Positions 1-46,438 of a stretch of 46,438 nt of DNA are shown here, piece by piece. Location: IMG/VR virus record IMGVR_UViG_3300045988_112125; one strand, written 5' to 3'. The notes beneath the pieces are model-generated. The model was not told where the DNA came from and did no database searches. It was given only the letters and a program-made list of their open reading frames with translations. A program made the translations under genes and the position numbers. Every line of letters begins with the position of its first letter. Positions within the stretch are counted from its first letter, which is position 1. The DNA is from a virus.

Positions 1-55
1 CCGTCTAGCCACTGCGTCATCATTTATACTGGCTGCCTGCATTACAGCACCCCCA
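1..55. repeat. Terminal direct repeat, left copy (identical to 46384..46438)
   Basis: Read directly: bases 1-55 equal the last 55 bases of the window. An exact 55-nt overlap is typical of a circular contig from a k=55 assembly. Confidence 0.9.
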
Positions 56-65
56 CTAGGGGGTG
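48..65. terminator. GC-rich hairpin next to the stop codon of 66..275
   Basis: CACCCCC-acta-GGGGGTG, 7-bp stem. The T-rich tract (ttatttta) lies on the plus-strand side only, so its role for minus-strand transcripts is uncertain. Confidence 0.3.
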
Positions 66-275
66 TTATTTTATGGTAATCTCGATACCACTTTTAAAGT
101 AAACTTTGTTGTCTGTATGTTTGTACCCTTTAGCAATCATTATAGCTGCAATTTGATTGAGCTGCCTTTGTGTCATGTCCAGAAGCAGGTAGGCTCTATA
201 TCCGAGCTCGTCAATCACTACCTCTCCATTATCGTTTATCTGTCTGAGTATTGAATTGAAGTTACTTACCTTCAT
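66..275 (-). CDS. Hypothetical protein (69 aa)
   Basis: ORF with AGGAGGT RBS 6 nt upstream of the ATG, tightly packed after 290..586. No family recognised. Confidence 0.6.
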   Translation of the reverse strand: MKVSNFNSILRQINDNGEVVIDELGYRAYLLLDMTQRQLNQIAAIMIAKGYKHTDNKVYFKSGIEITIK

Positions 276-289
276 GTGTATACCTCCTA

Positions 290-586
290 TTAATATTTTT
301 CATAGTAGTATTTGCTACTGCTATTATCTGTGTTCCAGAACTCTGTCCTGAACAGCTTGACCTCTACATCAGTCTTAATTGCGACACCCTTTACATCTAC
401 TTCAACGGTCTGTGTGAACCACTCAGGGCTGTAGGACTCGTACCAGATGGCCCCGTCATCAAAAATGTATTCTTTATGATACCTGCTGTACTCGTCCATG
501 CTGGATGTCTGAATTGTAAACTCATTGTCGTGCTTATTAAAGAACGCCTGCTTGTCCTGAATGTACTCCTCGTATTTTACTGTCAT
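290..586 (-). CDS. Hypothetical protein (98 aa; start moved to MTVKYEE)
   Basis: AAGGAGG RBS 7 nt upstream of the ATG at 586. The ORF-track start at 592 sits too close to the RBS. Confidence 0.6.
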   Translation of the reverse strand: MTVKYEEYIQDKQAFFNKHDNEFTIQTSSMDEYSRYHKEYIFDDGAIWYESYSPEWFTQTVEVDVKGVAIKTDVEVKLFRTEFWNTDNSSSKYYYEKY

Positions 587-628
587 GTACATACCTCCTT
601 GATAAATGCCTTAACTGATTGTATCACT

Positions 629-657
629 ATTATTGCACACTTTTGAGAAAAAGTCAA
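629..657 (-). promoter_or_regulatory. SigA-type promoter (TTGACT-17-TGcAATAAT)
   Basis: Minus strand reads TTGACT tttttctcaaaagtgtgc AATAAT with an A-rich tract upstream. Member of a 7-copy family. Confidence 0.7.
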
Positions 658-717
658 CACTTTTCGACAAAGTTTTTAAAAATTATGCGTCCCTAGTAAA
701 ACTAGAGGAAGCTGCCA

Positions 718-1884
718 CTAGGACAACTTCGCTCTGGTTAACTCGGTCTGCTTTACTCCACGGGACTCGTTATGGGACTTGACTGTGGCAGTGATGAGGC
801 CAGTGTAGGTATCAGGAATGTATTTAGATGTCTTCCATGTATAAGTGTTGCCTGCATCGTCCAGCAGCTTGTACAGGAAGGTGGTTCCGTATATGGTGTC
901 CCATGCTGTTAAAGTAGATACAGATGTACACTGAAATTTGATTCTATCACCTACACAGCCTACATGAGTGGAATTGAGCTCAGAAGCTTTCTTACGCTGG
1001 AGCTCCTGCTCTCTTTCGACTTCTTTTAAATAAGAAGGAATCAGGCTGGCCATGAATCCGAGATTTTTGCTGGTGGTATACTGCTCTGAGCAGATAGTCT
1101 TAAGATTGTGAATATAGTCTGTAGTAACCTGTTGACTGGATATCCAGATCAGTGCAGCCTTGACTGTGTCTGTTACTTCCTTACGGGTGATGTCAATATC
1201 GTATATATCCATTTCATACAGGAGTCTTTCCTGTTCTTTGTGGGGGAAGTAGTTTCCGTGAGCTGCTTGCAGGTAGTTGAATGCGGTCTGCTTTGTGCTG
1301 TCAGCACCTGCTTCTGTCTTGGAGTACCCAAAACGCTTTACGCATTCATAAACATATGCAAGATACTCTTCTGTGTTGTAATAGCTGGTATAAGAAAAGC
1401 CCTCGTAAGGGGTTTCGCCCTTGATAAACTCATCGTATAAGGAGATATAAGAAGCTACAGCCTCAGCTGACAGCCCATGGGTAAAATCACAAAGGCAGCT
1501 GGCACCTACCTGCTTGAACTCGTCTGTGAGGGTATTGTGTACAAGGTATACATTTTTACGTCTACGTCTTGTACCACAGTGCTCACAGATTGGTTCTGTA
1601 TGGTAGTAACGATCTGGTATAGTGATGTCATGTTTGAACTTGCGAATTACTGTTCCAGCTGGAAGGAAGTCCAGTGTTGCTATAAACTCCCAATCTGACT
1701 GAACGGCTGTTCCCTCTGCTTCAACAACGAGGTAACGGTATGTATTGCCATCCATGTCCTGTTTAAACTCCTCCCCCACTACTGAGTAGTGAAAAGAACA
1801 GCCGTATTTATTACACTTATTCTGTATTCTAGTGAGCTTCTTCTCAAGTCTTGTCATGTTCTTTTCGTAAATGCTGTATCTCAT
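718..1884 (-). CDS. Hypothetical Zn-ribbon-containing protein (389 aa; start moved to MRYSIYEK)
   Basis: GGAGGT RBS 6 nt before the ATG at 1884. Contains CEHC and CLC cysteine pairs. The C-terminal ~80 aa look like a small beta domain. No family recognised. Confidence 0.65.
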   Translation of the reverse strand: MRYSIYEKNMTRLEKKLTRIQNKCNKYGCSFHYSVVGEEFKQDMDGNTYRYLVVEAEGTAVQSDWEFIATLDFLPAGTVIRKFKHDITIPDRYYHTEPICEHCGTRRRRKNVYLVHNTLTDEFKQVGASCLCDFTHGLSAEAVASYISLYDEFIKGETPYEGFSYTSYYNTEEYLAYVYECVKRFGYSKTEAGADSTKQTAFNYLQAAHGNYFPHKEQERLLYEMDIYDIDITRKEVTDTVKAALIWISSQQVTTDYIHNLKTICSEQYTTSKNLGFMASLIPSYLKEVEREQELQRKKASELNSTHVGCVGDRIKFQCTSVSTLTAWDTIYGTTFLYKLLDDAGNTYTWKTSKYIPDTYTGLITATVKSHNESRGVKQTELTRAKLS

Positions 1885-1923
1885 GTCTGTACCTCCATAT
1901 AATTCATAACTGATTGTAAAGAA

Positions 1924-1952
1924 ATTATAGCACGAATATTGAAAAAAGTCAA
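1924..1952 (-). promoter_or_regulatory. SigA-type promoter (TTGACT-17-TGcTATAAT)
   Basis: Minus strand reads TTGACT tttttcaatattcgtgc TATAAT. It drives 718..1884. Confidence 0.75.
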
Positions 1953-1989
1953 TCATTTTTTACTCAGAAAAGTAACAATTTTTCATAAG

Positions 1990-2529
1990 CGATTTTCGGA
2001 CGAAAAATCAGTTTTTTCCGCCGATTTTTGCGTGATTTTCGGAAAACGGTGGACTTTTCTGGGTGCTTCAAAAATCGGCAGAAATCGGCGGAATTATATG
2101 AAAAATTTTTCAAAAATCGGCGCAAAAATCGGAAAATTATATGAAAAGTCCTTCAAAAATCGCCAGAAATCGTCTATGGAAAACATTAAGGAATAATGGA
2201 AATTTCATAGACGATTTTTGAGCATTTTTCAAATTGCGTTGTGGACGAATGAAGGATGCACTCACAAAAGTCCCGATCGTGTGTTTCAAAAATCGGCGGT
2301 TTTTTAGCAGAAATCGGCAAGAAATCGGCGAAAAACATATAGACCTGAACAAGTCCTTCTTCAAAAATCGTCTATGGAAAACATTATAATCGTGATTTTT
2401 TCATAGACGATTTTCCGACATTTTTTCAACTCAGAACGGAAAGAAAAAATTTTCGCCAAAAAAAGTGGCGAAAAAATTTCGAAAACAAAAAGAACTGCTG
2501 CAAAAATCGTCTATGAAAAATCGTCTATG
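1990..2529. repeat. Iteron array (AAATCG core; sub-families AAATCGGC and AAATCGTCTATG)
   Basis: I counted 16 exact AAATCG/CGATTT hexamers (12 forward, 4 reverse) in ~540 bp. The 12-mer AAATCGTCTATG occurs 6 times, including two convergent pairs (2167/2206 and 2365/2402) and one tandem pair (2504/2518). Confidence 0.85.
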
Positions 2530-2790
2530 GAGCATTGTCTTATGAAATAGGAAATTTTTTCCTGATTTTCCTGCGGTTTCATTGGTCTGATGCTTCGCAT
2601 CATCGACCGGTTTTTTCACGGCTAACGCCGGGTCTAGGCAATCCTCCCTGGGGCGGTGCAAGCACAGGAACGGGTTCCTTCTGATTTTTGTTTTGTGGTC
2701 TGGGTTGGACTACCCCTCGATGAAAGAAAAGAAATCTGATAGCGAAAAACGCCCCAGAACGAGTGATTTTGAGACTTATAAAAGTAAAGG

Positions 2791-2819
2791 TTGACTTTCT
2801 CTTCCCGGTGCGGCAAAAT
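2791..2819 (+). promoter_or_regulatory. Candidate late-operon promoter (TTGACT-17-CAAAAT)
   Basis: Has the same aaaagt..TTGACTTT context as the early promoters, but a weak -10 and no TGn. It lies 43 nt upstream of terS. Confidence 0.4.
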
Positions 2820-2861
2820 TGTAGCATAGACGAGAAACACTGAGGAAAGGAGGGAAAAAGA

Positions 2862-3563
2862 TTGCCTAAACGCAAAAGGGTAGCAAGGAAAAGCAAAGTA
2901 CATAACTACAAAGAAGTATTCCTAATAGAAGTTCCTGAGCATACCCATAAACGGTATAAATGGGTTGGAGATCGTACCGTATTGATTGATATGCGTGGGA
3001 TATACCGTCCTGTCGGTGGTAACCCGGATAGAGCCTATAAACGAAGATTCAAAAGCCCTGAACACCTTAAAGCACTATGTGATGAGTACTTTGCAAGCTG
3101 TGAAGGAGTTATCTATAACCCCAAGACTGGTAAACCATACGAGGATAGTAATGGTTACCCGGTAACCGGACAAGTAAAACCATATACTGTCAGTGGTCTG
3201 GCGTTATTCCTCGGTCTGGAAACCAAAACACTGCTGAAATATGAGTCCGGTATGATGGACTCTATCGGTTTTTCAGAATATGAACAGCTGGAATACAGCA
3301 AGGTAATGAGACAAGCTAAGCAGCGTATTGAAGAATATGCCGAGGCTGGACTATATAACAAAGACAGCTTCAACGGTGCACGGTTTGTACTGGGCTGTGG
3401 CTTTAAGTGGTGGGTAACTCAGAAAGAGTTAGCTGAGATAGAACATATCAGAGCTGCTACAGATATAAGACGCAAAGAGTATAAGCTCAAGAAAAAAGCT
3501 CTTATAGGCGATGATTCTGAGCCGGTAACTATCACTATAACACGTGCTAATAAAGAGATATAA
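2862..3563 (+). CDS. terS: Terminase small subunit
   Basis: TTG start with AAGGAGGG RBS. The motif LCDEYFASCEG...PYTVSGLALFLGLETKTLLKYE is typical of gp3-type TerS, and the gene sits directly upstream of terL. Confidence 0.8.
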   Translation: MPKRKRVARKSKVHNYKEVFLIEVPEHTHKRYKWVGDRTVLIDMRGIYRPVGGNPDRAYKRRFKSPEHLKALCDEYFASCEGVIYNPKTGKPYEDSNGYPVTGQVKPYTVSGLALFLGLETKTLLKYESGMMDSIGFSEYEQLEYSKVMRQAKQRIEEYAEAGLYNKDSFNGARFVLGCGFKWWVTQKELAEIEHIRAATDIRRKEYKLKKKALIGDDSEPVTITITRANKEI

Positions 3564-3597
3564 GGTTTATAGGTATCACCATAGGCGATAAGGGTAT

Positions 3598-4923
3598 ATG
3601 AACATAGAAAAGCAGGTAAATCCTAGGTTTGATAACTTTATATTTGACTGGGACTATAAAACTTATCTGTTGGTTGGTGGTTATGGTAGCAGTAAATCAT
3701 ACCACGTAGCCTTGAAAATTATACTGAAGTTACTGAGTGAGAAACGTAAGGCGTTGGTAGTCCGAGAAGTGTATGACACACATAGGGATAGTACTTTCTC
3801 ACTATTCAAGGAAATACTTGAAGAGCTAGAGCTACTAGCATTCAGTAGGTCAGAAGGTAAGCATAAGGTAGTGGCTAAGGAAAGCCCCTTTAAGCTAACA
3901 TTTCCTAACGGTTCTGAGGTAATATTTAAGGGTATGGACAAGCCGGAGAAACTCAAGTCCATGAACGGTGTTACAATCGTCTGGTTAGAAGAGTGTAGCG
4001 AAATTAAGTACGCCGGTTATAAGGAGTTACTGGGACGACTCAGACACCCATACCTGAGTCTACATTTTATCCTGAGTACAAACCCAGTAGGTACAGAAAA
4101 CTGGGTATTCACTCACTTCTTTAAATATGTAGATGAAGAAGGAGAAGAGCACATCAAACTTGATGATGAAAAGCTGTACAAGCGTAAGACCATCGTAAAA
4201 GATGGGGTATATTACCACCACAGTACAGCTGATGACAACTACTTCCTACCACAGTCATACATTGAACAGCTCGACGATATGAAGGAGTACGATAAGGACT
4301 TATGGCGTATCGCCAGACAGGGCCGTTTTGGTGTCAATGGCTTATTGGTACTGCCTCAGCTGGAAGTTGTAGACAGTGCAGAGGTTATGAAGGCTGTGAA
4401 CACTATATCTCCACGGTTTAAAACAATTGGTTTCGACTTCGGTTTTGAGACATCGTATAACGCTGTGGTTAAGATGGCTGTGGATGATAAAAATAAATGG
4501 CTGTATGTCTATGCCGAGTTCTATAAGAACAAGATGACTGACGACAGGACAGCTAAAGCATTGGTTAAGTGGGATAGTCACATCAAGGAAGAAATGATTA
4601 TTGCAGACTGTGAAGACCCCAAGGCCATACAGTACTACTTTCAGGAAGGATTCAAGATAAGGGGCTGTAAGAAATTCCCCGGTTCAAGGCTGGCTAACAC
4701 TAAGAAGTGTAAGAGATTTAAACGGATAATCATAAGCAGTGACTGTCCAAATACCATAAGAGAGCTTAAGACCTTGACTTATAAGAAGGATACAAACGGT
4801 CAATATATCTTTGATGAATTTAATATAGACCCTCACACATTTTCTGCTATGTGGTACGGCCTTGACGGTTATACTGTAGCAGACATTAAACAACGTAAAC
4901 GTAACAGCAAACGAGGGGGTTAG
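3598..4923 (+). CDS. terL: Terminase large subunit (PBSX/Terminase_3-like)
   Basis: Walker A VGGYGSSKS, Walker B-like IVWLEE, and a C-terminal nuclease-sized domain. Length is 441 aa. Confidence 0.9.
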   Translation: MNIEKQVNPRFDNFIFDWDYKTYLLVGGYGSSKSYHVALKIILKLLSEKRKALVVREVYDTHRDSTFSLFKEILEELELLAFSRSEGKHKVVAKESPFKLTFPNGSEVIFKGMDKPEKLKSMNGVTIVWLEECSEIKYAGYKELLGRLRHPYLSLHFILSTNPVGTENWVFTHFFKYVDEEGEEHIKLDDEKLYKRKTIVKDGVYYHHSTADDNYFLPQSYIEQLDDMKEYDKDLWRIARQGRFGVNGLLVLPQLEVVDSAEVMKAVNTISPRFKTIGFDFGFETSYNAVVKMAVDDKNKWLYVYAEFYKNKMTDDRTAKALVKWDSHIKEEMIIADCEDPKAIQYYFQEGFKIRGCKKFPGSRLANTKKCKRFKRIIISSDCPNTIRELKTLTYKKDTNGQYIFDEFNIDPHTFSAMWYGLDGYTVADIKQRKRNSKRGG

Positions 4924-4932
4924 AAAGGGGGT

Positions 4933-5241
4933 ATGGTATTGTCACTACAGGAAATTGTAGGGTTGCTGGTGGCTTTTTGCACACTGCTAGGTTTTATGGG
5001 TAAGCTGATAACAACGCTCAGCGCTCTAAACTACACTATACGTAGCACAAATGAAGCTCTTGCTACCGTTCAGCAGGACTCTGAAAAGCGTTATGCACAT
5101 AACTCAGAGTCACACAAAAAGTTGTGGGAGCATAACAACGAACAAGACAGTGCTATTAAAGATCACGAAATACGGCTTACATTGATTGAAGAAAAGAATG
5201 ATATGGCTGTAGGAAGGAGAGTAAAAGATGGAGAGACTTAA
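4933..5241 (+). CDS. Membrane protein, holin-like architecture (N-terminal TM plus coiled coil)
   Basis: One N-terminal hydrophobic helix (IVGLLVAFCTLLGFMGKLI) followed by a charged helical tail. It overlaps the next holin gene. The true start may be the TTG at 4939. Confidence 0.4.
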   Translation: MVLSLQEIVGLLVAFCTLLGFMGKLITTLSALNYTIRSTNEALATVQQDSEKRYAHNSESHKKLWEHNNEQDSAIKDHEIRLTLIEEKNDMAVGRRVKDGET

Positions 5242-5506
5242 GATATCTCACTCAGTAATTGCCAGAACTGTGGTTCTGGTATTTGCCTTAACAAATCAGG
5301 TGTTTACAATGTTAGGCTGGAATCCATTACCATTTTCTGAGGAAGATGTGTATACCGGCTGCACGCTGCTGCTGACTGTATGTGCATCACTGATAGCATG
5401 GTGGCATGATAACCCTGTGACACAGGGGGCACTGCATAAGGTAGAAAATAATAAACGTCTGAGAATTGAGGACGAGCAGAGAAAACAGGCTTGTAAGGAG
5501 GTATAA
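5228..5506 (+). CDS. Holin (phiLC3/Phage_holin_1-like)
   Basis: Two hydrophobic segments and the motif AWWHDNPVTQGA, which resembles the WWKNN..T signature. It lies immediately upstream of the endolysin. Confidence 0.7.
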   Translation: MERLKISHSVIARTVVLVFALTNQVFTMLGWNPLPFSEEDVYTGCTLLLTVCASLIAWWHDNPVTQGALHKVENNKRLRIEDEQRKQACKEV

Positions 5507-5508
5507 GT

Positions 5509-6390
5509 ATGGGAAGAGATATCACACAGTGCCACCCTAGATTACAGGCAGCTGCCACAAAACTGATAGCTGAATGTGCGAAGCGTGGTATTGCAATTAA
5601 GATTGGTGAGTGTTACCGTACTGTGGCAGAGCAGGATGCTTTATATGCGCAGGGACGCACGAAGCCTGGAAACATCGTGACGAATGCCAAAGGAAGCAGT
5701 TACAGCTCACAGCATCAGTGGGGGATTGCAGCGGATTTCTACCGGGCGGACGGAAAAGGCGCGTACAACGAGTCAGGAGATTATTTCAACCGGGTTGGGG
5801 CGATCGCCAAGCAGCTGGGGCTTGCATGGGGTGGCGATTGGAAAAGCATCGTAGACAAGCCACACGTATATTTGCCGGACTGGGGGAGCGGTACTAATAT
5901 CCTTAAGAAACAGTATGGAAACCCTGAGACATTCCGTAGAACGTGGACAGGTGTAAATCCAGGCCCTATGAAGCCTGCACCCAGACCAAACCCTATCATT
6001 AAGGATGGACAGATACACGTCAACAACTTTGTAGGGGCTGGCATTCCTGTAGATGGTTATGATGGGCTTAAGACACGCAAGGCTGCTGTCATGGCTTTAC
6101 AGTCTGGTCTTATCTGGGATTATCATGTAGACATGGCACTATCAGGGGTATGGAGCTCAACATGGGATTCACTGCTTAGAGGTAAGGCAGTAAAACAGGG
6201 CAGCAAAGGAATGATGGTTACAGCCACGGAGATTCTGCTCATGCTGAAAGGGTACAATCCTAGGGGGGTTGAGTGCCCCGGTATCTGTGCAGACGGGCTT
6301 ACTAATACCATCATGAGGTACCAGAAGGAACACGGCCTCGCTGTAGATGGTATTGCTGGCTACAATACCCTCAAGTCACTGATTGGTTAG
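5509..6390 (+). CDS. Endolysin: M15 (VanY-like) peptidase plus PG_binding_1 domain
   Basis: N-terminal CYRTVAEQDALYAQGRT...SQHQWGIAADF...GGDW...DKPH. C-terminal MRYQKEHGLAVDGIAGYNTLKSL. Confidence 0.9.
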   Translation: MGRDITQCHPRLQAAATKLIAECAKRGIAIKIGECYRTVAEQDALYAQGRTKPGNIVTNAKGSSYSSQHQWGIAADFYRADGKGAYNESGDYFNRVGAIAKQLGLAWGGDWKSIVDKPHVYLPDWGSGTNILKKQYGNPETFRRTWTGVNPGPMKPAPRPNPIIKDGQIHVNNFVGAGIPVDGYDGLKTRKAAVMALQSGLIWDYHVDMALSGVWSSTWDSLLRGKAVKQGSKGMMVTATEILLMLKGYNPRGVECPGICADGLTNTIMRYQKEHGLAVDGIAGYNTLKSLIG

Positions 6391-6400
6391 GGGGTGCAGT

Positions 6401-6679
6401 ATGAAAGACGTTAAGCAGGTAAACACAAAAGCCAATGAAGAAGTAGTAGTAACCATGAACTTAAAGCGGAGCAGCTTCCTTGTGAAAAACTTCACAGGTA
6501 AAGAAATTCAGGTGTACTTAGGTGATAACCCTAACTACAGTCTGATTGGCCCAAACTCATGGGAAAGGCTGTTCAATAATGTGGATGACAGGGTATCCTC
6601 TTCCGCCGCTGCTACAAACAAAGTAAGAATCGTAGCAAAAGAGGTGGGCGTGGTAGAAGTTGCCAGCATTGACTATTAA
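6401..6679 (+). CDS. Hypothetical protein (92 aa; start moved to MKDVKQ)
   Basis: AGGGGGTG RBS upstream of the ATG at 6401. No family recognised. Confidence 0.6.
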   Translation: MKDVKQVNTKANEEVVVTMNLKRSSFLVKNFTGKEIQVYLGDNPNYSLIGPNSWERLFNNVDDRVSSSAAATNKVRIVAKEVGVVEVASIDY

Positions 6680-6691
6680 GGGGGTGACACA

Positions 6692-8332
6692 ATGAACACT
6701 GAGCCTATATACGGACGGCTCGACATGACTTATCTGTTGCATGAAAAATTCTACGGCAGTCTGGGTATAAAGATACCCTTTGTAGAGCGTGAGGCTCAAG
6801 GTGAACCCCCTTTGCTTATCACAGATGCAGCAGACAATAAAGAGCTTTTATCTTTTATTGTGTATGGTAAATCCATACAGCAGACTACAACAGGGGCGCA
6901 GCTGTTCGTATCGAAAAAATCACAAGAATCACAAGCCGGGATGACGCTGACGCAAAAAGATGATGGTGGGTGGCACCTGGAAGGAACATGTACAGCTGAC
7001 AATTTTCGGAATATTAGGTTATTAGAGCCGACTGAATATTTCACCTTGCCATCGGGAGATTATACATTATCTTTTACAGGTGCTATTCCTGATTCTGTTA
7101 CTCTTAGTATTGCTAAAGTAGCAAATGTAAACAAACAAAATGAGCAATGGACTATCCTTGGAAGTATAAATAAAAACAAAAGAAACATTGTCATATCATT
7201 AGACGGGACAGAAGAGGCACTGAGTATGTTTGTGGCTTTTCCGAACCAAGTAGCACTATCCTTTGACTTTTATGTTATGCTCAACGCCGGAGACACCGTG
7301 CTCCCTTGGGAGCCATATACAGGAGGAAACCCTTCCCCCAGTCCAGAATATAAACAGGAGCCAGTATCCTCCGGTCAGAGCGGACAGATTAAGATAGATG
7401 TGTTGGGTGGGAATTTGTTATCAAAAGAGGATTTAAAAACAGATATTTCTAACCCTATAGATGGGGTACAGTACACTATGAATAGTGATGGAAGCGTTAC
7501 CGTAAAAGGAACAGCGGATTCTACATCTACTGTGTATTATAAAAATATCATAGATAAATTGAATGATGGGGAAACATACTATTACGAAAGCAATTCTAAC
7601 GGATCCTTGCTGATAAGGTATTCAGATGGGACACCGAATGATTATTTGAAAAAAGTTATTGTGGACAAGAAAAGAATGACATCTATATCGCCCTATATCC
7701 AATTTCTTACAGGAAAACAGGTTGATAGAGTTATTTACCCTATACTCAATGTAGGCTCTTCTGCTCTTCCTTTTGAACCCTACAAACAGCCTCAGACTAT
7801 TATCCTCACAACTCCAAATGGTCTATCTGGAATCCCAGTATCCGGTGATGATTATACCTACATAGATAGTACAGGTCAGAAATGGATAGCAGATACTATT
7901 GAGTACAGGAAAGATGGTAAATGCGTAAGGGTGCAGAGGGTAAAAAAAGAAGTTTTCACAAATGCTAGTGACTATAGTGATAAAGAAAAATGTATGAATA
8001 TATATTCTTCAGAAGTTTTATCCACCGGGCAGAGAGTTAAGTGTATTTCTGATAGGTTTGTATATAAAAGTCCTCCAGAAAAAGACGAAGGTACAATATT
8101 TGCTTTTGGAAGTGTTATCAGGTTATATAAAATTTTTTCTGGAATCGATGAAGCGAATGAATGGCTAACAAAAAATCCTGTCACAGTAATATATCCACTT
8201 GCAAATCATATTGAAACTCCACTCACACCAGAAGAAATTGCAGCGTTCAAAGTACTGCATACGAATGAGCCTACCACAACGATTATGAATGACGCAGGTG
8301 CATGGACAAGGATAGGATACTATGGAAAGTAA
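6692..8332 (+). CDS. Two-module structural or receptor-binding-like protein (546 aa), function uncertain
   Basis: Two consecutive modules end in LPWEPYTGG and LPFEPYKQP. This motif type is, from memory, seen in Firmicutes phage tail or host-range proteins. GGGGGTG RBS. Confidence 0.45.
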   Translation: MNTEPIYGRLDMTYLLHEKFYGSLGIKIPFVEREAQGEPPLLITDAADNKELLSFIVYGKSIQQTTTGAQLFVSKKSQESQAGMTLTQKDDGGWHLEGTCTADNFRNIRLLEPTEYFTLPSGDYTLSFTGAIPDSVTLSIAKVANVNKQNEQWTILGSINKNKRNIVISLDGTEEALSMFVAFPNQVALSFDFYVMLNAGDTVLPWEPYTGGNPSPSPEYKQEPVSSGQSGQIKIDVLGGNLLSKEDLKTDISNPIDGVQYTMNSDGSVTVKGTADSTSTVYYKNIIDKLNDGETYYYESNSNGSLLIRYSDGTPNDYLKKVIVDKKRMTSISPYIQFLTGKQVDRVIYPILNVGSSALPFEPYKQPQTIILTTPNGLSGIPVSGDDYTYIDSTGQKWIADTIEYRKDGKCVRVQRVKKEVFTNASDYSDKEKCMNIYSSEVLSTGQRVKCISDRFVYKSPPEKDEGTIFAFGSVIRLYKIFSGIDEANEWLTKNPVTVIYPLANHIETPLTPEEIAAFKVLHTNEPTTTIMNDAGAWTRIGYYGK

Positions 8333-8344
8333 GGAGGTGATAGA

Positions 8345-9916
8345 GTGGAAGTAAAAGATGTAATAATTACGCAGGATTTTGTGGACGCTGTAGAGGCGCA
8401 GATTGACATACCTTATGGGGTGCTTGACGGGGATATTACAAGTTCGGCTAAATCAGCGTTCTTTAATGAGCTTAATGAGATAAAGGCCTACTACTTGGTA
8501 TATGCGCACGGCGCTACTTTTCCTACTGAGGGCTCAAACAGCGACTACATACCTTCACAGGTTAGGTGCAAAAAGGCTAAAAGCCTGATTGACAAGGAAG
8601 CCCGGTTCATGTTTTCTAAGGCTATGGATATAGCAGTCAATCAGAACGCTGTGGGTGATACTCAGGCCGAACAGACAAATAGCACAATACTGAATGATTT
8701 TGTGCAGGCTGTACTTAAGAAAAACTTCTTTAACCGTAACCTAACACGAGCAGGAAAAGACTGCTTTATCGGTAAACGTGTGGCTTGTGTGCTGAACTTT
8801 AGTCCGGATGCAGGAATAGAGGTGGCTTTTGTAGGCCCCACGGAATTCTACTACGAATTTGATGGAAATGATGTCCTGTCTAAGCTGATCGTATTCTTTA
8901 CGGCGGTAGAATCTACAAACAAAGCAGAGCAGCGTATCCGCAAAAAGGTGTACTGGATGGAAGATAATGTGTGCCATGTGTCAGAAACGATGTATGACGG
9001 TGCAGGCCTGGAGCTTGAGGTATTGTCGCAGGACATAAAGACCTTGTTCAATTATATTCCAGCCGTGATTATATTTAATGATGGTCTATCTAATGATATA
9101 CATGGGGAGTCAGAGATTGCAGCCGTTATGGAGTATGAGCAGACATACAGTAAACTTGCTAATGCAGACATAGACAGTGAGCGTAAAGGTATGAACTGCA
9201 TACGGTACATTATTGACGGTTCACCAGAATCCACTGCGAACCTTTCTTCAGCTCCCGGAGCCTTATGGGATATTCAGTCAGACCAGAATGGAGCAAGTGA
9301 TAAGACAGCTACCATAGGTACGCTGGAGCCTAGCATGAGCTATTCCGCACCACTTAAGACTACCTTAGACCGTATAGACAACATAATGCATGCCCAGCTG
9401 GAAATTCCCAATATAAACAGCGAGCAGTTACAGGGTGTTATCACGTCAGGAAAAACCCTTAAGGCGTTGTACTGGGGCCTGATAGTACGGTGTGACGAAA
9501 AGGCGTTGACATGGATACCTGCTATTGAATTTGTAGTCCGCACCATCATTGAGGGGGCAAAGCTGTATCCAGAAGTGGTGCAGTATTACAGCAATAGCAA
9601 TATACCGGACACAGAATATGAGGTTACCGTTATTAATAATTATGCCTTACCGGAAGATGAGGCTGAGGAAAAGACCCTCAATCTGGCTGAGGTGCAGGCT
9701 CAGACCATGAGCCGTAAGTATTACATGAAATACTGGCGTAAGCTGACAGACGATCAAGCAGATGCAGAGCTTGAACAGATTGCAAAAGAGAAGTCACTCC
9801 TTGAAGATTCTATGATGATGCCCCCTACAGATATGGTAGAAGAGGATGAGAGTGATATTGACTCTGATACACAGACAGACGGTCAGCCAAAAGAGCCCAC
9901 CACACCAGACACATAA
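8345..9916 (+). CDS. Portal protein (SPP1 gp6-like)
   Basis: GTG start with AAGGAGGTG RBS, 523 aa, acidic C-terminus, positioned before the Mu F-like head protein. Confidence 0.7.
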   Translation: MEVKDVIITQDFVDAVEAQIDIPYGVLDGDITSSAKSAFFNELNEIKAYYLVYAHGATFPTEGSNSDYIPSQVRCKKAKSLIDKEARFMFSKAMDIAVNQNAVGDTQAEQTNSTILNDFVQAVLKKNFFNRNLTRAGKDCFIGKRVACVLNFSPDAGIEVAFVGPTEFYYEFDGNDVLSKLIVFFTAVESTNKAEQRIRKKVYWMEDNVCHVSETMYDGAGLELEVLSQDIKTLFNYIPAVIIFNDGLSNDIHGESEIAAVMEYEQTYSKLANADIDSERKGMNCIRYIIDGSPESTANLSSAPGALWDIQSDQNGASDKTATIGTLEPSMSYSAPLKTTLDRIDNIMHAQLEIPNINSEQLQGVITSGKTLKALYWGLIVRCDEKALTWIPAIEFVVRTIIEGAKLYPEVVQYYSNSNIPDTEYEVTVINNYALPEDEAEEKTLNLAEVQAQTMSRKYYMKYWRKLTDDQADAELEQIAKEKSLLEDSMMMPPTDMVEEDESDIDSDTQTDGQPKEPTTPDT

Positions 9917-9936
9917 GGTACAAAGGGGGGTAAACA

Positions 9937-10863
9937 ATGCCGTATCTGGAGCTTAACCGAGCTGACTCTATACGACGTAGACTGACAGCTGAGCAGTATT
10001 CAAAAATACGCAAGCTGTATGAAAATGCTGCTAAACAGGCAGCCAAAAAAGCCGAAGGGCTTAAGGGCAGCGACAACATTTCAGCCACTTATAGGGTAGG
10101 GTACTTAATGGAGCTTAGAAGACAGCTTAATACTGTCCTTGACGAGATTGAAAAGGAGCTGAACATAAGTATACCCAGTGCCATGCGTAAAGCAGCCTCA
10201 GCCGTAGCAGGTGAAACTGAGGGGTGGCTGGCTGAGATGGGGTTGTCTGTAGAGGGTGCATTTTCCAATGTGCCAGACGATATAGTAAAGAGCGTTATCA
10301 CAGGGCAGGTGTATAAGAATGATTGGAACTTAAGCAGAGCCTTATGGAGGAATACCAAAAAAGCTCAAAGCGATATTGACACCATCATAGCCAATGGTAT
10401 AGCTCAAAATCTAAGTAGCTATGACATAGCAAAAGACCTCGCAAAGTATGTAAACCCAAAAGCCAAAAAGGATTGGGAGTGGAGTAAAATTTACCCTGGT
10501 ACTACAAAAAAGATAGAGTATAACGCTTTTAGACTGGCCTCCACGATGGTATCACACGCCTATCAGCAGTCCTTTGAAATGGTTAACGAGATGAACCCGT
10601 TTGTCACGGGTTACAAGTGGCTAACATCTAATTCCCACAGGGAAACCTGCGAGGTATGCCGGGAGCGTGCCAGCCAGAATAAATACGGGTTAGGAAAAGG
10701 GGTATATCCTAAAGGTAAGCTGCCCTTAGACCATCCTAACGGACTCTGTACCTTCGCTGTGGTGGTTCCAGACAATGATAAAATTGTGGGTGACATAGCA
10801 GCATGGTACAAAGGGGCTAAGAATCCGAAACTTGATAGGTTCGCAGCCTCACTCAAAAAGTAA
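9937..10863 (+). CDS. Minor head / head morphogenesis protein (Mu F / SPP1 gp7-like)
   Basis: C-terminal motif ETCEVCRERA...LPLDHPNGLCTF, matching the C..C...HPNC.C type. It follows the portal gene. Confidence 0.8.
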   Translation: MPYLELNRADSIRRRLTAEQYSKIRKLYENAAKQAAKKAEGLKGSDNISATYRVGYLMELRRQLNTVLDEIEKELNISIPSAMRKAASAVAGETEGWLAEMGLSVEGAFSNVPDDIVKSVITGQVYKNDWNLSRALWRNTKKAQSDIDTIIANGIAQNLSSYDIAKDLAKYVNPKAKKDWEWSKIYPGTTKKIEYNAFRLASTMVSHAYQQSFEMVNEMNPFVTGYKWLTSNSHRETCEVCRERASQNKYGLGKGVYPKGKLPLDHPNGLCTFAVVVPDNDKIVGDIAAWYKGAKNPKLDRFAASLKK

Positions 10864-10961
10864 CACCGGTAAACCGGACACGGCCTATTCTCTACCTGTC
10901 TGTTTAGGCCATGACAAAGGACAGGATTAAAACGTCACCAGACGCAAAATGGAGGAATAAT

Positions 10962-11666
10962 ATGAGAAAACATTTTACACAGAAAACAACATTACCGAAA
11001 ATGAATTTACAGCTCTTCGCTGAAGGCACAGACGGGGGCAAGGACGGCTCCGGGGAAGGCGAGGGTACAAACTCCGAGGGTGAGGGAACAGAAGGGCAGG
11101 ACGGTGGCTCTGAGGGCTCAGACGGGGGTGAAAAGACTTTCACTCAGTCCGATGTCAATGCCATGATGGCAAAAGAGAAGCGGTCTGGCAAAAGTTCTAT
11201 CTTAAAACTGTTTGGTGTTTCTGATGAAAAAGCAGCCAAAACTGAGGCAGAAGCTTACAAAGCTTGGAAAGAGTCACAGAAGACGGACGAACAGAAGCAG
11301 ACCGAAGTTAAGGCAGAACTGGAAAACAGCAAGGCAGAGGCTGAACGTAGAGCTCAGGCAGCTGAAAATAAGCTTGCCCTGCTTGAAGCCGGTGTAAACA
11401 AAGATAGCCTTGATGATGTGCTGGCTATTGCTATCGTTAAGGTGACAGAGGAAAAAGATCTCAACGCTGTCCTTGCCGACATGAAAAAAGAGCCTAGATA
11501 CAACAGCTTTTTTGAGTCCTCTTCTCAGGGTAGCGGCGCCGGTAATGCTGGCACAGGCGGTAATGTTGGGCACAGAGGAAAAGGAGGTGCAGACAAAGGC
11601 GAGAACATTGGAGCACGCTTAGGTAAATGTGCAGAAAATAAGAAGAGTAGCTTTTTCAAGAATTAA
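10962..11666 (+). CDS. Scaffolding protein (start moved to MRKHFTQ)
   Basis: GGAGG RBS 6 nt upstream. Contains the MNLQLFAEG motif common near the N-terminus of Firmicutes phage scaffold or capsid proteins. Has a Gly/Glu-rich region and a coiled-coil region. Confidence 0.65.
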   Translation: MRKHFTQKTTLPKMNLQLFAEGTDGGKDGSGEGEGTNSEGEGTEGQDGGSEGSDGGEKTFTQSDVNAMMAKEKRSGKSSILKLFGVSDEKAAKTEAEAYKAWKESQKTDEQKQTEVKAELENSKAEAERRAQAAENKLALLEAGVNKDSLDDVLAIAIVKVTEEKDLNAVLADMKKEPRYNSFFESSSQGSGAGNAGTGGNVGHRGKGGADKGENIGARLGKCAENKKSSFFKN

Positions 11667-11677
11667 GGAGGTAAGAT

Positions 11678-12076
11678 ATGTTAAATCAGAGTGGAATTAA
11701 GAAAGAAGTAGGAGCAGCTACGAAGACAATCCTAGTAGATTCCCAGAATCAGTTTGCAGTGTCCTGTAAGCTGGCTAACACAGGGGTTTCCGCTGGTGCA
11801 GATGGGCGCAAAATCATGAAGGCCGGTACACCGCTTGAGGGTGACTTAAAGGCCCGTGAGACAGCTTTTAAAATTGCTGTGGAGGATAAAAAAGCTTGCG
11901 GTATTCTGCTGCATGATGTAGATGTAACTGCTAACAATGCGAACGGAACCTGTCTGGTATTCGGTTTTGTAGATGAGTCTAAGCTTGACAGCAGCGTTGT
12001 CAGCCTGCTGGATGTAGATAATACAGACACTACAAAAGTGCGTGACACCCTTAAGCACATTACATTTTTAAAATAA
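11678..12076 (+). CDS. Head decoration-like protein (132 aa)
   Basis: Sits between scaffold and major capsid, as gpD does in lambda-type head modules. The call rests on size and synteny only. Confidence 0.4.
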   Translation: MLNQSGIKKEVGAATKTILVDSQNQFAVSCKLANTGVSAGADGRKIMKAGTPLEGDLKARETAFKIAVEDKKACGILLHDVDVTANNANGTCLVFGFVDESKLDSSVVSLLDVDNTDTTKVRDTLKHITFLK

Positions 12077-12097
12077 TCAATCACAGGAGGTAAAGAT

Positions 12098-13135
12098 ATG
12101 GCAACGATTTTTGAGTTAGTAACTTCAGCAGCTATCACAGCTTACTGGGAGGCTCAGTCCAATCAGAGAGCTCCGTACTTAGGAGATGAACTTTTCCCAC
12201 CTGAGCAGAAGCTTGGCCTTGAGCTTAAGTGGATTAAAGGTTCCGCAGGTTTACCGGTAGTTCTTAAGCCGTCCGCTTTTGATGCAGAGGCTATGAAGAG
12301 AGACCGCATTGGTTTTGAAAAGCTGACCGCGCAGATGCCTTTCTTCAAAGAGTCTACCCTTATTGATGAGGAGCTTCGTCAGCAGTTAAACATGGTACTT
12401 GAAACCGGCAATCAGGCATACATTGATTCTGTTATGAAGCGTGTATTCGCTGATGAGGTTAGTCTGCTGGATGGTGCTGCTGCTCAGCGCGAGCGTATTA
12501 AGATGATGGCTCTGACTACCGGTGCTGTAAGTATTGCAGCCAATGGTCAGGCATATGACTATGACTACGGTATGCCGTCTGGGCACAAGATAACCGTTGG
12601 TAAATCCTGGAGTGACCCAACAGCTGATGTTATCACAGATATCCAGACGAACATGGATTTAATCGAGGATGATACAGGCGTAAGACCCACTAGAGCGGTA
12701 TGCTCCCGTAAAACATGGGGCTACATCATGAAAAACAACGGTATCAGGAATATTCTCAATGGTAACAACAGTAACGCCCCGGTAACTGATACAAAGGTAA
12801 AACAGTATTTCATGGATGAGTTACAGCTGGAAGTTGTAATTTACACAAAGAAGTACAAGTCCGAAACAGGAGCTGCTACTCAGTATGTGGCTGACGATAT
12901 TTTCGTTATGTTCCCATCTGGTGCATTAGGTACTGGCTGGTTCGGTACTACTCCAGAGCAGTCTGACCTGATGAGCGGTACAGCTGCTAACGTATCCATC
13001 ACGGATGTGGGTGTAGCCGTAACTACAGTCAAGAAAACAGACCCGGTAAACGTGGACACAAAAGCTTCCATGATTTATCTGCCGTCCTTTGAGGCTGCTG
13101 ATGAGGTTTCTATTCTGGATGTTATCACAGGCTAA
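12098..13135 (+). CDS. Major capsid protein (gpE-like family)
   Basis: 345 aa with a strong RBS. The N-terminus MATIFELVT...LGDELFP... resembles Phage_cap_E-type proteins, and synteny agrees. Confidence 0.75.
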   Translation: MATIFELVTSAAITAYWEAQSNQRAPYLGDELFPPEQKLGLELKWIKGSAGLPVVLKPSAFDAEAMKRDRIGFEKLTAQMPFFKESTLIDEELRQQLNMVLETGNQAYIDSVMKRVFADEVSLLDGAAAQRERIKMMALTTGAVSIAANGQAYDYDYGMPSGHKITVGKSWSDPTADVITDIQTNMDLIEDDTGVRPTRAVCSRKTWGYIMKNNGIRNILNGNNSNAPVTDTKVKQYFMDELQLEVVIYTKKYKSETGAATQYVADDIFVMFPSGALGTGWFGTTPEQSDLMSGTAANVSITDVGVAVTTVKKTDPVNVDTKASMIYLPSFEAADEVSILDVITG

Positions 13136-13147
13136 GGAGGTTTGAAC

Positions 13148-13534
13148 ATGGCTTTGCTTAAGATTGTAAAAGATGGCAAGGCTCTAATCATCCCACAGGG
13201 GGCGTACAGAACACAGTACGCTCCTGCTGGCTGGGTGGTTGAAGAGCCAGACGGCCTCAAAAAGACGTCAAAAGACATTGAGGTAGGTAACACTGAGGCC
13301 CCGGACACAGAACAGCCAGAGGGCTCCGCAGACGATGCCACAGAGGGTGACTCAGATGAGCTCGATGACACTGATGAGGATGAAGACGATGACTACTATA
13401 CCATGCTTGAGGAAACCCCGTTAAGCGAGCTCGACTTAGCAGACCTTAGAGCTTTAGCTGAGCACAGGGGTATTGATATTACCGGTATTACATCTGCTAA
13501 GAAAATCAGAGAGGCAATTCAGGCAGCAAGATAA
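13148..13534 (+). CDS. Acidic protein with C-terminal Rho_N/SAP-like helix-extended-helix
   Basis: The ATG at 13148 lies 7 nt after AAGGAGG. Has a D/E-rich centre and a C-terminal LSELDLADLRALAEHRGIDITG motif. Confidence 0.55.
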   Translation: MALLKIVKDGKALIIPQGAYRTQYAPAGWVVEEPDGLKKTSKDIEVGNTEAPDTEQPEGSADDATEGDSDELDDTDEDEDDDYYTMLEETPLSELDLADLRALAEHRGIDITGITSAKKIREAIQAAR

Positions 13535-13545
13535 GGAGGTATCCT

Positions 13546-13797
13546 ATGACACCCTTAGAAGAACTTAAGCTTATCATAAGAGAAAAGGATTGCCCGTTTT
13601 TTGAAGACTCTGAGCTGGAATACTATCTTGGCAAGTATGGCACCGTTGAAAAGACAGCGTATTACTGCCTGATTATGAAGGCTGAAGACACCACACTGTC
13701 AGTCAGTGGGTTAAGCTGTGGGGATACGTCATCGTATTTTCGTAGGCTTGCTCAGCGGTACAGGCCTAACAACTCCGGGATACTTAGGGGGGTGTAA
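13546..13797 (+). CDS. Head-tail connector-like protein (83 aa)
   Basis: Assigned from size and position after the capsid gene. Strong RBS. Confidence 0.4.
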   Translation: MTPLEELKLIIREKDCPFFEDSELEYYLGKYGTVEKTAYYCLIMKAEDTTLSVSGLSCGDTSSYFRRLAQRYRPNNSGILRGV

Positions 13798-13799
13798 GT

Positions 13800-14156
13800 A
13801 TGAATGCAGCCTACCTTGAAAACCGTATAAGACGTCAGATTCTTTGTCATGGGTTTGAGTATACGTTCTTTAGACAGGGGGAAGACAAGTACCATCGGCC
13901 TACAGGTGAAGAAACTGTAGCCACCATAAAAGGAATTTACCACGAAGGAAACGGGTATATATCAGTCAGCAAGGCAGACTCCACTCTGGTACAGAGCAAG
14001 AAAACGCCTATGATTTTGGCCTTAATGGCTGATGCAAAACCTATAAAACAAGGTGATTATATTATGGTGGACAGCAAAAAGTATAAAGTGACCGGGGTTT
14101 TGGATGTGCAGAATTATGACGTGGTGGCAGACATATCCTTTGAGGTAGAGGTTTAG
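13800..14156 (+). CDS. Head closure / head-tail adaptor-like protein (118 aa)
   Basis: Assigned from synteny in the connector block. GGGGGGTG RBS. Confidence 0.4.
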   Translation: MNAAYLENRIRRQILCHGFEYTFFRQGEDKYHRPTGEETVATIKGIYHEGNGYISVSKADSTLVQSKKTPMILALMADAKPIKQGDYIMVDSKKYKVTGVLDVQNYDVVADISFEVEV

Positions 14157-14165
14157 GAGGGTGCT

Positions 14166-14510
14166 ATGAACTTTGACTTAGACAGCCTAATAGAGGGGTT
14201 GAGCCGGTTTGATGAAAAGGCTGATAAGGCAGTAAAAATGTTTGCGGAAACAGCCGCTGCCACGCTGGAGGCTGATGCAAAACAAAACAGGCCGTGGACA
14301 GACCGAACTGGTGATGCACGAAAACGCCTCAAAGGGTATATAGAATCGATCCCAAACGGGTATAAAATCATACTGGCTCACGGGGTTGACTACGGATTGT
14401 GGTTGGAAGTGGCTAACGATGGTATGTATGGTATAGTAAAGAAAACAATCCGCATGGAAGCTCCGTATATAATGCAGGACTTCTCCGGGCTTATGGAGAA
14501 AATGAAGTAA
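14166..14510 (+). CDS. HK97 gp10-like tail-attachment protein
   Basis: 114 aa. The motif ...NRPWTDRTGDARKRL... resembles the gp10 family, and synteny agrees. Confidence 0.5.
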   Translation: MNFDLDSLIEGLSRFDEKADKAVKMFAETAAATLEADAKQNRPWTDRTGDARKRLKGYIESIPNGYKIILAHGVDYGLWLEVANDGMYGIVKKTIRMEAPYIMQDFSGLMEKMK

Positions 14511-14521
14511 GGGGGTATAAA

Positions 14522-14881
14522 ATGAACGTAATATGGCAGAAAATGTCTGATGAGCTGATAGCTGATGGAATAGACACATACCCCCCGGCTACACATAAAG
14601 GGGAAGTAAAGAACCCCTACTGTGTGGTAAAGGACGAAGGAGGGGTAAAGCTTGGCAGATTTTCCACCCAGCAGAGGTACTACTCCCTGTACTGTTACGT
14701 CCCCATGGACAGATATACAGACCTTCAGGGTTTTGTGGAAAAATGCAAGGCTGCTGTAGAAAGACTGGCACCCATGATAATGCCTACAGGGCAGGAAACG
14801 CCCAGCATATTAGACCCCACTTCAAGTTCCTATGTAATATCAGTAGAATACAGATGTCAGCTTAGAAATAAACTGTTATAA
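14522..14881 (+). CDS. Tail completion / terminator-like protein (119 aa)
   Basis: Last small gene before the major tail protein. The call rests on synteny only. Confidence 0.4.
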   Translation: MNVIWQKMSDELIADGIDTYPPATHKGEVKNPYCVVKDEGGVKLGRFSTQQRYYSLYCYVPMDRYTDLQGFVEKCKAAVERLAPMIMPTGQETPSILDPTSSSYVISVEYRCQLRNKLL

Positions 14882-14893
14882 GGAGGTAAGACA

Positions 14894-15460
14894 ATGTTAA
14901 AAAAAGGGCATGAAATACCCACTATTGATGTGGCCTTAGTTACTATTAAGACTAAAGACGGCTCAAGAGAAATCGCCTTAGACACGGCGAACAAAATTGG
15001 CGTGGAAGTCCTTACTGAGGTAACTGAGGCTATTAAGCTTATCATTAAGCAGAAACTTAGGGCACAGAAGGGTAAACAGACTACCATTACTGGACACGAA
15101 ATTACCCTAACAGATAATGTCTTTATTCCCGAAGTAGCCAAGATTCTTCAGGGTGGTAAAATCACATGGGAAGGAACCGAGTATGAAAGTAATGTGACCG
15201 CATACGAACCGCCGGTAGCAGGCTCAGGTGAAAAGGGAGAGATTTTTGAGTTGTGTGCTTACTCAGCTATCTATAACGCAGCTGCTGAGCTCACCGGGTA
15301 CGAGAAAATTACCTACCCAAACTGTCAAGGACAGCCGTTTGGGCTTAGCTCTGAGGATGATGTATTCCGTGTATCGGAGTATGTTATTACGTCTGCACCA
15401 AATACAGGGGAGGCACCATATAAGATTGATTATGTGAGCTCTCTTCCAGCAATATCTTAG
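14894..15460 (+). CDS. Major tail protein
   Basis: 188 aa, immediately upstream of the chaperone and tape-measure pair. No sheath gene is present. Confidence 0.7.
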   Translation: MLKKGHEIPTIDVALVTIKTKDGSREIALDTANKIGVEVLTEVTEAIKLIIKQKLRAQKGKQTTITGHEITLTDNVFIPEVAKILQGGKITWEGTEYESNVTAYEPPVAGSGEKGEIFELCAYSAIYNAAAELTGYEKITYPNCQGQPFGLSSEDDVFRVSEYVITSAPNTGEAPYKIDYVSSLPAIS

Positions 15461-15473
15461 GAGGTAAATCAAC

Positions 15474-15956
15474 ATGTATATGAATGAGAATACAAAGTTG
15501 CAGGTGACAAAGCTCGATGAGCTGAGAGGTTATGCTAGGGGGCAGCTGGTAGAGCTCCCCCCGTTTGCACAGGGGCAGCCTATGGTAGTGCGCCTTACAA
15601 GACCATCACTCCTTGTTATGGTTAAAGAGGGTAGAATTCCCAACAGTCTGCTTAAAACAGCTAATAAGCTGTTCATGAGTACCGGGGACTTCAACACTGA
15701 GGATAATAGCCTGCTCAATGATATGTACGGGGTAATGGAGGAAATCTGCAAGGCTTCCATGGTGGAACCTACTTATGACGAGGTTTTAAGCGCAGGGCTA
15801 AGATTGACCGATGATCAGATGATGGCTATCTTCAATTACAGTCAGCAGGGGGTGAAGGCTCTTCAATCCTTTCGTAAAAAGTCCGGAAATACTGGCTCTG
15901 ATAGGGCTGGCAAAGGAGTTTCAAAAAACCCCGGCGGAGCTCATAGGGGTAAGTGA
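15474..15956 (+). CDS. Tail assembly chaperone (gpG-like)
   Basis: 160 aa, positioned between the major tail and tape-measure genes. Its 3' end is overlapped by an open alternative frame. Confidence 0.7.
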   Translation: MYMNENTKLQVTKLDELRGYARGQLVELPPFAQGQPMVVRLTRPSLLVMVKEGRIPNSLLKTANKLFMSTGDFNTEDNSLLNDMYGVMEEICKASMVEPTYDEVLSAGLRLTDDQMMAIFNYSQQGVKALQSFRKKSGNTGSDRAGKGVSKNPGGAHRGK

Positions 15957-16113
15957 TGTCTACGATGCCTACTGCTTTAACATGGCCTGCCTTTACATCA
16001 TAAATATGATGAAGCAGGACATGAAGCCAGACTTCGGGATATTTAAGCACGAAGGCAAAACGTATACTAGACCATCAGACCTGTACAAAACTTATGAAGG
16101 AGGTGGCACATGA
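15928..16113 (+). CDS. Frameshift extension of the tail assembly chaperone (gpT-like), reached by a +1/-2 shift
   Basis: The +1 frame is open from 15856 to the TGA at 16111-16113, which overlaps the tape-measure ATG (ATGA). It has no RBS or start of its own. An A6 run lies at 15923-15928. Confidence 0.5.
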   Translation, partial: TPAELIGVSDVYDAYCFNMACLYIINMMKQDMKPDFGIFKHEGKTYTRPSDLYKTYEGGGT

Positions 16114-18341
16114 TAGATGTAGGCTCTGCCATAGGTTTTTTGGAACTTGACATATCAGGGTTCAAAGACGGGATTAAGGGTGCCTTTGAGGACTTAAAGG
16201 AGTTTGGTGATAAGACAAAAAGCGTTGAGGGCAGGATGTCTTCCCTTTCTAAGGGTTTTATGTCAGCTGGTTCCACCCTCACCACAAGTGTGACTCTTCC
16301 AATATTGGGTGTTGGTACAGCTGCCGGGGTAGCTGCTGATGAATTTCAAAGGGCTTCACAGTCCTTACAGGTGTCAGTAGGAGCTACTGATAAGGAAATG
16401 GAAAAGCTTGACGAGGTGCTTAAGGCAGTATACGAAAATAACTATGGTGAAGGGTTTGAGGATGTCGCTGATGCCCTATCTGTGGTAAATCAGCAACTTG
16501 GTAACTTAAGCTCTGAAGAGATGCAAAACGTCACAGAATCAGCTTTTGCTTTTAGGGATGCTTTTGACGTAGATATTGCAGAGAGTGTGCGTACCGCAGA
16601 TACTTTAATGAATAACTTTGGCACAACTTCAGAAGAAGCCTTTGATTTAATGACATGGGGAATGCAAAACGGCCTTAACTTCTCTGACGAGTTGATTGAT
16701 TCTATCAATGAGTATGGCCCGCAGTTTAAAAAGTTCGGGTTTAGTGCTGAGGAAATGTTCCAGATATTTCAGCGGGGTGCCGAATCCGGTGCATGGAATC
16801 TTGACAAAGTCGGTGACGCTATGAAAGAGCTGTCAATCCGTGTTATAGATGGTAGTGACACTACCATAGCCGGATTTGAGGCAATAGGGCTTAATGCCGA
16901 TGAAATGGCAGCTAAGTTTGCTCAGGGTGGTGAAAGTGCCAAAGAAGCTTTTTATGAAGTTATGTCTGGGTTAAGCGAGATGAAAGACCCATTGGCTCAA
17001 AATACAGCTGGAGTTAACCTGTTTGGTACCATGTGGGAGGATTTAGGCCCTGAAGTAGTCACTCAGCTGGGAGACATAAAGGGTGCCACGTTAGACGTGT
17101 CTGGAGCTATTGAACAGCTTAAGACTGACAACTATCAGGATTTAGGCTCTCAGCTCGAAACCTTCCGCAGGTCTTTATCTTTACTGGGCACTGATATAGG
17201 TGAGTCGTTTATGCCATACGCTGTTCAATTCGTGCAGTGGCTAACCAATGTAGTGAACTGGTTCAGAAACCTGTCTCAATCAGTGCAGAACGTCCTTGTT
17301 GTTATTGCTTTACTCGCTGCTGCCATAGGCCCTGTGCTTATTGTCTTAGGACAGCTAGCAGGTGCATTCATTAAAATACATCAGTTCATAGGTCTGGCTT
17401 CTGGTGCTATCAGTGCCTTGGGCCCGGTATTCACAGCTTTGACAGGGCCAATAGGTATTGCGATTGCTGCTATTGCAGGTATGTTCTTAGCTTACCAGAC
17501 CAACCTATTCGGTATCAGGGACTTAGTGAATAATGTCTTATCATTCATCACTGGACTGTGGGAGAGTAACTTCCTTAATATCCAAGATTATTTCTCACTG
17601 TTTTGGAATAGTATAATCACAATATTAAATGCAAGTATAGTAATATTCAAAGAGATTGTTTCTGTGTTTATGGCTGTATTAACAGGTGACTGGCAAGCAG
17701 CTTGGGACGGTATAAAGAATATATTCTCGATAATTTGGGACACTATAATTCAGTTACTTAAGAACTTCATTGAGAGTATTATAATTTCTATAACCAACAC
17801 AGGCCCAAGAATGTTGCAAGCAGCAAGAGACCTGTTTAATAAAGCAAAAGACGGATTTACAGAAGTATGGAATCAAATTATAGAATGGTTTAGCCAAGTT
17901 GTAAATGACCCAGTAGGAACAGTATTAGGGATAGGGCAGGCGATGTTTGATGCAGGTAAAAATATATTCAATATGCTGTGGGATGGTATGAAAAGTATAT
18001 GGGATAGTATTACAGGCTGGATAGACGATTCTATAAACTGGATTGAAGATAAAGTTAAATTTTGGAAAAAAGAAGCCAAAAAGGTAAAAGCTGCAAAGAG
18101 AGCTGCGGAAGATGATGACGATGAACCAGACGGCAGTCATCGTAATGGTCTGGACTATGTTCCGTATGATGGGTACCGGGCTGAGTTGCATAAAGGTGAG
18201 AGGGTTCTTACAGCTGAAGAGGCTAAGAACTATAACCGTGGTGGAAATACTTATAACTTCTACAGCCCAAAAGCTCTTTCAGAGAAAGAAGCAGCAAGAG
18301 AGATGAAACGGGCAGAACGTGAGCTGGCCTTGGGATTTTAA
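16110..18341 (+). CDS. Tail tape measure protein
   Basis: 743 aa, helical, with hydrophobic segments in the central region. Canonical position. Confidence 0.9.
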   Translation: MIDVGSAIGFLELDISGFKDGIKGAFEDLKEFGDKTKSVEGRMSSLSKGFMSAGSTLTTSVTLPILGVGTAAGVAADEFQRASQSLQVSVGATDKEMEKLDEVLKAVYENNYGEGFEDVADALSVVNQQLGNLSSEEMQNVTESAFAFRDAFDVDIAESVRTADTLMNNFGTTSEEAFDLMTWGMQNGLNFSDELIDSINEYGPQFKKFGFSAEEMFQIFQRGAESGAWNLDKVGDAMKELSIRVIDGSDTTIAGFEAIGLNADEMAAKFAQGGESAKEAFYEVMSGLSEMKDPLAQNTAGVNLFGTMWEDLGPEVVTQLGDIKGATLDVSGAIEQLKTDNYQDLGSQLETFRRSLSLLGTDIGESFMPYAVQFVQWLTNVVNWFRNLSQSVQNVLVVIALLAAAIGPVLIVLGQLAGAFIKIHQFIGLASGAISALGPVFTALTGPIGIAIAAIAGMFLAYQTNLFGIRDLVNNVLSFITGLWESNFLNIQDYFSLFWNSIITILNASIVIFKEIVSVFMAVLTGDWQAAWDGIKNIFSIIWDTIIQLLKNFIESIIISITNTGPRMLQAARDLFNKAKDGFTEVWNQIIEWFSQVVNDPVGTVLGIGQAMFDAGKNIFNMLWDGMKSIWDSITGWIDDSINWIEDKVKFWKKEAKKVKAAKRAAEDDDDEPDGSHRNGLDYVPYDGYRAELHKGERVLTAEEAKNYNRGGNTYNFYSPKALSEKEAAREMKRAERELALGF

Positions 18342-18356
18342 TGAGGGGGTGAGAAG

Positions 18357-19286
18357 ATGGTAGAGTCACTTAAGTTCATAAACCTGAACACGGGTAAAGA
18401 AATTATAATGGATGGTGATAGGGCAGATTATCTTATTGACACAGACAATGGTTCTATTGACTGGGGAGAAATACAGGCTAAACACAGTACATTCAATTTT
18501 CCTACTCAGATAGGCTCATATATCTCGTCCTCCTCCCTTGAGGATAGAGAAGTCAGCTTTTTTGGGTATGTCCTTGGTGGTAATATACAGGACTTACGCA
18601 GAAAAAAGAGGCTGCTAAGTGCCTTTTTTAACCCACTACACGACATAGAGATACAGGCAGCCGGGTACAGCCTTTTCGGTAAAGCACAGGCGAATATAGT
18701 GTACGGAAAGGAATATCCAGAGAATAACACAGCTTTCTGTAAATTTACGATATCACTGCTTTGTAATCAGCCGTTGTGGCAGACTTCCAAGCCCTTAAGC
18801 ATGAATATAGCTGTTCTTCAGCCGGGGTGGAAGTTCCCGTGGATAATGGTGAATGAAAAAGGAAAAGGTACTATCTTTGGCAAAAGAAGAAGAGCACTCT
18901 TGCAGCAGCTTACGAATAGTGGGGCTACATCGGTGGGAGCTGTAATTACAATCCACGCACTTGGTATTGTGAATAACCCTGAGCTTAAACTGGTTGAAAC
19001 GCAGGAGTTTATCCACATAAACAAGACCCTAAGTGAGGGTGAGGATATTGTGATAAGCACAGTCGATGGTGAGCGTTATATCCGCGGCCGTAAAGACGAA
19101 AACAGCCCGTGGGAGTCCTATCTTGAATACTTAGACCTCGACAGCTCCTGGGTTCAGCTGCCAGTAGGTACAGTTACCATAGGCTTTTCCACTTATGAGA
19201 GTAAAGGGGTGCAAGACGATACATATAAGAATATGAATATAAATCTGGCGTTCCACGAAAAGATATTCAATCTGGAGGACGAGTAA
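18357..19286 (+). CDS. Distal tail protein (Dit-like)
   Basis: 309 aa, directly after the tape-measure gene. Confidence 0.65.
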   Translation: MVESLKFINLNTGKEIIMDGDRADYLIDTDNGSIDWGEIQAKHSTFNFPTQIGSYISSSSLEDREVSFFGYVLGGNIQDLRRKKRLLSAFFNPLHDIEIQAAGYSLFGKAQANIVYGKEYPENNTAFCKFTISLLCNQPLWQTSKPLSMNIAVLQPGWKFPWIMVNEKGKGTIFGKRRRALLQQLTNSGATSVGAVITIHALGIVNNPELKLVETQEFIHINKTLSEGEDIVISTVDGERYIRGRKDENSPWESYLEYLDLDSSWVQLPVGTVTIGFSTYESKGVQDDTYKNMNINLAFHEKIFNLEDE

Positions 19287-20378
19287 ATGGGAATGAGGAT
19301 GGAAGTTATAGACCACGAGTTCAAGAGACACGGTGTTATAAATAAATATAGCATGGTTCAGTACACCCCTAAGTACAATGATGTAGGCTCATTCCAGCTG
19401 TCCTGTGCTTTAAATGCAGACAATATAGACCTTATCAGGGAGGACAGAATACTATGGATAGAGGGTAAATATGCTGGTATCATTCAGTACATCAGCAAAT
19501 CGTCTGACTCCGAAATTACTGTCAAAGGTTACCTGCTGTCTGGTATGGCAAAATGGAGGGTAGTGCCAGCAACGTATGAGGTGTACAAGGATATTCCGGA
19601 GATATATCGTGACCTCGTTACCGCTGGCATGATACTCGGTGACAGAGCCATACCAGGGGTAACCTACCTAAGTTCAGTTCTTAGTAGCGAAAAGATACGG
19701 TTTCAATCTACAGGTAGCCAGCTTGCGGACACTTTCAAAACCTTGGGAGAAACCTATGATTATGGGTTTGACATTTTTCTTAACATGAAAGAAAAGTCCT
19801 TTGATTTTACCCTATACAGAGGAAAAGACCATACTGTAGGTAACAAAAGCGGAAATAAGCCAGTTATTTTCGGTACAGACTTCAACAATATTCTGTCAGG
19901 CTCTTATGTTGGTAACACTCAAGAATACCGAAATTTTGCTTATGTAGCTGGTGAAGGTGAAGGAGCAGATCGTGTAATGGTTGAAGTAAACTCACAGAAG
20001 CCTCAAACCGGGTACTTTAGACGTGAGGCCTATGTAGATGCTAGGGACTTACAGAAAAACGGCTCAGGACAGGTATTAACAGATGCAGAGTATAAGGAGC
20101 TTCTTCAGCAGCGTGGGCTGTCCAGCCTGTCAGAATACAGAAAGGTAGAGAGTTACGAGGCAGAACTTAGGACTGACAAAGATTCTGCATTCAAGTACGG
20201 AGTTGATTATGGCCTTGGTGACACTGTAAGCATTATTGACAAAACTTTAGGAGTCATTATATCGGCAAAAGTGACAGCAGTGACCGTAACTTTTGCGGAC
20301 GATGGGTACACGATAGAGCCCACCTTCGGTTTTGGGCTTCCAACACTTTATGAAAAGCTTAAGAAAGGGGTGCTTTAA
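19287..20378 (+). CDS. Tail-associated / baseplate hub protein (Sipho_Gp37-like, Tal N-terminal type)
   Basis: 363 aa, follows Dit. The N-terminus EVIDHEFKRHGVI..YS.VQYTPKYNDVGSFQL resembles Gp37-like proteins. Confidence 0.55.
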   Translation: MGMRMEVIDHEFKRHGVINKYSMVQYTPKYNDVGSFQLSCALNADNIDLIREDRILWIEGKYAGIIQYISKSSDSEITVKGYLLSGMAKWRVVPATYEVYKDIPEIYRDLVTAGMILGDRAIPGVTYLSSVLSSEKIRFQSTGSQLADTFKTLGETYDYGFDIFLNMKEKSFDFTLYRGKDHTVGNKSGNKPVIFGTDFNNILSGSYVGNTQEYRNFAYVAGEGEGADRVMVEVNSQKPQTGYFRREAYVDARDLQKNGSGQVLTDAEYKELLQQRGLSSLSEYRKVESYEAELRTDKDSAFKYGVDYGLGDTVSIIDKTLGVIISAKVTAVTVTFADDGYTIEPTFGFGLPTLYEKLKKGVL

Positions 20379-21394
20379 TGGAAACAAGTGGATTTTTTAA
20401 TGCTGAGGAACAGGTTGATGGTTCTTATGATAGAGAATACTTTGCTCAGCAGTTTGCATATTATTTTGCCTTATTCATTGGCAATGGTGTGTTCTTTCCA
20501 GATGCAGGTAAGCTTCAGGTAGTACAGAACTCAGCACAAAACATGAGTGTTGATATTTCAATTGGTAACGCTTTTGTTAATGGATACTGGTATGACAATA
20601 GTACACCTCTGAATGTAAAGTTAGAGAATGCCAGTCCAAGTTTGAACAGGGTGGACAGTATTGTGCTTGAGTGGAATATCACCACTAGAGATATTAAAGC
20701 AAAAGTTGTAAAAGGAACAGAAGCTGGTGATGCTCAAATTCCAGTGCTGCAAAGGGATGACAGTGTATTCCAGTTAAGGTTGGCACATATCAACGTAACA
20801 CAGGGTATTACAGGCATTACAAACGCACAAATAGTTGATGACAGGTTAGATAAAGATGTCTGTGGCATAGTAACAGGAGTTGTAGAGCAGGTTGATACCA
20901 CTACATTATATCAACAGTTCGTAAGTTGGTATGAGCAGTTCACGAAGAAAGCTGGTGCGGATTTAGACCAATGGACGAAACAAGAACAGCAGGACTTTGA
21001 ATCTTGGAGAACCGCAAACGAAGCAACGTTCAATAAATGGTTCCAAGATATAAATGCTAAGTTAGGTACGGAGCCAGCTACAAATCTTCAGAAACAGATT
21101 GATGGTATGAACAATATAGTAGAGGTTGAGCTTAAGCTTGAGGGCTGGATAGGTGATTCAGCACCATGGAGCCAGAGAGTAGCGGTTCCAAACTTGAAAG
21201 AAACGGACAGCATAAGCCTTGCACCTGCTATTGATAAAGATACCGGGATTGATAAAACAAAGCTGCTCAAAAAGCTTACAGGCATGATTGATGCAGGTGA
21301 AACGGAGGATGGATTTGCTACTTTCTACTGCAATATAAAAAAGCCTACTGAAACTTTTAAGATTCGTCTTAAGGGCGTGACAAAGGGGGTATAG
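20378..21394 (+). CDS. Baseplate / tail fibre-associated structural protein
   Basis: ATG overlaps the upstream stop (TAATG). The N-terminus SGFFNAEE..DREYFAQQFAYYF...GNGVF is a motif I recall from Firmicutes phage structural proteins. Confidence 0.45.
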   Translation: METSGFFNAEEQVDGSYDREYFAQQFAYYFALFIGNGVFFPDAGKLQVVQNSAQNMSVDISIGNAFVNGYWYDNSTPLNVKLENASPSLNRVDSIVLEWNITTRDIKAKVVKGTEAGDAQIPVLQRDDSVFQLRLAHINVTQGITGITNAQIVDDRLDKDVCGIVTGVVEQVDTTTLYQQFVSWYEQFTKKAGADLDQWTKQEQQDFESWRTANEATFNKWFQDINAKLGTEPATNLQKQIDGMNNIVEVELKLEGWIGDSAPWSQRVAVPNLKETDSISLAPAIDKDTGIDKTKLLKKLTGMIDAGETEDGFATFYCNIKKPTETFKIRLKGVTKGV

Positions 21395-21397
21395 GAT

Positions 21398-22270
21398 ATG
21401 TCTAAAATATGGATTCCCGGAGGCGGAGGCGGTGTTGATTTAGATGTGACTACAGCACAGGCAGGTGACATACTGGCCGGTAAAGTTATTGTAGGCCCAG
21501 ATGGTGAACCGTTAACAGGTACGATGCCAAACAGGGGAGCGGTGAGTCAGGTACTACCTATCAATGGCAACTATACAATCCCAGCTGGATATCATAACGG
21601 TTTGGGCAAAGTAACACAGAATATTCCTGTACAGAGTGGATCCACAATAACTCCCGGAACAATTACAAAAACAGCTGTAGCAGCTGGAAGATATGTAAGT
21701 GGGAATGTTAACGTAGCTGGTGACCCCAACTTAATAGCAAGTAATATAAGAGACGGAGTTACAATATTCGGTGTAAGAGGAAATGTAGTAGAGTATAAGT
21801 CTCCAGCTACTGTAAACATAACACCAAAATTGGGAGTCACTGCAGGACGTATTACACCGAGTGTTTCCATCGACCCTGCTGAGGGTGGCACATTATCGTT
21901 TTATACGAAATCTCCCGGAAGTTACGCGTTTGCCATGTTGAATAATGGAAGTGGGTTGAATTTGACAGGATGGAACTACATAAATGCTAGCACATACATG
22001 TTATTAGGTTACTTTACATCTCAATCTGCTGAGTGGTACTTCGGTGTCAGCAGAAATTCAAACCTTTCGGCATTTACATTTGATGCGGTAGACAAAACGG
22101 CTTTTTCAAGAAATGATGGTGATAGTAAGCGTAAGAGTGTAAAATTAAATGTAACAAGTTTATCAGGTGTATATTTTTTGTATATTGCTGTAAAAGTAAC
22201 TGGCGGTTCTGAGAATGTAGACGAAAGGTCACAGTATAGTGTGAAAAATATAACATTATCAACACAGTAG
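21398..22270 (+). CDS. Tail fibre-like protein
   Basis: N-terminus GGGGGVDLDVTTAQAGDILAGK...GTMPNRGA...IPAGYHNGLGKV is a recurrent motif in Clostridia phage fibres, from memory. Confidence 0.45.
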   Translation: MSKIWIPGGGGGVDLDVTTAQAGDILAGKVIVGPDGEPLTGTMPNRGAVSQVLPINGNYTIPAGYHNGLGKVTQNIPVQSGSTITPGTITKTAVAAGRYVSGNVNVAGDPNLIASNIRDGVTIFGVRGNVVEYKSPATVNITPKLGVTAGRITPSVSIDPAEGGTLSFYTKSPGSYAFAMLNNGSGLNLTGWNYINASTYMLLGYFTSQSAEWYFGVSRNSNLSAFTFDAVDKTAFSRNDGDSKRKSVKLNVTSLSGVYFLYIAVKVTGGSENVDERSQYSVKNITLSTQ

Positions 22271-22283
22271 GAGGTAAGATAAA

Positions 22284-22571
22284 ATGAAAATATACACAGA
22301 CGAACAGTATCATATTGTAGCAGTAAGAAAGAATGATACAGGGTTACAGCTTACAGAACATGATGTACCAGATGATTACTTTAATGGATGGTGTGATACT
22401 GTCATTAAAGGATATTGCTATCAGGTAAACGATGATTCAATAGCTACATACCCATACAAAGATTTTGACTTGCTTATGTCAATTCAGCAGATGTATGAGG
22501 AAAAAGAAAAGCAAGTTACGGAACTTCAGATGGCCTTGGCACAGGTATTTGAGGTTGCTATAACAAAGTAA
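22284..22571 (+). CDS. Hypothetical protein (95 aa)
   Basis: ORF with AGGAGGT RBS. No family recognised. Confidence 0.6.
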   Translation: MKIYTDEQYHIVAVRKNDTGLQLTEHDVPDDYFNGWCDTVIKGYCYQVNDDSIATYPYKDFDLLMSIQQMYEEKEKQVTELQMALAQVFEVAITK

Positions 22572-22590
22572 GTGAAAGGAGGTGAAAAGA

Positions 22591-22719
22591 ATGGACGTAA
22601 TTTATGCACAGCTTATTATCAAGGGTTTAAAGAAAATCACTGATGTGCCTGAGATTATCAGATCAGATGTGAAGAAAGTGCTTGCAGCTTTAGGCTATCC
22701 AGAGTTAGCACAGGAGTAA
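22591..22719 (+). CDS. Small conserved phage protein (42 aa; below the ORF-track cutoff)
   Basis: AAGGAGGTG RBS 7 nt before the ATG. The product MDVIYAQLIIKGLKKITDVPEIIRSDVKKVLAALGYPELAQE resembles the small '..Y..LI..G..tI.dVP' proteins common in Firmicutes phage tail and lysis regions. Confidence 0.6.
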   Translation: MDVIYAQLIIKGLKKITDVPEIIRSDVKKVLAALGYPELAQE

Positions 22720-22736
22720 AGAAAGGAGAAAATGAT

Positions 22737-22997
22737 ATGGGAAAGAGTAAAACAGGATGTAAGGTACACAAAAACAAGTCAGTAAATGAGGTACATAATA
22801 GTAAGCCTAACACACAATGTACGTGTGACGTAGGAGAGACAGGCCCAGTCACAACAGGCGGAAACGTACCAACAGGCCCAGCACTGGAAGGTAAGGGCAA
22901 TACTCCAGTAGGGCCGGGTCTTGAAGGACTTGGTAACACGCCCGTAGGTCCAGGTTTAGAGGGTAAGGGCAATACACCTGTAGGCCCAGGAAAATAA
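22737..22997 (+). CDS. Small Gly/Pro-rich repeat protein (86 aa)
   Basis: AAGGAG RBS. The basic Cys-containing N-terminus is followed by three 12-aa repeats, EG[KL]GNTPVGPG[LK]. A terminator follows. Confidence 0.6.
   Translation: MGKSKTGCKVHKNKSVNEVHNSKPNTQCTCDVGETGPVTTGGNVPTGPALEGKGNTPVGPGLEGLGNTPVGPGLEGKGNTPVGPGK
22887..22994 (+). repeat. 3 x 36-bp imperfect tandem repeat (coding)
   Basis: Units are 22887-22922, 22923-22958 and 22959-22994. The DNA differs mostly at synonymous positions while the peptide is nearly identical. Confidence 0.85.
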
Positions 22998-23008
22998 GCC
23001 CATTAAAC

Positions 23009-23038
23009 GGCCTTCTGGTTATCCAGAGGGCCTTTTTT
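23009..23038 (+). terminator. Rho-independent terminator
   Basis: GGCCTTCTGG-ttat-CCAGAGGGCC, a 10-bp stem with one G.U pair, followed by TTTTTT. Confidence 0.8.
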
Positions 23039-23054
23039 AAAAGGAGGTGTTTGT

Positions 23055-25289
23055 ATGAGGACGTTTAAGGTTGAACTTGATACAGCTTATGCAGATAAAG
23101 CAATAAAAGAAACTGGTCTTTTACAAGGTAACCAGAACTTTGCTTTTGAGTTTAGGCTTGCTGAGCGTGGTGAACCCATTACCATTGATAATATGAAAAA
23201 GCCGAAGCTCATTTTTAATTTTGAAAATGGTGTAGAATCGTTTACTGTAGATGAGTCTTCTCCAGACTATCCGGTAACGGTGGCTGGCAATGTAGTAAAA
23301 GTAGCAGCTAGTAAATATCTGTCGATGGGTTATGGAAGAGTTAAGTTAATGATTAAGATTGACGATTATTACACGTACAGCTGCATTTACTATGTTGACA
23401 GAAACGAAAACTTTACAGCTCCACCTGTAGCTCAGAGTGATGCTGGTGATTTTGCACTTAAAGACTTTAAGAATGTATCAAATGATGTATTCAAACAGAA
23501 ATATAAGGAAGCTGTTAAAGAACCTATGTCTGATGCGGACTTTCTAGCTCAGGCGAAAAAGAACGGACTGGCAGAAAACGACCTTGCTGACGTAGACCTT
23601 CAAAAGCTGTATGATAAAGGAATTGATTCAGGCTTAATGTCAAAAGATGGTTCAAACTTTTCTCCGTCTGATTTTGACAGAGAGCTCAAAGCAAATGCAG
23701 CTTTTAGGGCTTTACAGAATGCAGATTACCCAGCCATGAAAGGGAAAACTGATGCAGAGATAAAAGGCTTATTCTATGCTAACAGATATGAAGTTCAAGC
23801 AGCTATTGACTTATCACAGCCGCCATACAAAGATGCTACAACACTATATTTAGCATTTCAGCTTACAAGTGAGAAGCAAAAGATAACCCAGATTCTTCCA
23901 CCTCATAGTGATGGTAAAATCATTATGGTGGAGTTGATATTCTCAACAGGGGTATCATCAGGCTCCCTAGAGATAGGTGCAGCCTCAGGGGAAAGCATAG
24001 AGGGTGTTGTTTTGGCTGGTTCGATGACATTCACAAAACCGGGGTATTTAGGTTACTTCCTGCCATTTAAAAATGAATCAGGTTATGATTTTATATCACA
24101 CCATGAAACGCATGATTATTCGATGCAGTTTATGGATGGTCTGAAAAATGAATGGTTTACTTCTCAGAACATTCAATCTATGGATAGAACTGTTAGAATT
24201 GCTAAGCTAGGCGAAAACGCAGATTTTTCTGTAGAGGGTGTAAAAGGGCATGACGGTATTCTTGCTTTTGTTGGAAATGATCAGTTATACAATACAAAAT
24301 ATGACAAAGCAAAGATTTACTTTGGTGATGTCAGAGTTCAGGGTGGAGCTTTTGTTTACCAGAATTTGCAGAATAAATCGTTTGTGATTCAGGATATTAA
24401 TATGCAGGATGATTCAAACATGAGCGAAGGCACAACGTTCCTTGTGGCTTTATCTTATGTTCCGTCAGCCTATGAATTAGCACCATTAACTCAGGACGGT
24501 AAAATTATGCTGGAGCTTGTGGACAATAATGAATCGCCTATTCTGGATATAAATGGCAATCCAATGGGGGTTGAAGTCGAGTACAAAACTGATGACGTGC
24601 AGAGAAAAGAGCTGTATGTTGGAGAGTGCAGAGTAAAAGACTATACAGAAGTTCACTTAAAGCTTAAAACTACGTTTGCAAATGAGGAAATTTTAAGCGT
24701 TGGTGCTGATACCTGTATTATGCTACAAGCCATAAGTAAAAAAGAATCAGCAGGTATGGCTTTACTTGCTTTTATGGCTTTTACAGGATACAGAATTGGA
24801 TTTGACAACATTTACTACGGTACAAATTCCCTGAATTTAGCCCAGTATCTTACTTTTGATATGGTTGAGCAAGAAGTAGCACCTACTACAATGTATTTAG
24901 GGGATGATACTTACTTTGACTTTAAGACAAAGGTAAAAGCAGCTATTCAGAACTATCAGCTGATTATCAAAGACAACGGAACTGATTTACCTGTGTTTTC
25001 AATCGTGAAACGGTATAGCAAGTTTGCAACTCACTACATAGGTGGGAAGGAGTATAATACCACGGTTAAAATCACAGACAAAAATAATGCCTTTCAGATA
25101 AATCTGATGAAATATACAGGAATACAAAACCCTGCACCGTTACCGTCTGTTCAGAGCTATGATGATGGTTCACCAGTGTTCCCTGCTGATTGGGAGGTGG
25201 TAGACTCGTTATTCATTTCAGAAGATGCTGTATCTGGGATTCATACTGCTATGAAAAATTTAACCTGCCATCTGATGGTAAAGAATTAG
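23055..25289 (+). CDS. Large tail fibre / receptor-binding protein (744 aa form)
   Basis: AAGGAGGTG RBS. Last large gene of the tail module. No family recognised beyond its position. Confidence 0.6.
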   Translation: MRTFKVELDTAYADKAIKETGLLQGNQNFAFEFRLAERGEPITIDNMKKPKLIFNFENGVESFTVDESSPDYPVTVAGNVVKVAASKYLSMGYGRVKLMIKIDDYYTYSCIYYVDRNENFTAPPVAQSDAGDFALKDFKNVSNDVFKQKYKEAVKEPMSDADFLAQAKKNGLAENDLADVDLQKLYDKGIDSGLMSKDGSNFSPSDFDRELKANAAFRALQNADYPAMKGKTDAEIKGLFYANRYEVQAAIDLSQPPYKDATTLYLAFQLTSEKQKITQILPPHSDGKIIMVELIFSTGVSSGSLEIGAASGESIEGVVLAGSMTFTKPGYLGYFLPFKNESGYDFISHHETHDYSMQFMDGLKNEWFTSQNIQSMDRTVRIAKLGENADFSVEGVKGHDGILAFVGNDQLYNTKYDKAKIYFGDVRVQGGAFVYQNLQNKSFVIQDINMQDDSNMSEGTTFLVALSYVPSAYELAPLTQDGKIMLELVDNNESPILDINGNPMGVEVEYKTDDVQRKELYVGECRVKDYTEVHLKLKTTFANEEILSVGADTCIMLQAISKKESAGMALLAFMAFTGYRIGFDNIYYGTNSLNLAQYLTFDMVEQEVAPTTMYLGDDTYFDFKTKVKAAIQNYQLIIKDNGTDLPVFSIVKRYSKFATHYIGGKEYNTTVKITDKNNAFQINLMKYTGIQNPAPLPSVQSYDDGSPVFPADWEVVDSLFISEDAVSGIHTAMKNLTCHLMVKN

Positions 25290-26062
25290 CCATAGTTCTT
25301 TATCCAGTATCTTCTCAGATTCCTACCGTGCTTAAATTGAATGACTTTGAGGGTGATATTGTGCCGGGGTTTAACAAATTGGTTATAACTACAAACAGTC
25401 ACATCAAGGAGCAATATCTGGAATTTAGTAAGGAGTATTACAAAGCCAGAGTAGATACTCCAAAGGGTGATGCAAGTTACCGATATACGGTCAACGATTC
25501 ATCTACGAAAATTCCAGCAGGAGTTATTACAGGTGGTGATGGAAAAATAGTAAATGATAATAGTTGGTCTGATGCAGGCTCCAGTGACCCACTGAAAGTG
25601 CAAGGCGACTTTAAATTCCTTGTAGATGGTAATGTTAATATGGAATATCAGGCTCAGATTTTTAATGAGACAGGAACTATTAACAATGTTGAAATATGGC
25701 TTGCAAAAGTAGGCCCTGGCCCAGACATGCTGACAGAGGTATCTAGCAGTAAGCTTTCTACTACGATTGAAGCCAACAGAATGAAGCCCAAAAAGGTTTA
25801 CTCAAAATCGTTTAGCTTCTCTGCAAAAGCCAATGAAACTTACAGAGTTCTGGCTAAATCAAACGTAGCGGACGGATTCTATTTACAGAGTGGTACAGAC
25901 GGCGTTCCGCTGTTTGCAGCATCTATTGTGTTTGATGAAACTAATGGACGCCCGGCAGCTATGGACAATGCTCCTGTGATTCAAGTTATGGAAGATGGTA
26001 AACCCATAGCTGGTAAGACAATTCAGATTGATTCAAAAACTGGTGCTATCACAGTAAAATAA
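25262..26062 (+). CDS. C-terminal extension of the large fibre, reached by a -1 shift (or an indel artefact)
   Basis: The -1 frame is open to 26062 and has no RBS or credible start. The slippery heptamer A_AAT_TTA lies at 25256-25262 in the zero frame. Confidence 0.5.
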   Translation, partial: NLPSDGKELAIVLYPVSSQIPTVLKLNDFEGDIVPGFNKLVITTNSHIKEQYLEFSKEYYKARVDTPKGDASYRYTVNDSSTKIPAGVITGGDGKIVNDNSWSDAGSSDPLKVQGDFKFLVDGNVNMEYQAQIFNETGTINNVEIWLAKVGPGPDMLTEVSSSKLSTTIEANRMKPKKVYSKSFSFSAKANETYRVLAKSNVADGFYLQSGTDGVPLFAASIVFDETNGRPAAMDNAPVIQVMEDGKPIAGKTIQIDSKTGAITVK

Positions 26063-26067
26063 CCAAT

Positions 26068-26099
26068 AAAAATAAGCCTCATTACGAGGCTTATTTTTA
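26068..26099. terminator. Bidirectional rho-independent terminator between the convergent arms
   Basis: AATAAGCCTC-attac-GAGGCTTATT (26071-26095), flanked by an A-run on the left and a T-run on the right. Confidence 0.85.
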
Positions 26100-26447
26100 T
26101 TTCCATATTTCAATATAATCTTCTAAGCTAAGTAAGGTAAGCTTATCACTCATAAGACTTTTGCTGTAGGCTTTGTATGCTCTTCTGTAGTGCGCTACTG
26201 AGATACCATATCTATCAGCCTGACTCTTGTCGTACTCAAACCTTACCCTTTCTACCATTTTAACTTTTTCGTTATTCTCGTGCCACTTTTCACAAGCCTC
26301 GTCAAATTTATCCTCAGTGGTAACAAATCTTACGCTGTATCCGTTGGCTCTTAAGTCCTGCTCAAAAGCCTTTTTGGTTGGGTACTCCTTTCTAATAATC
26401 TCGTGAATTTTTGTTCCTTTTAATCTTACAGATGCAATATATTCCAT
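26097..26447 (-). CDS. Hypothetical protein (116 aa), its own transcription unit
   Basis: ORF with RBS and a dedicated consensus promoter (26491..26519), ending at the bidirectional terminator. Confidence 0.65.
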   Translation of the reverse strand: MEYIASVRLKGTKIHEIIRKEYPTKKAFEQDLRANGYSVRFVTTEDKFDEACEKWHENNEKVKMVERVRFEYDKSQADRYGISVAHYRRAYKAYSKSLMSDKLTLLSLEDYIEIWK

Positions 26448-26490
26448 GGTGTTTTCCTCCTTAACACTTTACTATCTTGCTGATAGCATT

Positions 26491-26519
26491 ATTATATCAC
26501 ATCTTATGGTAAAAGTCAA
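26491..26519 (-). promoter_or_regulatory. SigA-type promoter (TTGACT-17-TGaTATAAT)
   Basis: Minus strand reads aaaaagtgcTTGACT tttaccataagatgtga TATAAT. Confidence 0.75.
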
Positions 26520-26622
26520 GCACTTTTTTAAGATTTTATCAAATTATATGAGAGACACAACAATAACTGATACGCACAAGTACCACGGTATCATTTCTCT
26601 AATCATTTTTACTTACCTCCCC

Positions 26623-26913
26623 CTACTTTTCATAATATAGCATTGGACTGCCGTTGCGGTTTACTAGCATTGTGAACGTACCATAGTTATTTCGTGAATT
26701 GCTGACTACATACATTACTTTGTTTTCTTTGTGGTATACTATCATGTAGTATGAAGATCTTTCTACAATTTCAAACGATCCCTCAGCAGGGCTGACGTAC
26801 GTATTCTTACTTTCTTTTGGTTCTGCCACAGACTTTTCACTTTCATAGCAGCCGCTTATTACTGCTGCCGAGACTATTAGTGCAAAGATGATTTTTATCG
26901 GTTTTTTATTCAA
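26623..26913 (-). CDS. Lipoprotein, DUF6440-like
   Basis: TTG start. Signal peptide with lipobox VISGC. The motif YMIVYHKENKVMYVVS...GTFTMLVNRNGSP resembles the DUF6440 pattern, from memory. Confidence 0.6.
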   Translation of the reverse strand: MNKKPIKIIFALIVSAAVISGCYESEKSVAEPKESKNTYVSPAEGSFEIVERSSYYMIVYHKENKVMYVVSNSRNNYGTFTMLVNRNGSPMLYYEK

Positions 26914-26979
26914 TTACTGATCCTCCTTACATAGGTCTATCATTAGTCCATAATGGTCTTCTAAATCCCTTACAATAGC

Positions 26980-27015
26980 AACCCAAACTGAAAGGCTGTC
27001 TGTTCAGTTTGGGTT
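26980..27015. terminator. 13-bp perfect hairpin downstream of 27070..27453
   Basis: AACCCAAACTGAA-aggctgtctg-TTCAGTTTGGGTT. The T-rich tail is on the plus side only, so terminator function on the minus strand is uncertain. Confidence 0.4.
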
Positions 27016-27069
27016 TCTATTTTCTGCTAACTTTTTGCCATCTCGTCATATGTCAGCATTTTCATATTG

Positions 27070-27453
27070 CTACCTCCTTAACCCTTTTCTGTCAATGTAG
27101 TTTTCAACCGCAAATAAATAGGTCACAATCTCGTGGGAATCTTCTTTTCTGATGGTTACACCAGACTGTGAGTATGATGTAAACCGTTTACGAGCAACTG
27201 GAATGCTGTCACCATGCCCCAAACTACCTACCCACGTGGCTGCAAATTTGCCCGTCAGAGCCGTCAAAACAGGCCCACCTACCACAATTACCACCTGAAG
27301 AATCTCAGAGGAATTTTGCGTACGAAAAACGAGCCACAGCCATACATATGCAAGCACCACCCTCAGCAAGCCGGGTAAAAAATGCAGGTTTATCCACAAA
27401 AAAGTGATGACCTCTGACTTAATCTCAATAAATACACGCTTTAGCACTTCCAT
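27070..27453 (-). CDS. Membrane protein (127 aa)
   Basis: Several hydrophobic helices. Its start overlaps the end of the SNF2 gene. Confidence 0.6.
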   Translation of the reverse strand: MEVLKRVFIEIKSEVITFLWINLHFLPGLLRVVLAYVWLWLVFRTQNSSEILQVVIVVGGPVLTALTGKFAATWVGSLGHGDSIPVARKRFTSYSQSGVTIRKEDSHEIVTYLFAVENYIDRKGLRR

Positions 27454-28880
27454 TTTCCTATTCCCCTTTCCATAACATAATCTACAATATCCTGTTTATT
27501 TACAAGCGCCTCCATCATAAGCTCATCCATGCTGACGCCTTTATCAAGCTGCCCTATGATGTGGTAATATACTACAGGTCTGGTTTGTCCTGGTCTATGT
27601 ATCCGCTTACGTGACTGAAGATACAGGCTAAGTTTTCGTGTCAGGCTGTAGTAAATGCAATATCTGGCTCTTGTCAGGTCTATGGACTCGGAGCCTGAAC
27701 TGTACTGAACCCCTAAAACCGTGGCCTTACTGGCCTTCCACTCCTTAAGGGTGTCCTCTGTTCCACTTACCTCAGAATAGCCTAGCTTCATTTCCCTGCA
27801 CAAGTTCCTAATCACTTTTAAGTCCTTACGGTAATTAGCAAACACTACCACAGGTTCATGTTTTGGCAGGCCTTCCAGTAAGTCCTTTAAGGCTTCAACC
27901 CTTTCACGGTGCAAATTTATGACAGTTCTTTTGCAGTCTGGGCTATCTTGATATTTTGGCTCAGCTACAGCAAAACCAGAAGTCATCTGTTGTAACTTTA
28001 ATACCATAGTCAACGCACAGTCCGTTTCAATATACTTTCCGTTCAGACATATAACCCCTTCGTCCTGTAGCTTTTTATACACCCTTTGACAGGGTTTTGG
28101 TAGCTTAAAGTGATAGGTTATATCGGTCTGCTCTGGTAGTTCCACTGATGATTCTACATAAAATGCACAACTGAACATTTTGTCATGCAGTTCGTCTAAG
28201 TGTATGTAGGGTTGCTTTTTATCAAGTACCGGGAAACCGCAGGCAGCTGTAGCCTGTGCGTTAAGGTTTTGGTACCGGGCTTTAAAATTGCCAAAGTTTG
28301 TGCCGAATATAGATGGGTCTAAAAATCTGTATTGAGCGTATACGTCCATGGGGTTTTCTGCCAGCGGTGTACCTGTGACAAGGTATCGGCACGATGCTCT
28401 TTTGCCAAGCTTTGTAAGGTATAAGCTGCATTTACTTGACGGCGTTTTGATACGGTGACTTTCATCACATACAATGCAGTTTATACCAACGGTTTTCCTA
28501 AGCAGGTAGCTAGCTATAGGCTCTCTCCAGATTGACTCATAGTTCACAATAATAACCTTTGTACCGGTTGCCATGTCTTTATTTACAGGGCCGAAGTATT
28601 CCTGAAGAGCAACCTTCTTTTTATTGGCTGACAGCCCATGCAGGTTTCTGCAAGATATTTTACCCTCAAAACCGTGGATAGAAATCTGCTCTTCCCATAC
28701 ATCACAGGACTTAGCTGTACCTACTACAACAACACGTTTGAACCCACGATTTTGCATCAGGTCTATCATGATTTTGGTTTTGCCAGTACCCATATCTGTG
28801 TACAAAGCAGCGGTATCCCTATTATAGAGATACCGCAAGGCTTTTTCCTGATGTGGCCATGGTTTTGTTTTATATATCAT
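27441..28880 (-). CDS. SNF2/RAD54-family helicase
   Basis: Motif I DMGTGKT, motif II CDESHRIK, and C-terminal helicase motifs (..QSRKRIHRPGQ). Confidence 0.9.
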   Translation of the reverse strand: MIYKTKPWPHQEKALRYLYNRDTAALYTDMGTGKTKIMIDLMQNRGFKRVVVVGTAKSCDVWEEQISIHGFEGKISCRNLHGLSANKKKVALQEYFGPVNKDMATGTKVIIVNYESIWREPIASYLLRKTVGINCIVCDESHRIKTPSSKCSLYLTKLGKRASCRYLVTGTPLAENPMDVYAQYRFLDPSIFGTNFGNFKARYQNLNAQATAACGFPVLDKKQPYIHLDELHDKMFSCAFYVESSVELPEQTDITYHFKLPKPCQRVYKKLQDEGVICLNGKYIETDCALTMVLKLQQMTSGFAVAEPKYQDSPDCKRTVINLHRERVEALKDLLEGLPKHEPVVVFANYRKDLKVIRNLCREMKLGYSEVSGTEDTLKEWKASKATVLGVQYSSGSESIDLTRARYCIYYSLTRKLSLYLQSRKRIHRPGQTRPVVYYHIIGQLDKGVSMDELMMEALVNKQDIVDYVMERGIGKWKC

Positions 28881-29113
28881 CTTCTCTTCTTCTTTCTGTT
28901 CTTATGCACTTCCCACATAGCCCACATCATGATAACACCTATGAAGAATATAAGACAGGTGATTGGAGCCATTACCAAAGCCCAGCTCCAGCTCACTACG
29001 TCTGTCAGCTTAAGCATGATAAACACGGCCTGAATTAACCACACACTTAGCGTCATAGTCTTACCAATCATTACTGCACAGCCCTCCGGCCCGGGGTTAC
29101 TCACTTTCTTCAT
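28877..29113 (-). CDS. Small membrane protein (start uncertain; MKKVSNPG chosen)
   Basis: Two hydrophobic helices and a basic C-terminus (KNRKKKRR). Alternative starts lie at 29134 and 29122. Confidence 0.5.
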   Translation of the reverse strand: MKKVSNPGPEGCAVMIGKTMTLSVWLIQAVFIMLKLTDVVSWSWALVMAPITCLIFFIGVIMMWAMWEVHKNRKKKRR

Positions 29114-29411
29114 TACCACCATTTCCCTCCTCAATGCTCTCTAAAAGCTGAATAACGTCAATTATGCTGTAGCAAATCCCACACAGCGCACCGGCTTGTT
29201 CCCAACGCTTTAAGTACCGCTTCTGTTTTTCGCTAGGTTTATATCCTGTGTCCGGGCTTTTCAGTTCTATTTTAAAGCACCGTCCCCTGTAGCATCCGTT
29301 TATATCAGCCCTGCCAGACTGCTTTGCATTTCCACTGACATTTTCAGCTATGCAACCCGGTATACTGTTAAGGAGTTTTAAAACCTTAGACTGAAGAGCT
29401 GATTCTCTCAT
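29097..29411 (-). CDS. VRR-NUC domain nuclease
   Basis: GRADINGCYRGRCFKIELKSPD...SEKQKRYL, matching the D..ExK..Q pattern. It sits beside the SNF2 helicase, a common phage pairing. Confidence 0.75.
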   Translation of the reverse strand: MRESALQSKVLKLLNSIPGCIAENVSGNAKQSGRADINGCYRGRCFKIELKSPDTGYKPSEKQKRYLKRWEQAGALCGICYSIIDVIQLLESIEEGNGGNEESE

Positions 29412-29775
29412 AAATTGACCCCCTTAGCCTACTGTACTTTGCTACCGCTTTGTCATCCCAGTACTCATTGGCGTATATCTTTCTTGTGTCATTGTTGAAC
29501 ATATGCTGTACTTCAGATATATTTGTATTTATTGAATCAAAATACAATCCGTTCATGGTGCAAAAGTCTATTGCTTCAGCAAGCTGACGGCCATCACGTG
29601 ATGTCCATAAGACAACTTTAGCCCCAGTTCTCTGTGCTTGGATTAAATCAACCCACACCTGTGGCCTTGGCTTGCCAATATACGGAAACTCATCCTCCAC
29701 AAGTGTTCCATCAAAGTCCACTGCAATAATATACGGCAGCTTACTCATCTCTTCTTTTGATATGGTATTAATCAT
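29386..29775 (-). CDS. HAD-superfamily phosphatase
   Basis: Motif I AVDFDGTL. Small cap-less HAD architecture, 129 aa. Confidence 0.65.
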   Translation of the reverse strand: MINTISKEEMSKLPYIIAVDFDGTLVEDEFPYIGKPRPQVWVDLIQAQRTGAKVVLWTSRDGRQLAEAIDFCTMNGLYFDSINTNISEVQHMFNNDTRKIYANEYWDDKAVAKYSRLRGSIYERISSSV

Positions 29776-30121
29776 AATACTTTAACTCCTCTTCCATGTG
29801 TTTTGTCAGCCATGCCCTTACCCACCCTTGACGGTCTGTGACAGTCTCCCGGAAGAAATATGGGTATGCCTTGTGGTAAAACTCCATTATCAGTTTTCTT
29901 GCTATTAAAATATCATTGCTGTGAGTCATGGGTGTTTTATATCCAAAATCATCCTCAACCCATCTGGAAATATACCCAGCTAAATCAGACCGCGTTATAC
30001 CTAACTTTGTCAGAAACTCATAATACACTTCGCTTTTCATGTAGCAAAAGTGAAACCATAGGAATTGGTCTGTAGCATTGTCAACTACTTTTATTTTTAC
30101 CTTTGTCATCATATCTGCCAT
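29768..30121 (-). CDS. Hypothetical protein (117 aa; start moved to MADMM)
   Basis: AGGGGGTG RBS 5 nt before the ATG at 30121. No family recognised. Confidence 0.55.
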   Translation of the reverse strand: MADMMTKVKIKVVDNATDQFLWFHFCYMKSEVYYEFLTKLGITRSDLAGYISRWVEDDFGYKTPMTHSNDILIARKLIMEFYHKAYPYFFRETVTDRQGWVRAWLTKHMEEELKYYD

Positions 30122-30132
30122 TGGCACACCCC

Positions 30133-30879
30133 CTATAAAACAGGTGTACCGTCTACAGACTGAGTGTAACTTTTATCTAAGTTTTCCAAGGCTTTTTTGT
30201 AGTCTCTTGCGTACATATGGAGTGAACCGGCGTTGTGTGTATACGTTCCCAGCTCAAGACCTAGCTCCATAGCCAGTCTAACCTGCATAGCTGTAAACTG
30301 GAGTACGTCATTAGGGTAGCCCATCCATAAATCATTAGAACGCATATTTGTCACCATGTAGAGCCTTCCATCACGCACAAAAAACTGAAGGTAAACCGTG
30401 CAGTTAACGTCTTTTGTGGGGTTGTCCAGCAGGTTCCTGGGTTCCTTGATATGAATAACTGCCTGTCTGCTGCTAGGGTCTATTGAGAGTAGGTTTTTTA
30501 CAAACTCCATCTGATCGAACCCGTACTTTTTCATTATGCAGTGGCCGTAATTGCTGTTCACAGTTTTGCCGTTATCGCTCATTCTGTCCCATGCGTTTGT
30601 GTAAAGCTTAATCGCATCAAGGTTTGGGTTACCAGACAGGTACCATAGCAGTTCACCAATAGCATACCGCATTGGAAGTTTTCTTATCGGTGTCTTGAGG
30701 ATACATCTTGTAGGGTCTTTAATAACTGTGGTGCAATTTAGAATCTCACCAACTACAGCTCCGTCCCGGCTGTCAGCTTCATATCCGTTTTGTGCCTGCC
30801 TGCTAATCTCTGAGAACAGATTTAACCACGCTTCATCAATATTCTCATAAACACCATGCTTAAACTCTAAAATACCCAT
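30133..30879 (-). CDS. ThyA-family deoxycytidylate hydroxymethylase-like enzyme (T4 gp42-like)
   Basis: Motifs ELLWY, VNSNYG, NC(160)TVYLQFFVRDG, MRSND, YPND(191)VLQF and GSLHMY. The Cys-to-Asp spacing of 31 residues matches T4 gp42 C148/D179 as I recall it. Confidence 0.75.
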   Translation of the reverse strand: MGILEFKHGVYENIDEAWLNLFSEISRQAQNGYEADSRDGAVVGEILNCTTVIKDPTRCILKTPIRKLPMRYAIGELLWYLSGNPNLDAIKLYTNAWDRMSDNGKTVNSNYGHCIMKKYGFDQMEFVKNLLSIDPSSRQAVIHIKEPRNLLDNPTKDVNCTVYLQFFVRDGRLYMVTNMRSNDLWMGYPNDVLQFTAMQVRLAMELGLELGTYTHNAGSLHMYARDYKKALENLDKSYTQSVDGTPVL

Positions 30880-30880
30880 A

Positions 30881-31393
30881 TTACACCTCCGAAGTATTCC
30901 ACTCTTTTACGTTCAGAATGGAGCAGTTAAACGTACCTCTAAACTTTGCGATAATGTCCTCAACCGGCGTTCCACCCATGATAGCCTCTTTCCTTGCGTC
31001 AAGTCTTTCCCTGATGTCTTCGGGGTCTGCTACCACATGAATTACGGTAGCTCCGGCCTCTAACATTTCAGTTTCCAGCAGGTTAAGCATGGTTACAGCT
31101 GCCTGCCTATTCGGTACCTCGTACACATTGTTACCAATCACAACGCTGTGCGTTCCTTCCATCGGTATGCTCAGCGGCCTGTCCTGTTCTTCCTGATATA
31201 CGAATTGGCCATAACAGAACCGGTCTGCAATAATATTCCGTGTCTTGCTGACCTCAATAATACTATGGAAAAATGTATAGTTGTTTGGTGTAAACTGTGT
31301 GCAGTGAATAACCTCTGCATTCATAATCTCTGCCAGCTTTTTAGCCAGTGTGCTTTTACCTGAACCATCACAACCCTCTAACACAATTAGCAT
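30881..31393 (-). CDS. dNMP kinase (thymidylate kinase-like)
   Basis: P-loop LEGCDGSGKST, 170 aa. The gene starts 1 nt downstream of the ThyA-like gene's stop... corrected: its stop (30881) lies 1 nt upstream of the ThyA-like gene's start codon (30879). Confidence 0.75.
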   Translation of the reverse strand: MLIVLEGCDGSGKSTLAKKLAEIMNAEVIHCTQFTPNNYTFFHSIIEVSKTRNIIADRFCYGQFVYQEEQDRPLSIPMEGTHSVVIGNNVYEVPNRQAAVTMLNLLETEMLEAGATVIHVVADPEDIRERLDARKEAIMGGTPVEDIIAKFRGTFNCSILNVKEWNTSEV

Positions 31394-31551
31394 TTTGTTT
31401 CCTCCCTCTTAATGTCAATTCTTATCACGTTTTTAACCCTGTAGACAGTAATTTTTCCGTCTATGAGCTTAAACTCCATTTTTGGTATTTCAGGGTCATC
31501 TACTAACTTTCTGTATGCTCTGTTTATCCATTCTAAGTACTCACGCTCCAT
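31387..31551 (-). CDS. Small hypothetical protein (54 aa; below the ORF-track cutoff)
   Basis: GGAGGAG RBS. The ATG at 31551 lies 3 nt after the upstream stop, and its own stop overlaps the downstream ATG (ATGCTAA). Confidence 0.5.
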   Translation of the reverse strand: MEREYLEWINRAYRKLVDDPEIPKMEFKLIDGKITVYRVKNVIRIDIKREETKC

Positions 31552-31554
31552 ATT

Positions 31555-32445
31555 CTACTCCTCCATTTTCCAATAGTTCCACTTAAATTTCAGGCTTTCC
31601 CACCCTGATTTTGTGGTCTTAAACCCAACCCCTTTATGGCTTTTTCCTTTAAGTACTACTCTTACAAATCTGCTGTTTAAGGTCTTATATTTTTCATTGA
31701 CTTCTTCATCGTTTTTGCATCCCCCAGAGTTAGAACCTATGCTTGGACAATCATAAACTAAGTCTCTAAACACTATAGTTTTTAAGCCTTTTTCCATGCA
31801 CTCAAACTGAAGAGCATAGTCATCAACCCCTACCTCAGAATTGGCTCTAAAATTTATCTTATTATCCTTTAACTGTTTTGTGTTTACATGAATACACTGG
31901 ATGCAACACCCGCAGTTATACACATATGCTGAATTTTTATTCCTGATATTCCACCAATCACTCTTTAACCCCGGAGCTGATAACGCAACTTCATACTTTC
32001 TTTCCTGTATGAGCTTAACCCACATCTTTAATGCATAAGCATTTACATTGTAAGGCCTTCCGGTATTTGTGGAATGAACCCTCATAACCATTTTTCCGTT
32101 TTTAGTTGGGGCTGGCTCTAGAAAATCAAGAAGCCTTATGTCATCATCAATTAAGAAAATATTGTCGATACCTTTTTTCCAGCAATATCTTATAATTGCT
32201 GCTTTTGTGCTCCCTCCATCATGCACATTTTTCAGCTTAACTATGATAAACCTATCACCATACTTTTTGTACAAATTATACTGCTCTTTTCTTATGAAAA
32301 GTATAACACTATATCTATTTTGAGTATAAAGGTTTTTTAACAGAGTCGCTTCTGGCCTGTTGTAGGATGGTATGCAGATAGGAAATATTTCACTATCTTT
32401 CATATGCTTACTGCACCATTTTGCCATTTTATGTGCTCTATACAT
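31555..32445 (-). CDS. GT-A (GT2-like) glycosyltransferase; candidate DNA base glycosyltransferase
   Basis: N-terminal FPICIPSYNRPE and DxD-type IFLIDDDIRL. The target is inferred only from its operon context with the hmC-type enzyme and the kinase. Confidence 0.55.
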   Translation of the reverse strand: MYRAHKMAKWCSKHMKDSEIFPICIPSYNRPEATLLKNLYTQNRYSVILFIRKEQYNLYKKYGDRFIIVKLKNVHDGGSTKAAIIRYCWKKGIDNIFLIDDDIRLLDFLEPAPTKNGKMVMRVHSTNTGRPYNVNAYALKMWVKLIQERKYEVALSAPGLKSDWWNIRNKNSAYVYNCGCCIQCIHVNTKQLKDNKINFRANSEVGVDDYALQFECMEKGLKTIVFRDLVYDCPSIGSNSGGCKNDEEVNEKYKTLNSRFVRVVLKGKSHKGVGFKTTKSGWESLKFKWNYWKMEE

Positions 32446-32492
32446 ATTCACCTCTTATCATAAAGGGGGGCCGTAGCCCCCTGTTTTAATGC

Positions 32493-33299
32493 TTAAGCCT
32501 CTTCCCAGTCTTCTTCGTCCTCTTCCTCATCGTCTTCATCTTCAGGCTCAGGCTTTTTAGCCTTATTAGCAGGCTTAGAGGCTTTTTTGGCTGGTTTCTT
32601 TACCGATTTAGACTCTTCCTCATCCTCTTCCTCGTCTTCGTCAAAGTCTTCCTCGTCATCTTCTTCTGGCTCTGGGGCTTTCTTCTTAGGGGACTTCTTC
32701 GCCGGTTTTTTAGCTGGCTTTTTCGGCTGCTCCTCTTCCTCGTCTTCATCCTCATCGTCAAAGTCTTCGTCTGACTCATCCTCGTCATCCTCTACAGGCT
32801 TTTTCTTCTTGACTGTGGTTTTTCCTTTCTGAACTTTTTTGGATGGCTTTTTGCCCGGTTTTTCGTCCTCAGCCTCATCCTCATCATCAAAGTCCTCAAC
32901 CTCATCATCCTCAGCATCATCAGACTCAGCAGACAGTTTCCGATATTCCTGAATACGGGCTCTGGTCTGTCCGTTATACTCCTCATGTTTAACCTCAATT
33001 ACCAGAACCTTGCCTTCCAGCTTATCTAAGTCAAGTGAAATCTTACCATTGGCTTTCATACCTACAGCTTGGAGCATAGCTTTGAGCTTCCACAGGGCTG
33101 TATCCACCAGAGGATAATTCTCATACACTCTTGCACCCTTGTCTTCACCACGGATAACTTCAAAGCAGCACACCAACATATCATTTCCACCCTGAGAGGT
33201 CTTCTCCTCAATAGACTGGATTTTTACAACGTGTCTTCCCTCGCTTGCCTTGCTGAATGCTTCTACTCCTGTCATGTCTACCTTTAATCTTCTAGCCAT
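32493..33299 (-). CDS. DUF669-like (SSB-like) protein with a long polyampholyte K/E/D tail
   Basis: The N-terminal ~125 aa resemble DUF669, and the gene sits beside a Sak4-like ATPase. The C-terminal ~140 aa alternate acidic and basic blocks and end in EEDWEEA. Confidence 0.55.
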   Translation of the reverse strand: MARRLKVDMTGVEAFSKASEGRHVVKIQSIEEKTSQGGNDMLVCCFEVIRGEDKGARVYENYPLVDTALWKLKAMLQAVGMKANGKISLDLDKLEGKVLVIEVKHEEYNGQTRARIQEYRKLSAESDDAEDDEVEDFDDEDEAEDEKPGKKPSKKVQKGKTTVKKKKPVEDDEDESDEDFDDEDEDEEEEQPKKPAKKPAKKSPKKKAPEPEEDDEEDFDEDEEEDEEESKSVKKPAKKASKPANKAKKPEPEDEDDEEEDEEDWEEA

Positions 33300-33342
33300 T
33301 ATGTTTTCCTCCTATATTATATCATATTATATTTAATTATGG

Positions 33343-34077
33343 TTACCCCTGAATTATCCCCATCAACTTATCATACGTTGGATTTATTACAATGTCCGGG
33401 ACTTGAATACCGGGGTTTATCTGAAGTTTAGTCCAGTAATACGGGTTAGCTCCAATATGTACAGCATACCGGACAACTTCTTTTTCCTGCCCTGTCTTTT
33501 TGCTTATGATGGTTTTCTTAAGCTTTGTGGTATGAATACCATAGTTCGCCATGCCTTCAAGATAGGTTCTGGCACCCTTTGTAACTGATGGCCTGATGTC
33601 TGGCAGTATCTCATCTTCCATACCTTCAATACTGTCGTTGGACTCATGGCAGGATAGAACCACGATATGACTCAGTGCGAGCTTATGGAAAATCTTGATA
33701 AGTTCTTCGCTGTCAATCTTTACCTCTCCCCACATCTGCTGAGTCATTTTCTTATTCTTCTGTGTGGCATTCTTATCTATCCACTCATTAGTAATCATTG
33801 AAAATGTATCAACAAATATGGTCTTATACTTTTTGTCTGTCATTAAGCCCTGAGCCGTATCTTTAAGGTCTGCCAGTGACTCAGCTCTTACAGCCATGAC
33901 CCCTTCGGTGTCTGCAATCGTGTTACTTCCATCGTCACCCACCTGTATATATAGCATAGGTTTAGGGAACGTAGCCCCTAAAGCTGTTTTACCAGTGCCG
34001 GATTTACCCCAGATAACCCACAGGTTACGCTGTCCAAGTTTTTCTATGCTTACTGCTTTACTCAGTAAGTTAGCCAT
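33343..34077 (-). CDS. Sak4-like RecA-fold ATPase (AAA_24)
   Basis: Walker A WGKSGTGKT, Walker B-like IFVDTF, 244 aa. Synteny with the DUF669 protein and the exonuclease. Confidence 0.75.
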   Translation of the reverse strand: MANLLSKAVSIEKLGQRNLWVIWGKSGTGKTALGATFPKPMLYIQVGDDGSNTIADTEGVMAVRAESLADLKDTAQGLMTDKKYKTIFVDTFSMITNEWIDKNATQKNKKMTQQMWGEVKIDSEELIKIFHKLALSHIVVLSCHESNDSIEGMEDEILPDIRPSVTKGARTYLEGMANYGIHTTKLKKTIISKKTGQEKEVVRYAVHIGANPYYWTKLQINPGIQVPDIVINPTYDKLMGIIQG

Positions 34078-35044
34078 TTACTCTGTGCTCCTCCTTTTCT
34101 TTATAGTTTTTCTCAATGATGTAGGCTGTATCACCCCCACTCATTTCACTGAAGCAAATATCTCTGAAGCTGCACCACTTACAGTCCCTAGTTACGTTTT
34201 TAGTCTTATTAGTACTGCCTCTTTTTGCCATGTCTTTACAGGTATAAACAAACCCTTCCCAGATGTCTTCTACCATCTGTGGGTAAAAGTCCTGCTTAAC
34301 CCTGAAGAAAAAGTTACCTACATTACCGTTATACAGCTCTGAGCCTCTTTTTATCACTGATTTGTCAGTTATTCCCTTGCTTTTACAAGCCCTTGCCCAG
34401 CTGTACGGGGTTATGTCTGCACTTTTTGACTCACTGAATCTGTGAGACTTTTCCAGCCATATAGGCTCCTTAGCCGGAGCTGATTTAATGTAGTCCCATA
34501 TTACCCCTTCAGGTAAAATTCCTCTAAGAGTTTGAGTTGCCTTTGCATATAAGCATTTTTGCGTATTCATGGTGAGCGTGTTCATGTCTGGCCTTTGATT
34601 AAATGTCTTATGCTCCCCTATGAGTATTCGCTTTTTGCCATTTATTTTCTGCAAATACAACTCATCAATAACTCCTACAAAGTACACCGGCTCCCCTTTA
34701 CAATACCCTAGCAGTATTTCAAACGGTTCTTCCGTTTTCTGTGGTAAAGGGGCTCCTCTGTACACTCTGACATAGTCCCTGAATATGGTAAACAGGTCTT
34801 CCACATAACTATCACCCAGCTCTGTCTGCCAGCTGCCCGGCATCTCGTAAAACTTATCCCGGATGTCCTCCTTAGCTTGTCTTAGAGCTTCTTTATCACC
34901 TCTTAGCTCTAAAAGTTTATGAAAGTCACTTCCAAAGTATAGCGGTCTTACTGGCTTTTTAAGTGTAAGTCGCTGTACATACCCTAGATAATGTTTATAC
35001 GGGCAGCTTAAATATGTACTAAACCGTGAATAACTTATGTGCAT
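34070..35044 (-). CDS. PD-(D/E)xK exonuclease, Cas4/RecB-like with a Cys cluster (start moved to MHISYSRFS)
   Basis: N-terminal YLSCPYK, central VIDELY...GEHKT, and C-terminal CKWCSFRDIC, which is the Cas4-type four-Cys arrangement. Confidence 0.75.
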   Translation of the reverse strand: MHISYSRFSTYLSCPYKHYLGYVQRLTLKKPVRPLYFGSDFHKLLELRGDKEALRQAKEDIRDKFYEMPGSWQTELGDSYVEDLFTIFRDYVRVYRGAPLPQKTEEPFEILLGYCKGEPVYFVGVIDELYLQKINGKKRILIGEHKTFNQRPDMNTLTMNTQKCLYAKATQTLRGILPEGVIWDYIKSAPAKEPIWLEKSHRFSESKSADITPYSWARACKSKGITDKSVIKRGSELYNGNVGNFFFRVKQDFYPQMVEDIWEGFVYTCKDMAKRGSTNKTKNVTRDCKWCSFRDICFSEMSGGDTAYIIEKNYKEKEEHRVNG

Positions 35045-35066
35045 TGTGGAATCCTTTCGAGTTAGA

Positions 35067-35558
35067 CTACTCTTCATCGTCCTCTACTTCTTCATACTCG
35101 TCATCGTCATCGTCATCCTCTTCAGGTTCCGGCTCTTTTACTTTTTTCTTAGAAGGTTTCTTAGATTTTGCCGGTTTCTTTTTAGAAGCCTCTTCCTCCT
35201 CGTCATCCTCTTCCAGCTCTTCCTCTTCATCTTCTTTGACTTTCTTTTTCTTAGCCTTTGCAGCCTCAGCAGCCTTCTTACGCATCTCAGCCTTTTCCTG
35301 CTTTGCTTTTGTAGCTTTGCGGATGTCACGAGGATTTACGTATGAGCCATCATCCTCAATGATGATATTAGCGTAAGCCGGATTCTTAGGGTTAAGCTGC
35401 TTACCGGATTTTCTGTCAAACTCTACCTCTGAGCCATCAGCCTTCTTAATGGTGATAATCTTTGCATCAGCCTTTACTACTGGATAAACTCCAAGCTTCA
35501 TTCCTGTGAAACCACACATAATAACAGTGTTCCCTTTTTTGATTTTTGCAAGTGACAT
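35067..35558 (-). CDS. Hypothetical protein: FTGM small domain plus polyampholyte tail
   Basis: The N-terminal ~60 aa are paralogous to the C-termini of 43324..44142 and 44925..45269. The C-terminal half consists of alternating K-rich and D/E-rich blocks. Confidence 0.6.
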   Translation of the reverse strand: MSLAKIKKGNTVIMCGFTGMKLGVYPVVKADAKIITIKKADGSEVEFDRKSGKQLNPKNPAYANIIIEDDGSYVNPRDIRKATKAKQEKAEMRKKAAEAAKAKKKKVKEDEEEELEEDDEEEEASKKKPAKSKKPSKKKVKEPEPEEDDDDDDEYEEVEDDEE

Positions 35559-35617
35559 ATCTTGCCCTCCTTATAATATTATGGTATGTATGATAAACGC
35601 TTTAGCGTTTTATCCTA

Positions 35618-35691
35618 TGGGTCTTATAGGACTCGAACCTACGGCCGTCCGGTTATGAGCCGGATGCTCTAACCAACTGAGCTAAAGACCC
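35618..35691 (-). tRNA. tRNA with anticodon CAT (elongator Met or lysidine-dependent Ile2)
   Basis: Cloverleaf read by eye: acceptor GGGTCTT/AAGACCC, D arm GCTC-AGTTGGTTA-GAGC, anticodon arm TCCGG-CTCATAA-CCGGA, T arm GTAGG-TTCGAGT-CCTAT, discriminator A. No CCA is encoded, and it is not initiator-like (G1-C72, no GGG/CCC stem). Confidence 0.9.
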
Positions 35692-35992
35692 TTTATTACC
35701 CGGTACCGTGCTGTACCCCATTTATGTACAGCTCCCTCCACCTCGTGCCTTTGCTATCGGCTGGCCCTCCCGGGTATATGTAGCTTACTTAGTGTTGTGT
35801 CAAGGACGTTGTTGTTAAGGTACTGACTGTTAACACCAGTAAGAATACACCATTATTTTCCTGCACCGTCCAGTGGTGACTGGGTGCAGAAGTTCAAGCC
35901 CACTTGCACCTGTTTACACCCGGTGCCTCGGTAGAGTATTGTTTTACAGCGGTCTCCTCCGCTCTTGCTTGAGCACTACCCTCAACTGAGGA
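35692..35992 (-). ncRNA. Candidate structured RNA / long structured tRNA leader (class unknown)
   Basis: ~300 nt with no credible ORF on either strand, starting just downstream of promoter 36000..36028 and ending at the tRNA. Several perfect helices are present, for example 35710-35716/35726-35732 and the long-range pair 35697-35703/35770-35776. Confidence 0.45.
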
Positions 35993-35999
35993 TGTAGTA

Positions 36000-36028
36000 A
36001 TTATTGCACACTTTCCTGAAAAAGTCAA
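36000..36028 (-). promoter_or_regulatory. SigA-type promoter (TTGACT-17-TGcAATAAT)
   Basis: Minus strand reads cgaaaagtgcTTGACT ttttcaggaaagtgtgc AATAAT, located just after the polA stop. Confidence 0.7.
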
Positions 36029-36083
36029 GCACTTTTCGTAGAAATTTTGCAATTTTCGTTAAAGCCTTATATTCAACTAAGTT

Positions 36084-37808
36084 TTAGTGGGTTCCCCACT
36101 TTCCAACACCACAGTCTGAGTCAAGTTTTACTCTCAGCTTCACGCCAAACTTGTCCATTAGCGCCGGGTGTGCCATAATTTCCTTGATTCTGGGTACAAT
36201 CCAGTCCTTGTCTTCTTCTCTGAACTCACCGAGGATTGAATCATGGACTGTTCCGACAATTTTTAACCCATAAGGAGTTAACTCCTTATGTATCTGTATG
36301 GCAGCACTCAGGAGTATGTCTGAGCCTGTACCCTGTACCGGGGTGTTAATGGCTCTACGCTCTGCACCACCTTTCTTACCCCAGTCTCTACTGTAAATAT
36401 CGGGGAGCTTCCTAAACCGTCCGAAAAGATTGTAAACACCGCCCAGAGCTTCGGCTTTTCTACGCTGTTCTTCATGCCACGGCAGCAGTCTGGAATACTT
36501 TGCGAAAAACAGTTCACGGAACCGCTCAGCCTCTGACAAAGTAAACACCACACCGTAAGAGGCAAAAGCATAATCAACGAACTTTTTGGCCCCCATGCCG
36601 TACAGGAACCCGAAGTTAACAGCTTTGGCCTTGCCTCGCTCTTCCTTTGTAGGCTGACGGCCTCCTGTCATTAGCATAGCTGTTTCTGTGTGGATGTCGC
36701 CATCTTCAGCATAAATTTTGAGCATGGTAGGCTCATTGGCATAGTGAGCAGCAATTCTGAGTTCCAGCTGGGAATAGTCTGCCTCAAAGAAACATCGGCC
36801 CTCTGTGGCATGGAATAGCCCTCTAACGTCCTTTGTCCGTGGTACTTGCTGTAAGTTTGGGTCTGTGCAGCTTGTCCGTCCGGACACCACATTAGTTAAG
36901 TTGAACGATGGGTGTATTCTACCGGTATAAGAGCTGTCCTCGCCCCAACGATTTAGGAACATTTTGTTCAGGGTATTTGCAGCTGTATAGTCAAGAATCA
37001 TGTTAGGAATCTCATACCCCTGTGAGGCCAGTCTTTTTAGGGCTTTTGCACTAGTACTAGGTTCACCTTTTGGGGTCTTTTCTACCACTGGCAAGCACTC
37101 CCCTTTAGGGCTTTTGAACAGCACTTCAGCCTTCTGCTGTGGGCTGTTCCAGTTTATATCATATTTCTTCTTAAGAGCTTCCAGCTTTTCAGCTTCAATG
37201 TCTTTATATTTCTTCTTTACAACCTTAAACTCTTCCCTGTCAAAGTATATGCCGTTTCTTTCCACATCACGATACATAAGGTAGGCAGGTTTAAGAAGCT
37301 TAAGATATATCGCCATCTGCTCCTCTGTCAGCTTTTTCCAGAAAAATCGGAATAACTCCCATGTGTACCTGACGTCTTTCTTAAGATATGGTATTAGGGT
37401 GTTACGGCTGTCTGCATTCTTATTCAGCTTGTCAGCCTTCTTTATATCCCAATCCTCTACCCCTAAGTATCTTTTAGCCATGGCCTTAAGACCATGTTCA
37501 GCAGCTAAATCATACGCTGTACCCATTAGCATTACATCATGTGTTATTGGTATTTTTATGTCATAGGCTGTTTCAATAAATAGTGTGTCAAACTTACCAT
37601 TTTGAAATACAGTCTTAGCTTTATTTCTTTTAAACTCATCCACCAAACTTTTAAATGTGTACTCATTCTCTGGCTTACTCATGTCAAGGATATACCCTTT
37701 ATAAATTTTGCTGTCCGGGTCTCTTGCTACCCCTATACCGATGAAAGTTATTCTATCCTTGAATCGGTTTAGTCCAGTGGTCTCTATATCAATCGTTACA
37801 TACATCAA
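36084..37808 (-). CDS. Family A DNA polymerase with 3'-5' exonuclease domain
   Basis: Exo I TIDIETTGL, motif A DYSQLELRIAAH, motif B RGKAKAVNFGFLYGMG, motif C VHDSIL. Confidence 0.95.
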   Translation of the reverse strand: MMYVTIDIETTGLNRFKDRITFIGIGVARDPDSKIYKGYILDMSKPENEYTFKSLVDEFKRNKAKTVFQNGKFDTLFIETAYDIKIPITHDVMLMGTAYDLAAEHGLKAMAKRYLGVEDWDIKKADKLNKNADSRNTLIPYLKKDVRYTWELFRFFWKKLTEEQMAIYLKLLKPAYLMYRDVERNGIYFDREEFKVVKKKYKDIEAEKLEALKKKYDINWNSPQQKAEVLFKSPKGECLPVVEKTPKGEPSTSAKALKRLASQGYEIPNMILDYTAANTLNKMFLNRWGEDSSYTGRIHPSFNLTNVVSGRTSCTDPNLQQVPRTKDVRGLFHATEGRCFFEADYSQLELRIAAHYANEPTMLKIYAEDGDIHTETAMLMTGGRQPTKEERGKAKAVNFGFLYGMGAKKFVDYAFASYGVVFTLSEAERFRELFFAKYSRLLPWHEEQRRKAEALGGVYNLFGRFRKLPDIYSRDWGKKGGAERRAINTPVQGTGSDILLSAAIQIHKELTPYGLKIVGTVHDSILGEFREEDKDWIVPRIKEIMAHPALMDKFGVKLRVKLDSDCGVGKWGTH

Positions 37809-38161
37809 GACTCCTCCATGCTCGTATTGTGGGCACAGTTATCATATATACCCATGCACCGACCATAGTTTGTAACTGGGTATCTTTTGGAACTCTTAAG
37901 CCTACACCTTCCATGGTTTTCTGTGTACCCATCACGGTTAAAATAATCACAGTTTTTACATATTCCACGGTTTTTTATCTGCTCTCTTACTACAACATGG
38001 TACTGGAGGCTGTCCAGTATGGACAGCAGCTCCTTATAGCTGAGCTTTACCTCATCCTCACAGCCTTTGTTTACCACCATGCCGGACTTTTGTTTTTCCT
38101 CCAGTTTCTTTTCTACCATCTTGTGAAGCACGATAAAAGCCTTTTCTACCTCTGTTATCAT
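37805..38161 (-). CDS. Hypothetical Cys-rich protein (118 aa)
   Basis: The C-terminal half carries CKNC...C...C...C. Its stop (37805-37807) overlaps the polA start codon. Confidence 0.6.
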   Translation of the reverse strand: MITEVEKAFIVLHKMVEKKLEEKQKSGMVVNKGCEDEVKLSYKELLSILDSLQYHVVVREQIKNRGICKNCDYFNRDGYTENHGRCRLKSSKRYPVTNYGRCMGIYDNCAHNTSMEES

Positions 38162-38328
38162 ATTCCAATTACCTTAGCCAGCTTCTTAGTGTAGTCCTCA
38201 AGTTCCTTGTTATCTCTGCACACTTCTATCAGCTGGTTTCTATACCCTGTGTAAATATCATATCTCCGGCACCTTGGATGGTACCTTTCAGCTATCATAA
38301 GTATATTCTCAGCTTTTGCGTTTATCAT
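38158..38328 (-). CDS. Small hypothetical protein (56 aa; below the ORF-track cutoff)
   Basis: The ATG lies 3 nt after the primase stop with a GAGAGG RBS. Its stop overlaps the downstream ATG (ATGA), and the ORF fills an otherwise empty 170-nt gap. Confidence 0.55.
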   Translation of the reverse strand: MINAKAENILMIAERYHPRCRRYDIYTGYRNQLIEVCRDNKELEDYTKKLAKVIGI

Positions 38329-38331
38329 GAT

Positions 38332-40260
38332 TTACCTCTCTTTCTTCTTAAGAGTAATACCTTTCCACCCAGCTTCCCTTTTTGCACCTAGCCGGACTTC
38401 TTCAAAACCTTGACTCCTCATGTTACGTATGAACCCCTGTTTTTTATGGTATTCTCTTCCTAAATCGTTGCAGAAGTCAATATAATCTTGGTATATCTCA
38501 TCCTTTGATATTGCTAAGTCAGGCCCTACCACGCACTTTTTAGCAATAAACGCGTGAATGCTGTCACTATCCTGTCTGAGGTCTTCCACAAGCTTATTAC
38601 TTCGCTCTGTCTGTGGTATTTCCATTACTGGTAGTAGGTGAAGAAGGTATGGAATAATTTCCTCAACACCGTTTGTACATAAGTCGTTTACATAAGCATC
38701 ATTGAGGAACAGCTCATTTTCCATGTTCAAAATACGCATTCTTTTATAAAAGGCATTGGATTTTTCTTCAAGCTGCAAAGGCATCTGATTAAAAGAGAAC
38801 AGTAGCTTGCAAAATGGCTTAAAGAAGAACGGCTCCTTACCCTTTTTTTCATGCATTATCGAGTCCCCACCTGTAATCTTTTTAATATTTTCAATACCGC
38901 TTAAAGGCATTGAGCCATTATCACCGCAAGCATTCAGCAACCTTCCGTGGAGCTGTGCCGGGTAAAACTTCATGTTCAGTTCGTGCATACTTAATGCCGA
39001 TGTATTCTCCTTGCCTACAATACTTTCAATGAACCGTATAAGGACTGACTTTCCTGTATTAGACTTACCAAGCAGTACCATGAAAGTTTTCAGGCTATTT
39101 GATAAAGTCATACAGTAGGCCATGTACCTAAGAACCATCTTTATATCCTCATTTTTCAGCTTAGTCTTTTTTAAAAAACCGTACAACCTGCTATCAGTAA
39201 ACTTTACATATAACCCCACCTCGTGTGGAATCTGTATGGTTTGCAGGTACTTTTTGTCATGTGGGAGGAGCTTTTGTGCTTCTATATCCCACACACCGTT
39301 TCTAAAGTTGATAAGGTTTTTGTCTTTGTTCAGCTGGTCTGGTGACTTTTGTATTGCTACATCGTCTATCAGTAGTCTGAAGCACTCCATAATTGTTGGC
39401 TGAGTGATAAATTTATCATAAGCTATCAGCTCTCTCATTATACCTCTTACTGTAGAGCTTGCCTCCCGGTAGACACCGTTCTGGTACAGGTAGCACTCAC
39501 CACCCATAGCAAATATGTCTCCACGATTGACAAAATAATCACACAAAGCTCTTCTGTTAACCTGAACTGGTGCCCCTTTAGAGCTGTATATGATATATGG
39601 ATTGCCTTCTGGATTCTTAGCCTCATAGTTCTTAGTATTGTCTATGATTCTAAGCAGTTCACGCTCTTCCACAGGTTCACCAAAAACAATATCATTTATA
39701 ATGTGTGCCATCTTGTCAACTTGTTTGTCTGTGGCACCACGATTTTTGTAGGCCATCAGATGACTGAACAGTGAAGCGTTACGCCCATCACCTTCTTTAA
39801 GCCCATATAAAGAATCACGTCTATGCAAAGGAGTCATACACTCAGGCATATCAATAATGTTTGTACGCTTATTGAATGTTCTTCCTTCGCTGCCAAAGGG
39901 TAGAATAACATACCCTTTTCCAGCACACCTATAGTCACATTTAAGACCGCAAGGAAGAATCATACCTACATTTTGGGTGTACTCTTTTTCTGTCTTAAAG
40001 TATACGTGAAGCCCTTTAGGGGTTTTCGCCATAAGCGTTCTAATCCTAAGTTCTTTAACCACCTTTAAAGCCTCTTCCTTGCCCTCATCTATGTCTACTA
40101 TGATGTGCCCCGGTGTTACCCACCACCCAATTTGTCCACCTGAGAAAATATGCTCCTGTGCCTCTTTAAGCCCAACTATTCTTGCATCAATACGCTTTTT
40201 ACCTAAGCACTTTACATAACTTCCATTGCCTATGAGCTCATCAAATTCTTTAAGAGTCAT
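38332..40260 (-). CDS. Bifunctional primase-polymerase / SF3 (D5/P4-type) helicase
   Basis: N-terminal prim-pol-like region (HIIVDIDEG...GLHVYF) and a central Walker A LLGKSNTGKS. 642 aa. Confidence 0.85.
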   Translation of the reverse strand: MTLKEFDELIGNGSYVKCLGKKRIDARIVGLKEAQEHIFSGGQIGWWVTPGHIIVDIDEGKEEALKVVKELRIRTLMAKTPKGLHVYFKTEKEYTQNVGMILPCGLKCDYRCAGKGYVILPFGSEGRTFNKRTNIIDMPECMTPLHRRDSLYGLKEGDGRNASLFSHLMAYKNRGATDKQVDKMAHIINDIVFGEPVEERELLRIIDNTKNYEAKNPEGNPYIIYSSKGAPVQVNRRALCDYFVNRGDIFAMGGECYLYQNGVYREASSTVRGIMRELIAYDKFITQPTIMECFRLLIDDVAIQKSPDQLNKDKNLINFRNGVWDIEAQKLLPHDKKYLQTIQIPHEVGLYVKFTDSRLYGFLKKTKLKNEDIKMVLRYMAYCMTLSNSLKTFMVLLGKSNTGKSVLIRFIESIVGKENTSALSMHELNMKFYPAQLHGRLLNACGDNGSMPLSGIENIKKITGGDSIMHEKKGKEPFFFKPFCKLLFSFNQMPLQLEEKSNAFYKRMRILNMENELFLNDAYVNDLCTNGVEEIIPYLLHLLPVMEIPQTERSNKLVEDLRQDSDSIHAFIAKKCVVGPDLAISKDEIYQDYIDFCNDLGREYHKKQGFIRNMRSQGFEEVRLGAKREAGWKGITLKKKER

Positions 40261-40331
40261 ATCTTAACCCCTTACTCGTTTTAACTATGAAAATGATAAA
40301 TTACCTGTTGTCACTTCTTCCGTACGATACG

Positions 40332-40727
40332 CTACACACATGGAAGAAGAGCCTCGCTATCACAACTCCTACACAAACTGCTCACAGGCTTGTCCTCAAT
40401 TTCTCTGTCTTCTGTGGTGATCTGCTGAGTTTTTTTGCCGGTCTTCAGCCATCTGTTCAGCCTGTTAATTTTGACCTCTTTTCTGGCCTCAATCTCTGAC
40501 TGGTTAAGTTCCATTATGGCTTTCACATGCTCCAGAATAACCTCTACATCTGCTACCTCGTCTATGACTTTGTCATGTAACTCAGCTCTTGCGTCAGCCT
40601 CGCTATCATATCTAGGGTATTTCGCCAAAACACAGGCTAGCTCATTAAGTTCCTCAATGCAGACCATGATCTGATTCTTACTACCGTATACTTCTCTGGC
40701 CTTAGCCAGTACCTCATTATTACTCAT
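40332..40727 (-). CDS. MazG-like nucleoside triphosphate pyrophosphohydrolase
   Basis: CIEELNELACVL...KVIDEVADVEVILEH, matching the EExxE...DExxD all-alpha NTP-PPase pattern. Confidence 0.7.
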   Translation of the reverse strand: MSNNEVLAKAREVYGSKNQIMVCIEELNELACVLAKYPRYDSEADARAELHDKVIDEVADVEVILEHVKAIMELNQSEIEARKEVKINRLNRWLKTGKKTQQITTEDREIEDKPVSSLCRSCDSEALLPCV

Positions 40728-40738
40728 GCGCTACCTCC

Positions 40739-41221
40739 TTAATTATTCTTATCTGGTGCTTTCCAATCAACGTGATGAACTGCTACTCCACCGGCCTCAA
40801 GTATTGCAGCTGTGTAAGGCGAAATTTCCTCGTCACGGCCATAGAACACTTCCTTAATACCAGCAGCTGTAATAGCTCTAGCACAGGCTTCACAAGGATA
40901 CCGGGTTACAACCATAATTGCGCCAGCGGTATCTATACCCACTGAAGCTGCTCTGGAAATGGCATCCACCTCGCTATGAATGCTGTTGCAATCAGATGGG
41001 AGCCTGTGCTGCTTTGAGTCATCACCATACAGCTTCACACGTCTGCACCCGTCTTTAATGCAGTCATAGCCTATCCCACGGTTAGCTCCGTAGACAATGT
41101 ACCCACTTTTAGACAAAAGAGCACAGCCTACTTTTACTTTTGTGCATCCTGAATATTCATTAGCATACTCCTGAGCTTTTTCAAAAAACTCGTTTATAAT
41201 CTGTCTTACTTTATCTGTCAT
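40739..41221 (-). CDS. dCMP deaminase (ComEB/cytidine-deaminase fold)
   Basis: Zinc motifs HSEVDAI and PCEACARAI. 160 aa. Confidence 0.85.
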   Translation of the reverse strand: MTDKVRQIINEFFEKAQEYANEYSGCTKVKVGCALLSKSGYIVYGANRGIGYDCIKDGCRRVKLYGDDSKQHRLPSDCNSIHSEVDAISRAASVGIDTAGAIMVVTRYPCEACARAITAAGIKEVFYGRDEEISPYTAAILEAGGVAVHHVDWKAPDKNN

Positions 41222-41226
41222 ACTTT

Positions 41227-41796
41227 CTACCTCCCCATAATCTTGCTGGCTCCCATGTCTGCCATGTGAGTATAAAGTACGTTAGGATACTTGTGAATAG
41301 CTGCATCAAATTCATTCCACTCATCTGTCTGGTATGCACCCATGTGATACCGAATGCAAAGCATCTCTTCTTCTGTTAAGTCCGGCACAAGCTGTAAAGC
41401 CCTAATAACTGACAGCTCCCCGTGTCCTTTCCATACAAGGTTTTTTGTGTATTCGTAGTGGTAATTTACAGTGGCCTCGTCACAGTCCCAAGAGTCAGCT
41501 ACCTGTGTATATGTACCCAACTTACATAAATCGTGCAGCATGCCTACAATAATCGGGGAATCCACCCTCTTCCACTTAAGCCCTAACCGCAAAGTACACT
41601 TGCAAAGTAGCTCAGTGACAGCGATACTGTGACTCATAAGACCACCCTCTACAGCCCCGTGATACTTTGCGCTGGCTGGGCAGGTTAAGTAACCCATATT
41701 GATAAGTCTGTCACATGCTTTACCCTGTAACCGAGTACCTATAAGAATATCTCTTAATACCTCTTCCTGCTCAGTAATGTTAACTCTCTTTGTCAT
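41227..41796 (-). CDS. HD-domain phosphohydrolase
   Basis: PASAKYHGAVEGGLMSHS and MLHDLCK (H...HD). Resembles the YhaM-type HD module. Confidence 0.7.
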   Translation of the reverse strand: MTKRVNITEQEEVLRDILIGTRLQGKACDRLINMGYLTCPASAKYHGAVEGGLMSHSIAVTELLCKCTLRLGLKWKRVDSPIIVGMLHDLCKLGTYTQVADSWDCDEATVNYHYEYTKNLVWKGHGELSVIRALQLVPDLTEEEMLCIRYHMGAYQTDEWNEFDAAIHKYPNVLYTHMADMGASKIMGR

Positions 41797-42121
41797 GTTC
41801 TCCTCCTATTTTACAGTACTCAGCTACAGATGATACGTAGCAACTGATACTGGGTTTTTTATTTCCCATAAGTACACTGAGCACAAGCTCATCCGGGCAC
41901 CTCTCCGTGGACTTAGCTATCGCATATCGTGCAGCCCTCTCTACAGCTTTCCAATGTGCGTTGTGAGTACTGCCTATTTTTTTGTACTCCCTACAAAAAG
42001 AAATATCTGCGCCCTTTTCTACAGCTTCTTTTGTACATTCCACAAGGTACTCAAACCCTTTAAGATGGACTGGAACTCCCATTTTAAATAGGAGCCTTCT
42101 GACCTTTAAATCTAAGCTCAA
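41780..42121 (-). CDS. Stand-alone Spo0A C-terminal (DNA-binding) domain protein
   Basis: TTG start 5 nt after GGAGGTG. MGVPVHLKGFEYLVEC, AVERAARYAIAKS and KKPSISCYVSSVAEY parallel B. subtilis Spo0A IGVPAHIKGYLYLREA, RVERAIRHAIEVA and KPTNSEFIAMVAD. No receiver domain is present. Confidence 0.75.
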   Translation of the reverse strand: MSLDLKVRRLLFKMGVPVHLKGFEYLVECTKEAVEKGADISFCREYKKIGSTHNAHWKAVERAARYAIAKSTERCPDELVLSVLMGNKKPSISCYVSSVAEYCKIGGEHDKES

Positions 42122-42139
42122 CTAATCACCTCCGTCATT

Positions 42140-42168
42140 ATTATATCACGTTTTTCGACAAAAGTCAA
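42140..42168 (-). promoter_or_regulatory. SigA-type promoter (TTGACT-17-TGaTATAAT)
   Basis: Minus strand reads TTGACT tttgtcgaaaaacgtga TATAAT. Confidence 0.75.
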
Positions 42169-42188
42169 CCAGAAAAATTCTTATCACA

Positions 42189-42416
42189 CTACCTATCTTT
42201 CATCAGCTCCTTAAGCTTCTCGAACTCGCTTGGAGTCATTGTCACGCCCTTTCCCATTTTTGTGTGGTCTGGGCTCCATGCACGGATATCATACTTAGGC
42301 TCGTTACCGTTCCATGCTACCCGGTTTACCTCTACAGCCCAACCATTTTCGTCACGCACGCTTAAAACGCCCAACTTTTCCACAATCTCAAAAGTGAAGT
42401 CTTTATTCTTAGTCAT
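42189..42416 (-). CDS. YdbC/PC4-like ssDNA-binding protein
   Basis: The motif VAWNGNEPKYDIRAWSPDHTKMGKGVTMT closely matches the L. lactis YdbC motif WNDAEPKYDIRTWSPDHEKMGKGITL as I recall it. Confidence 0.8.
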   Translation of the reverse strand: MTKNKDFTFEIVEKLGVLSVRDENGWAVEVNRVAWNGNEPKYDIRAWSPDHTKMGKGVTMTPSEFEKLKELMKDR

Positions 42417-42517
42417 GTTATCTTACCTCCGTAGACTTGTTCATCATGTTTTCCTTACACCTATCAGGGATAATTTTGCTTTCCATGTACCCTATACATT
42501 CCTTCTCATACTACCCC

Positions 42518-42802
42518 TTATTTGCTTTTTTCTATCAACTTTTTAAGCTCTGACTCAGCTCTTAATACAGCGAGCTTCTGAACCTTTACGACCGTAAAGA
42601 TATTCCCTACAGACGTATTCAGGTACTCTGTACACTCAGATAATGTTCTGAACCCTGAGCTGCACGCCAGACCTGACGGTATATGCGTCACTGTGTACAG
42701 GTTTTCGTACTTTGTGATGGCAAGGTCTTCATACTGGGTGTAGTACCCTTCGGCCTTGACTGCTTCATGGTGCAGCCGTACATAAAACTCTCCTCTTTTC
42801 AT
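42518..42802 (-). CDS. Hypothetical protein (94 aa)
   Basis: ORF in the operon. No family recognised. Confidence 0.55.
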   Translation of the reverse strand: MKRGEFYVRLHHEAVKAEGYYTQYEDLAITKYENLYTVTHIPSGLACSSGFRTLSECTEYLNTSVGNIFTVVKVQKLAVLRAESELKKLIEKSK

Positions 42803-42810
42803 AGCACCAC

Positions 42811-43143
42811 CTAATCAAAACTACACTCAACGTCAGCCCGGTTTCTGAGCATCTCCTTAAGTGAGTCAAAGGTTTCCTCGTCATTCTGGATAAGGCCCAC
42901 GTACTCATCAGCTTTTCGCCAGACGTTTAAAATTCTCTTCTGCTTAAACCCGTGGAGCTCCTCCAGAGCCAAACCGAAAATAGTGAAGTAGATCTCCACC
43001 TCGACTTCATGTGCTGCCTGCTCACGAGCTTTTAGTGTCTGTTCCAGCTGTGGTGACAGCCTCTGTTCAAGGTTTTTTGCGACCCTAATGTTTCTCTCCT
43101 GCTGACGACGTACCTGCCTGCTAAGGCTTTTGTGTTTTCCCAT
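42811..43143 (-). CDS. Hypothetical protein (110 aa)
   Basis: ORF with GGAGGAATG-region RBS. Basic N-terminus. No family recognised. Confidence 0.55.
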   Translation of the reverse strand: MGKHKSLSRQVRRQQERNIRVAKNLEQRLSPQLEQTLKAREQAAHEVEVEIYFTIFGLALEELHGFKQKRILNVWRKADEYVGLIQNDEETFDSLKEMLRNRADVECSFD

Positions 43144-43145
43144 AA

Positions 43146-43313
43146 TTACATTCCTCCTAGATACGAAAATACTATTGAAGCTGCAAAAGTCAGTGTAGAA
43201 TACACTACTCTTGAGTAGTCCTCTTTTCTAGCCATGGACTTAAAAGCCCGGAGCCACAGATTACACATACTGCAAAGTGCGTACATAAAAGTTAAAAATA
43301 CTACCAGAATCAT
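43146..43313 (-). CDS. Small two-TM membrane protein (55 aa; below the ORF-track cutoff)
   Basis: The ATG at 43313 lies 10 nt after the upstream stop, and its stop lies 2 nt before the next ATG. Two hydrophobic stretches are present. Confidence 0.5.
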   Translation of the reverse strand: MILVVFLTFMYALCSMCNLWLRAFKSMARKEDYSRVVYSTLTFAASIVFSYLGGM

Positions 43314-43323
43314 GTTATACCCC

Positions 43324-44142
43324 CTATTTACTCAAGTTCCACTCAATCTTGTTAGCGTATCTGGGCTTTTCAGCATCAATCTGACGACCATCCACTTTAC
43401 TGAACTTTACCGGCCCCTTATTGGTCTGCACCTCGATGAGCTTACTGCTGTGTCTGGTGATTTTATATACACCTACCACCATGCCTGTAAACGTCATCAG
43501 TCTTGCATACCCGTATTCAAGTGGCGTTTTCTCCTGAGATCGTCCTGATGGCTTTTTGCTGGTCTTTTTTGGTTCGGTATGGTTTTCCTTGACTGTCTTC
43601 TTTTTGCTAACCTGTGGCTTATCCTGTGTGCTCTCTGTGGGCTCTGCTGACTCAGACTGTTCTGATTTTCTGGGTTTTCCCTTTACAGGCTTATTCATAA
43701 ACCCCTTAGCGAATTTGTTCTCCACTTTCTTCGGCTTAGGCTGTGGAGTGGGCTCAATCTTCTCAAGCTCTTCCCCGTTGAAGTATGCCTTTACTATCTT
43801 GATAGCCCCTTTAACCCACATAGTGTTAGGACTGTCAAGATACTCAGCCACAGGAGATGCCTTTCCATCACTGCTTACTACTACAAGATAGAAATTCCAT
43901 TGTAAATCCTGAGAACTCCACTTACATACGTCACACACTTCATATATTCCCGGTATAACCTCAACGTATCCATGCTCATCCCTCGGCCTTGATATGTCTG
44001 TCTTAAGCTCATACCTTACACGCCCGTTTTCAGTTATCTTTAGCCCTTTAGGCTCTGTGATTCTTGCCACAAAGCCTCCTATATTGTGCTTGAGGGATAA
44101 AACCTCCTCAAAATTTATTCTGATGAGTTCTCTCTTTTTCAT
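43324..44142 (-). CDS. Hypothetical protein with C-terminal FTGM small domain (start moved to MKKRELIR)
   Basis: AAGGAG RBS 7 nt before the ATG at 44142. The ORF-track start at 44199 would overlap the upstream gene. Has a basic central linker. Confidence 0.6.
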   Translation of the reverse strand: MKKRELIRINFEEVLSLKHNIGGFVARITEPKGLKITENGRVRYELKTDISRPRDEHGYVEVIPGIYEVCDVCKWSSQDLQWNFYLVVVSSDGKASPVAEYLDSPNTMWVKGAIKIVKAYFNGEELEKIEPTPQPKPKKVENKFAKGFMNKPVKGKPRKSEQSESAEPTESTQDKPQVSKKKTVKENHTEPKKTSKKPSGRSQEKTPLEYGYARLMTFTGMVVGVYKITRHSSKLIEVQTNKGPVKFSKVDGRQIDAEKPRYANKIEWNLSK

Positions 44143-44155
44143 ATTTATCTCCTTT

Positions 44156-44821
44156 CTATGCTGTAAGCTGTCTCTGCTCAACTGCATTACGTCCTTCAAC
44201 TACTCCATTATTGTATGCACTTGCACTGTAGCTAGATACCTGAATCCTAGCTGCCCTCTTAACCCATCTGGCTGTCATATCAGTGAACTGCTCTTTAACT
44301 TCTTTGGGTGTTACAATCATAAGGGCTGTACACTGTTTTTCCAGAGCCTCTTCAAGCCCTTTAAGGAAACCAAGAATAAAACTGTTGTATACACCATTTA
44401 CAGTTTTGTACAGCTTCTTAGCTCTTTCCCTCTCCCGGCGCCCTAGTCTGTCACCGATTTTGTAAAGTGTTCCGAAGACCTCAACTGCTACCTTAGCATC
44501 CTGTTCATATCCGAAGAAGTTAATAATATGAGAACCAGTCACATACACTTCACATCTGAAGTTATTGGCTACGATGTGTGCAAGATTGTATTTCCACTTA
44601 TGATTGTCACAGTCATTGATATTACCCTTAAAGTTGAAGCTGGAACTGTTGATTGTAGTACTGTCAAGCTTTTCTCCGAGCTGAGTCTCACTGATATTGT
44701 ACTTTGCCATAAGCTCCTGAGCCTTAAGTGCTGCTGAGAGAGCCTCCTCCTGTGATGGGTTATTCTGTGATAAGGCCATGAGTTTCTTAACTACCTCAAT
44801 CATCTTTTCCTGCTTATTCAT
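44156..44821 (-). CDS. DUF2786-like protein
   Basis: The N-terminus VVKKLMALSQNNPSQEEALSAALKAQELMAKYNI matches the DUF2786 helical motif, from memory. Confidence 0.65.
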   Translation of the reverse strand: MNKQEKMIEVVKKLMALSQNNPSQEEALSAALKAQELMAKYNISETQLGEKLDSTTINSSSFNFKGNINDCDNHKWKYNLAHIVANNFRCEVYVTGSHIINFFGYEQDAKVAVEVFGTLYKIGDRLGRRERERAKKLYKTVNGVYNSFILGFLKGLEEALEKQCTALMIVTPKEVKEQFTDMTARWVKRAARIQVSSYSASAYNNGVVEGRNAVEQRQLTA

Positions 44822-44867
44822 AAGTGTTCTCCTTTCTTACCCGGTTGACTTTCCCAGCCACAGTCTA

Positions 44868-44896
44868 ATTATTACACATTTTTCATGAAAAGTCAA
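44868..44896 (-). promoter_or_regulatory. SigA-type promoter (TTGACT-17-TGtAATAAT)
   Basis: Minus strand reads gtcgaaaatggTTGACT tttcatgaaaaatgtgt AATAAT. Confidence 0.7.
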
Positions 44897-44924
44897 CCAT
44901 TTTCGACAAAAACCCTGAAAAAAT

Positions 44925-45269
44925 TTATACCCTCTTTATACTGTTAGCAAACTTACTATTCTTACAGTTAATCTGCTTCATGTCATCCTTGCTGAAAAGC
45001 AACTCGCCTTTCTTCTTAGTGTCAACGTGGAATACACCGCTATTACCCAGAACTGCTTTGAATGTACCCTGAATCTTCATGCCTGTGAAGGTGTACAGAA
45101 AAACTTCAATCTCCTGTGAGTCTTCCTGAGAAGAAACTTCTCCTGTTACCTTGAAGTATTTCTTGAAAGTAGAAGCTGCATAAGCCTTTCCCTCTACATT
45201 ATACTTGCCGTCCTCTGCTCTTGTAACAATAACCTCTGCACCTGTTTTTCTATTGATAGCCTTAATCAT
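44925..45269 (-). CDS. Hypothetical protein with C-terminal FTGM small domain (114 aa)
   Basis: AAGGAGG RBS. The C-terminus YTFTGMKIQGTF...FSKDDMKQI...KFANSI is paralogous to 35067..35558 and 43324..44142. Confidence 0.6.
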   Translation of the reverse strand: MIKAINRKTGAEVIVTRAEDGKYNVEGKAYAASTFKKYFKVTGEVSSQEDSQEIEVFLYTFTGMKIQGTFKAVLGNSGVFHVDTKKKGELLFSKDDMKQINCKNSKFANSIKRV

Positions 45270-45311
45270 ATCTGAATCCTCCTTATTAATTATCTCCTGT
45301 TGATATTATGA

Positions 45312-45340
45312 ATTATATCACATCTTATCGAAAAAGTCAA
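45312..45340 (-). promoter_or_regulatory. SigA-type promoter (TTGACT-17-TGaTATAAT)
   Basis: Minus strand reads aaaaagtgcTTGACT ttttcgataagatgtga TATAAT. Confidence 0.75.
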
Positions 45341-45473
45341 GCACTTTTTAAAGAAACTATCGAAAATTTTAGAATTAGCACCCTAGTGTGGAAAAACTAT
45401 GGGAAACTGACAGCTTGTCATCATCAGGTAGCAAGTTGTTATCTTACTATGACGGCCCGGAGGCCGTTTCGAC

Positions 45474-45749
45474 TTAGTCAGCAATACTAATAAGGTCTTT
45501 ACGGTACAGGAATACCCTCTGCTTCACTATCTTTACCCTAACTTTGTCCTTAAGCCTGAGTACGTCTATATTAAATATAAGGACAGCTGATAAACTGTTT
45601 GTGTTGTGGTACTCTGGCTCCCACCCGGTTATCTCAGCTACACCATAACCTGAATCCAAGAATTGAAGAATTAACTCCATGTTCTCACCATCTCTTCTTT
45701 TGCTGCGCTTAATCTCATCAATGTGGTCTACTTGAACTAACTTTAACAT
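45474..45749 (-). CDS. Hypothetical protein (91 aa)
   Basis: ORF starting 1 nt after the upstream stop. No family recognised. Confidence 0.55.
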   Translation of the reverse strand: MLKLVQVDHIDEIKRSKRRDGENMELILQFLDSGYGVAEITGWEPEYHNTNSLSAVLIFNIDVLRLKDKVRVKIVKQRVFLYRKDLISIAD

Positions 45750-45750
45750 A

Positions 45751-46323
45751 TTATTTACCCTCCTCTAATAATGTACACTGTGACAGCTCTACATACTGTC
45801 CATCTTCCAGAAGGATACGGTATTCACCTGTAAAGAAGTCTGAAGTAATGATGGTACCCATGTCATGTGTGCTGTCACTTCTTACGGTGACTGATGCACC
45901 CATTATAGAATCTTCATCTGCTGTGCTTACGAAGGTATGCTCTCCTGCCGGTATGTCAATGCCTACACGGTATTCAGCCTCACCATCAGCTACAGGCACC
46001 TTTGTGTCCGGTGTCACTGGGTAGAACTTAGCATCGTCTACGTTAAGGTATGTCCCCTCTTTAAGGGTGAAGAAGTTATTATTATGGAATGTAGAGAAGT
46101 TAAGCTCCTCGGCGTCAGCTGAAATGCCGTCCTTTACGGTGATAACTCCCAGCTCGTCTAGTACTGCATAGAATACATATTCCCCTGCTGGAACGTCTGT
46201 GCCAACCTCGTACTGTCCAGCTGTGTAACCTGTGTCTGTCTGTGTTGGCTCATTGGCCTGTGTGCAGGCTGTTACTGCCAGTGCTATTGCTACTAATGCA
46301 GCTGTTGTGATGTGTTTCTTCAT
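45751..46323 (-). CDS. Lipoprotein with an internal duplication
   Basis: Signal peptide plus lipobox AVTAC. Two repeats contain Y.VG.D.PAGE[YH] (YEVGTDVPAGEY and YRVGIDIPAGEH). GGAAGGGAG RBS. Confidence 0.65.
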   Translation of the reverse strand: MKKHITTAALVAIALAVTACTQANEPTQTDTGYTAGQYEVGTDVPAGEYVFYAVLDELGVITVKDGISADAEELNFSTFHNNNFFTLKEGTYLNVDDAKFYPVTPDTKVPVADGEAEYRVGIDIPAGEHTFVSTADEDSIMGASVTVRSDSTHDMGTIITSDFFTGEYRILLEDGQYVELSQCTLLEEGK

Positions 46324-46383
46324 AATGAAAACTCCCTTCCTATTTTAAAATGTGCGCTGTCCTCTGCATTTACGGGGTTGGAA

Positions 46384-46438
46384 CCGTCTAGCCACTGCGT
46401 CATCATTTATACTGGCTGCCTGCATTACAGCACCCCCA
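46384..46438. repeat. Terminal direct repeat, right copy (identical to 1..55)
   Basis: Read directly from the sequence. Confidence 0.9.

Follow-up and report, generated by a model that had tools for sequence, protein, structure and literature searches.

The question raised by this locus is whether a short gene cluster with a thymidylate synthase (ThyA)-like gene merely supplies nucleotides for DNA synthesis or modifies the cytosines of a phage genome. The window, that is, the whole stretch of 46,438 nucleotides analysed, is the complete 46.4-kb genome of a gut-type, siphovirus-type phage with an endospore-forming Firmicutes host. With a probability of about 0.7, the cluster replaces cytosine in phage DNA by 5-hydroxymethylcytosine (5hmC) and then adds a sugar; we infer all enzymatic activities from computational evidence. 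What the analysis shows directly is the content and order of the genes, the families of their products, the diagnostic active-site residues, the GT-A fold and motifs of the glycosyltransferase (GT), and the presence of kinase, GT and ThyA triads in other phage lineages. The relevant features of the genome are as follows.

29386 to 29775, minus strand: small capless HAD phosphatase of the BT0820 type with a DFDGT motif (NF046079, E = 1.2e-26, below the cutoff)
29768 to 30127, minus strand: open reading frame of 119 aa (117/119-aa protein)
30133 to 30879, minus strand: ThyA-like protein, 248 aa
30881 to 31393, minus strand: TMPK/dNK-like P-loop nucleotide kinase, 170 aa (N-terminal match to Thymidylate_kin)
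31387 to 31551, minus strand: open reading frame of 54 aa, located between the GT and kinase genes
31555 to 32445 (open reading frame to 32451), minus strand: TAGT-family GT-A glycosyltransferase, 296 aa (PF20691, E = 3e-11; phrog_842, E = 7e-13)
32466 to 32481, minus strand: GC-rich hairpin from a scan for terminator-like sites (6 G-C pairs, weak T tail)
36084 to 37808, minus strand: family A DNA polymerase (phrog_17, E = 5.5e-124; PF00476 in a near-identical ENA contig)
40332 to 40727, minus strand: MazG-like NTP pyrophosphohydrolase, 131 aa (phrog_2245, E = 1.5e-15)
40739 to 41221, minus strand: dCMP deaminase, 160 aa (PF00383, E = 2e-17; PF14437, E = 2e-14; phrog_174)
41227 to 41796, minus strand: HD-type metal-dependent phosphohydrolase, 189 aa (phrog_28876, E = 1.6e-22; phrog_5889)

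All six cluster reading frames listed in the earlier note were present. The cluster is contiguous, lies within the replication module and consists of closely spaced genes (gaps of -38 to +11 nt) with strong ribosome-binding sites of the GGAGG type. The true start of the GT is at MYRAHK, as judged from its homologs and from a separate gene call in ENA. The hairpin falls within the 47-nt gap separating the GT gene from a DUF669 gene. It may possibly act as an attenuator or mark a cassette boundary, a weak indication because terminator-like sites in this region are not more numerous than in shuffled sequences.

A profile search placed the ThyA-like protein above the Pfam gathering score of PF00303 (E = 8.5e-26); neither this match nor that of the GT to PF20691 can be put down to chance. 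Motifs reported earlier for this protein (ELLWY, VNSNYG, NCTVYLQFFVRDG, MRSND, GSLHMY, and YPNDVLQF) were all found, and the T4 gp42 motifs given there for comparison (ELEWY, INSNYG, MCTNTVQYLIRD, MRSND, and GSLHVY) were correct. The description of the enzyme as T4 gp42-like holds for the dCMP hydroxymethylase signature but not for overall similarity. Namely, the best match among solved structures is the CMP hydroxymethylase MilA (E = 1e-31, about 39% identity), followed by ThyA (4.5e-18) and T4 gp42 (2e-13, about 27% identity), so that the protein lies closer to the MilA/BcmA clade of nucleoside antibiotic biosynthesis, although with residues of the deoxyribo type.

Residues were mapped by alignment with T4 gp42, MilA, SPO1 gp29, and E. 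coli ThyA; the meaning of the diagnostic positions is taken from published work (PMC13326640, PMC5175136, PMC8670742). The putative catalytic residues Cys160 and Glu76 correspond to E. coli C146 and E58. Asp191 occupies the E. coli N177 position, where T4 gp42 and MilA have Asp but ThyA and the SPO1 dUMP hydroxymethylase have Asn; this residue points to a cytosine substrate. The spacing of 31 residues from the catalytic Cys noted earlier was confirmed (C160-D191 here, C148-D179 in gp42, C146-N177 in ThyA), and the predicted dCMP substrate gained support from an invariant Asp. Asp157 stands at the L143 position, where hydroxymethylases carry an acidic residue and where Leu excludes water and correlates with methyl products (PMC13326640); this residue therefore indicates a hydroxymethyl rather than a methyl product. 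MilA likewise has Asp in place of N177 and L143, but its ribose-selecting Ala176/Lys133 pair is replaced here by Ser181/Arg138, as in dCMP/dUMP enzymes, which indicates a deoxyribo substrate. In MilA itself, the A176S/K133R double mutation abolishes CMP use (PMC5175136). The two enzymes also differ in context, which is phage DNA replication here and a secondary-metabolite cluster for MilA. The active-site pattern is identical to that of gp42 at positions 143, 146, 147, 167, 169, and 177. The diagnostic residues are invariant across 38 homologs, and 76 of 80 related viral loci are identical at all eight diagnostic positions. The protein carries every published diagnostic residue of a dCMP 5-hydroxymethylase, the activity being predicted from sequence. 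The view that hydroxymethylase and methylase chemistry cannot be told apart by sequence is outdated, since the published L143 and D169 discriminators both indicate hydroxymethylation.

The adjacent kinase contains the motifs GCDGSGKS (residues 7-14, within the EGCDGSGKST reported earlier) and DRF (57-59), and its top PDB match is YorR of SPbeta (2axp, E = 6e-10). Its earlier description as a Tmk-like dNMP kinase agrees with these matches. Over 114 aa it shares 30% identity (E = 1e-11) with a kinase of Enterococcus phage Planchet whose gene also abuts a ThyA-like gene. A role as a 5-hmdU DNA kinase was rejected, the similarity to PF18748 DNA kinases being limited to a 16-aa P-loop. The protein is a putative 5hm-dCMP kinase.

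The genes for the MazG-like protein, dCMP deaminase, and HD-type hydrolase are located upstream of the cluster on the same strand. A set of MazG-like, dCMP deaminase, and ThyA-homolog genes is statistically tied to cytosine-modified metagenomic contigs (MetaGPA; PMC8670742). Because of this co-occurrence and the analogy to T4 gp56, the MazG-like protein is a candidate dCTPase, which would supply dCMP and remove dCTP. The sequence evidence for this assignment is the PHROG match only; Pfam and PDB sequence searches gave no match. The HD-type protein, also without Pfam or PDB matches, is possibly a (d)NTP or dNMP hydrolase. No second GT was detected among the scanned window ORFs, nor was a TET/5mYOX or DNA cytosine methyltransferase, so that the nucleotide pool is the presumed source of 5hmC.

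An alternative pathway leads to 5-hydroxymethyluracil (5hmU). Here, dUMP formed by the phage dCMP deaminase would be hydroxymethylated as in SPO1, or hm-dCMP would be converted to hm-dUMP, and the GT would glycosylate 5hmU to a product resembling base J. Several observations agree with this scheme, among them the encoded dCMP deaminase. The HAD phosphatase (PDB 2obb, E = 8e-15; phrog_1238) is 37% identical (E = 6e-15) to SPO1 gp30.2, whose gene is the second one after that for the SPO1 dUMP hydroxymethylase. The base-J glucosyltransferase is a structural relative of the TAGT/GT-A enzymes (Pyle et al., 2023). The closest cultured relative of the ThyA-like protein (55% identity) is annotated as a 'deoxyuridylate hydroxymethyltransferase'. 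PF18748 '5-hmdU DNA kinase'-type domains occur in 16 of 23 syntenic sister phages, and in 13 of the 23 such cassettes take the place of the GT; this family was characterised on 5-hmU DNA only. Together with the encoded deaminase, these cassettes are compatible with deamination of some hm-dCMP to hm-dUMP. The deaminase itself is non-discriminating because T4 also encodes one, and the Agathobaculum phage relative has an Asp183 of its own that contradicts its dUMP-type annotation. Asp191 is invariant in the family, whereas Asn occupies this position in the true dUMP enzymes (SPO1 gp29, E. coli ThyA), and Asp/Asn swaps at this position are known by experiment to switch pyrimidine specificity (PMC13326640, PMC5175136, PMC8670742). 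In addition, Thr161 is of the T4 T149 type and differs from the ThyA and SPO1 residues. We consider the 5hmU pathway unlikely. SPO1-type phages further resemble this one in their Firmicutes hosts, family A polymerase, dCMP deaminase, and an acidic residue at the L143 position of the hydroxymethylase; the part of the SPO1 record that was inspected (70-120 kb) lists no GT.

The GT, the only one detected among the scanned ORFs, exceeds the gathering score of the TAGT family PF20691 (44.1 bits, cutoff 27.5) and contains the ICIPSYNRPE and FLIDDDI motifs noted earlier. Its AF2 model (pLDDT 91.5) has a confident GT-A fold, as the earlier note had predicted. Residues R32, D102-D104, and D211 are invariant and Y212 is near-invariant among homologs, which fits the R...DDD...EDY motifs of validated 5hmC-DNA GT-A enzymes (Pyle et al., 2023, bioRxiv 10.1101/2023.12.21.572611). 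The TAGT family includes the T2/T6 beta-glucosyl-HMC-alpha-glucosyltransferase and GT-A enzymes of phage MT/TET clusters, and experiments have established that members glycosylate 5hmC DNA (Pyle et al., 2023). The best BFVD matches of the model are TAGT proteins (E = 4e-24, TM 0.78-0.85), the T2/T6-type enzyme among them. Unlike for the MT/TET-cluster enzymes, no TET/5mYOX or cytosine methyltransferase partner of the GT was detected among the scanned ORFs of this phage. The subfamily is rare: a search of 5.8 billion proteins gave 22 relatives, and tblastn against 50,697 phage genomes gave no match. On sequence and modelled fold, the GT is a putative 5hmC-DNA glycosyltransferase. The T2/T6 enzyme, the one classical TAGT member, adds a second sugar to glucosyl-hmC; as the only GT detected, the enzyme studied here would have to add the first.

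The ThyA-like enzyme and the GT might instead be functionally unrelated, the former yielding 5-methyl-dCMP, as in XP12, or unglycosylated 5hm-dC, and the latter acting on a cell-envelope polymer or a virion protein. Indeed, N177D mutants of ThyA are dCMP methylases (PMC8670742), and the top solved structures for the GT model, GlfT2, RmlT, and TarP (E = 5e-7 to 1e-4, TM 0.4-0.5) as well as K4CP, are all cell-wall/teichoic-acid GT-A enzymes. However, the E-values of the viral TAGT models surpass that of the best PDB GT2 by about 17 orders of magnitude, and validated 5hmC-DNA GT-A enzymes give the same weak TarP-type matches (Pyle et al., 2023). The GT thus groups with phage DNA glycosyltransferases and not with cell-envelope GT2 enzymes, while Asp157 replaces the water-excluding Leu of methyl-product enzymes. 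The GT gene also belongs to the replication module, and the kinase gene and the 54-aa ORF are all that separates it from the hydroxymethylase gene downstream. Two further lineages likewise have a GT beside kinase and ThyA genes. The Denvervirus phages of Enterococcus (Planchet, 9183, VPE25) carry the ThyA-like gene next to a homologous kinase and several GTs. Genes for a kinase, a GT-B enzyme, and a ThyA homolog also form a triad in an unrelated lineage of PolIII-alpha phages; this favours a role of the ThyA product as a sugar acceptor. Separate functions are accordingly quite improbable.

The ThyA-like proteins of the Denvervirus phages and of Agathobaculum phages AB434P2/P3 have the same signature (36-55% identity), but these phages differ in genome size and lineage, their GTs belong to other families (Planchet has three GTs), and their clusters include a dUTPase. 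The neighbours in AB434P2/P3 are annotated as hypothetical proteins only. A literature search found no published modification chemistry for either cluster.

ThyA homologs with N177D and L143D/E may also be flavin- and O2-dependent 5-hydroxy-dCMP synthases, as in the 5-hydroxycytosine arabinosylation of RB69/DLP3 (N177D + L143E; PMC13326640), which likewise combines a cognate dNMP kinase with DNA glycosyltransferases; the GT would then ether-link a sugar directly to the C5-OH. This pathway is very improbable. Such synthases are marked by an Asn in place of D169, a diagnostic that was validated with nine diverse homologs (PMC13326640); the equivalent Asp183 is kept here and in all 80 relatives, which excludes such a synthase. 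The nearest solved relative, MilA, is a folate-dependent hydroxymethylase, and NDP-arabinose genes are absent from this phage. That the pair simply raises dTTP supply, as its PHROG and JGI names 'thymidylate synthase' and 'thymidylate kinase' imply, is scarcely credible given that the protein fails all NCBIfam ThyA equivalog cutoffs (72.8 versus 327 for thymidylate synthase), carries Asp in place of both N177 and L143 and is without the C-terminal segment of about 45 residues found in ThyA, with no DHFR among the scanned window ORFs.

The preferred reading, glycosylated 5hmC, corresponds to the core claim of the earlier note, which the computational tests support. It would follow a two-stage scheme of the T4 type. 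The T4 system comprises the dCTPase gp56, dCMP hydroxymethylase gp42, dNMP kinase gp1, and alpha- and beta-glucosyltransferases. The two systems are predicted to share editing of the nucleotide pool, a dCMP hydroxymethylase of the ThyA family with the Cys/Glu/Asp residues, a dedicated kinase, and post-replicative glycosylation of 5hmC. In contrast to T4, the GT is GT-A (TAGT) rather than GT-B, the polymerase belongs to family A rather than B, and this siphovirus-type phage has a Firmicutes host. The kinase is of the TMPK/YorR type.

Before replication, the MazG-like pyrophosphatase, possibly with the HD hydrolase, would convert dCTP to dCMP. The ThyA-family enzyme would transfer a one-carbon unit from methylene-tetrahydrofolate to C5 of dCMP via Cys160, and water, admitted to the active site because Asp157 replaces the Leu of ThyA, would trap the exocyclic methylene, yielding 5-hydroxymethyl-dCMP. 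The neighbouring kinase would produce the diphosphate, host NDP kinase the 5hm-dCTP, and the phage polymerase would incorporate it instead of dCTP. After replication, the GT would move a sugar to the 5-hydroxymethyl group in DNA from a host NDP-sugar, as the genome encodes no sugar-nucleotide genes. The extent of cytosine replacement and the identity of the sugar are presumptive in this scheme.

Additional components accompany this pathway. The HAD phosphatase, with the DFDGTL motif noted earlier, and the 117/119-aa protein encoded between it and the ThyA-like gene are present in 23 of 23 syntenic loci. A role of the HAD phosphatase in modification is assumed. The 119-aa protein has about 121 representative clusters of unannotated homologs; its AF2 model (pLDDT 95.1) gave no PDB fold match (best E = 0.56), making it a strictly syntenic orphan fold by modelling, and any pathway role is conjectural. 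The 54-aa ORF had no family matches in profile searches and was found in near-identical contigs only.

To call a GT-A enzyme on hmC DNA a poorly described solution was an overstatement: such enzymes have been described for T2/T6 and by Pyle et al. (2023), and published surveys of metaviromes already cover clusters of ThyA homologs with GT-A enzymes. The glycosylated genome would be shielded from restriction and CRISPR nucleases. Glycosylated 5hmC is a known anti-restriction strategy, which would occur here in an uncharacterised phage group and with unexplained extra parts.

The minus-strand operon at 29386-32445 probably encodes a pathway for glycosylated 5-hydroxymethylcytosine (glycosyl-5hmC) DNA, a reading to which we assign a probability of about 0.7. 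The earlier note had predicted this function (hmC, probably glycosylated), and its prediction is well supported. All ORFs and motifs quoted there were borne out, with refinement of start codons alone. Homologs and an independent gene call place the glycosyltransferase start at MYRAHK, and the 119-aa ORF was shortened to 117 aa in the independent call. The genes considered here are the following:

29386-29775, minus: small HAD phosphatase (predicted)
29768-30127, minus: 119-aa protein
30133-30879, minus: ThyA-like enzyme, 248 aa, putative dCMP 5-hydroxymethylase
30881-31393, minus: putative nucleotide kinase, 170 aa
31387-31551, minus: 54-aa ORF
31555-32445, minus: TAGT-family (PF20691) GT-A glycosyltransferase, 296 aa
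40332-40727, minus: MazG-like NTP pyrophosphohydrolase
40739-41221, minus: dCMP deaminase (PF00383 and PF14437)
41227-41796, minus: HD phosphohydrolase

From the glycosyltransferase gene to orf127, intergenic distances range from -38 to +11 nt, and most of these genes have strong Shine-Dalgarno sequences. The 47-nt gap between the glycosyltransferase gene and the upstream DUF669 gene contains a GC-rich hairpin. A promoter/terminator scan gave no statistical definition of the operon, since shuffled sequence yielded similar numbers of sites. The DUF669 SSB-like protein (32493-33299, minus) and a ProQ_C-like 163-aa protein (35067-35558, minus) both end in long, highly charged low-complexity tails rich in Asp, Glu and Lys. 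A tRNA-Met gene is located at 35618-35691 (minus).

An exact terminal overlap of 55 bp (1-55 and 46384-46438) indicates that the window is a circular assembly and, therefore, a complete genome of ~46.4 kb. The plus strand from ~2.8 to 26 kb carries packaging, head and siphovirus-type tail genes (TerS/GP3_package, TerL, portal, major head protein, tape measure, Dit and Sipho_Gp37), and early and replication genes occupy the minus strand from ~46 to 26 kb. An endolysin-like gene (5509-6390, plus; peptidase_M15/VanY and PG_binding_1) lies between the large terminase and portal genes, which is unusual for a lysis gene. Two overlapping plus-strand ORFs, 23055-25289 and 25190-26062, align with adjoining stretches of one PHROG profile (phrog_10818, positions 841-1169 and 1166-1397), which points to a single distal tail or receptor-binding gene interrupted by a frameshift that is programmed or else an assembly error.

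An endospore-forming Firmicutes host is supported by the GGAGG ribosome-binding sites, by a 113-aa phage protein that consists of the Spo0A C-terminal DNA-binding domain alone (41780-42121, minus; PF08769/Spo0A_C, E=1.2e-10), and by the nearest cultured relative of the ThyA-like enzyme, which comes from a phage of Agathobaculum butyriciproducens. The Spo0A_C-only protein could disturb host sporulation control. The same operon was present in one IMG/VR contig and one ENA contig with 99-100% protein identity, and no DNA-level match to 29000-33000 was obtained by megablast in 50,697 phage genomes.

The ThyA-like enzyme has the thymidylate synthase fold (PF00303, E=8.5e-26, 91.1 bits vs a cutoff of 24.3, residues 29-238). 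Among solved structures, the CMP 5-hydroxymethylase MilA was clearly its best match (E=1e-31); ThyA enzymes scored 4.5e-18 or weaker and the T4 dCMP hydroxymethylase gp42 scored 2e-13. An alignment was made of the enzyme, T4 gp42, E. coli ThyA, the dUMP hydroxymethylase SPO1 gp29, the part of MilA that aligned, and homologs from Agathobaculum and Enterococcus phages; positions are named here after E. coli ThyA. The catalytic Cys (C160; E. coli C146, T4 C148) and the general-base Glu (E76; E58 and E60, respectively) are present and invariant. The N177 position is occupied by D191; Asp is also found in T4 (D179) and MilA, and Asn in ThyA and SPO1 gp29. Mutagenesis and metagenome association have tied this residue to cytosine versus uracil specificity (PMC13326640; PMC5175136; PMC8670742). 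The replacement of Asn by Asp, from which a dCMP substrate had been predicted in the earlier note, was thus found and is invariant in the family; the gp42 motifs quoted there and the 31-residue spacing from Cys to Asp also proved correct in the alignment. The L143 position is D157. Its counterparts are L143 in E. coli ThyA and Asp in T4 (D145), MilA and SPO1 gp29 (D159), the latter agreement validating the alignment. Enzymes with Leu at this position tend to form methyl products, and those with Asp or Glu hydroxymethyl products (PMC13326640). The H147 position, ranked second among those associated with modified-cytosine contigs in MetaGPA (PMC8670742), is Thr161, the same residue as in T4.

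All diagnostic residues were invariant across 38 family members. Among 80 related viral loci fetched from IMG/VR via the family alignment, the eight-residue signature was identical in 76, and the remaining four deviate solely by R138T, D157E or an absent N-terminus. With this signature, the gene was filed as encoding a putative dCMP 5-hydroxymethylase, a chemistry predicted from the residues. The enzyme would be placed in a MilA-proximal clade of the ThyA-family dCMP hydroxymethylases. The family comprises 1,770 proteins at E<=1e-10, nearly all of them unannotated or named 'thymidylate synthase'. The full dCMP-type signature, with D183 at the N177-equivalent, was also observed in a gene of Agathobaculum phage AB434P2 (3838-4500 in locus L001; OP172633.1) annotated as 'deoxyuridylate hydroxymethyltransferase'; judged by these residues, the substrate given in the deposited annotation is probably wrong.

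Other activities of the ThyA fold were rejected on the same alignment. A CMP-specific enzyme of the MilA type disagrees with the residue evidence: the ribo-CMP preference of MilA is set by Ala176 and Lys133 (PMC5175136), whereas the S167 and R126 positions are here S181 and R138, which are of the 2'-deoxyribose type. A dCMP methylase was likewise rejected on residue evidence. Flavin-dependent 5-hydroxy-dCMP synthases such as RB69 gp48 are marked by Asn at the D169 position, a validated signature (PMC13326640); the window enzyme retains Asp at this position (D183), as do its counterparts in all 80 loci, and an activity of this type was rejected. A canonical thymidylate synthase was dismissed, since D191 and D157 stand in place of Asn and Leu, the ~45-residue C-terminal closure segment of ThyA is absent (the protein ends ~25 residues past GSLHMY), and the protein falls below every NCBIfam ThyA equivalog cutoff (best 72.8 bits vs 327).

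The adjacent kinase displays the P-loop GCDGSGKS (residues 7-14) and a DRF motif (57-59), the two motifs (GxxGxGKS/T and DR(F/Y/H)) looked for in a TMPK/dNK-like nucleoside-monophosphate kinase. Its match to Pfam Thymidylate_kin is short (residues 5-36), and its TIGR00041 score is 37.7 vs 83. The sole full-length solved relative is YorR of the SPbeta prophage (2axp), whose substrate is uncharacterised; homology over 114 residues (E=1e-11) was also detected to the kinase encoded directly upstream of the ThyA-like gene in the Enterococcus phage Planchet. An identity with the PF18748 family (HMUDK, 5-hmdU DNA kinase) was rejected: PF18748 gave no match in this protein at E<=0.1, and in BLASTP against a sister-phage PF18748 protein 16 P-loop residues aligned and nothing further. 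Kinases of the window type and PF18748 proteins occur together in the fetched loci L008, L044, L045, L047, L058 and L066, and this coexistence argues for a separate role of the former. The ThyA homologs of RB69 and DLP3 require a cognate dNMP kinase for the modified base to enter DNA (PMC13326640). Given this need and the separation from PF18748, a 5hm-dCMP kinase is the most economical reading, with the substrate assigned by analogy; the likeness claimed to T4 gp1 is one of function alone.

The glycosyltransferase matches PF20691 with 44.1 bits (gathering score, 27.5), residues 23-235 covering profile positions 1-197 of 205, and its PHROG match is one named for the T-even beta-glucosyl-HMC-alpha-glucosyltransferase. 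A search of 5.8 billion proteins revealed 22 relatives, 20 of which have PF20691, while tblastn found no match in 50,697 phage genomes. R32 (PSYNRP), D102-D104 (DDD) and D211 are invariant among the relatives, and Y212 is near-invariant (E/D-D-Y). The pattern R...DDD...EDY/F, which the window enzyme has in common with TAGT and the GT-A enzymes of Pyle et al., is that of phage enzymes shown experimentally to glycosylate 5hmC DNA (bioRxiv 10.1101/2023.12.21.572611). In the AlphaFold model (pLDDT 91.5, pTM 0.90), the DDD motif directly follows the central strand 97-101. The best matches among viral models (BFVD) were TAGT-domain proteins (E=4e-24, TM 0.78-0.85), including a T2/T6-type enzyme. The best PDB matches were the generic GT-A enzymes GlfT2, RmlT, AvpGT, TarP and K4CP (E=5e-7 to 1e-4); the same weak TarP-type structural matches were obtained with the validated DNA glycosyltransferases of Pyle et al. 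(bioRxiv 10.1101/2023.12.21.572611). The protein belongs to TAGT, with 5hmC DNA as its predicted acceptor.

The window ORFs scanned yielded no other glycosyltransferase and no gene for sugar-nucleotide biosynthesis, which suggests that this enzyme would add the first sugar, with a host NDP-sugar as donor. The same ORFs contained no 5mYOX (TET/JBP) dioxygenase or C5-methyltransferase. The TET/JBP association, from which the name TAGT originates, is not universal and is also absent for T6 and ThyS-associated members (bioRxiv 10.1101/2023.12.21.572611). A GT-A enzyme acting on hmC-DNA had been regarded in the earlier note as a different and poorly described solution. The GT-A assignment stands but the novelty does not, as TAGT enzymes on hmC DNA have already been published. 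These are the T2/T6 second-glucose transferase and the GT-A enzymes of MT/TET clusters (bioRxiv 10.1101/2023.12.21.572611).

On metagenomic contigs shown by experiment to carry modified cytosine, and specifically on these, ThyA homologs occur together with phosphoribosyl-ATP pyrophosphohydrolase (PF01503), dCMP deaminase and MafB19 deaminase (PMC8670742). The set of nucleotide-pool enzymes encoded upstream of the operon appears close to this one, the PF01503-type link being a presumed one for a pyrophosphohydrolase without a Pfam hit. dCMP deaminase is also among the annotations tied specifically to one pathway type (bioRxiv 10.1101/2023.12.21.572611). By analogy with T4 gp56, the MazG-like protein is a candidate dCTPase, a PHROG match being its sole sequence basis. 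PDB sequence searches with the MazG-like and HD proteins returned nothing useful.

The HAD protein has the nucleophile motif DFDGT and matches PDB 2obb (E=8e-15) and the BT0820-type equivalog NF046079 (E=1.2e-26, 93.7 bits, cutoff 165); on these matches, it is probably a capless BT0820-type phosphatase. It is 37% identical to SPO1 gp30.2 (30565-30969 in locus L006), which is encoded two genes from the SPO1 dUMP hydroxymethylase. A small capless HAD recurs next to genes for pyrimidine hydroxymethylases, both in SPO1 (hmU) and among Enterococcus phages (Planchet gp63, 7243-7587 in locus L002), and is often mis-named 'phosphoheptose isomerase' or 'polynucleotide kinase'. It is plausible that this protein is a conserved partner of hydroxymethylation, for example a pool-editing nucleotidase. 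An equally plausible role, with VRR-NUC and SNF2 genes as neighbours, is that of a 3'-phosphatase on DNA ends.

Twenty-three of the fetched loci are syntenic with the window, and all 23 have the order ThyA-like enzyme, 119-aa protein, HAD, VRR-NUC nuclease and SNF2 helicase, with the 119-aa protein always between the first and the third. The 119-aa protein had no family match in four libraries, and PADLOC scans of the small uncharacterised ORFs yielded no matches. An exhaustive search assigned it to a family of ~121 unannotated representative clusters, as compared with the one near-identical cluster given by a k-mer-limited homolog search. Its predicted fold, a beta-hairpin and four helices (pLDDT 95.1), had no structural neighbour in PDB (best E=0.56).

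The slot between the DUF669 and ThyA-like genes is variable in these loci. A TAGT-like glycosyltransferase alone was present in 6 of the 23, a PF18748 kinase alone in 13, both in 3, and neither in 1. The PF18748 kinases (16/23) are usually accompanied by, and sometimes fused to, a ~315-aa uncharacterised protein (examples, at sites syntenic to 31555-32445 of the window: L042 8772-9386, L054 7516-9120, L053 8228-9211, L052 8537-9385, L047 2657-3307, L063 5173-6189); Radical-SAM/SPASM, methyltransferase and Fe-ADH genes are scattered among these loci. The ThyA-like enzyme of the PF18748-bearing phages still has the full cytosine-hydroxymethylase signature, which is at odds with the only characterised substrate of PF18748, 5-hmU DNA. 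This combination points to kinase-dependent cytosine hypermodification or, alternatively, to hm-dCMP deamination. Literature searches found no paper on a kinase acting on 5hmC DNA or on kinase-dependent cytosine hypermodification.

PolIII-alpha, DnaG and RecA mark an unrelated lineage, in which a TMPK-like kinase and a GT-B-type glycosyltransferase (PF13524) precede a ThyA-like gene of ~60% identity and a DnaE-type polymerase gene follows directly downstream (IMG/VR loci L019, 8330-10681, and L016). The Agathobaculum phages appear to belong to this lineage, which has the same module as the window but a different glycosyltransferase fold (GT-B vs GT-A). Enterococcus Denvervirus phages have a dUTPase, a small HAD-like protein and three glycosyltransferases encoded after the kinase-ThyA pair. 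A study of type IV restriction in Enterococcus lends no support to glycosyl-hmC in enterococcal phages: it reports phi47 as unmodified and does not address the Denvervirus relatives (PMC11322646). The repeated pairing of the enzyme with glycosyltransferases of different folds supports a hydroxyl-bearing sugar acceptor as its product. In functional terms, the strategy is the same as that of T4.

Beyond the glycosyl-5hmC pathway, a more far-reaching joint reading of the conserved partners, the glycosyltransferase and the variable slot seems unlikely. It holds that the HAD and 119-aa proteins could take part in pre-replicative pyrimidine hydroxymethylation in roles not yet described, such as a phosphatase that keeps the canonical nucleotide out of the pool together with an anti-restriction or scaffold factor, and that a first sugar not seen before on 5hmC may be added by the rare TAGT subfamily. 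The glycosyltransferase slot may be one allele of a swappable cassette, the other comprising the PF18748 kinase, the ~315-aa protein, a radical-SAM enzyme and methyltransferases; this alternative cassette may perform kinase-dependent cytosine hypermodification, a chemistry demonstrated so far only for thymine.

The pattern of glycosyl-5hmC DNA pathways was reportedly catalogued bioinformatically by Iyer in 2013. It was also catalogued in this manner by MetaGPA in 2021 (PMC8670742) and by Pyle et al. in 2023 (bioRxiv 10.1101/2023.12.21.572611). The value of the present genome therefore lies in a clean, complete example with testable extras and not in a new principle. The main points of note are the uncharacterised group of Firmicutes phages, the rare TAGT subfamily as sole first-sugar transferase, and the unexplained conserved partners together with the cassette swapping in relatives. 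If confirmed, the pathway would add abundant uncultured siphoviruses of gut-type Clostridia and Firmicutes, with an enzyme family of ~1,800 members, to the T-even coliphages and synthetic TET clusters in which glycosylated-5hmC DNA occurs. This would bear on the restriction and CRISPR resistance of such phages, on why sequencing under-represents or mis-basecalls them, and on the supply of new DNA glycosyltransferases for 5hmC labelling.

What the first reader, a model, noticed from the sequence alone, without database searches (positions are those of the whole stretch)
35692..35992. ~300-nt ORF-free, hairpin-dense transcript between a consensus promoter and the tRNA: candidate novel structured RNA
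A TTGACT-17-TGcAATAAT promoter (36000..36028, minus) fires into about 300 nt with no credible ORF on either strand; the longest ATG-initiated frames I found are under 25 codons and lack an RBS. This stretch runs directly into a tRNA(CAU) gene. It looks GC-richer than its surroundings and contains several perfect helices on the minus strand: CCTCA/TGAGG, AGCGG/CCGCT, GGTGCA/TGCACC, TACTGGT/GTCAGTA, GCTGTAC/GTACAGC (35710-35716/35726-35732), and a 7-bp long-range pair TACCCGG/CCGGGTA (35697-35703/35770-35776) that encloses a multi-helix domain. Large ornate phage RNAs such as GOLLD and ROOL are known to sit next to tRNA genes. This element is shorter, and I saw no hallmark of tmRNA, RNase P RNA or a group I intron. 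It could be a new RNA class, a long tRNA-processing leader, or a DNA-level element such as an origin downstream of polA.
Basis: partly seen in the sequence, partly recalled or inferred. Interest (0 to 1): 0.7.

Follow-up and report, generated by a model that had tools for sequence, protein, structure and literature searches.

The report
Orphan structured leader RNA before phage tRNA
A gut phage carries a roughly 300-base non-coding RNA, made together with a tRNA from one strong promoter, whose hairpins are kept intact by matching mutations in sister strains; it matches no known RNA family, occurs only in this one phage species, and its function is unknown.

Summary
The anatomy is confirmed. 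A conserved sigma-70 promoter (36028..36000, minus strand) is followed by 304 nt with no conserved ORF (35995..35692), a tRNA(CAU) (35691..35618), and then, with no terminator, the small-ORF/exonuclease operon.

TACTGGT/GTCAGTA is only TACTG/CAGTA and is contradicted by strain variants. GGTGCA/TGCACC loses to alternative partners.

Rfam matches only the tRNA. The single-sequence folding signal is weak (z about -2).

Eleven distinct variants from sister strains preserve an eight-helix fold. 99% of pair cells stay paired, 4-5 pairs change on both sides, and 11 one-sided changes are wobble-compatible. In a mutation re-placement test the sense strand scores z = -3.0/-3.9, against -2.2/-1.4 for the antisense strand and +1.5 to -1.5 for five polA controls.

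The element is absent from about 30 relatives (polA 65-86% identical). In those phages the same promoter-proximal slot is short or holds other cargo: tRNA-Gln plus tRNA-Met, a RAGATH-8-like RNA, or ORFs. No homologue was found in IMG/VR, GenBank phages or GTDB genomes.

Best reading: a lineage-specific structured RNA cargo co-transcribed with the tRNA and probably released by RNase P. It is not an origin, a protein gene or a GOLLD/ROOL-class RNA. Interest is moderate.

The parts
36000..36028 (-). Sigma-70-type promoter TTGACT-17-TGcAATAAT (extended -10). The predicted transcription start is about 35993-35995.
   Evidence: 10 of 12 positions with TG, and the only minus-strand hit in 34500-37000. 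The -35 hexamer and the TG-extended -10 are conserved in strain variants and in relatives L083-L085 and L005. The start site is inferred from spacing, not measured.
35692..35995 (-). 304-nt non-coding structured RNA (leader/cargo RNA), running from the predicted start site to the base before the tRNA.
   Evidence: No Rfam hit. No conserved ORF. GC content 0.50. Fold conserved across 11 variants.
35978..35993 (-). H1: hairpin at the very 5' end, AUCCUC-AGUU-GAGGGU. It probably belongs to the ancestral leader rather than to the insert.
   Evidence: All pair cells are paired in 11 variants. A hairpin at the same position directly after the promoter is seen in L083, L084 and L085, with different sequences.
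35948..35963 (-). H2: hairpin AGCGG-AGGAGA-CCGCU.
   Evidence: 5 pairs, with one G-C to G-U change in type-B variants and no breaks.
35906..35926 (-). H3: hairpin GCACC...GGUGC with an inner GU/AC pair.
   Evidence: three one-sided changes in type-B variants, all wobble-compatible.
35859..35891 (-). H4: helix UUC-GCACC / GGUGC-GGA around an apical hairpin. The apical part (about 35868..35882) is inverted in type-B strains.
   Evidence: Pair 112/134 switches C-G to U-A in 8 of 11 variants. The inversion is visible.
35778..35850 (-). H5: long central irregular hairpin (GUGUA/UACAU, CUUAC/GUAAG, GGUGUU/AACACU, GUCA/UGAC) with a variable tip.
   Evidence: In L169-171 the tip of about 45 nt is replaced, but the closing helices are kept and one pair changes U-A to C-G after re-alignment.
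35697..35776 (-). H6: 7-bp closing helix UACCCGG/CCGGGUA that encloses an 80-nt 3' domain and ends 5 nt before the tRNA.
   Evidence: Pair 231/300 switches G-C to A-U in 4 variants, with one break in one sequence. The competing long-range partner 35915-35923 is contradicted by those same 4 variants.
35747..35761 (-). H7: short hairpin GCC-GAUAGCAAA-GGC inside the 3' domain.
   Evidence: 3 pairs with one wobble change. This is weak on its own.
35710..35732 (-). H8: hairpin GCUGUAC-AUAAAUGGG-GUACAGC. This is the best-supported helix.
   Evidence: Two pairs change on both sides (G-C to A-U, U-A to C-G). Three G-U intermediates occur and there are no breaks.
35730..35753 (-). Invariant purine-rich stretch CAAAGGCACGAGGUGGAGGGAGCU, mostly unpaired in the model.
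   Evidence: Identical in all 15 sequences of alignment A4. Its role is unknown.
35618..35691 (-). tRNA(CAU), elongator type, with no encoded CCA. Its 5' end is the expected RNase P cleavage site that would release the upstream RNA.
   Evidence: 74.5 bits. The strain variants carry compensatory changes in the acceptor stem. Its D arm and anticodon arm are identical to the tRNA-CAU of many Clostridia.
35595..35610 (-). Hairpin AAACGC-UAAA-GCGUUU of the ancestral leader. It has no U-tract, so it is not an intrinsic terminator. The RBS and the small-ORF ATG (35558) follow it.
   Evidence: Sequence. No minus-strand terminator or second promoter was found. The same hairpin is present in L084, which lacks the insert.

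Best explanation
The 304 nt are an RNA. They form the 5' part of a non-coding cargo cassette (structured RNA plus tRNA(CAU)) that sits in the 5' leader of the phage's recombination/replication operon. That operon encodes a small acidic protein, a PD-(D/E)XK exonuclease, an AAA_24 protein and a DUF669 protein.

Shown:
- A conserved strong promoter fires into the element.
- There is no terminator and no second promoter before the small ORF, so the element, the tRNA and the operon mRNA should form one primary transcript.
- The element encodes no conserved protein.
- It folds into eight helices, H1 to H8. These make a terminal 5' hairpin, three short hairpins, a long central hairpin and a closed 80-nt 3' domain.
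- The pairing is preserved by compensatory and wobble changes in sister strains, and the signal is stronger on the transcribed strand.
- The cassette is an insertion into a slot that in relatives is short or holds other structured RNAs.

Inferred:
- RNase P cleavage at the tRNA 5' end (between 35692 and 35691) releases a ~300-nt RNA. Its 5' end is protected by H1, and its 3' end is protected by the H6-closed domain followed by a 5-nt tail. It would therefore accumulate as a stable small RNA.
- This would parallel the stable RNAs processed out of the phage T4 tRNA operon. GOLLD and ROOL may likewise be co-transcribed with neighbouring tRNAs.
- Its activity is most likely in trans, for example binding or decoying a host or phage factor during infection. 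Nothing here identifies the partner.
For: - Promoter and transcript layout. The promoter is conserved in relatives.
- No Rfam family other than tRNA. No conserved ORF, and indels of 1, 2 and 4 nt.
- Fold conservation in 11 variants: 63 pairs, 99.0% of cells paired, 4 pairs changed on both sides plus a fifth after re-aligning L169, 11 one-sided changes all wobble-compatible, and 2 genuine breaks.
- Helices of 5 bp or more that carry a compensatory pair: 7 observed against 2.15 expected (1/200).
- Mutation re-placement test on the RNAalifold energy. Sense strand: -79.5 against -67.5 +/- 4.0 and -59.2 +/- 5.2 (0/150 each).
- Same test, comparisons. Antisense strand: -62.0 against -53.1 and -54.6 (3/150, 17/150). 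Five polA control segments: z = +1.5 to -1.5. tRNA positive control: z = -1.5/-1.8.
- GC content 0.50 against 0.424, top 1.7% of windows.
- The slot is a cargo site for structured RNAs in relatives: tRNA-Gln plus tRNA-Met in L085-87, tRNA-Gln and tRNA-Lys with a 355-nt spacer in L109, and a RAGATH-8-like RNA in L095.
- GOLLD and ROOL lie near tRNAs and may be co-transcribed with them: PMC5737381, section 18.
Against: - The element is confined to one phage species, so the comparison rests on shallow divergence (about 9-12%) and few independent events.
- Its substitution rate is no lower than that of four-fold sites in the downstream genes. Mosaic recombination makes the rate test inconclusive.
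- Single-sequence folding z-scores are only -1.2 to -2.9.
- Parts of the element are plastic. One apical hairpin is inverted in type-B strains, and one hairpin tip is replaced in L169-171.
- Some coupled changes in short hairpins could come from template switching at inverted repeats rather than from selection.
- There are no expression or processing data. No target complementarity in the phage genome exceeds chance (longest match 11 nt; duplex with the downstream RBS region no better than 78 of 300 shuffles).
Confidence: 0.55

Rival explanations
1. Neutral passenger. The 300 nt are foreign DNA that arrived with the tRNA gene, or decayed cargo. They are transcribed only as a dispensable 5' leader that is discarded after RNase P cleavage. 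The hairpins would be incidental or maintained by DNA-level hairpin repair.
For: - The element is found in one species only, and closer relatives do without it.
- Its divergence is similar to four-fold sites of the downstream genes.
- The MFE z-score is modest.
- The inversion and the tip replacement are tolerated.
- No homologue exists anywhere else.
Against: - Substitutions avoid disrupting the common fold far more than re-placed mutations do, and more than in five coding controls.
- The signal is strand-asymmetric, and one-sided changes are G-U compatible on the transcribed strand. Template switching does not predict this.
- GC content of 0.50 contrasts with the AT-rich spacers of relatives.
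- A 24-nt stretch is invariant.
Confidence: 0.25
2. Cis-acting regulatory leader. Alternative pairings among the four GCACC/GGUGC copies (35926..35863) would act as an attenuator or sensor that tunes read-through into the tRNA and the recombination operon, or the rate of processing.
For: - Four mutually complementary 5-6-nt segments allow exclusive alternative hairpins.
- The element lies in the 5' leader of an operon that has no promoter of its own.
Against: - No hairpin is followed by a U-tract on the transcribed strand.
- No riboswitch, T-box or leader family matches at E<=10.
- In most variants the middle pairing is weakened to G-U while the H3 and H4 pairings are kept, which argues for one structure rather than a switch.
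- The RBS lies 130 nt downstream, beyond a tRNA, and shows no better-than-chance pairing with the element.
- Relatives express the same operon without the element.
Confidence: 0.1
3. DNA-level element, such as a replication origin, packaging site or recombination site, next to polA.
For: - It lies within the replication module.
- It is rich in inverted repeats.
- The inversion in type-B strains shows that the inverted repeats are recombinogenic as DNA.
Against: - There are no iterons or tandem repeats.
- The region is GC-rich rather than AT-rich.
- The cumulative GC skew has no inflection here.
- Fold conservation is stronger on the transcribed strand and involves G-U pairs.
- Relatives with the same replication genes lack the element.
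Confidence: 0.03
4. It encodes a small protein on one of the two strands.
For: Frames of 22-52 codons exist on both strands.
Against: - All start at GTG or TTG without a Shine-Dalgarno sequence.
- None is present in all variants.
- Indels of 1, 2 and 4 nt and a loss of the ATG occur in the variants.
- Recoding TGA or TAG does not open a long frame that has a start codon.
Confidence: 0.02

Closest known systems
Stable RNAs C and D (rnaC, rnaD) of the bacteriophage T4 tRNA operon (from my own knowledge of the T4 literature; not checked with tools)
   Same: Both are phage-encoded small structured RNAs of unknown function. Both lie in the same transcription unit as tRNA genes and are (here, would be) released by the tRNA-processing machinery.
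   Different: There is no sequence or structural similarity. The T4 RNAs are about 120-140 nt and sit among eight tRNAs. This RNA is ~300 nt, precedes a single tRNA, and sits inside the leader of a protein-coding operon.
GOLLD and ROOL large ornate RNAs
   Same: They are often found in phages and prophages next to tRNA genes and may be co-transcribed with them (PMC5737381). Their function is also unknown.
   Different: The Rfam models give no hit even at E<=10. This element is about half the size or less (size comparison from my own knowledge), consists of simple hairpin domains, has only a weak thermodynamic signal, and is restricted to one phage species instead of many lineages.
RAGATH-8 RNA (Rfam RF02687)
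   Same: A RAGATH-8-like RNA occupies the same slot in the related phage contig L095 (3287-3445), directly after the homologous promoter and before the small ORF. It scores 35.2 bits, E = 1.5e-7 in a local search. Its model length of 276 positions is similar to this element.
   Different: The window element does not match the RAGATH-8 model. It also lacks the conserved junction sequence GAGAUGACACAGCAC, even allowing 3 mismatches.
Ordinary tRNA 5' leaders and inter-tRNA spacers in phage tRNA clusters
   Same: It lies between a promoter and a tRNA and would be removed by RNase P. Relatives have spacers of 116 nt (L085) and 355 nt (L109) in the same slot.
   Different: It is much longer than a usual leader. 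It is GC-rich (0.50), whereas the L085 spacer is AT-rich. Its pairing is preserved by compensatory changes.
5'-terminal stabiliser hairpins of bacterial mRNAs (general knowledge of 5'-end-dependent decay by RNase E or RNase J)
   Same: H1 starts within 0-2 nt of the predicted start site. It has positional counterparts in L083, L084 and L085.
   Different: This accounts for only the first 18 nt, not for the remaining ~285 nt.

Membership tests
Any Rfam 15 family (including GOLLD, ROOL, RAGATH-8, tmRNA, RNase P RNA, group I/II introns, riboswitches, T-box, 6S, self-cleaving ribozymes) | Covariance-model score at or above the family's gathering threshold | tested here: not met
   Only the tRNA passes. 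A permissive scan of 35400-36300 at E<=10 gives no hit inside 35692-35958. The single weak hit (snoRNA GlsR7, 13.6 bits, E = 7.4, at 35959-36008) is a chance-level match.
RAGATH-8 | Conserved junction sequences (GCAAGCAGGA ... GAGAUGACACAGCAC) closed by helix P1 | tested here: not met
   GAGATGACACAGCAC is absent from the window with up to 3 mismatches. It is present in L095.
tRNA / tRNA-like / tmRNA | Cloverleaf detectable by ARAGORN or the Rfam tRNA model | tested here: not met
   ARAGORN at lowered thresholds (-ps, -ps80) finds only the known tRNA. Only an implausible call appears on the opposite strand, with an intron.
Structured non-coding RNA (generic) | Base pairs maintained by compensatory and wobble substitutions beyond what phylogeny alone gives | tested here: met
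   with controls. The depth is limited: 11 variants of one species.
Structured non-coding RNA (generic) | Conservation across distinct lineages | tested here: not met
   Absent from all relatives with polA at 86% identity or below. Also absent from GenBank phages, IMG/VR k-mer scans, GTDB genomes, and 283 held loci searched with model R1.
Structured non-coding RNA (generic) | A discrete, stable transcript | not testable with these tools
   No transcriptome data are available. The promoter and the processing site are inferred from sequence.
Transcription attenuator / riboswitch leader | Terminator hairpin with a U-tract, or RBS sequestration, controlled by alternative pairing | tested here: not met
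   No minus-strand terminator-like site. Pairing with the downstream RBS region is no better than in shuffles, 78/300. Alternative pairings do exist, but the variants favour one set.
Replication origin | Iterons or DnaA-box-like direct repeats, an AT-rich unwinding region, a skew inflection | tested here: not met
   Direct repeats are only chance-sized pairs of 8-14 nt, and there are no tandem repeats. GC content is 0.50. The cumulative skew is monotonic.
Small protein gene | An ORF with a start codon and RBS, conserved in relatives | tested here: not met

The most novel reading that the evidence does not exclude
The element is the founding member of a new class of phage small RNAs. Such RNAs would be delivered as cargo in the leader of an early or middle operon, excised by the host tRNA-processing enzymes together with a phage tRNA, and act in trans. 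One possibility is a decoy or sponge for a host defence or RNA-metabolism factor linked to tRNA function. The variable slot, which in relatives holds tRNAs, a RAGATH-8-like RNA or this RNA, would then be a general 'RNA moron' site of this gut-phage family.
Probability: 0.25. Interest if true: 0.65.

Novelty: new variant of a known kind. Interest (0 to 1): 0.4.

Why it matters
If the RNA is functional, it adds a concrete and experimentally tractable example to the poorly understood group of phage non-coding RNAs that travel with tRNA genes (the T4 stable RNAs, GOLLD, ROOL). The site itself may be the more useful finding. In one family of uncultivated gut phages that appear to infect Clostridia, the 5' leader of the recombination operon behaves as a hot spot that collects structured RNA cargo. 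The tRNA would serve as a built-in processing signal that frees both the upstream RNA and the downstream mRNA. As it stands, the element is an orphan in a single phage species. Its general importance is therefore limited until a function or wider relatives are found.

Tried and rejected
- Rfam at gathering and permissive thresholds on the window and on 21 related loci. Only tRNAs and one RAGATH-8-like hit in L095 were found.
- blastn of the region against GenBank phages. Only the tRNA matches.
- Exact k-mer scans with four element-specific 20-23-mers in IMG/VR and GTDB genomes. Nothing was found.
- Host-capture hypothesis. 120 bacterial loci carrying the same tRNA core were fetched and searched by blastn, nhmmer and the covariance model. 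No element lies upstream of any of them.
- Decayed tRNA or tRNA-like domain. ARAGORN at relaxed thresholds is negative. The 14-nt similarity between 35866-35879 and the tRNA anticodon arm has no cloverleaf context.
- Internal promoter. The perfect TTGACA at 35803..35798 is mutated in 7 of 15 strain sequences, so it was rejected.
- Stop-codon recoding to open an ORF. Rejected.
- The 22-aa ORF 35653..35721 that runs into the tRNA. Its ATG is lost in several variants.
- Test for purifying selection by rate against four-fold sites. Inconclusive, because divergence is mosaic along the region.
- The long-range helix of the single-sequence MFE, 35915-35923 with 35770-35778. It is contradicted by four variants.
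- Enrichment of GGA or Shine-Dalgarno-like motifs (sponge idea). A hand count gave about the expected number, so it was not pursued.
- Trans or cis target search within the phage genome. Nothing exceeds chance.
- Scan of neighbouring proteins for RNA-using enzymes (reverse transcriptase, TnpB, Cas). None was found.

Full report
**1. What is at the coordinates**

Read on the minus strand, the region has this layout.
- A family-A DNA polymerase gene ends at 36084.
- A sigma-70-type promoter with an extended -10, TTGACT-17-TGcAATAAT, lies at 36028..36000.
- About 304 nt follow without a credible ORF (35995..35692).
- Next comes a tRNA with anticodon CAU (35691..35618; ARAGORN, Rfam 74.5 bits).
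- Then a hairpin without a U-tract (35610..35595), an RBS, and a 163-aa ORF starting at 35558.
- That ORF leads into a PD-(D/E)XK exonuclease, an AAA_24 protein and a DUF669 protein.

No terminator-like site and no second promoter was found on this strand between the promoter and the small ORF. The element, the tRNA and the operon mRNA should therefore be one primary transcript. This is an inference.

**2.

The promoter, the tRNA, the absence of ORFs and the higher GC content are all confirmed. GC is 0.50 against 0.424 for the window, in the top 1.7% of 304-nt windows.

Five of the six listed helices are perfect complements at the stated places. TACTGGT/GTCAGTA is mis-stated, because only TACTG/CAGTA pairs.

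Taken alone, the sequence is only mildly unusual.
- MFE is -96 kcal/mol, z = -1.84 to -2.11.
- Perfect 5-bp stems number 38 against 23 +/- 6 in shuffles (5/300). 7-bp stems are not enriched.
- Rfam 15 finds nothing but the tRNA, even at E<=10 on a 900-nt slice.
- ARAGORN at relaxed thresholds finds no second tRNA or tmRNA.

**3. Context from relatives**

The phage has no close cultured relative. The best GenBank polA hit is 59% identical.

Relatives were collected from IMG/VR, public metagenomes and Logan/ENA assemblies. In those with polA 65-86% identical, the same promoter is followed directly by the small ORF after only about 40-150 nt of leader. This holds for L003-L005, L083, L084, L094 and L097-L099.

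The slot is variable.
- L085-87 (polA 84% identical) carry tRNA-Gln(TTG), a 116-nt spacer and tRNA-Met(CAT).
- L109 carries tRNA-Gln, a hairpin-rich 355-nt spacer and tRNA-Lys.
- L001, L090 and L100 carry ORFs.
- L095 carries a RAGATH-8-like RNA that starts right at the transcription start (RF02687, 35 bits, below the gathering score, but with the conserved junction sequences).

The window's 300 nt plus tRNA are therefore an insertion into a leader that repeatedly acquires structured-RNA cargo. The first hairpin (H1, 35993..35978) and the hairpin after the tRNA have counterparts in relatives without the insert. They probably belong to the ancestral leader.

**4. Distribution**

The element itself occurs only in strains of the same phage species (polA >=96% identical). 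These are L082, L089 and L105 (about 99.5% identical in the element), and L088, L169-L179 (about 90-95%).

It was not found anywhere else.
- Not in any other relative, by blastn, nhmmer or covariance model R1.
- Not in GenBank phages.
- Not in IMG/VR, by three k-mers.
- Not in GTDB genomes.
- Not upstream of the near-identical tRNA-CAU genes of 120 mostly Clostridia genomes.

It is an orphan.

**5. Is it a structured RNA?**

The 11 distinct variants (alignment A5) differ at 85 of 310 columns.

No ORF on either strand is shared by all variants. Indels of 1, 2 and 4 nt occur.

A domain model of eight helices (63 pairs) performs as follows.
- 99.0% of pair cells remain paired.
- Four pairs change on both sides: H4 C-G to U-A, H6 G-C to A-U, and H8 G-C to A-U and U-A to C-G.
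- A fifth pair in H5 changes on both sides once the L169 tip is re-aligned.
- Eleven further pairs change on one side only, always to or from G-U.
- Apart from the replaced L169 tip there are two genuine breaks.

The structure was derived from these same sequences, so I ran my own controls.
- Scanning all possible conserved helices of 5 bp or more, 7 carry a compensatory pair against 2.15 expected when variable columns are permuted (1/200).
- I kept the consensus sequence and each column's lineage pattern and change type, but re-placed the mutations. The real RNAalifold energy is -79.5. It compares with -67.5 +/- 4.0 when mutations are re-placed among variable positions, and -59.2 +/- 5.2 when re-placed anywhere (0/150 each).
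- The antisense strand gives weaker values: z = -2.2/-1.4, with 3/150 and 17/150 as extreme.
- Five 304-nt polA segments from the same strains give z between +1.5 and -1.5. The tRNA, as positive control, gives -1.5/-1.8.

I conclude that pairing on the transcribed strand is under selection. The comparison is shallow, however.

Weaknesses:
- The element's divergence (0.08-0.12) is similar to four-fold sites of the downstream genes (0-0.2). It is lower only than the polA 3' end (0.26-0.32). Divergence is mosaic from recombination, so a rate test says nothing.
- The apical part of H4 is inverted in type-B strains, and the tip of H5 is replaced in L169-171. Those loops therefore carry no sequence-specific function.
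- Template switching at inverted repeats could produce some coupled changes. It does not explain the G-U intermediates or the strand asymmetry.

**6. Which helices**

- They weaken GGTGCA/TGCACC to G-U.
- They support H3 (35926..35906) and H4 (35891..35859) instead.
- RNAalifold prefers two invariant long-range helices (CUCUACC/GGUGGAG and GUGCU/GGUAC) over H6. These cannot be nested together with H6 and cannot be judged from invariant columns. Chemical probing is needed.
- A 24-nt purine-rich stretch (35753..35730) is invariant in all strains.

**7. Mechanism**

Shown: promoter, co-orientation, no terminator, non-coding, conserved fold, insertion into a cargo slot.

Inferred: RNase P cleavage at the 5' end of the tRNA frees a ~300-nt RNA. 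It begins with a terminal hairpin and ends 5 nt after a closed 80-nt domain, features expected to protect both ends. tRNA 3' processing frees the operon mRNA.

The closest analogies are the stable RNAs processed from the T4 tRNA operon (my own knowledge) and the tRNA-adjacent GOLLD and ROOL RNAs, for which co-transcription has been suggested (PMC5737381).

No partner or target could be identified. Complementarity to the rest of the genome and to the downstream RBS is at chance level. No RNA-dependent enzyme is encoded nearby.

**8. Rivals**

- Neutral passenger leader, confidence 0.25. It fits the orphan distribution and the plasticity, but not the fold-preserving, strand-specific substitution pattern.
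- Cis-regulatory attenuator, 0.1. It fits the four GCACC/GGUGC repeats, but there is no terminator or RBS sequestration, and the variants favour a single pairing scheme.
- DNA origin or packaging site, 0.03. There are no iterons, no AT-rich region and no skew change.
- Small protein, 0.02.

**9. Verdict**

This is a real, lineage-specific candidate structured RNA, co-transcribed with a phage tRNA and belonging to no described family. It is a new sequence family within a loosely known kind, tRNA-linked phage non-coding RNAs. Interest is moderate (0.4). The cargo-slot behaviour of this leader across the phage family is as noteworthy as the element itself.

Noticed in passing
L095 3287-3445: A RAGATH-8-like RNA (Rfam RF02687) sits directly after the homologous promoter, in the same slot of a related phage contig. 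It scores 35.2 bits, below the gathering score of 86.7. The conserved junction sequences and the closing helix are present and the internal stems are shortened.
   Followed up: partly
L085 4885-5148 (same in L086, L087); L109 3476-3980; L104 1458-1851: Relatives carry different tRNA cargo in or near the same slot. L085-87 have tRNA-Gln(TTG) plus tRNA-Met(CAT). L109 has tRNA-Gln and tRNA-Lys separated by a hairpin-dense 355-nt spacer that includes two similar hairpins (GTAGTATC-GTA-GATACTAC and GTGATATC-GCA-GATATCAC). L104 has tRNAs Met, Gln and Thr after the small ORF.
   Followed up: partly
window 35868..35882 (compare L088 4776-5151, L177, L178, L179): In type-B strains the apical part of helix H4 is the reverse complement of the window sequence, while the flanking stem is kept. 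This is a small inversion mediated by the inverted repeat.
   Followed up: partly
window ~35800..35838 (compare L169, L170, L171): In one strain group the tip of the central hairpin (about 45 nt) is replaced by unrelated sequence that forms its own hairpin (AAACGT/ACGTTT). The closing helices are retained, with a compensatory change.
   Followed up: partly
L172 3722-4396: One strain variant has an extra 224-aa ORF with no Pfam hit, inserted between polA and the promoter. This is another sign that the polA-proximal region is an insertion hot spot.
   Followed up: no
L081, L082, L088, L170, L171, L173, L178, L179 (contig ends): Many short-read assemblies of this phage break inside or at the tRNA gene. 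The tRNA's D arm and anticodon arm (39 nt) are identical to tRNA-CAU genes of many Clostridia (Ruminococcus, Oscillospiraceae, Anaerotignum, Eubacterium). This points to the host group and explains the assembly breaks.
   Followed up: partly
window 35618..35691: The tRNA(CAU) is elongator type (G1-C72 pair). It could be tRNA-Ile2 (lysidine-modified, reading AUA) rather than tRNA-Met. ATA makes up 315 of 842 Ile codons in the window's ORFs. The isotype could not be decided with the tools at hand.
   Followed up: partly
window 30133..32451 and 40739..41221 (minus strand): There is a probable DNA base-modification module. It comprises a TET-associated glycosyltransferase (TAGT, 31555..32451), a thymidylate-synthase-like protein (30133..30879), a nucleotide kinase-like protein (30881..31393) and a dCMP deaminase (40739..41221).
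   Followed up: no
window 41780..42121 (minus strand): A 113-aa protein consists of a Spo0A C-terminal DNA-binding domain (Pfam PF08769, E = 1e-10). This suggests that the phage interferes with sporulation control in a spore-forming Firmicute host.
   Followed up: no
L084 ~4840-4870; L085 ~4850-4880: The leaders of two close relatives share a hairpin whose loop contains CCCGAG. Its stems differ completely but stay complementary (CTAGGGT/ACCCTAG against AATAGACTG/CAGTCTATT). This may be a conserved leader motif, and it is absent from the window.
   Followed up: no
window 34070..37805 compared with L169-L179: Divergence at four-fold sites changes abruptly along polA and between polA and the downstream genes. 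For example, L172 shows 0.30 in the polA 3' quarter and 0.00 in the small ORF. This indicates frequent recombination among strains, with breakpoints near the element.
   Followed up: partly
window 35067..35558 (minus strand): The 163-aa protein downstream has a conserved N-terminal domain of about 75 aa and a highly charged Lys/Glu/Asp low-complexity tail. The tail varies in length among strains (131, 161 or 163 aa). One source annotates a 161-aa variant as 'flagellar biosynthesis GTPase FlhF', which looks like a low-complexity artefact.
   Followed up: no
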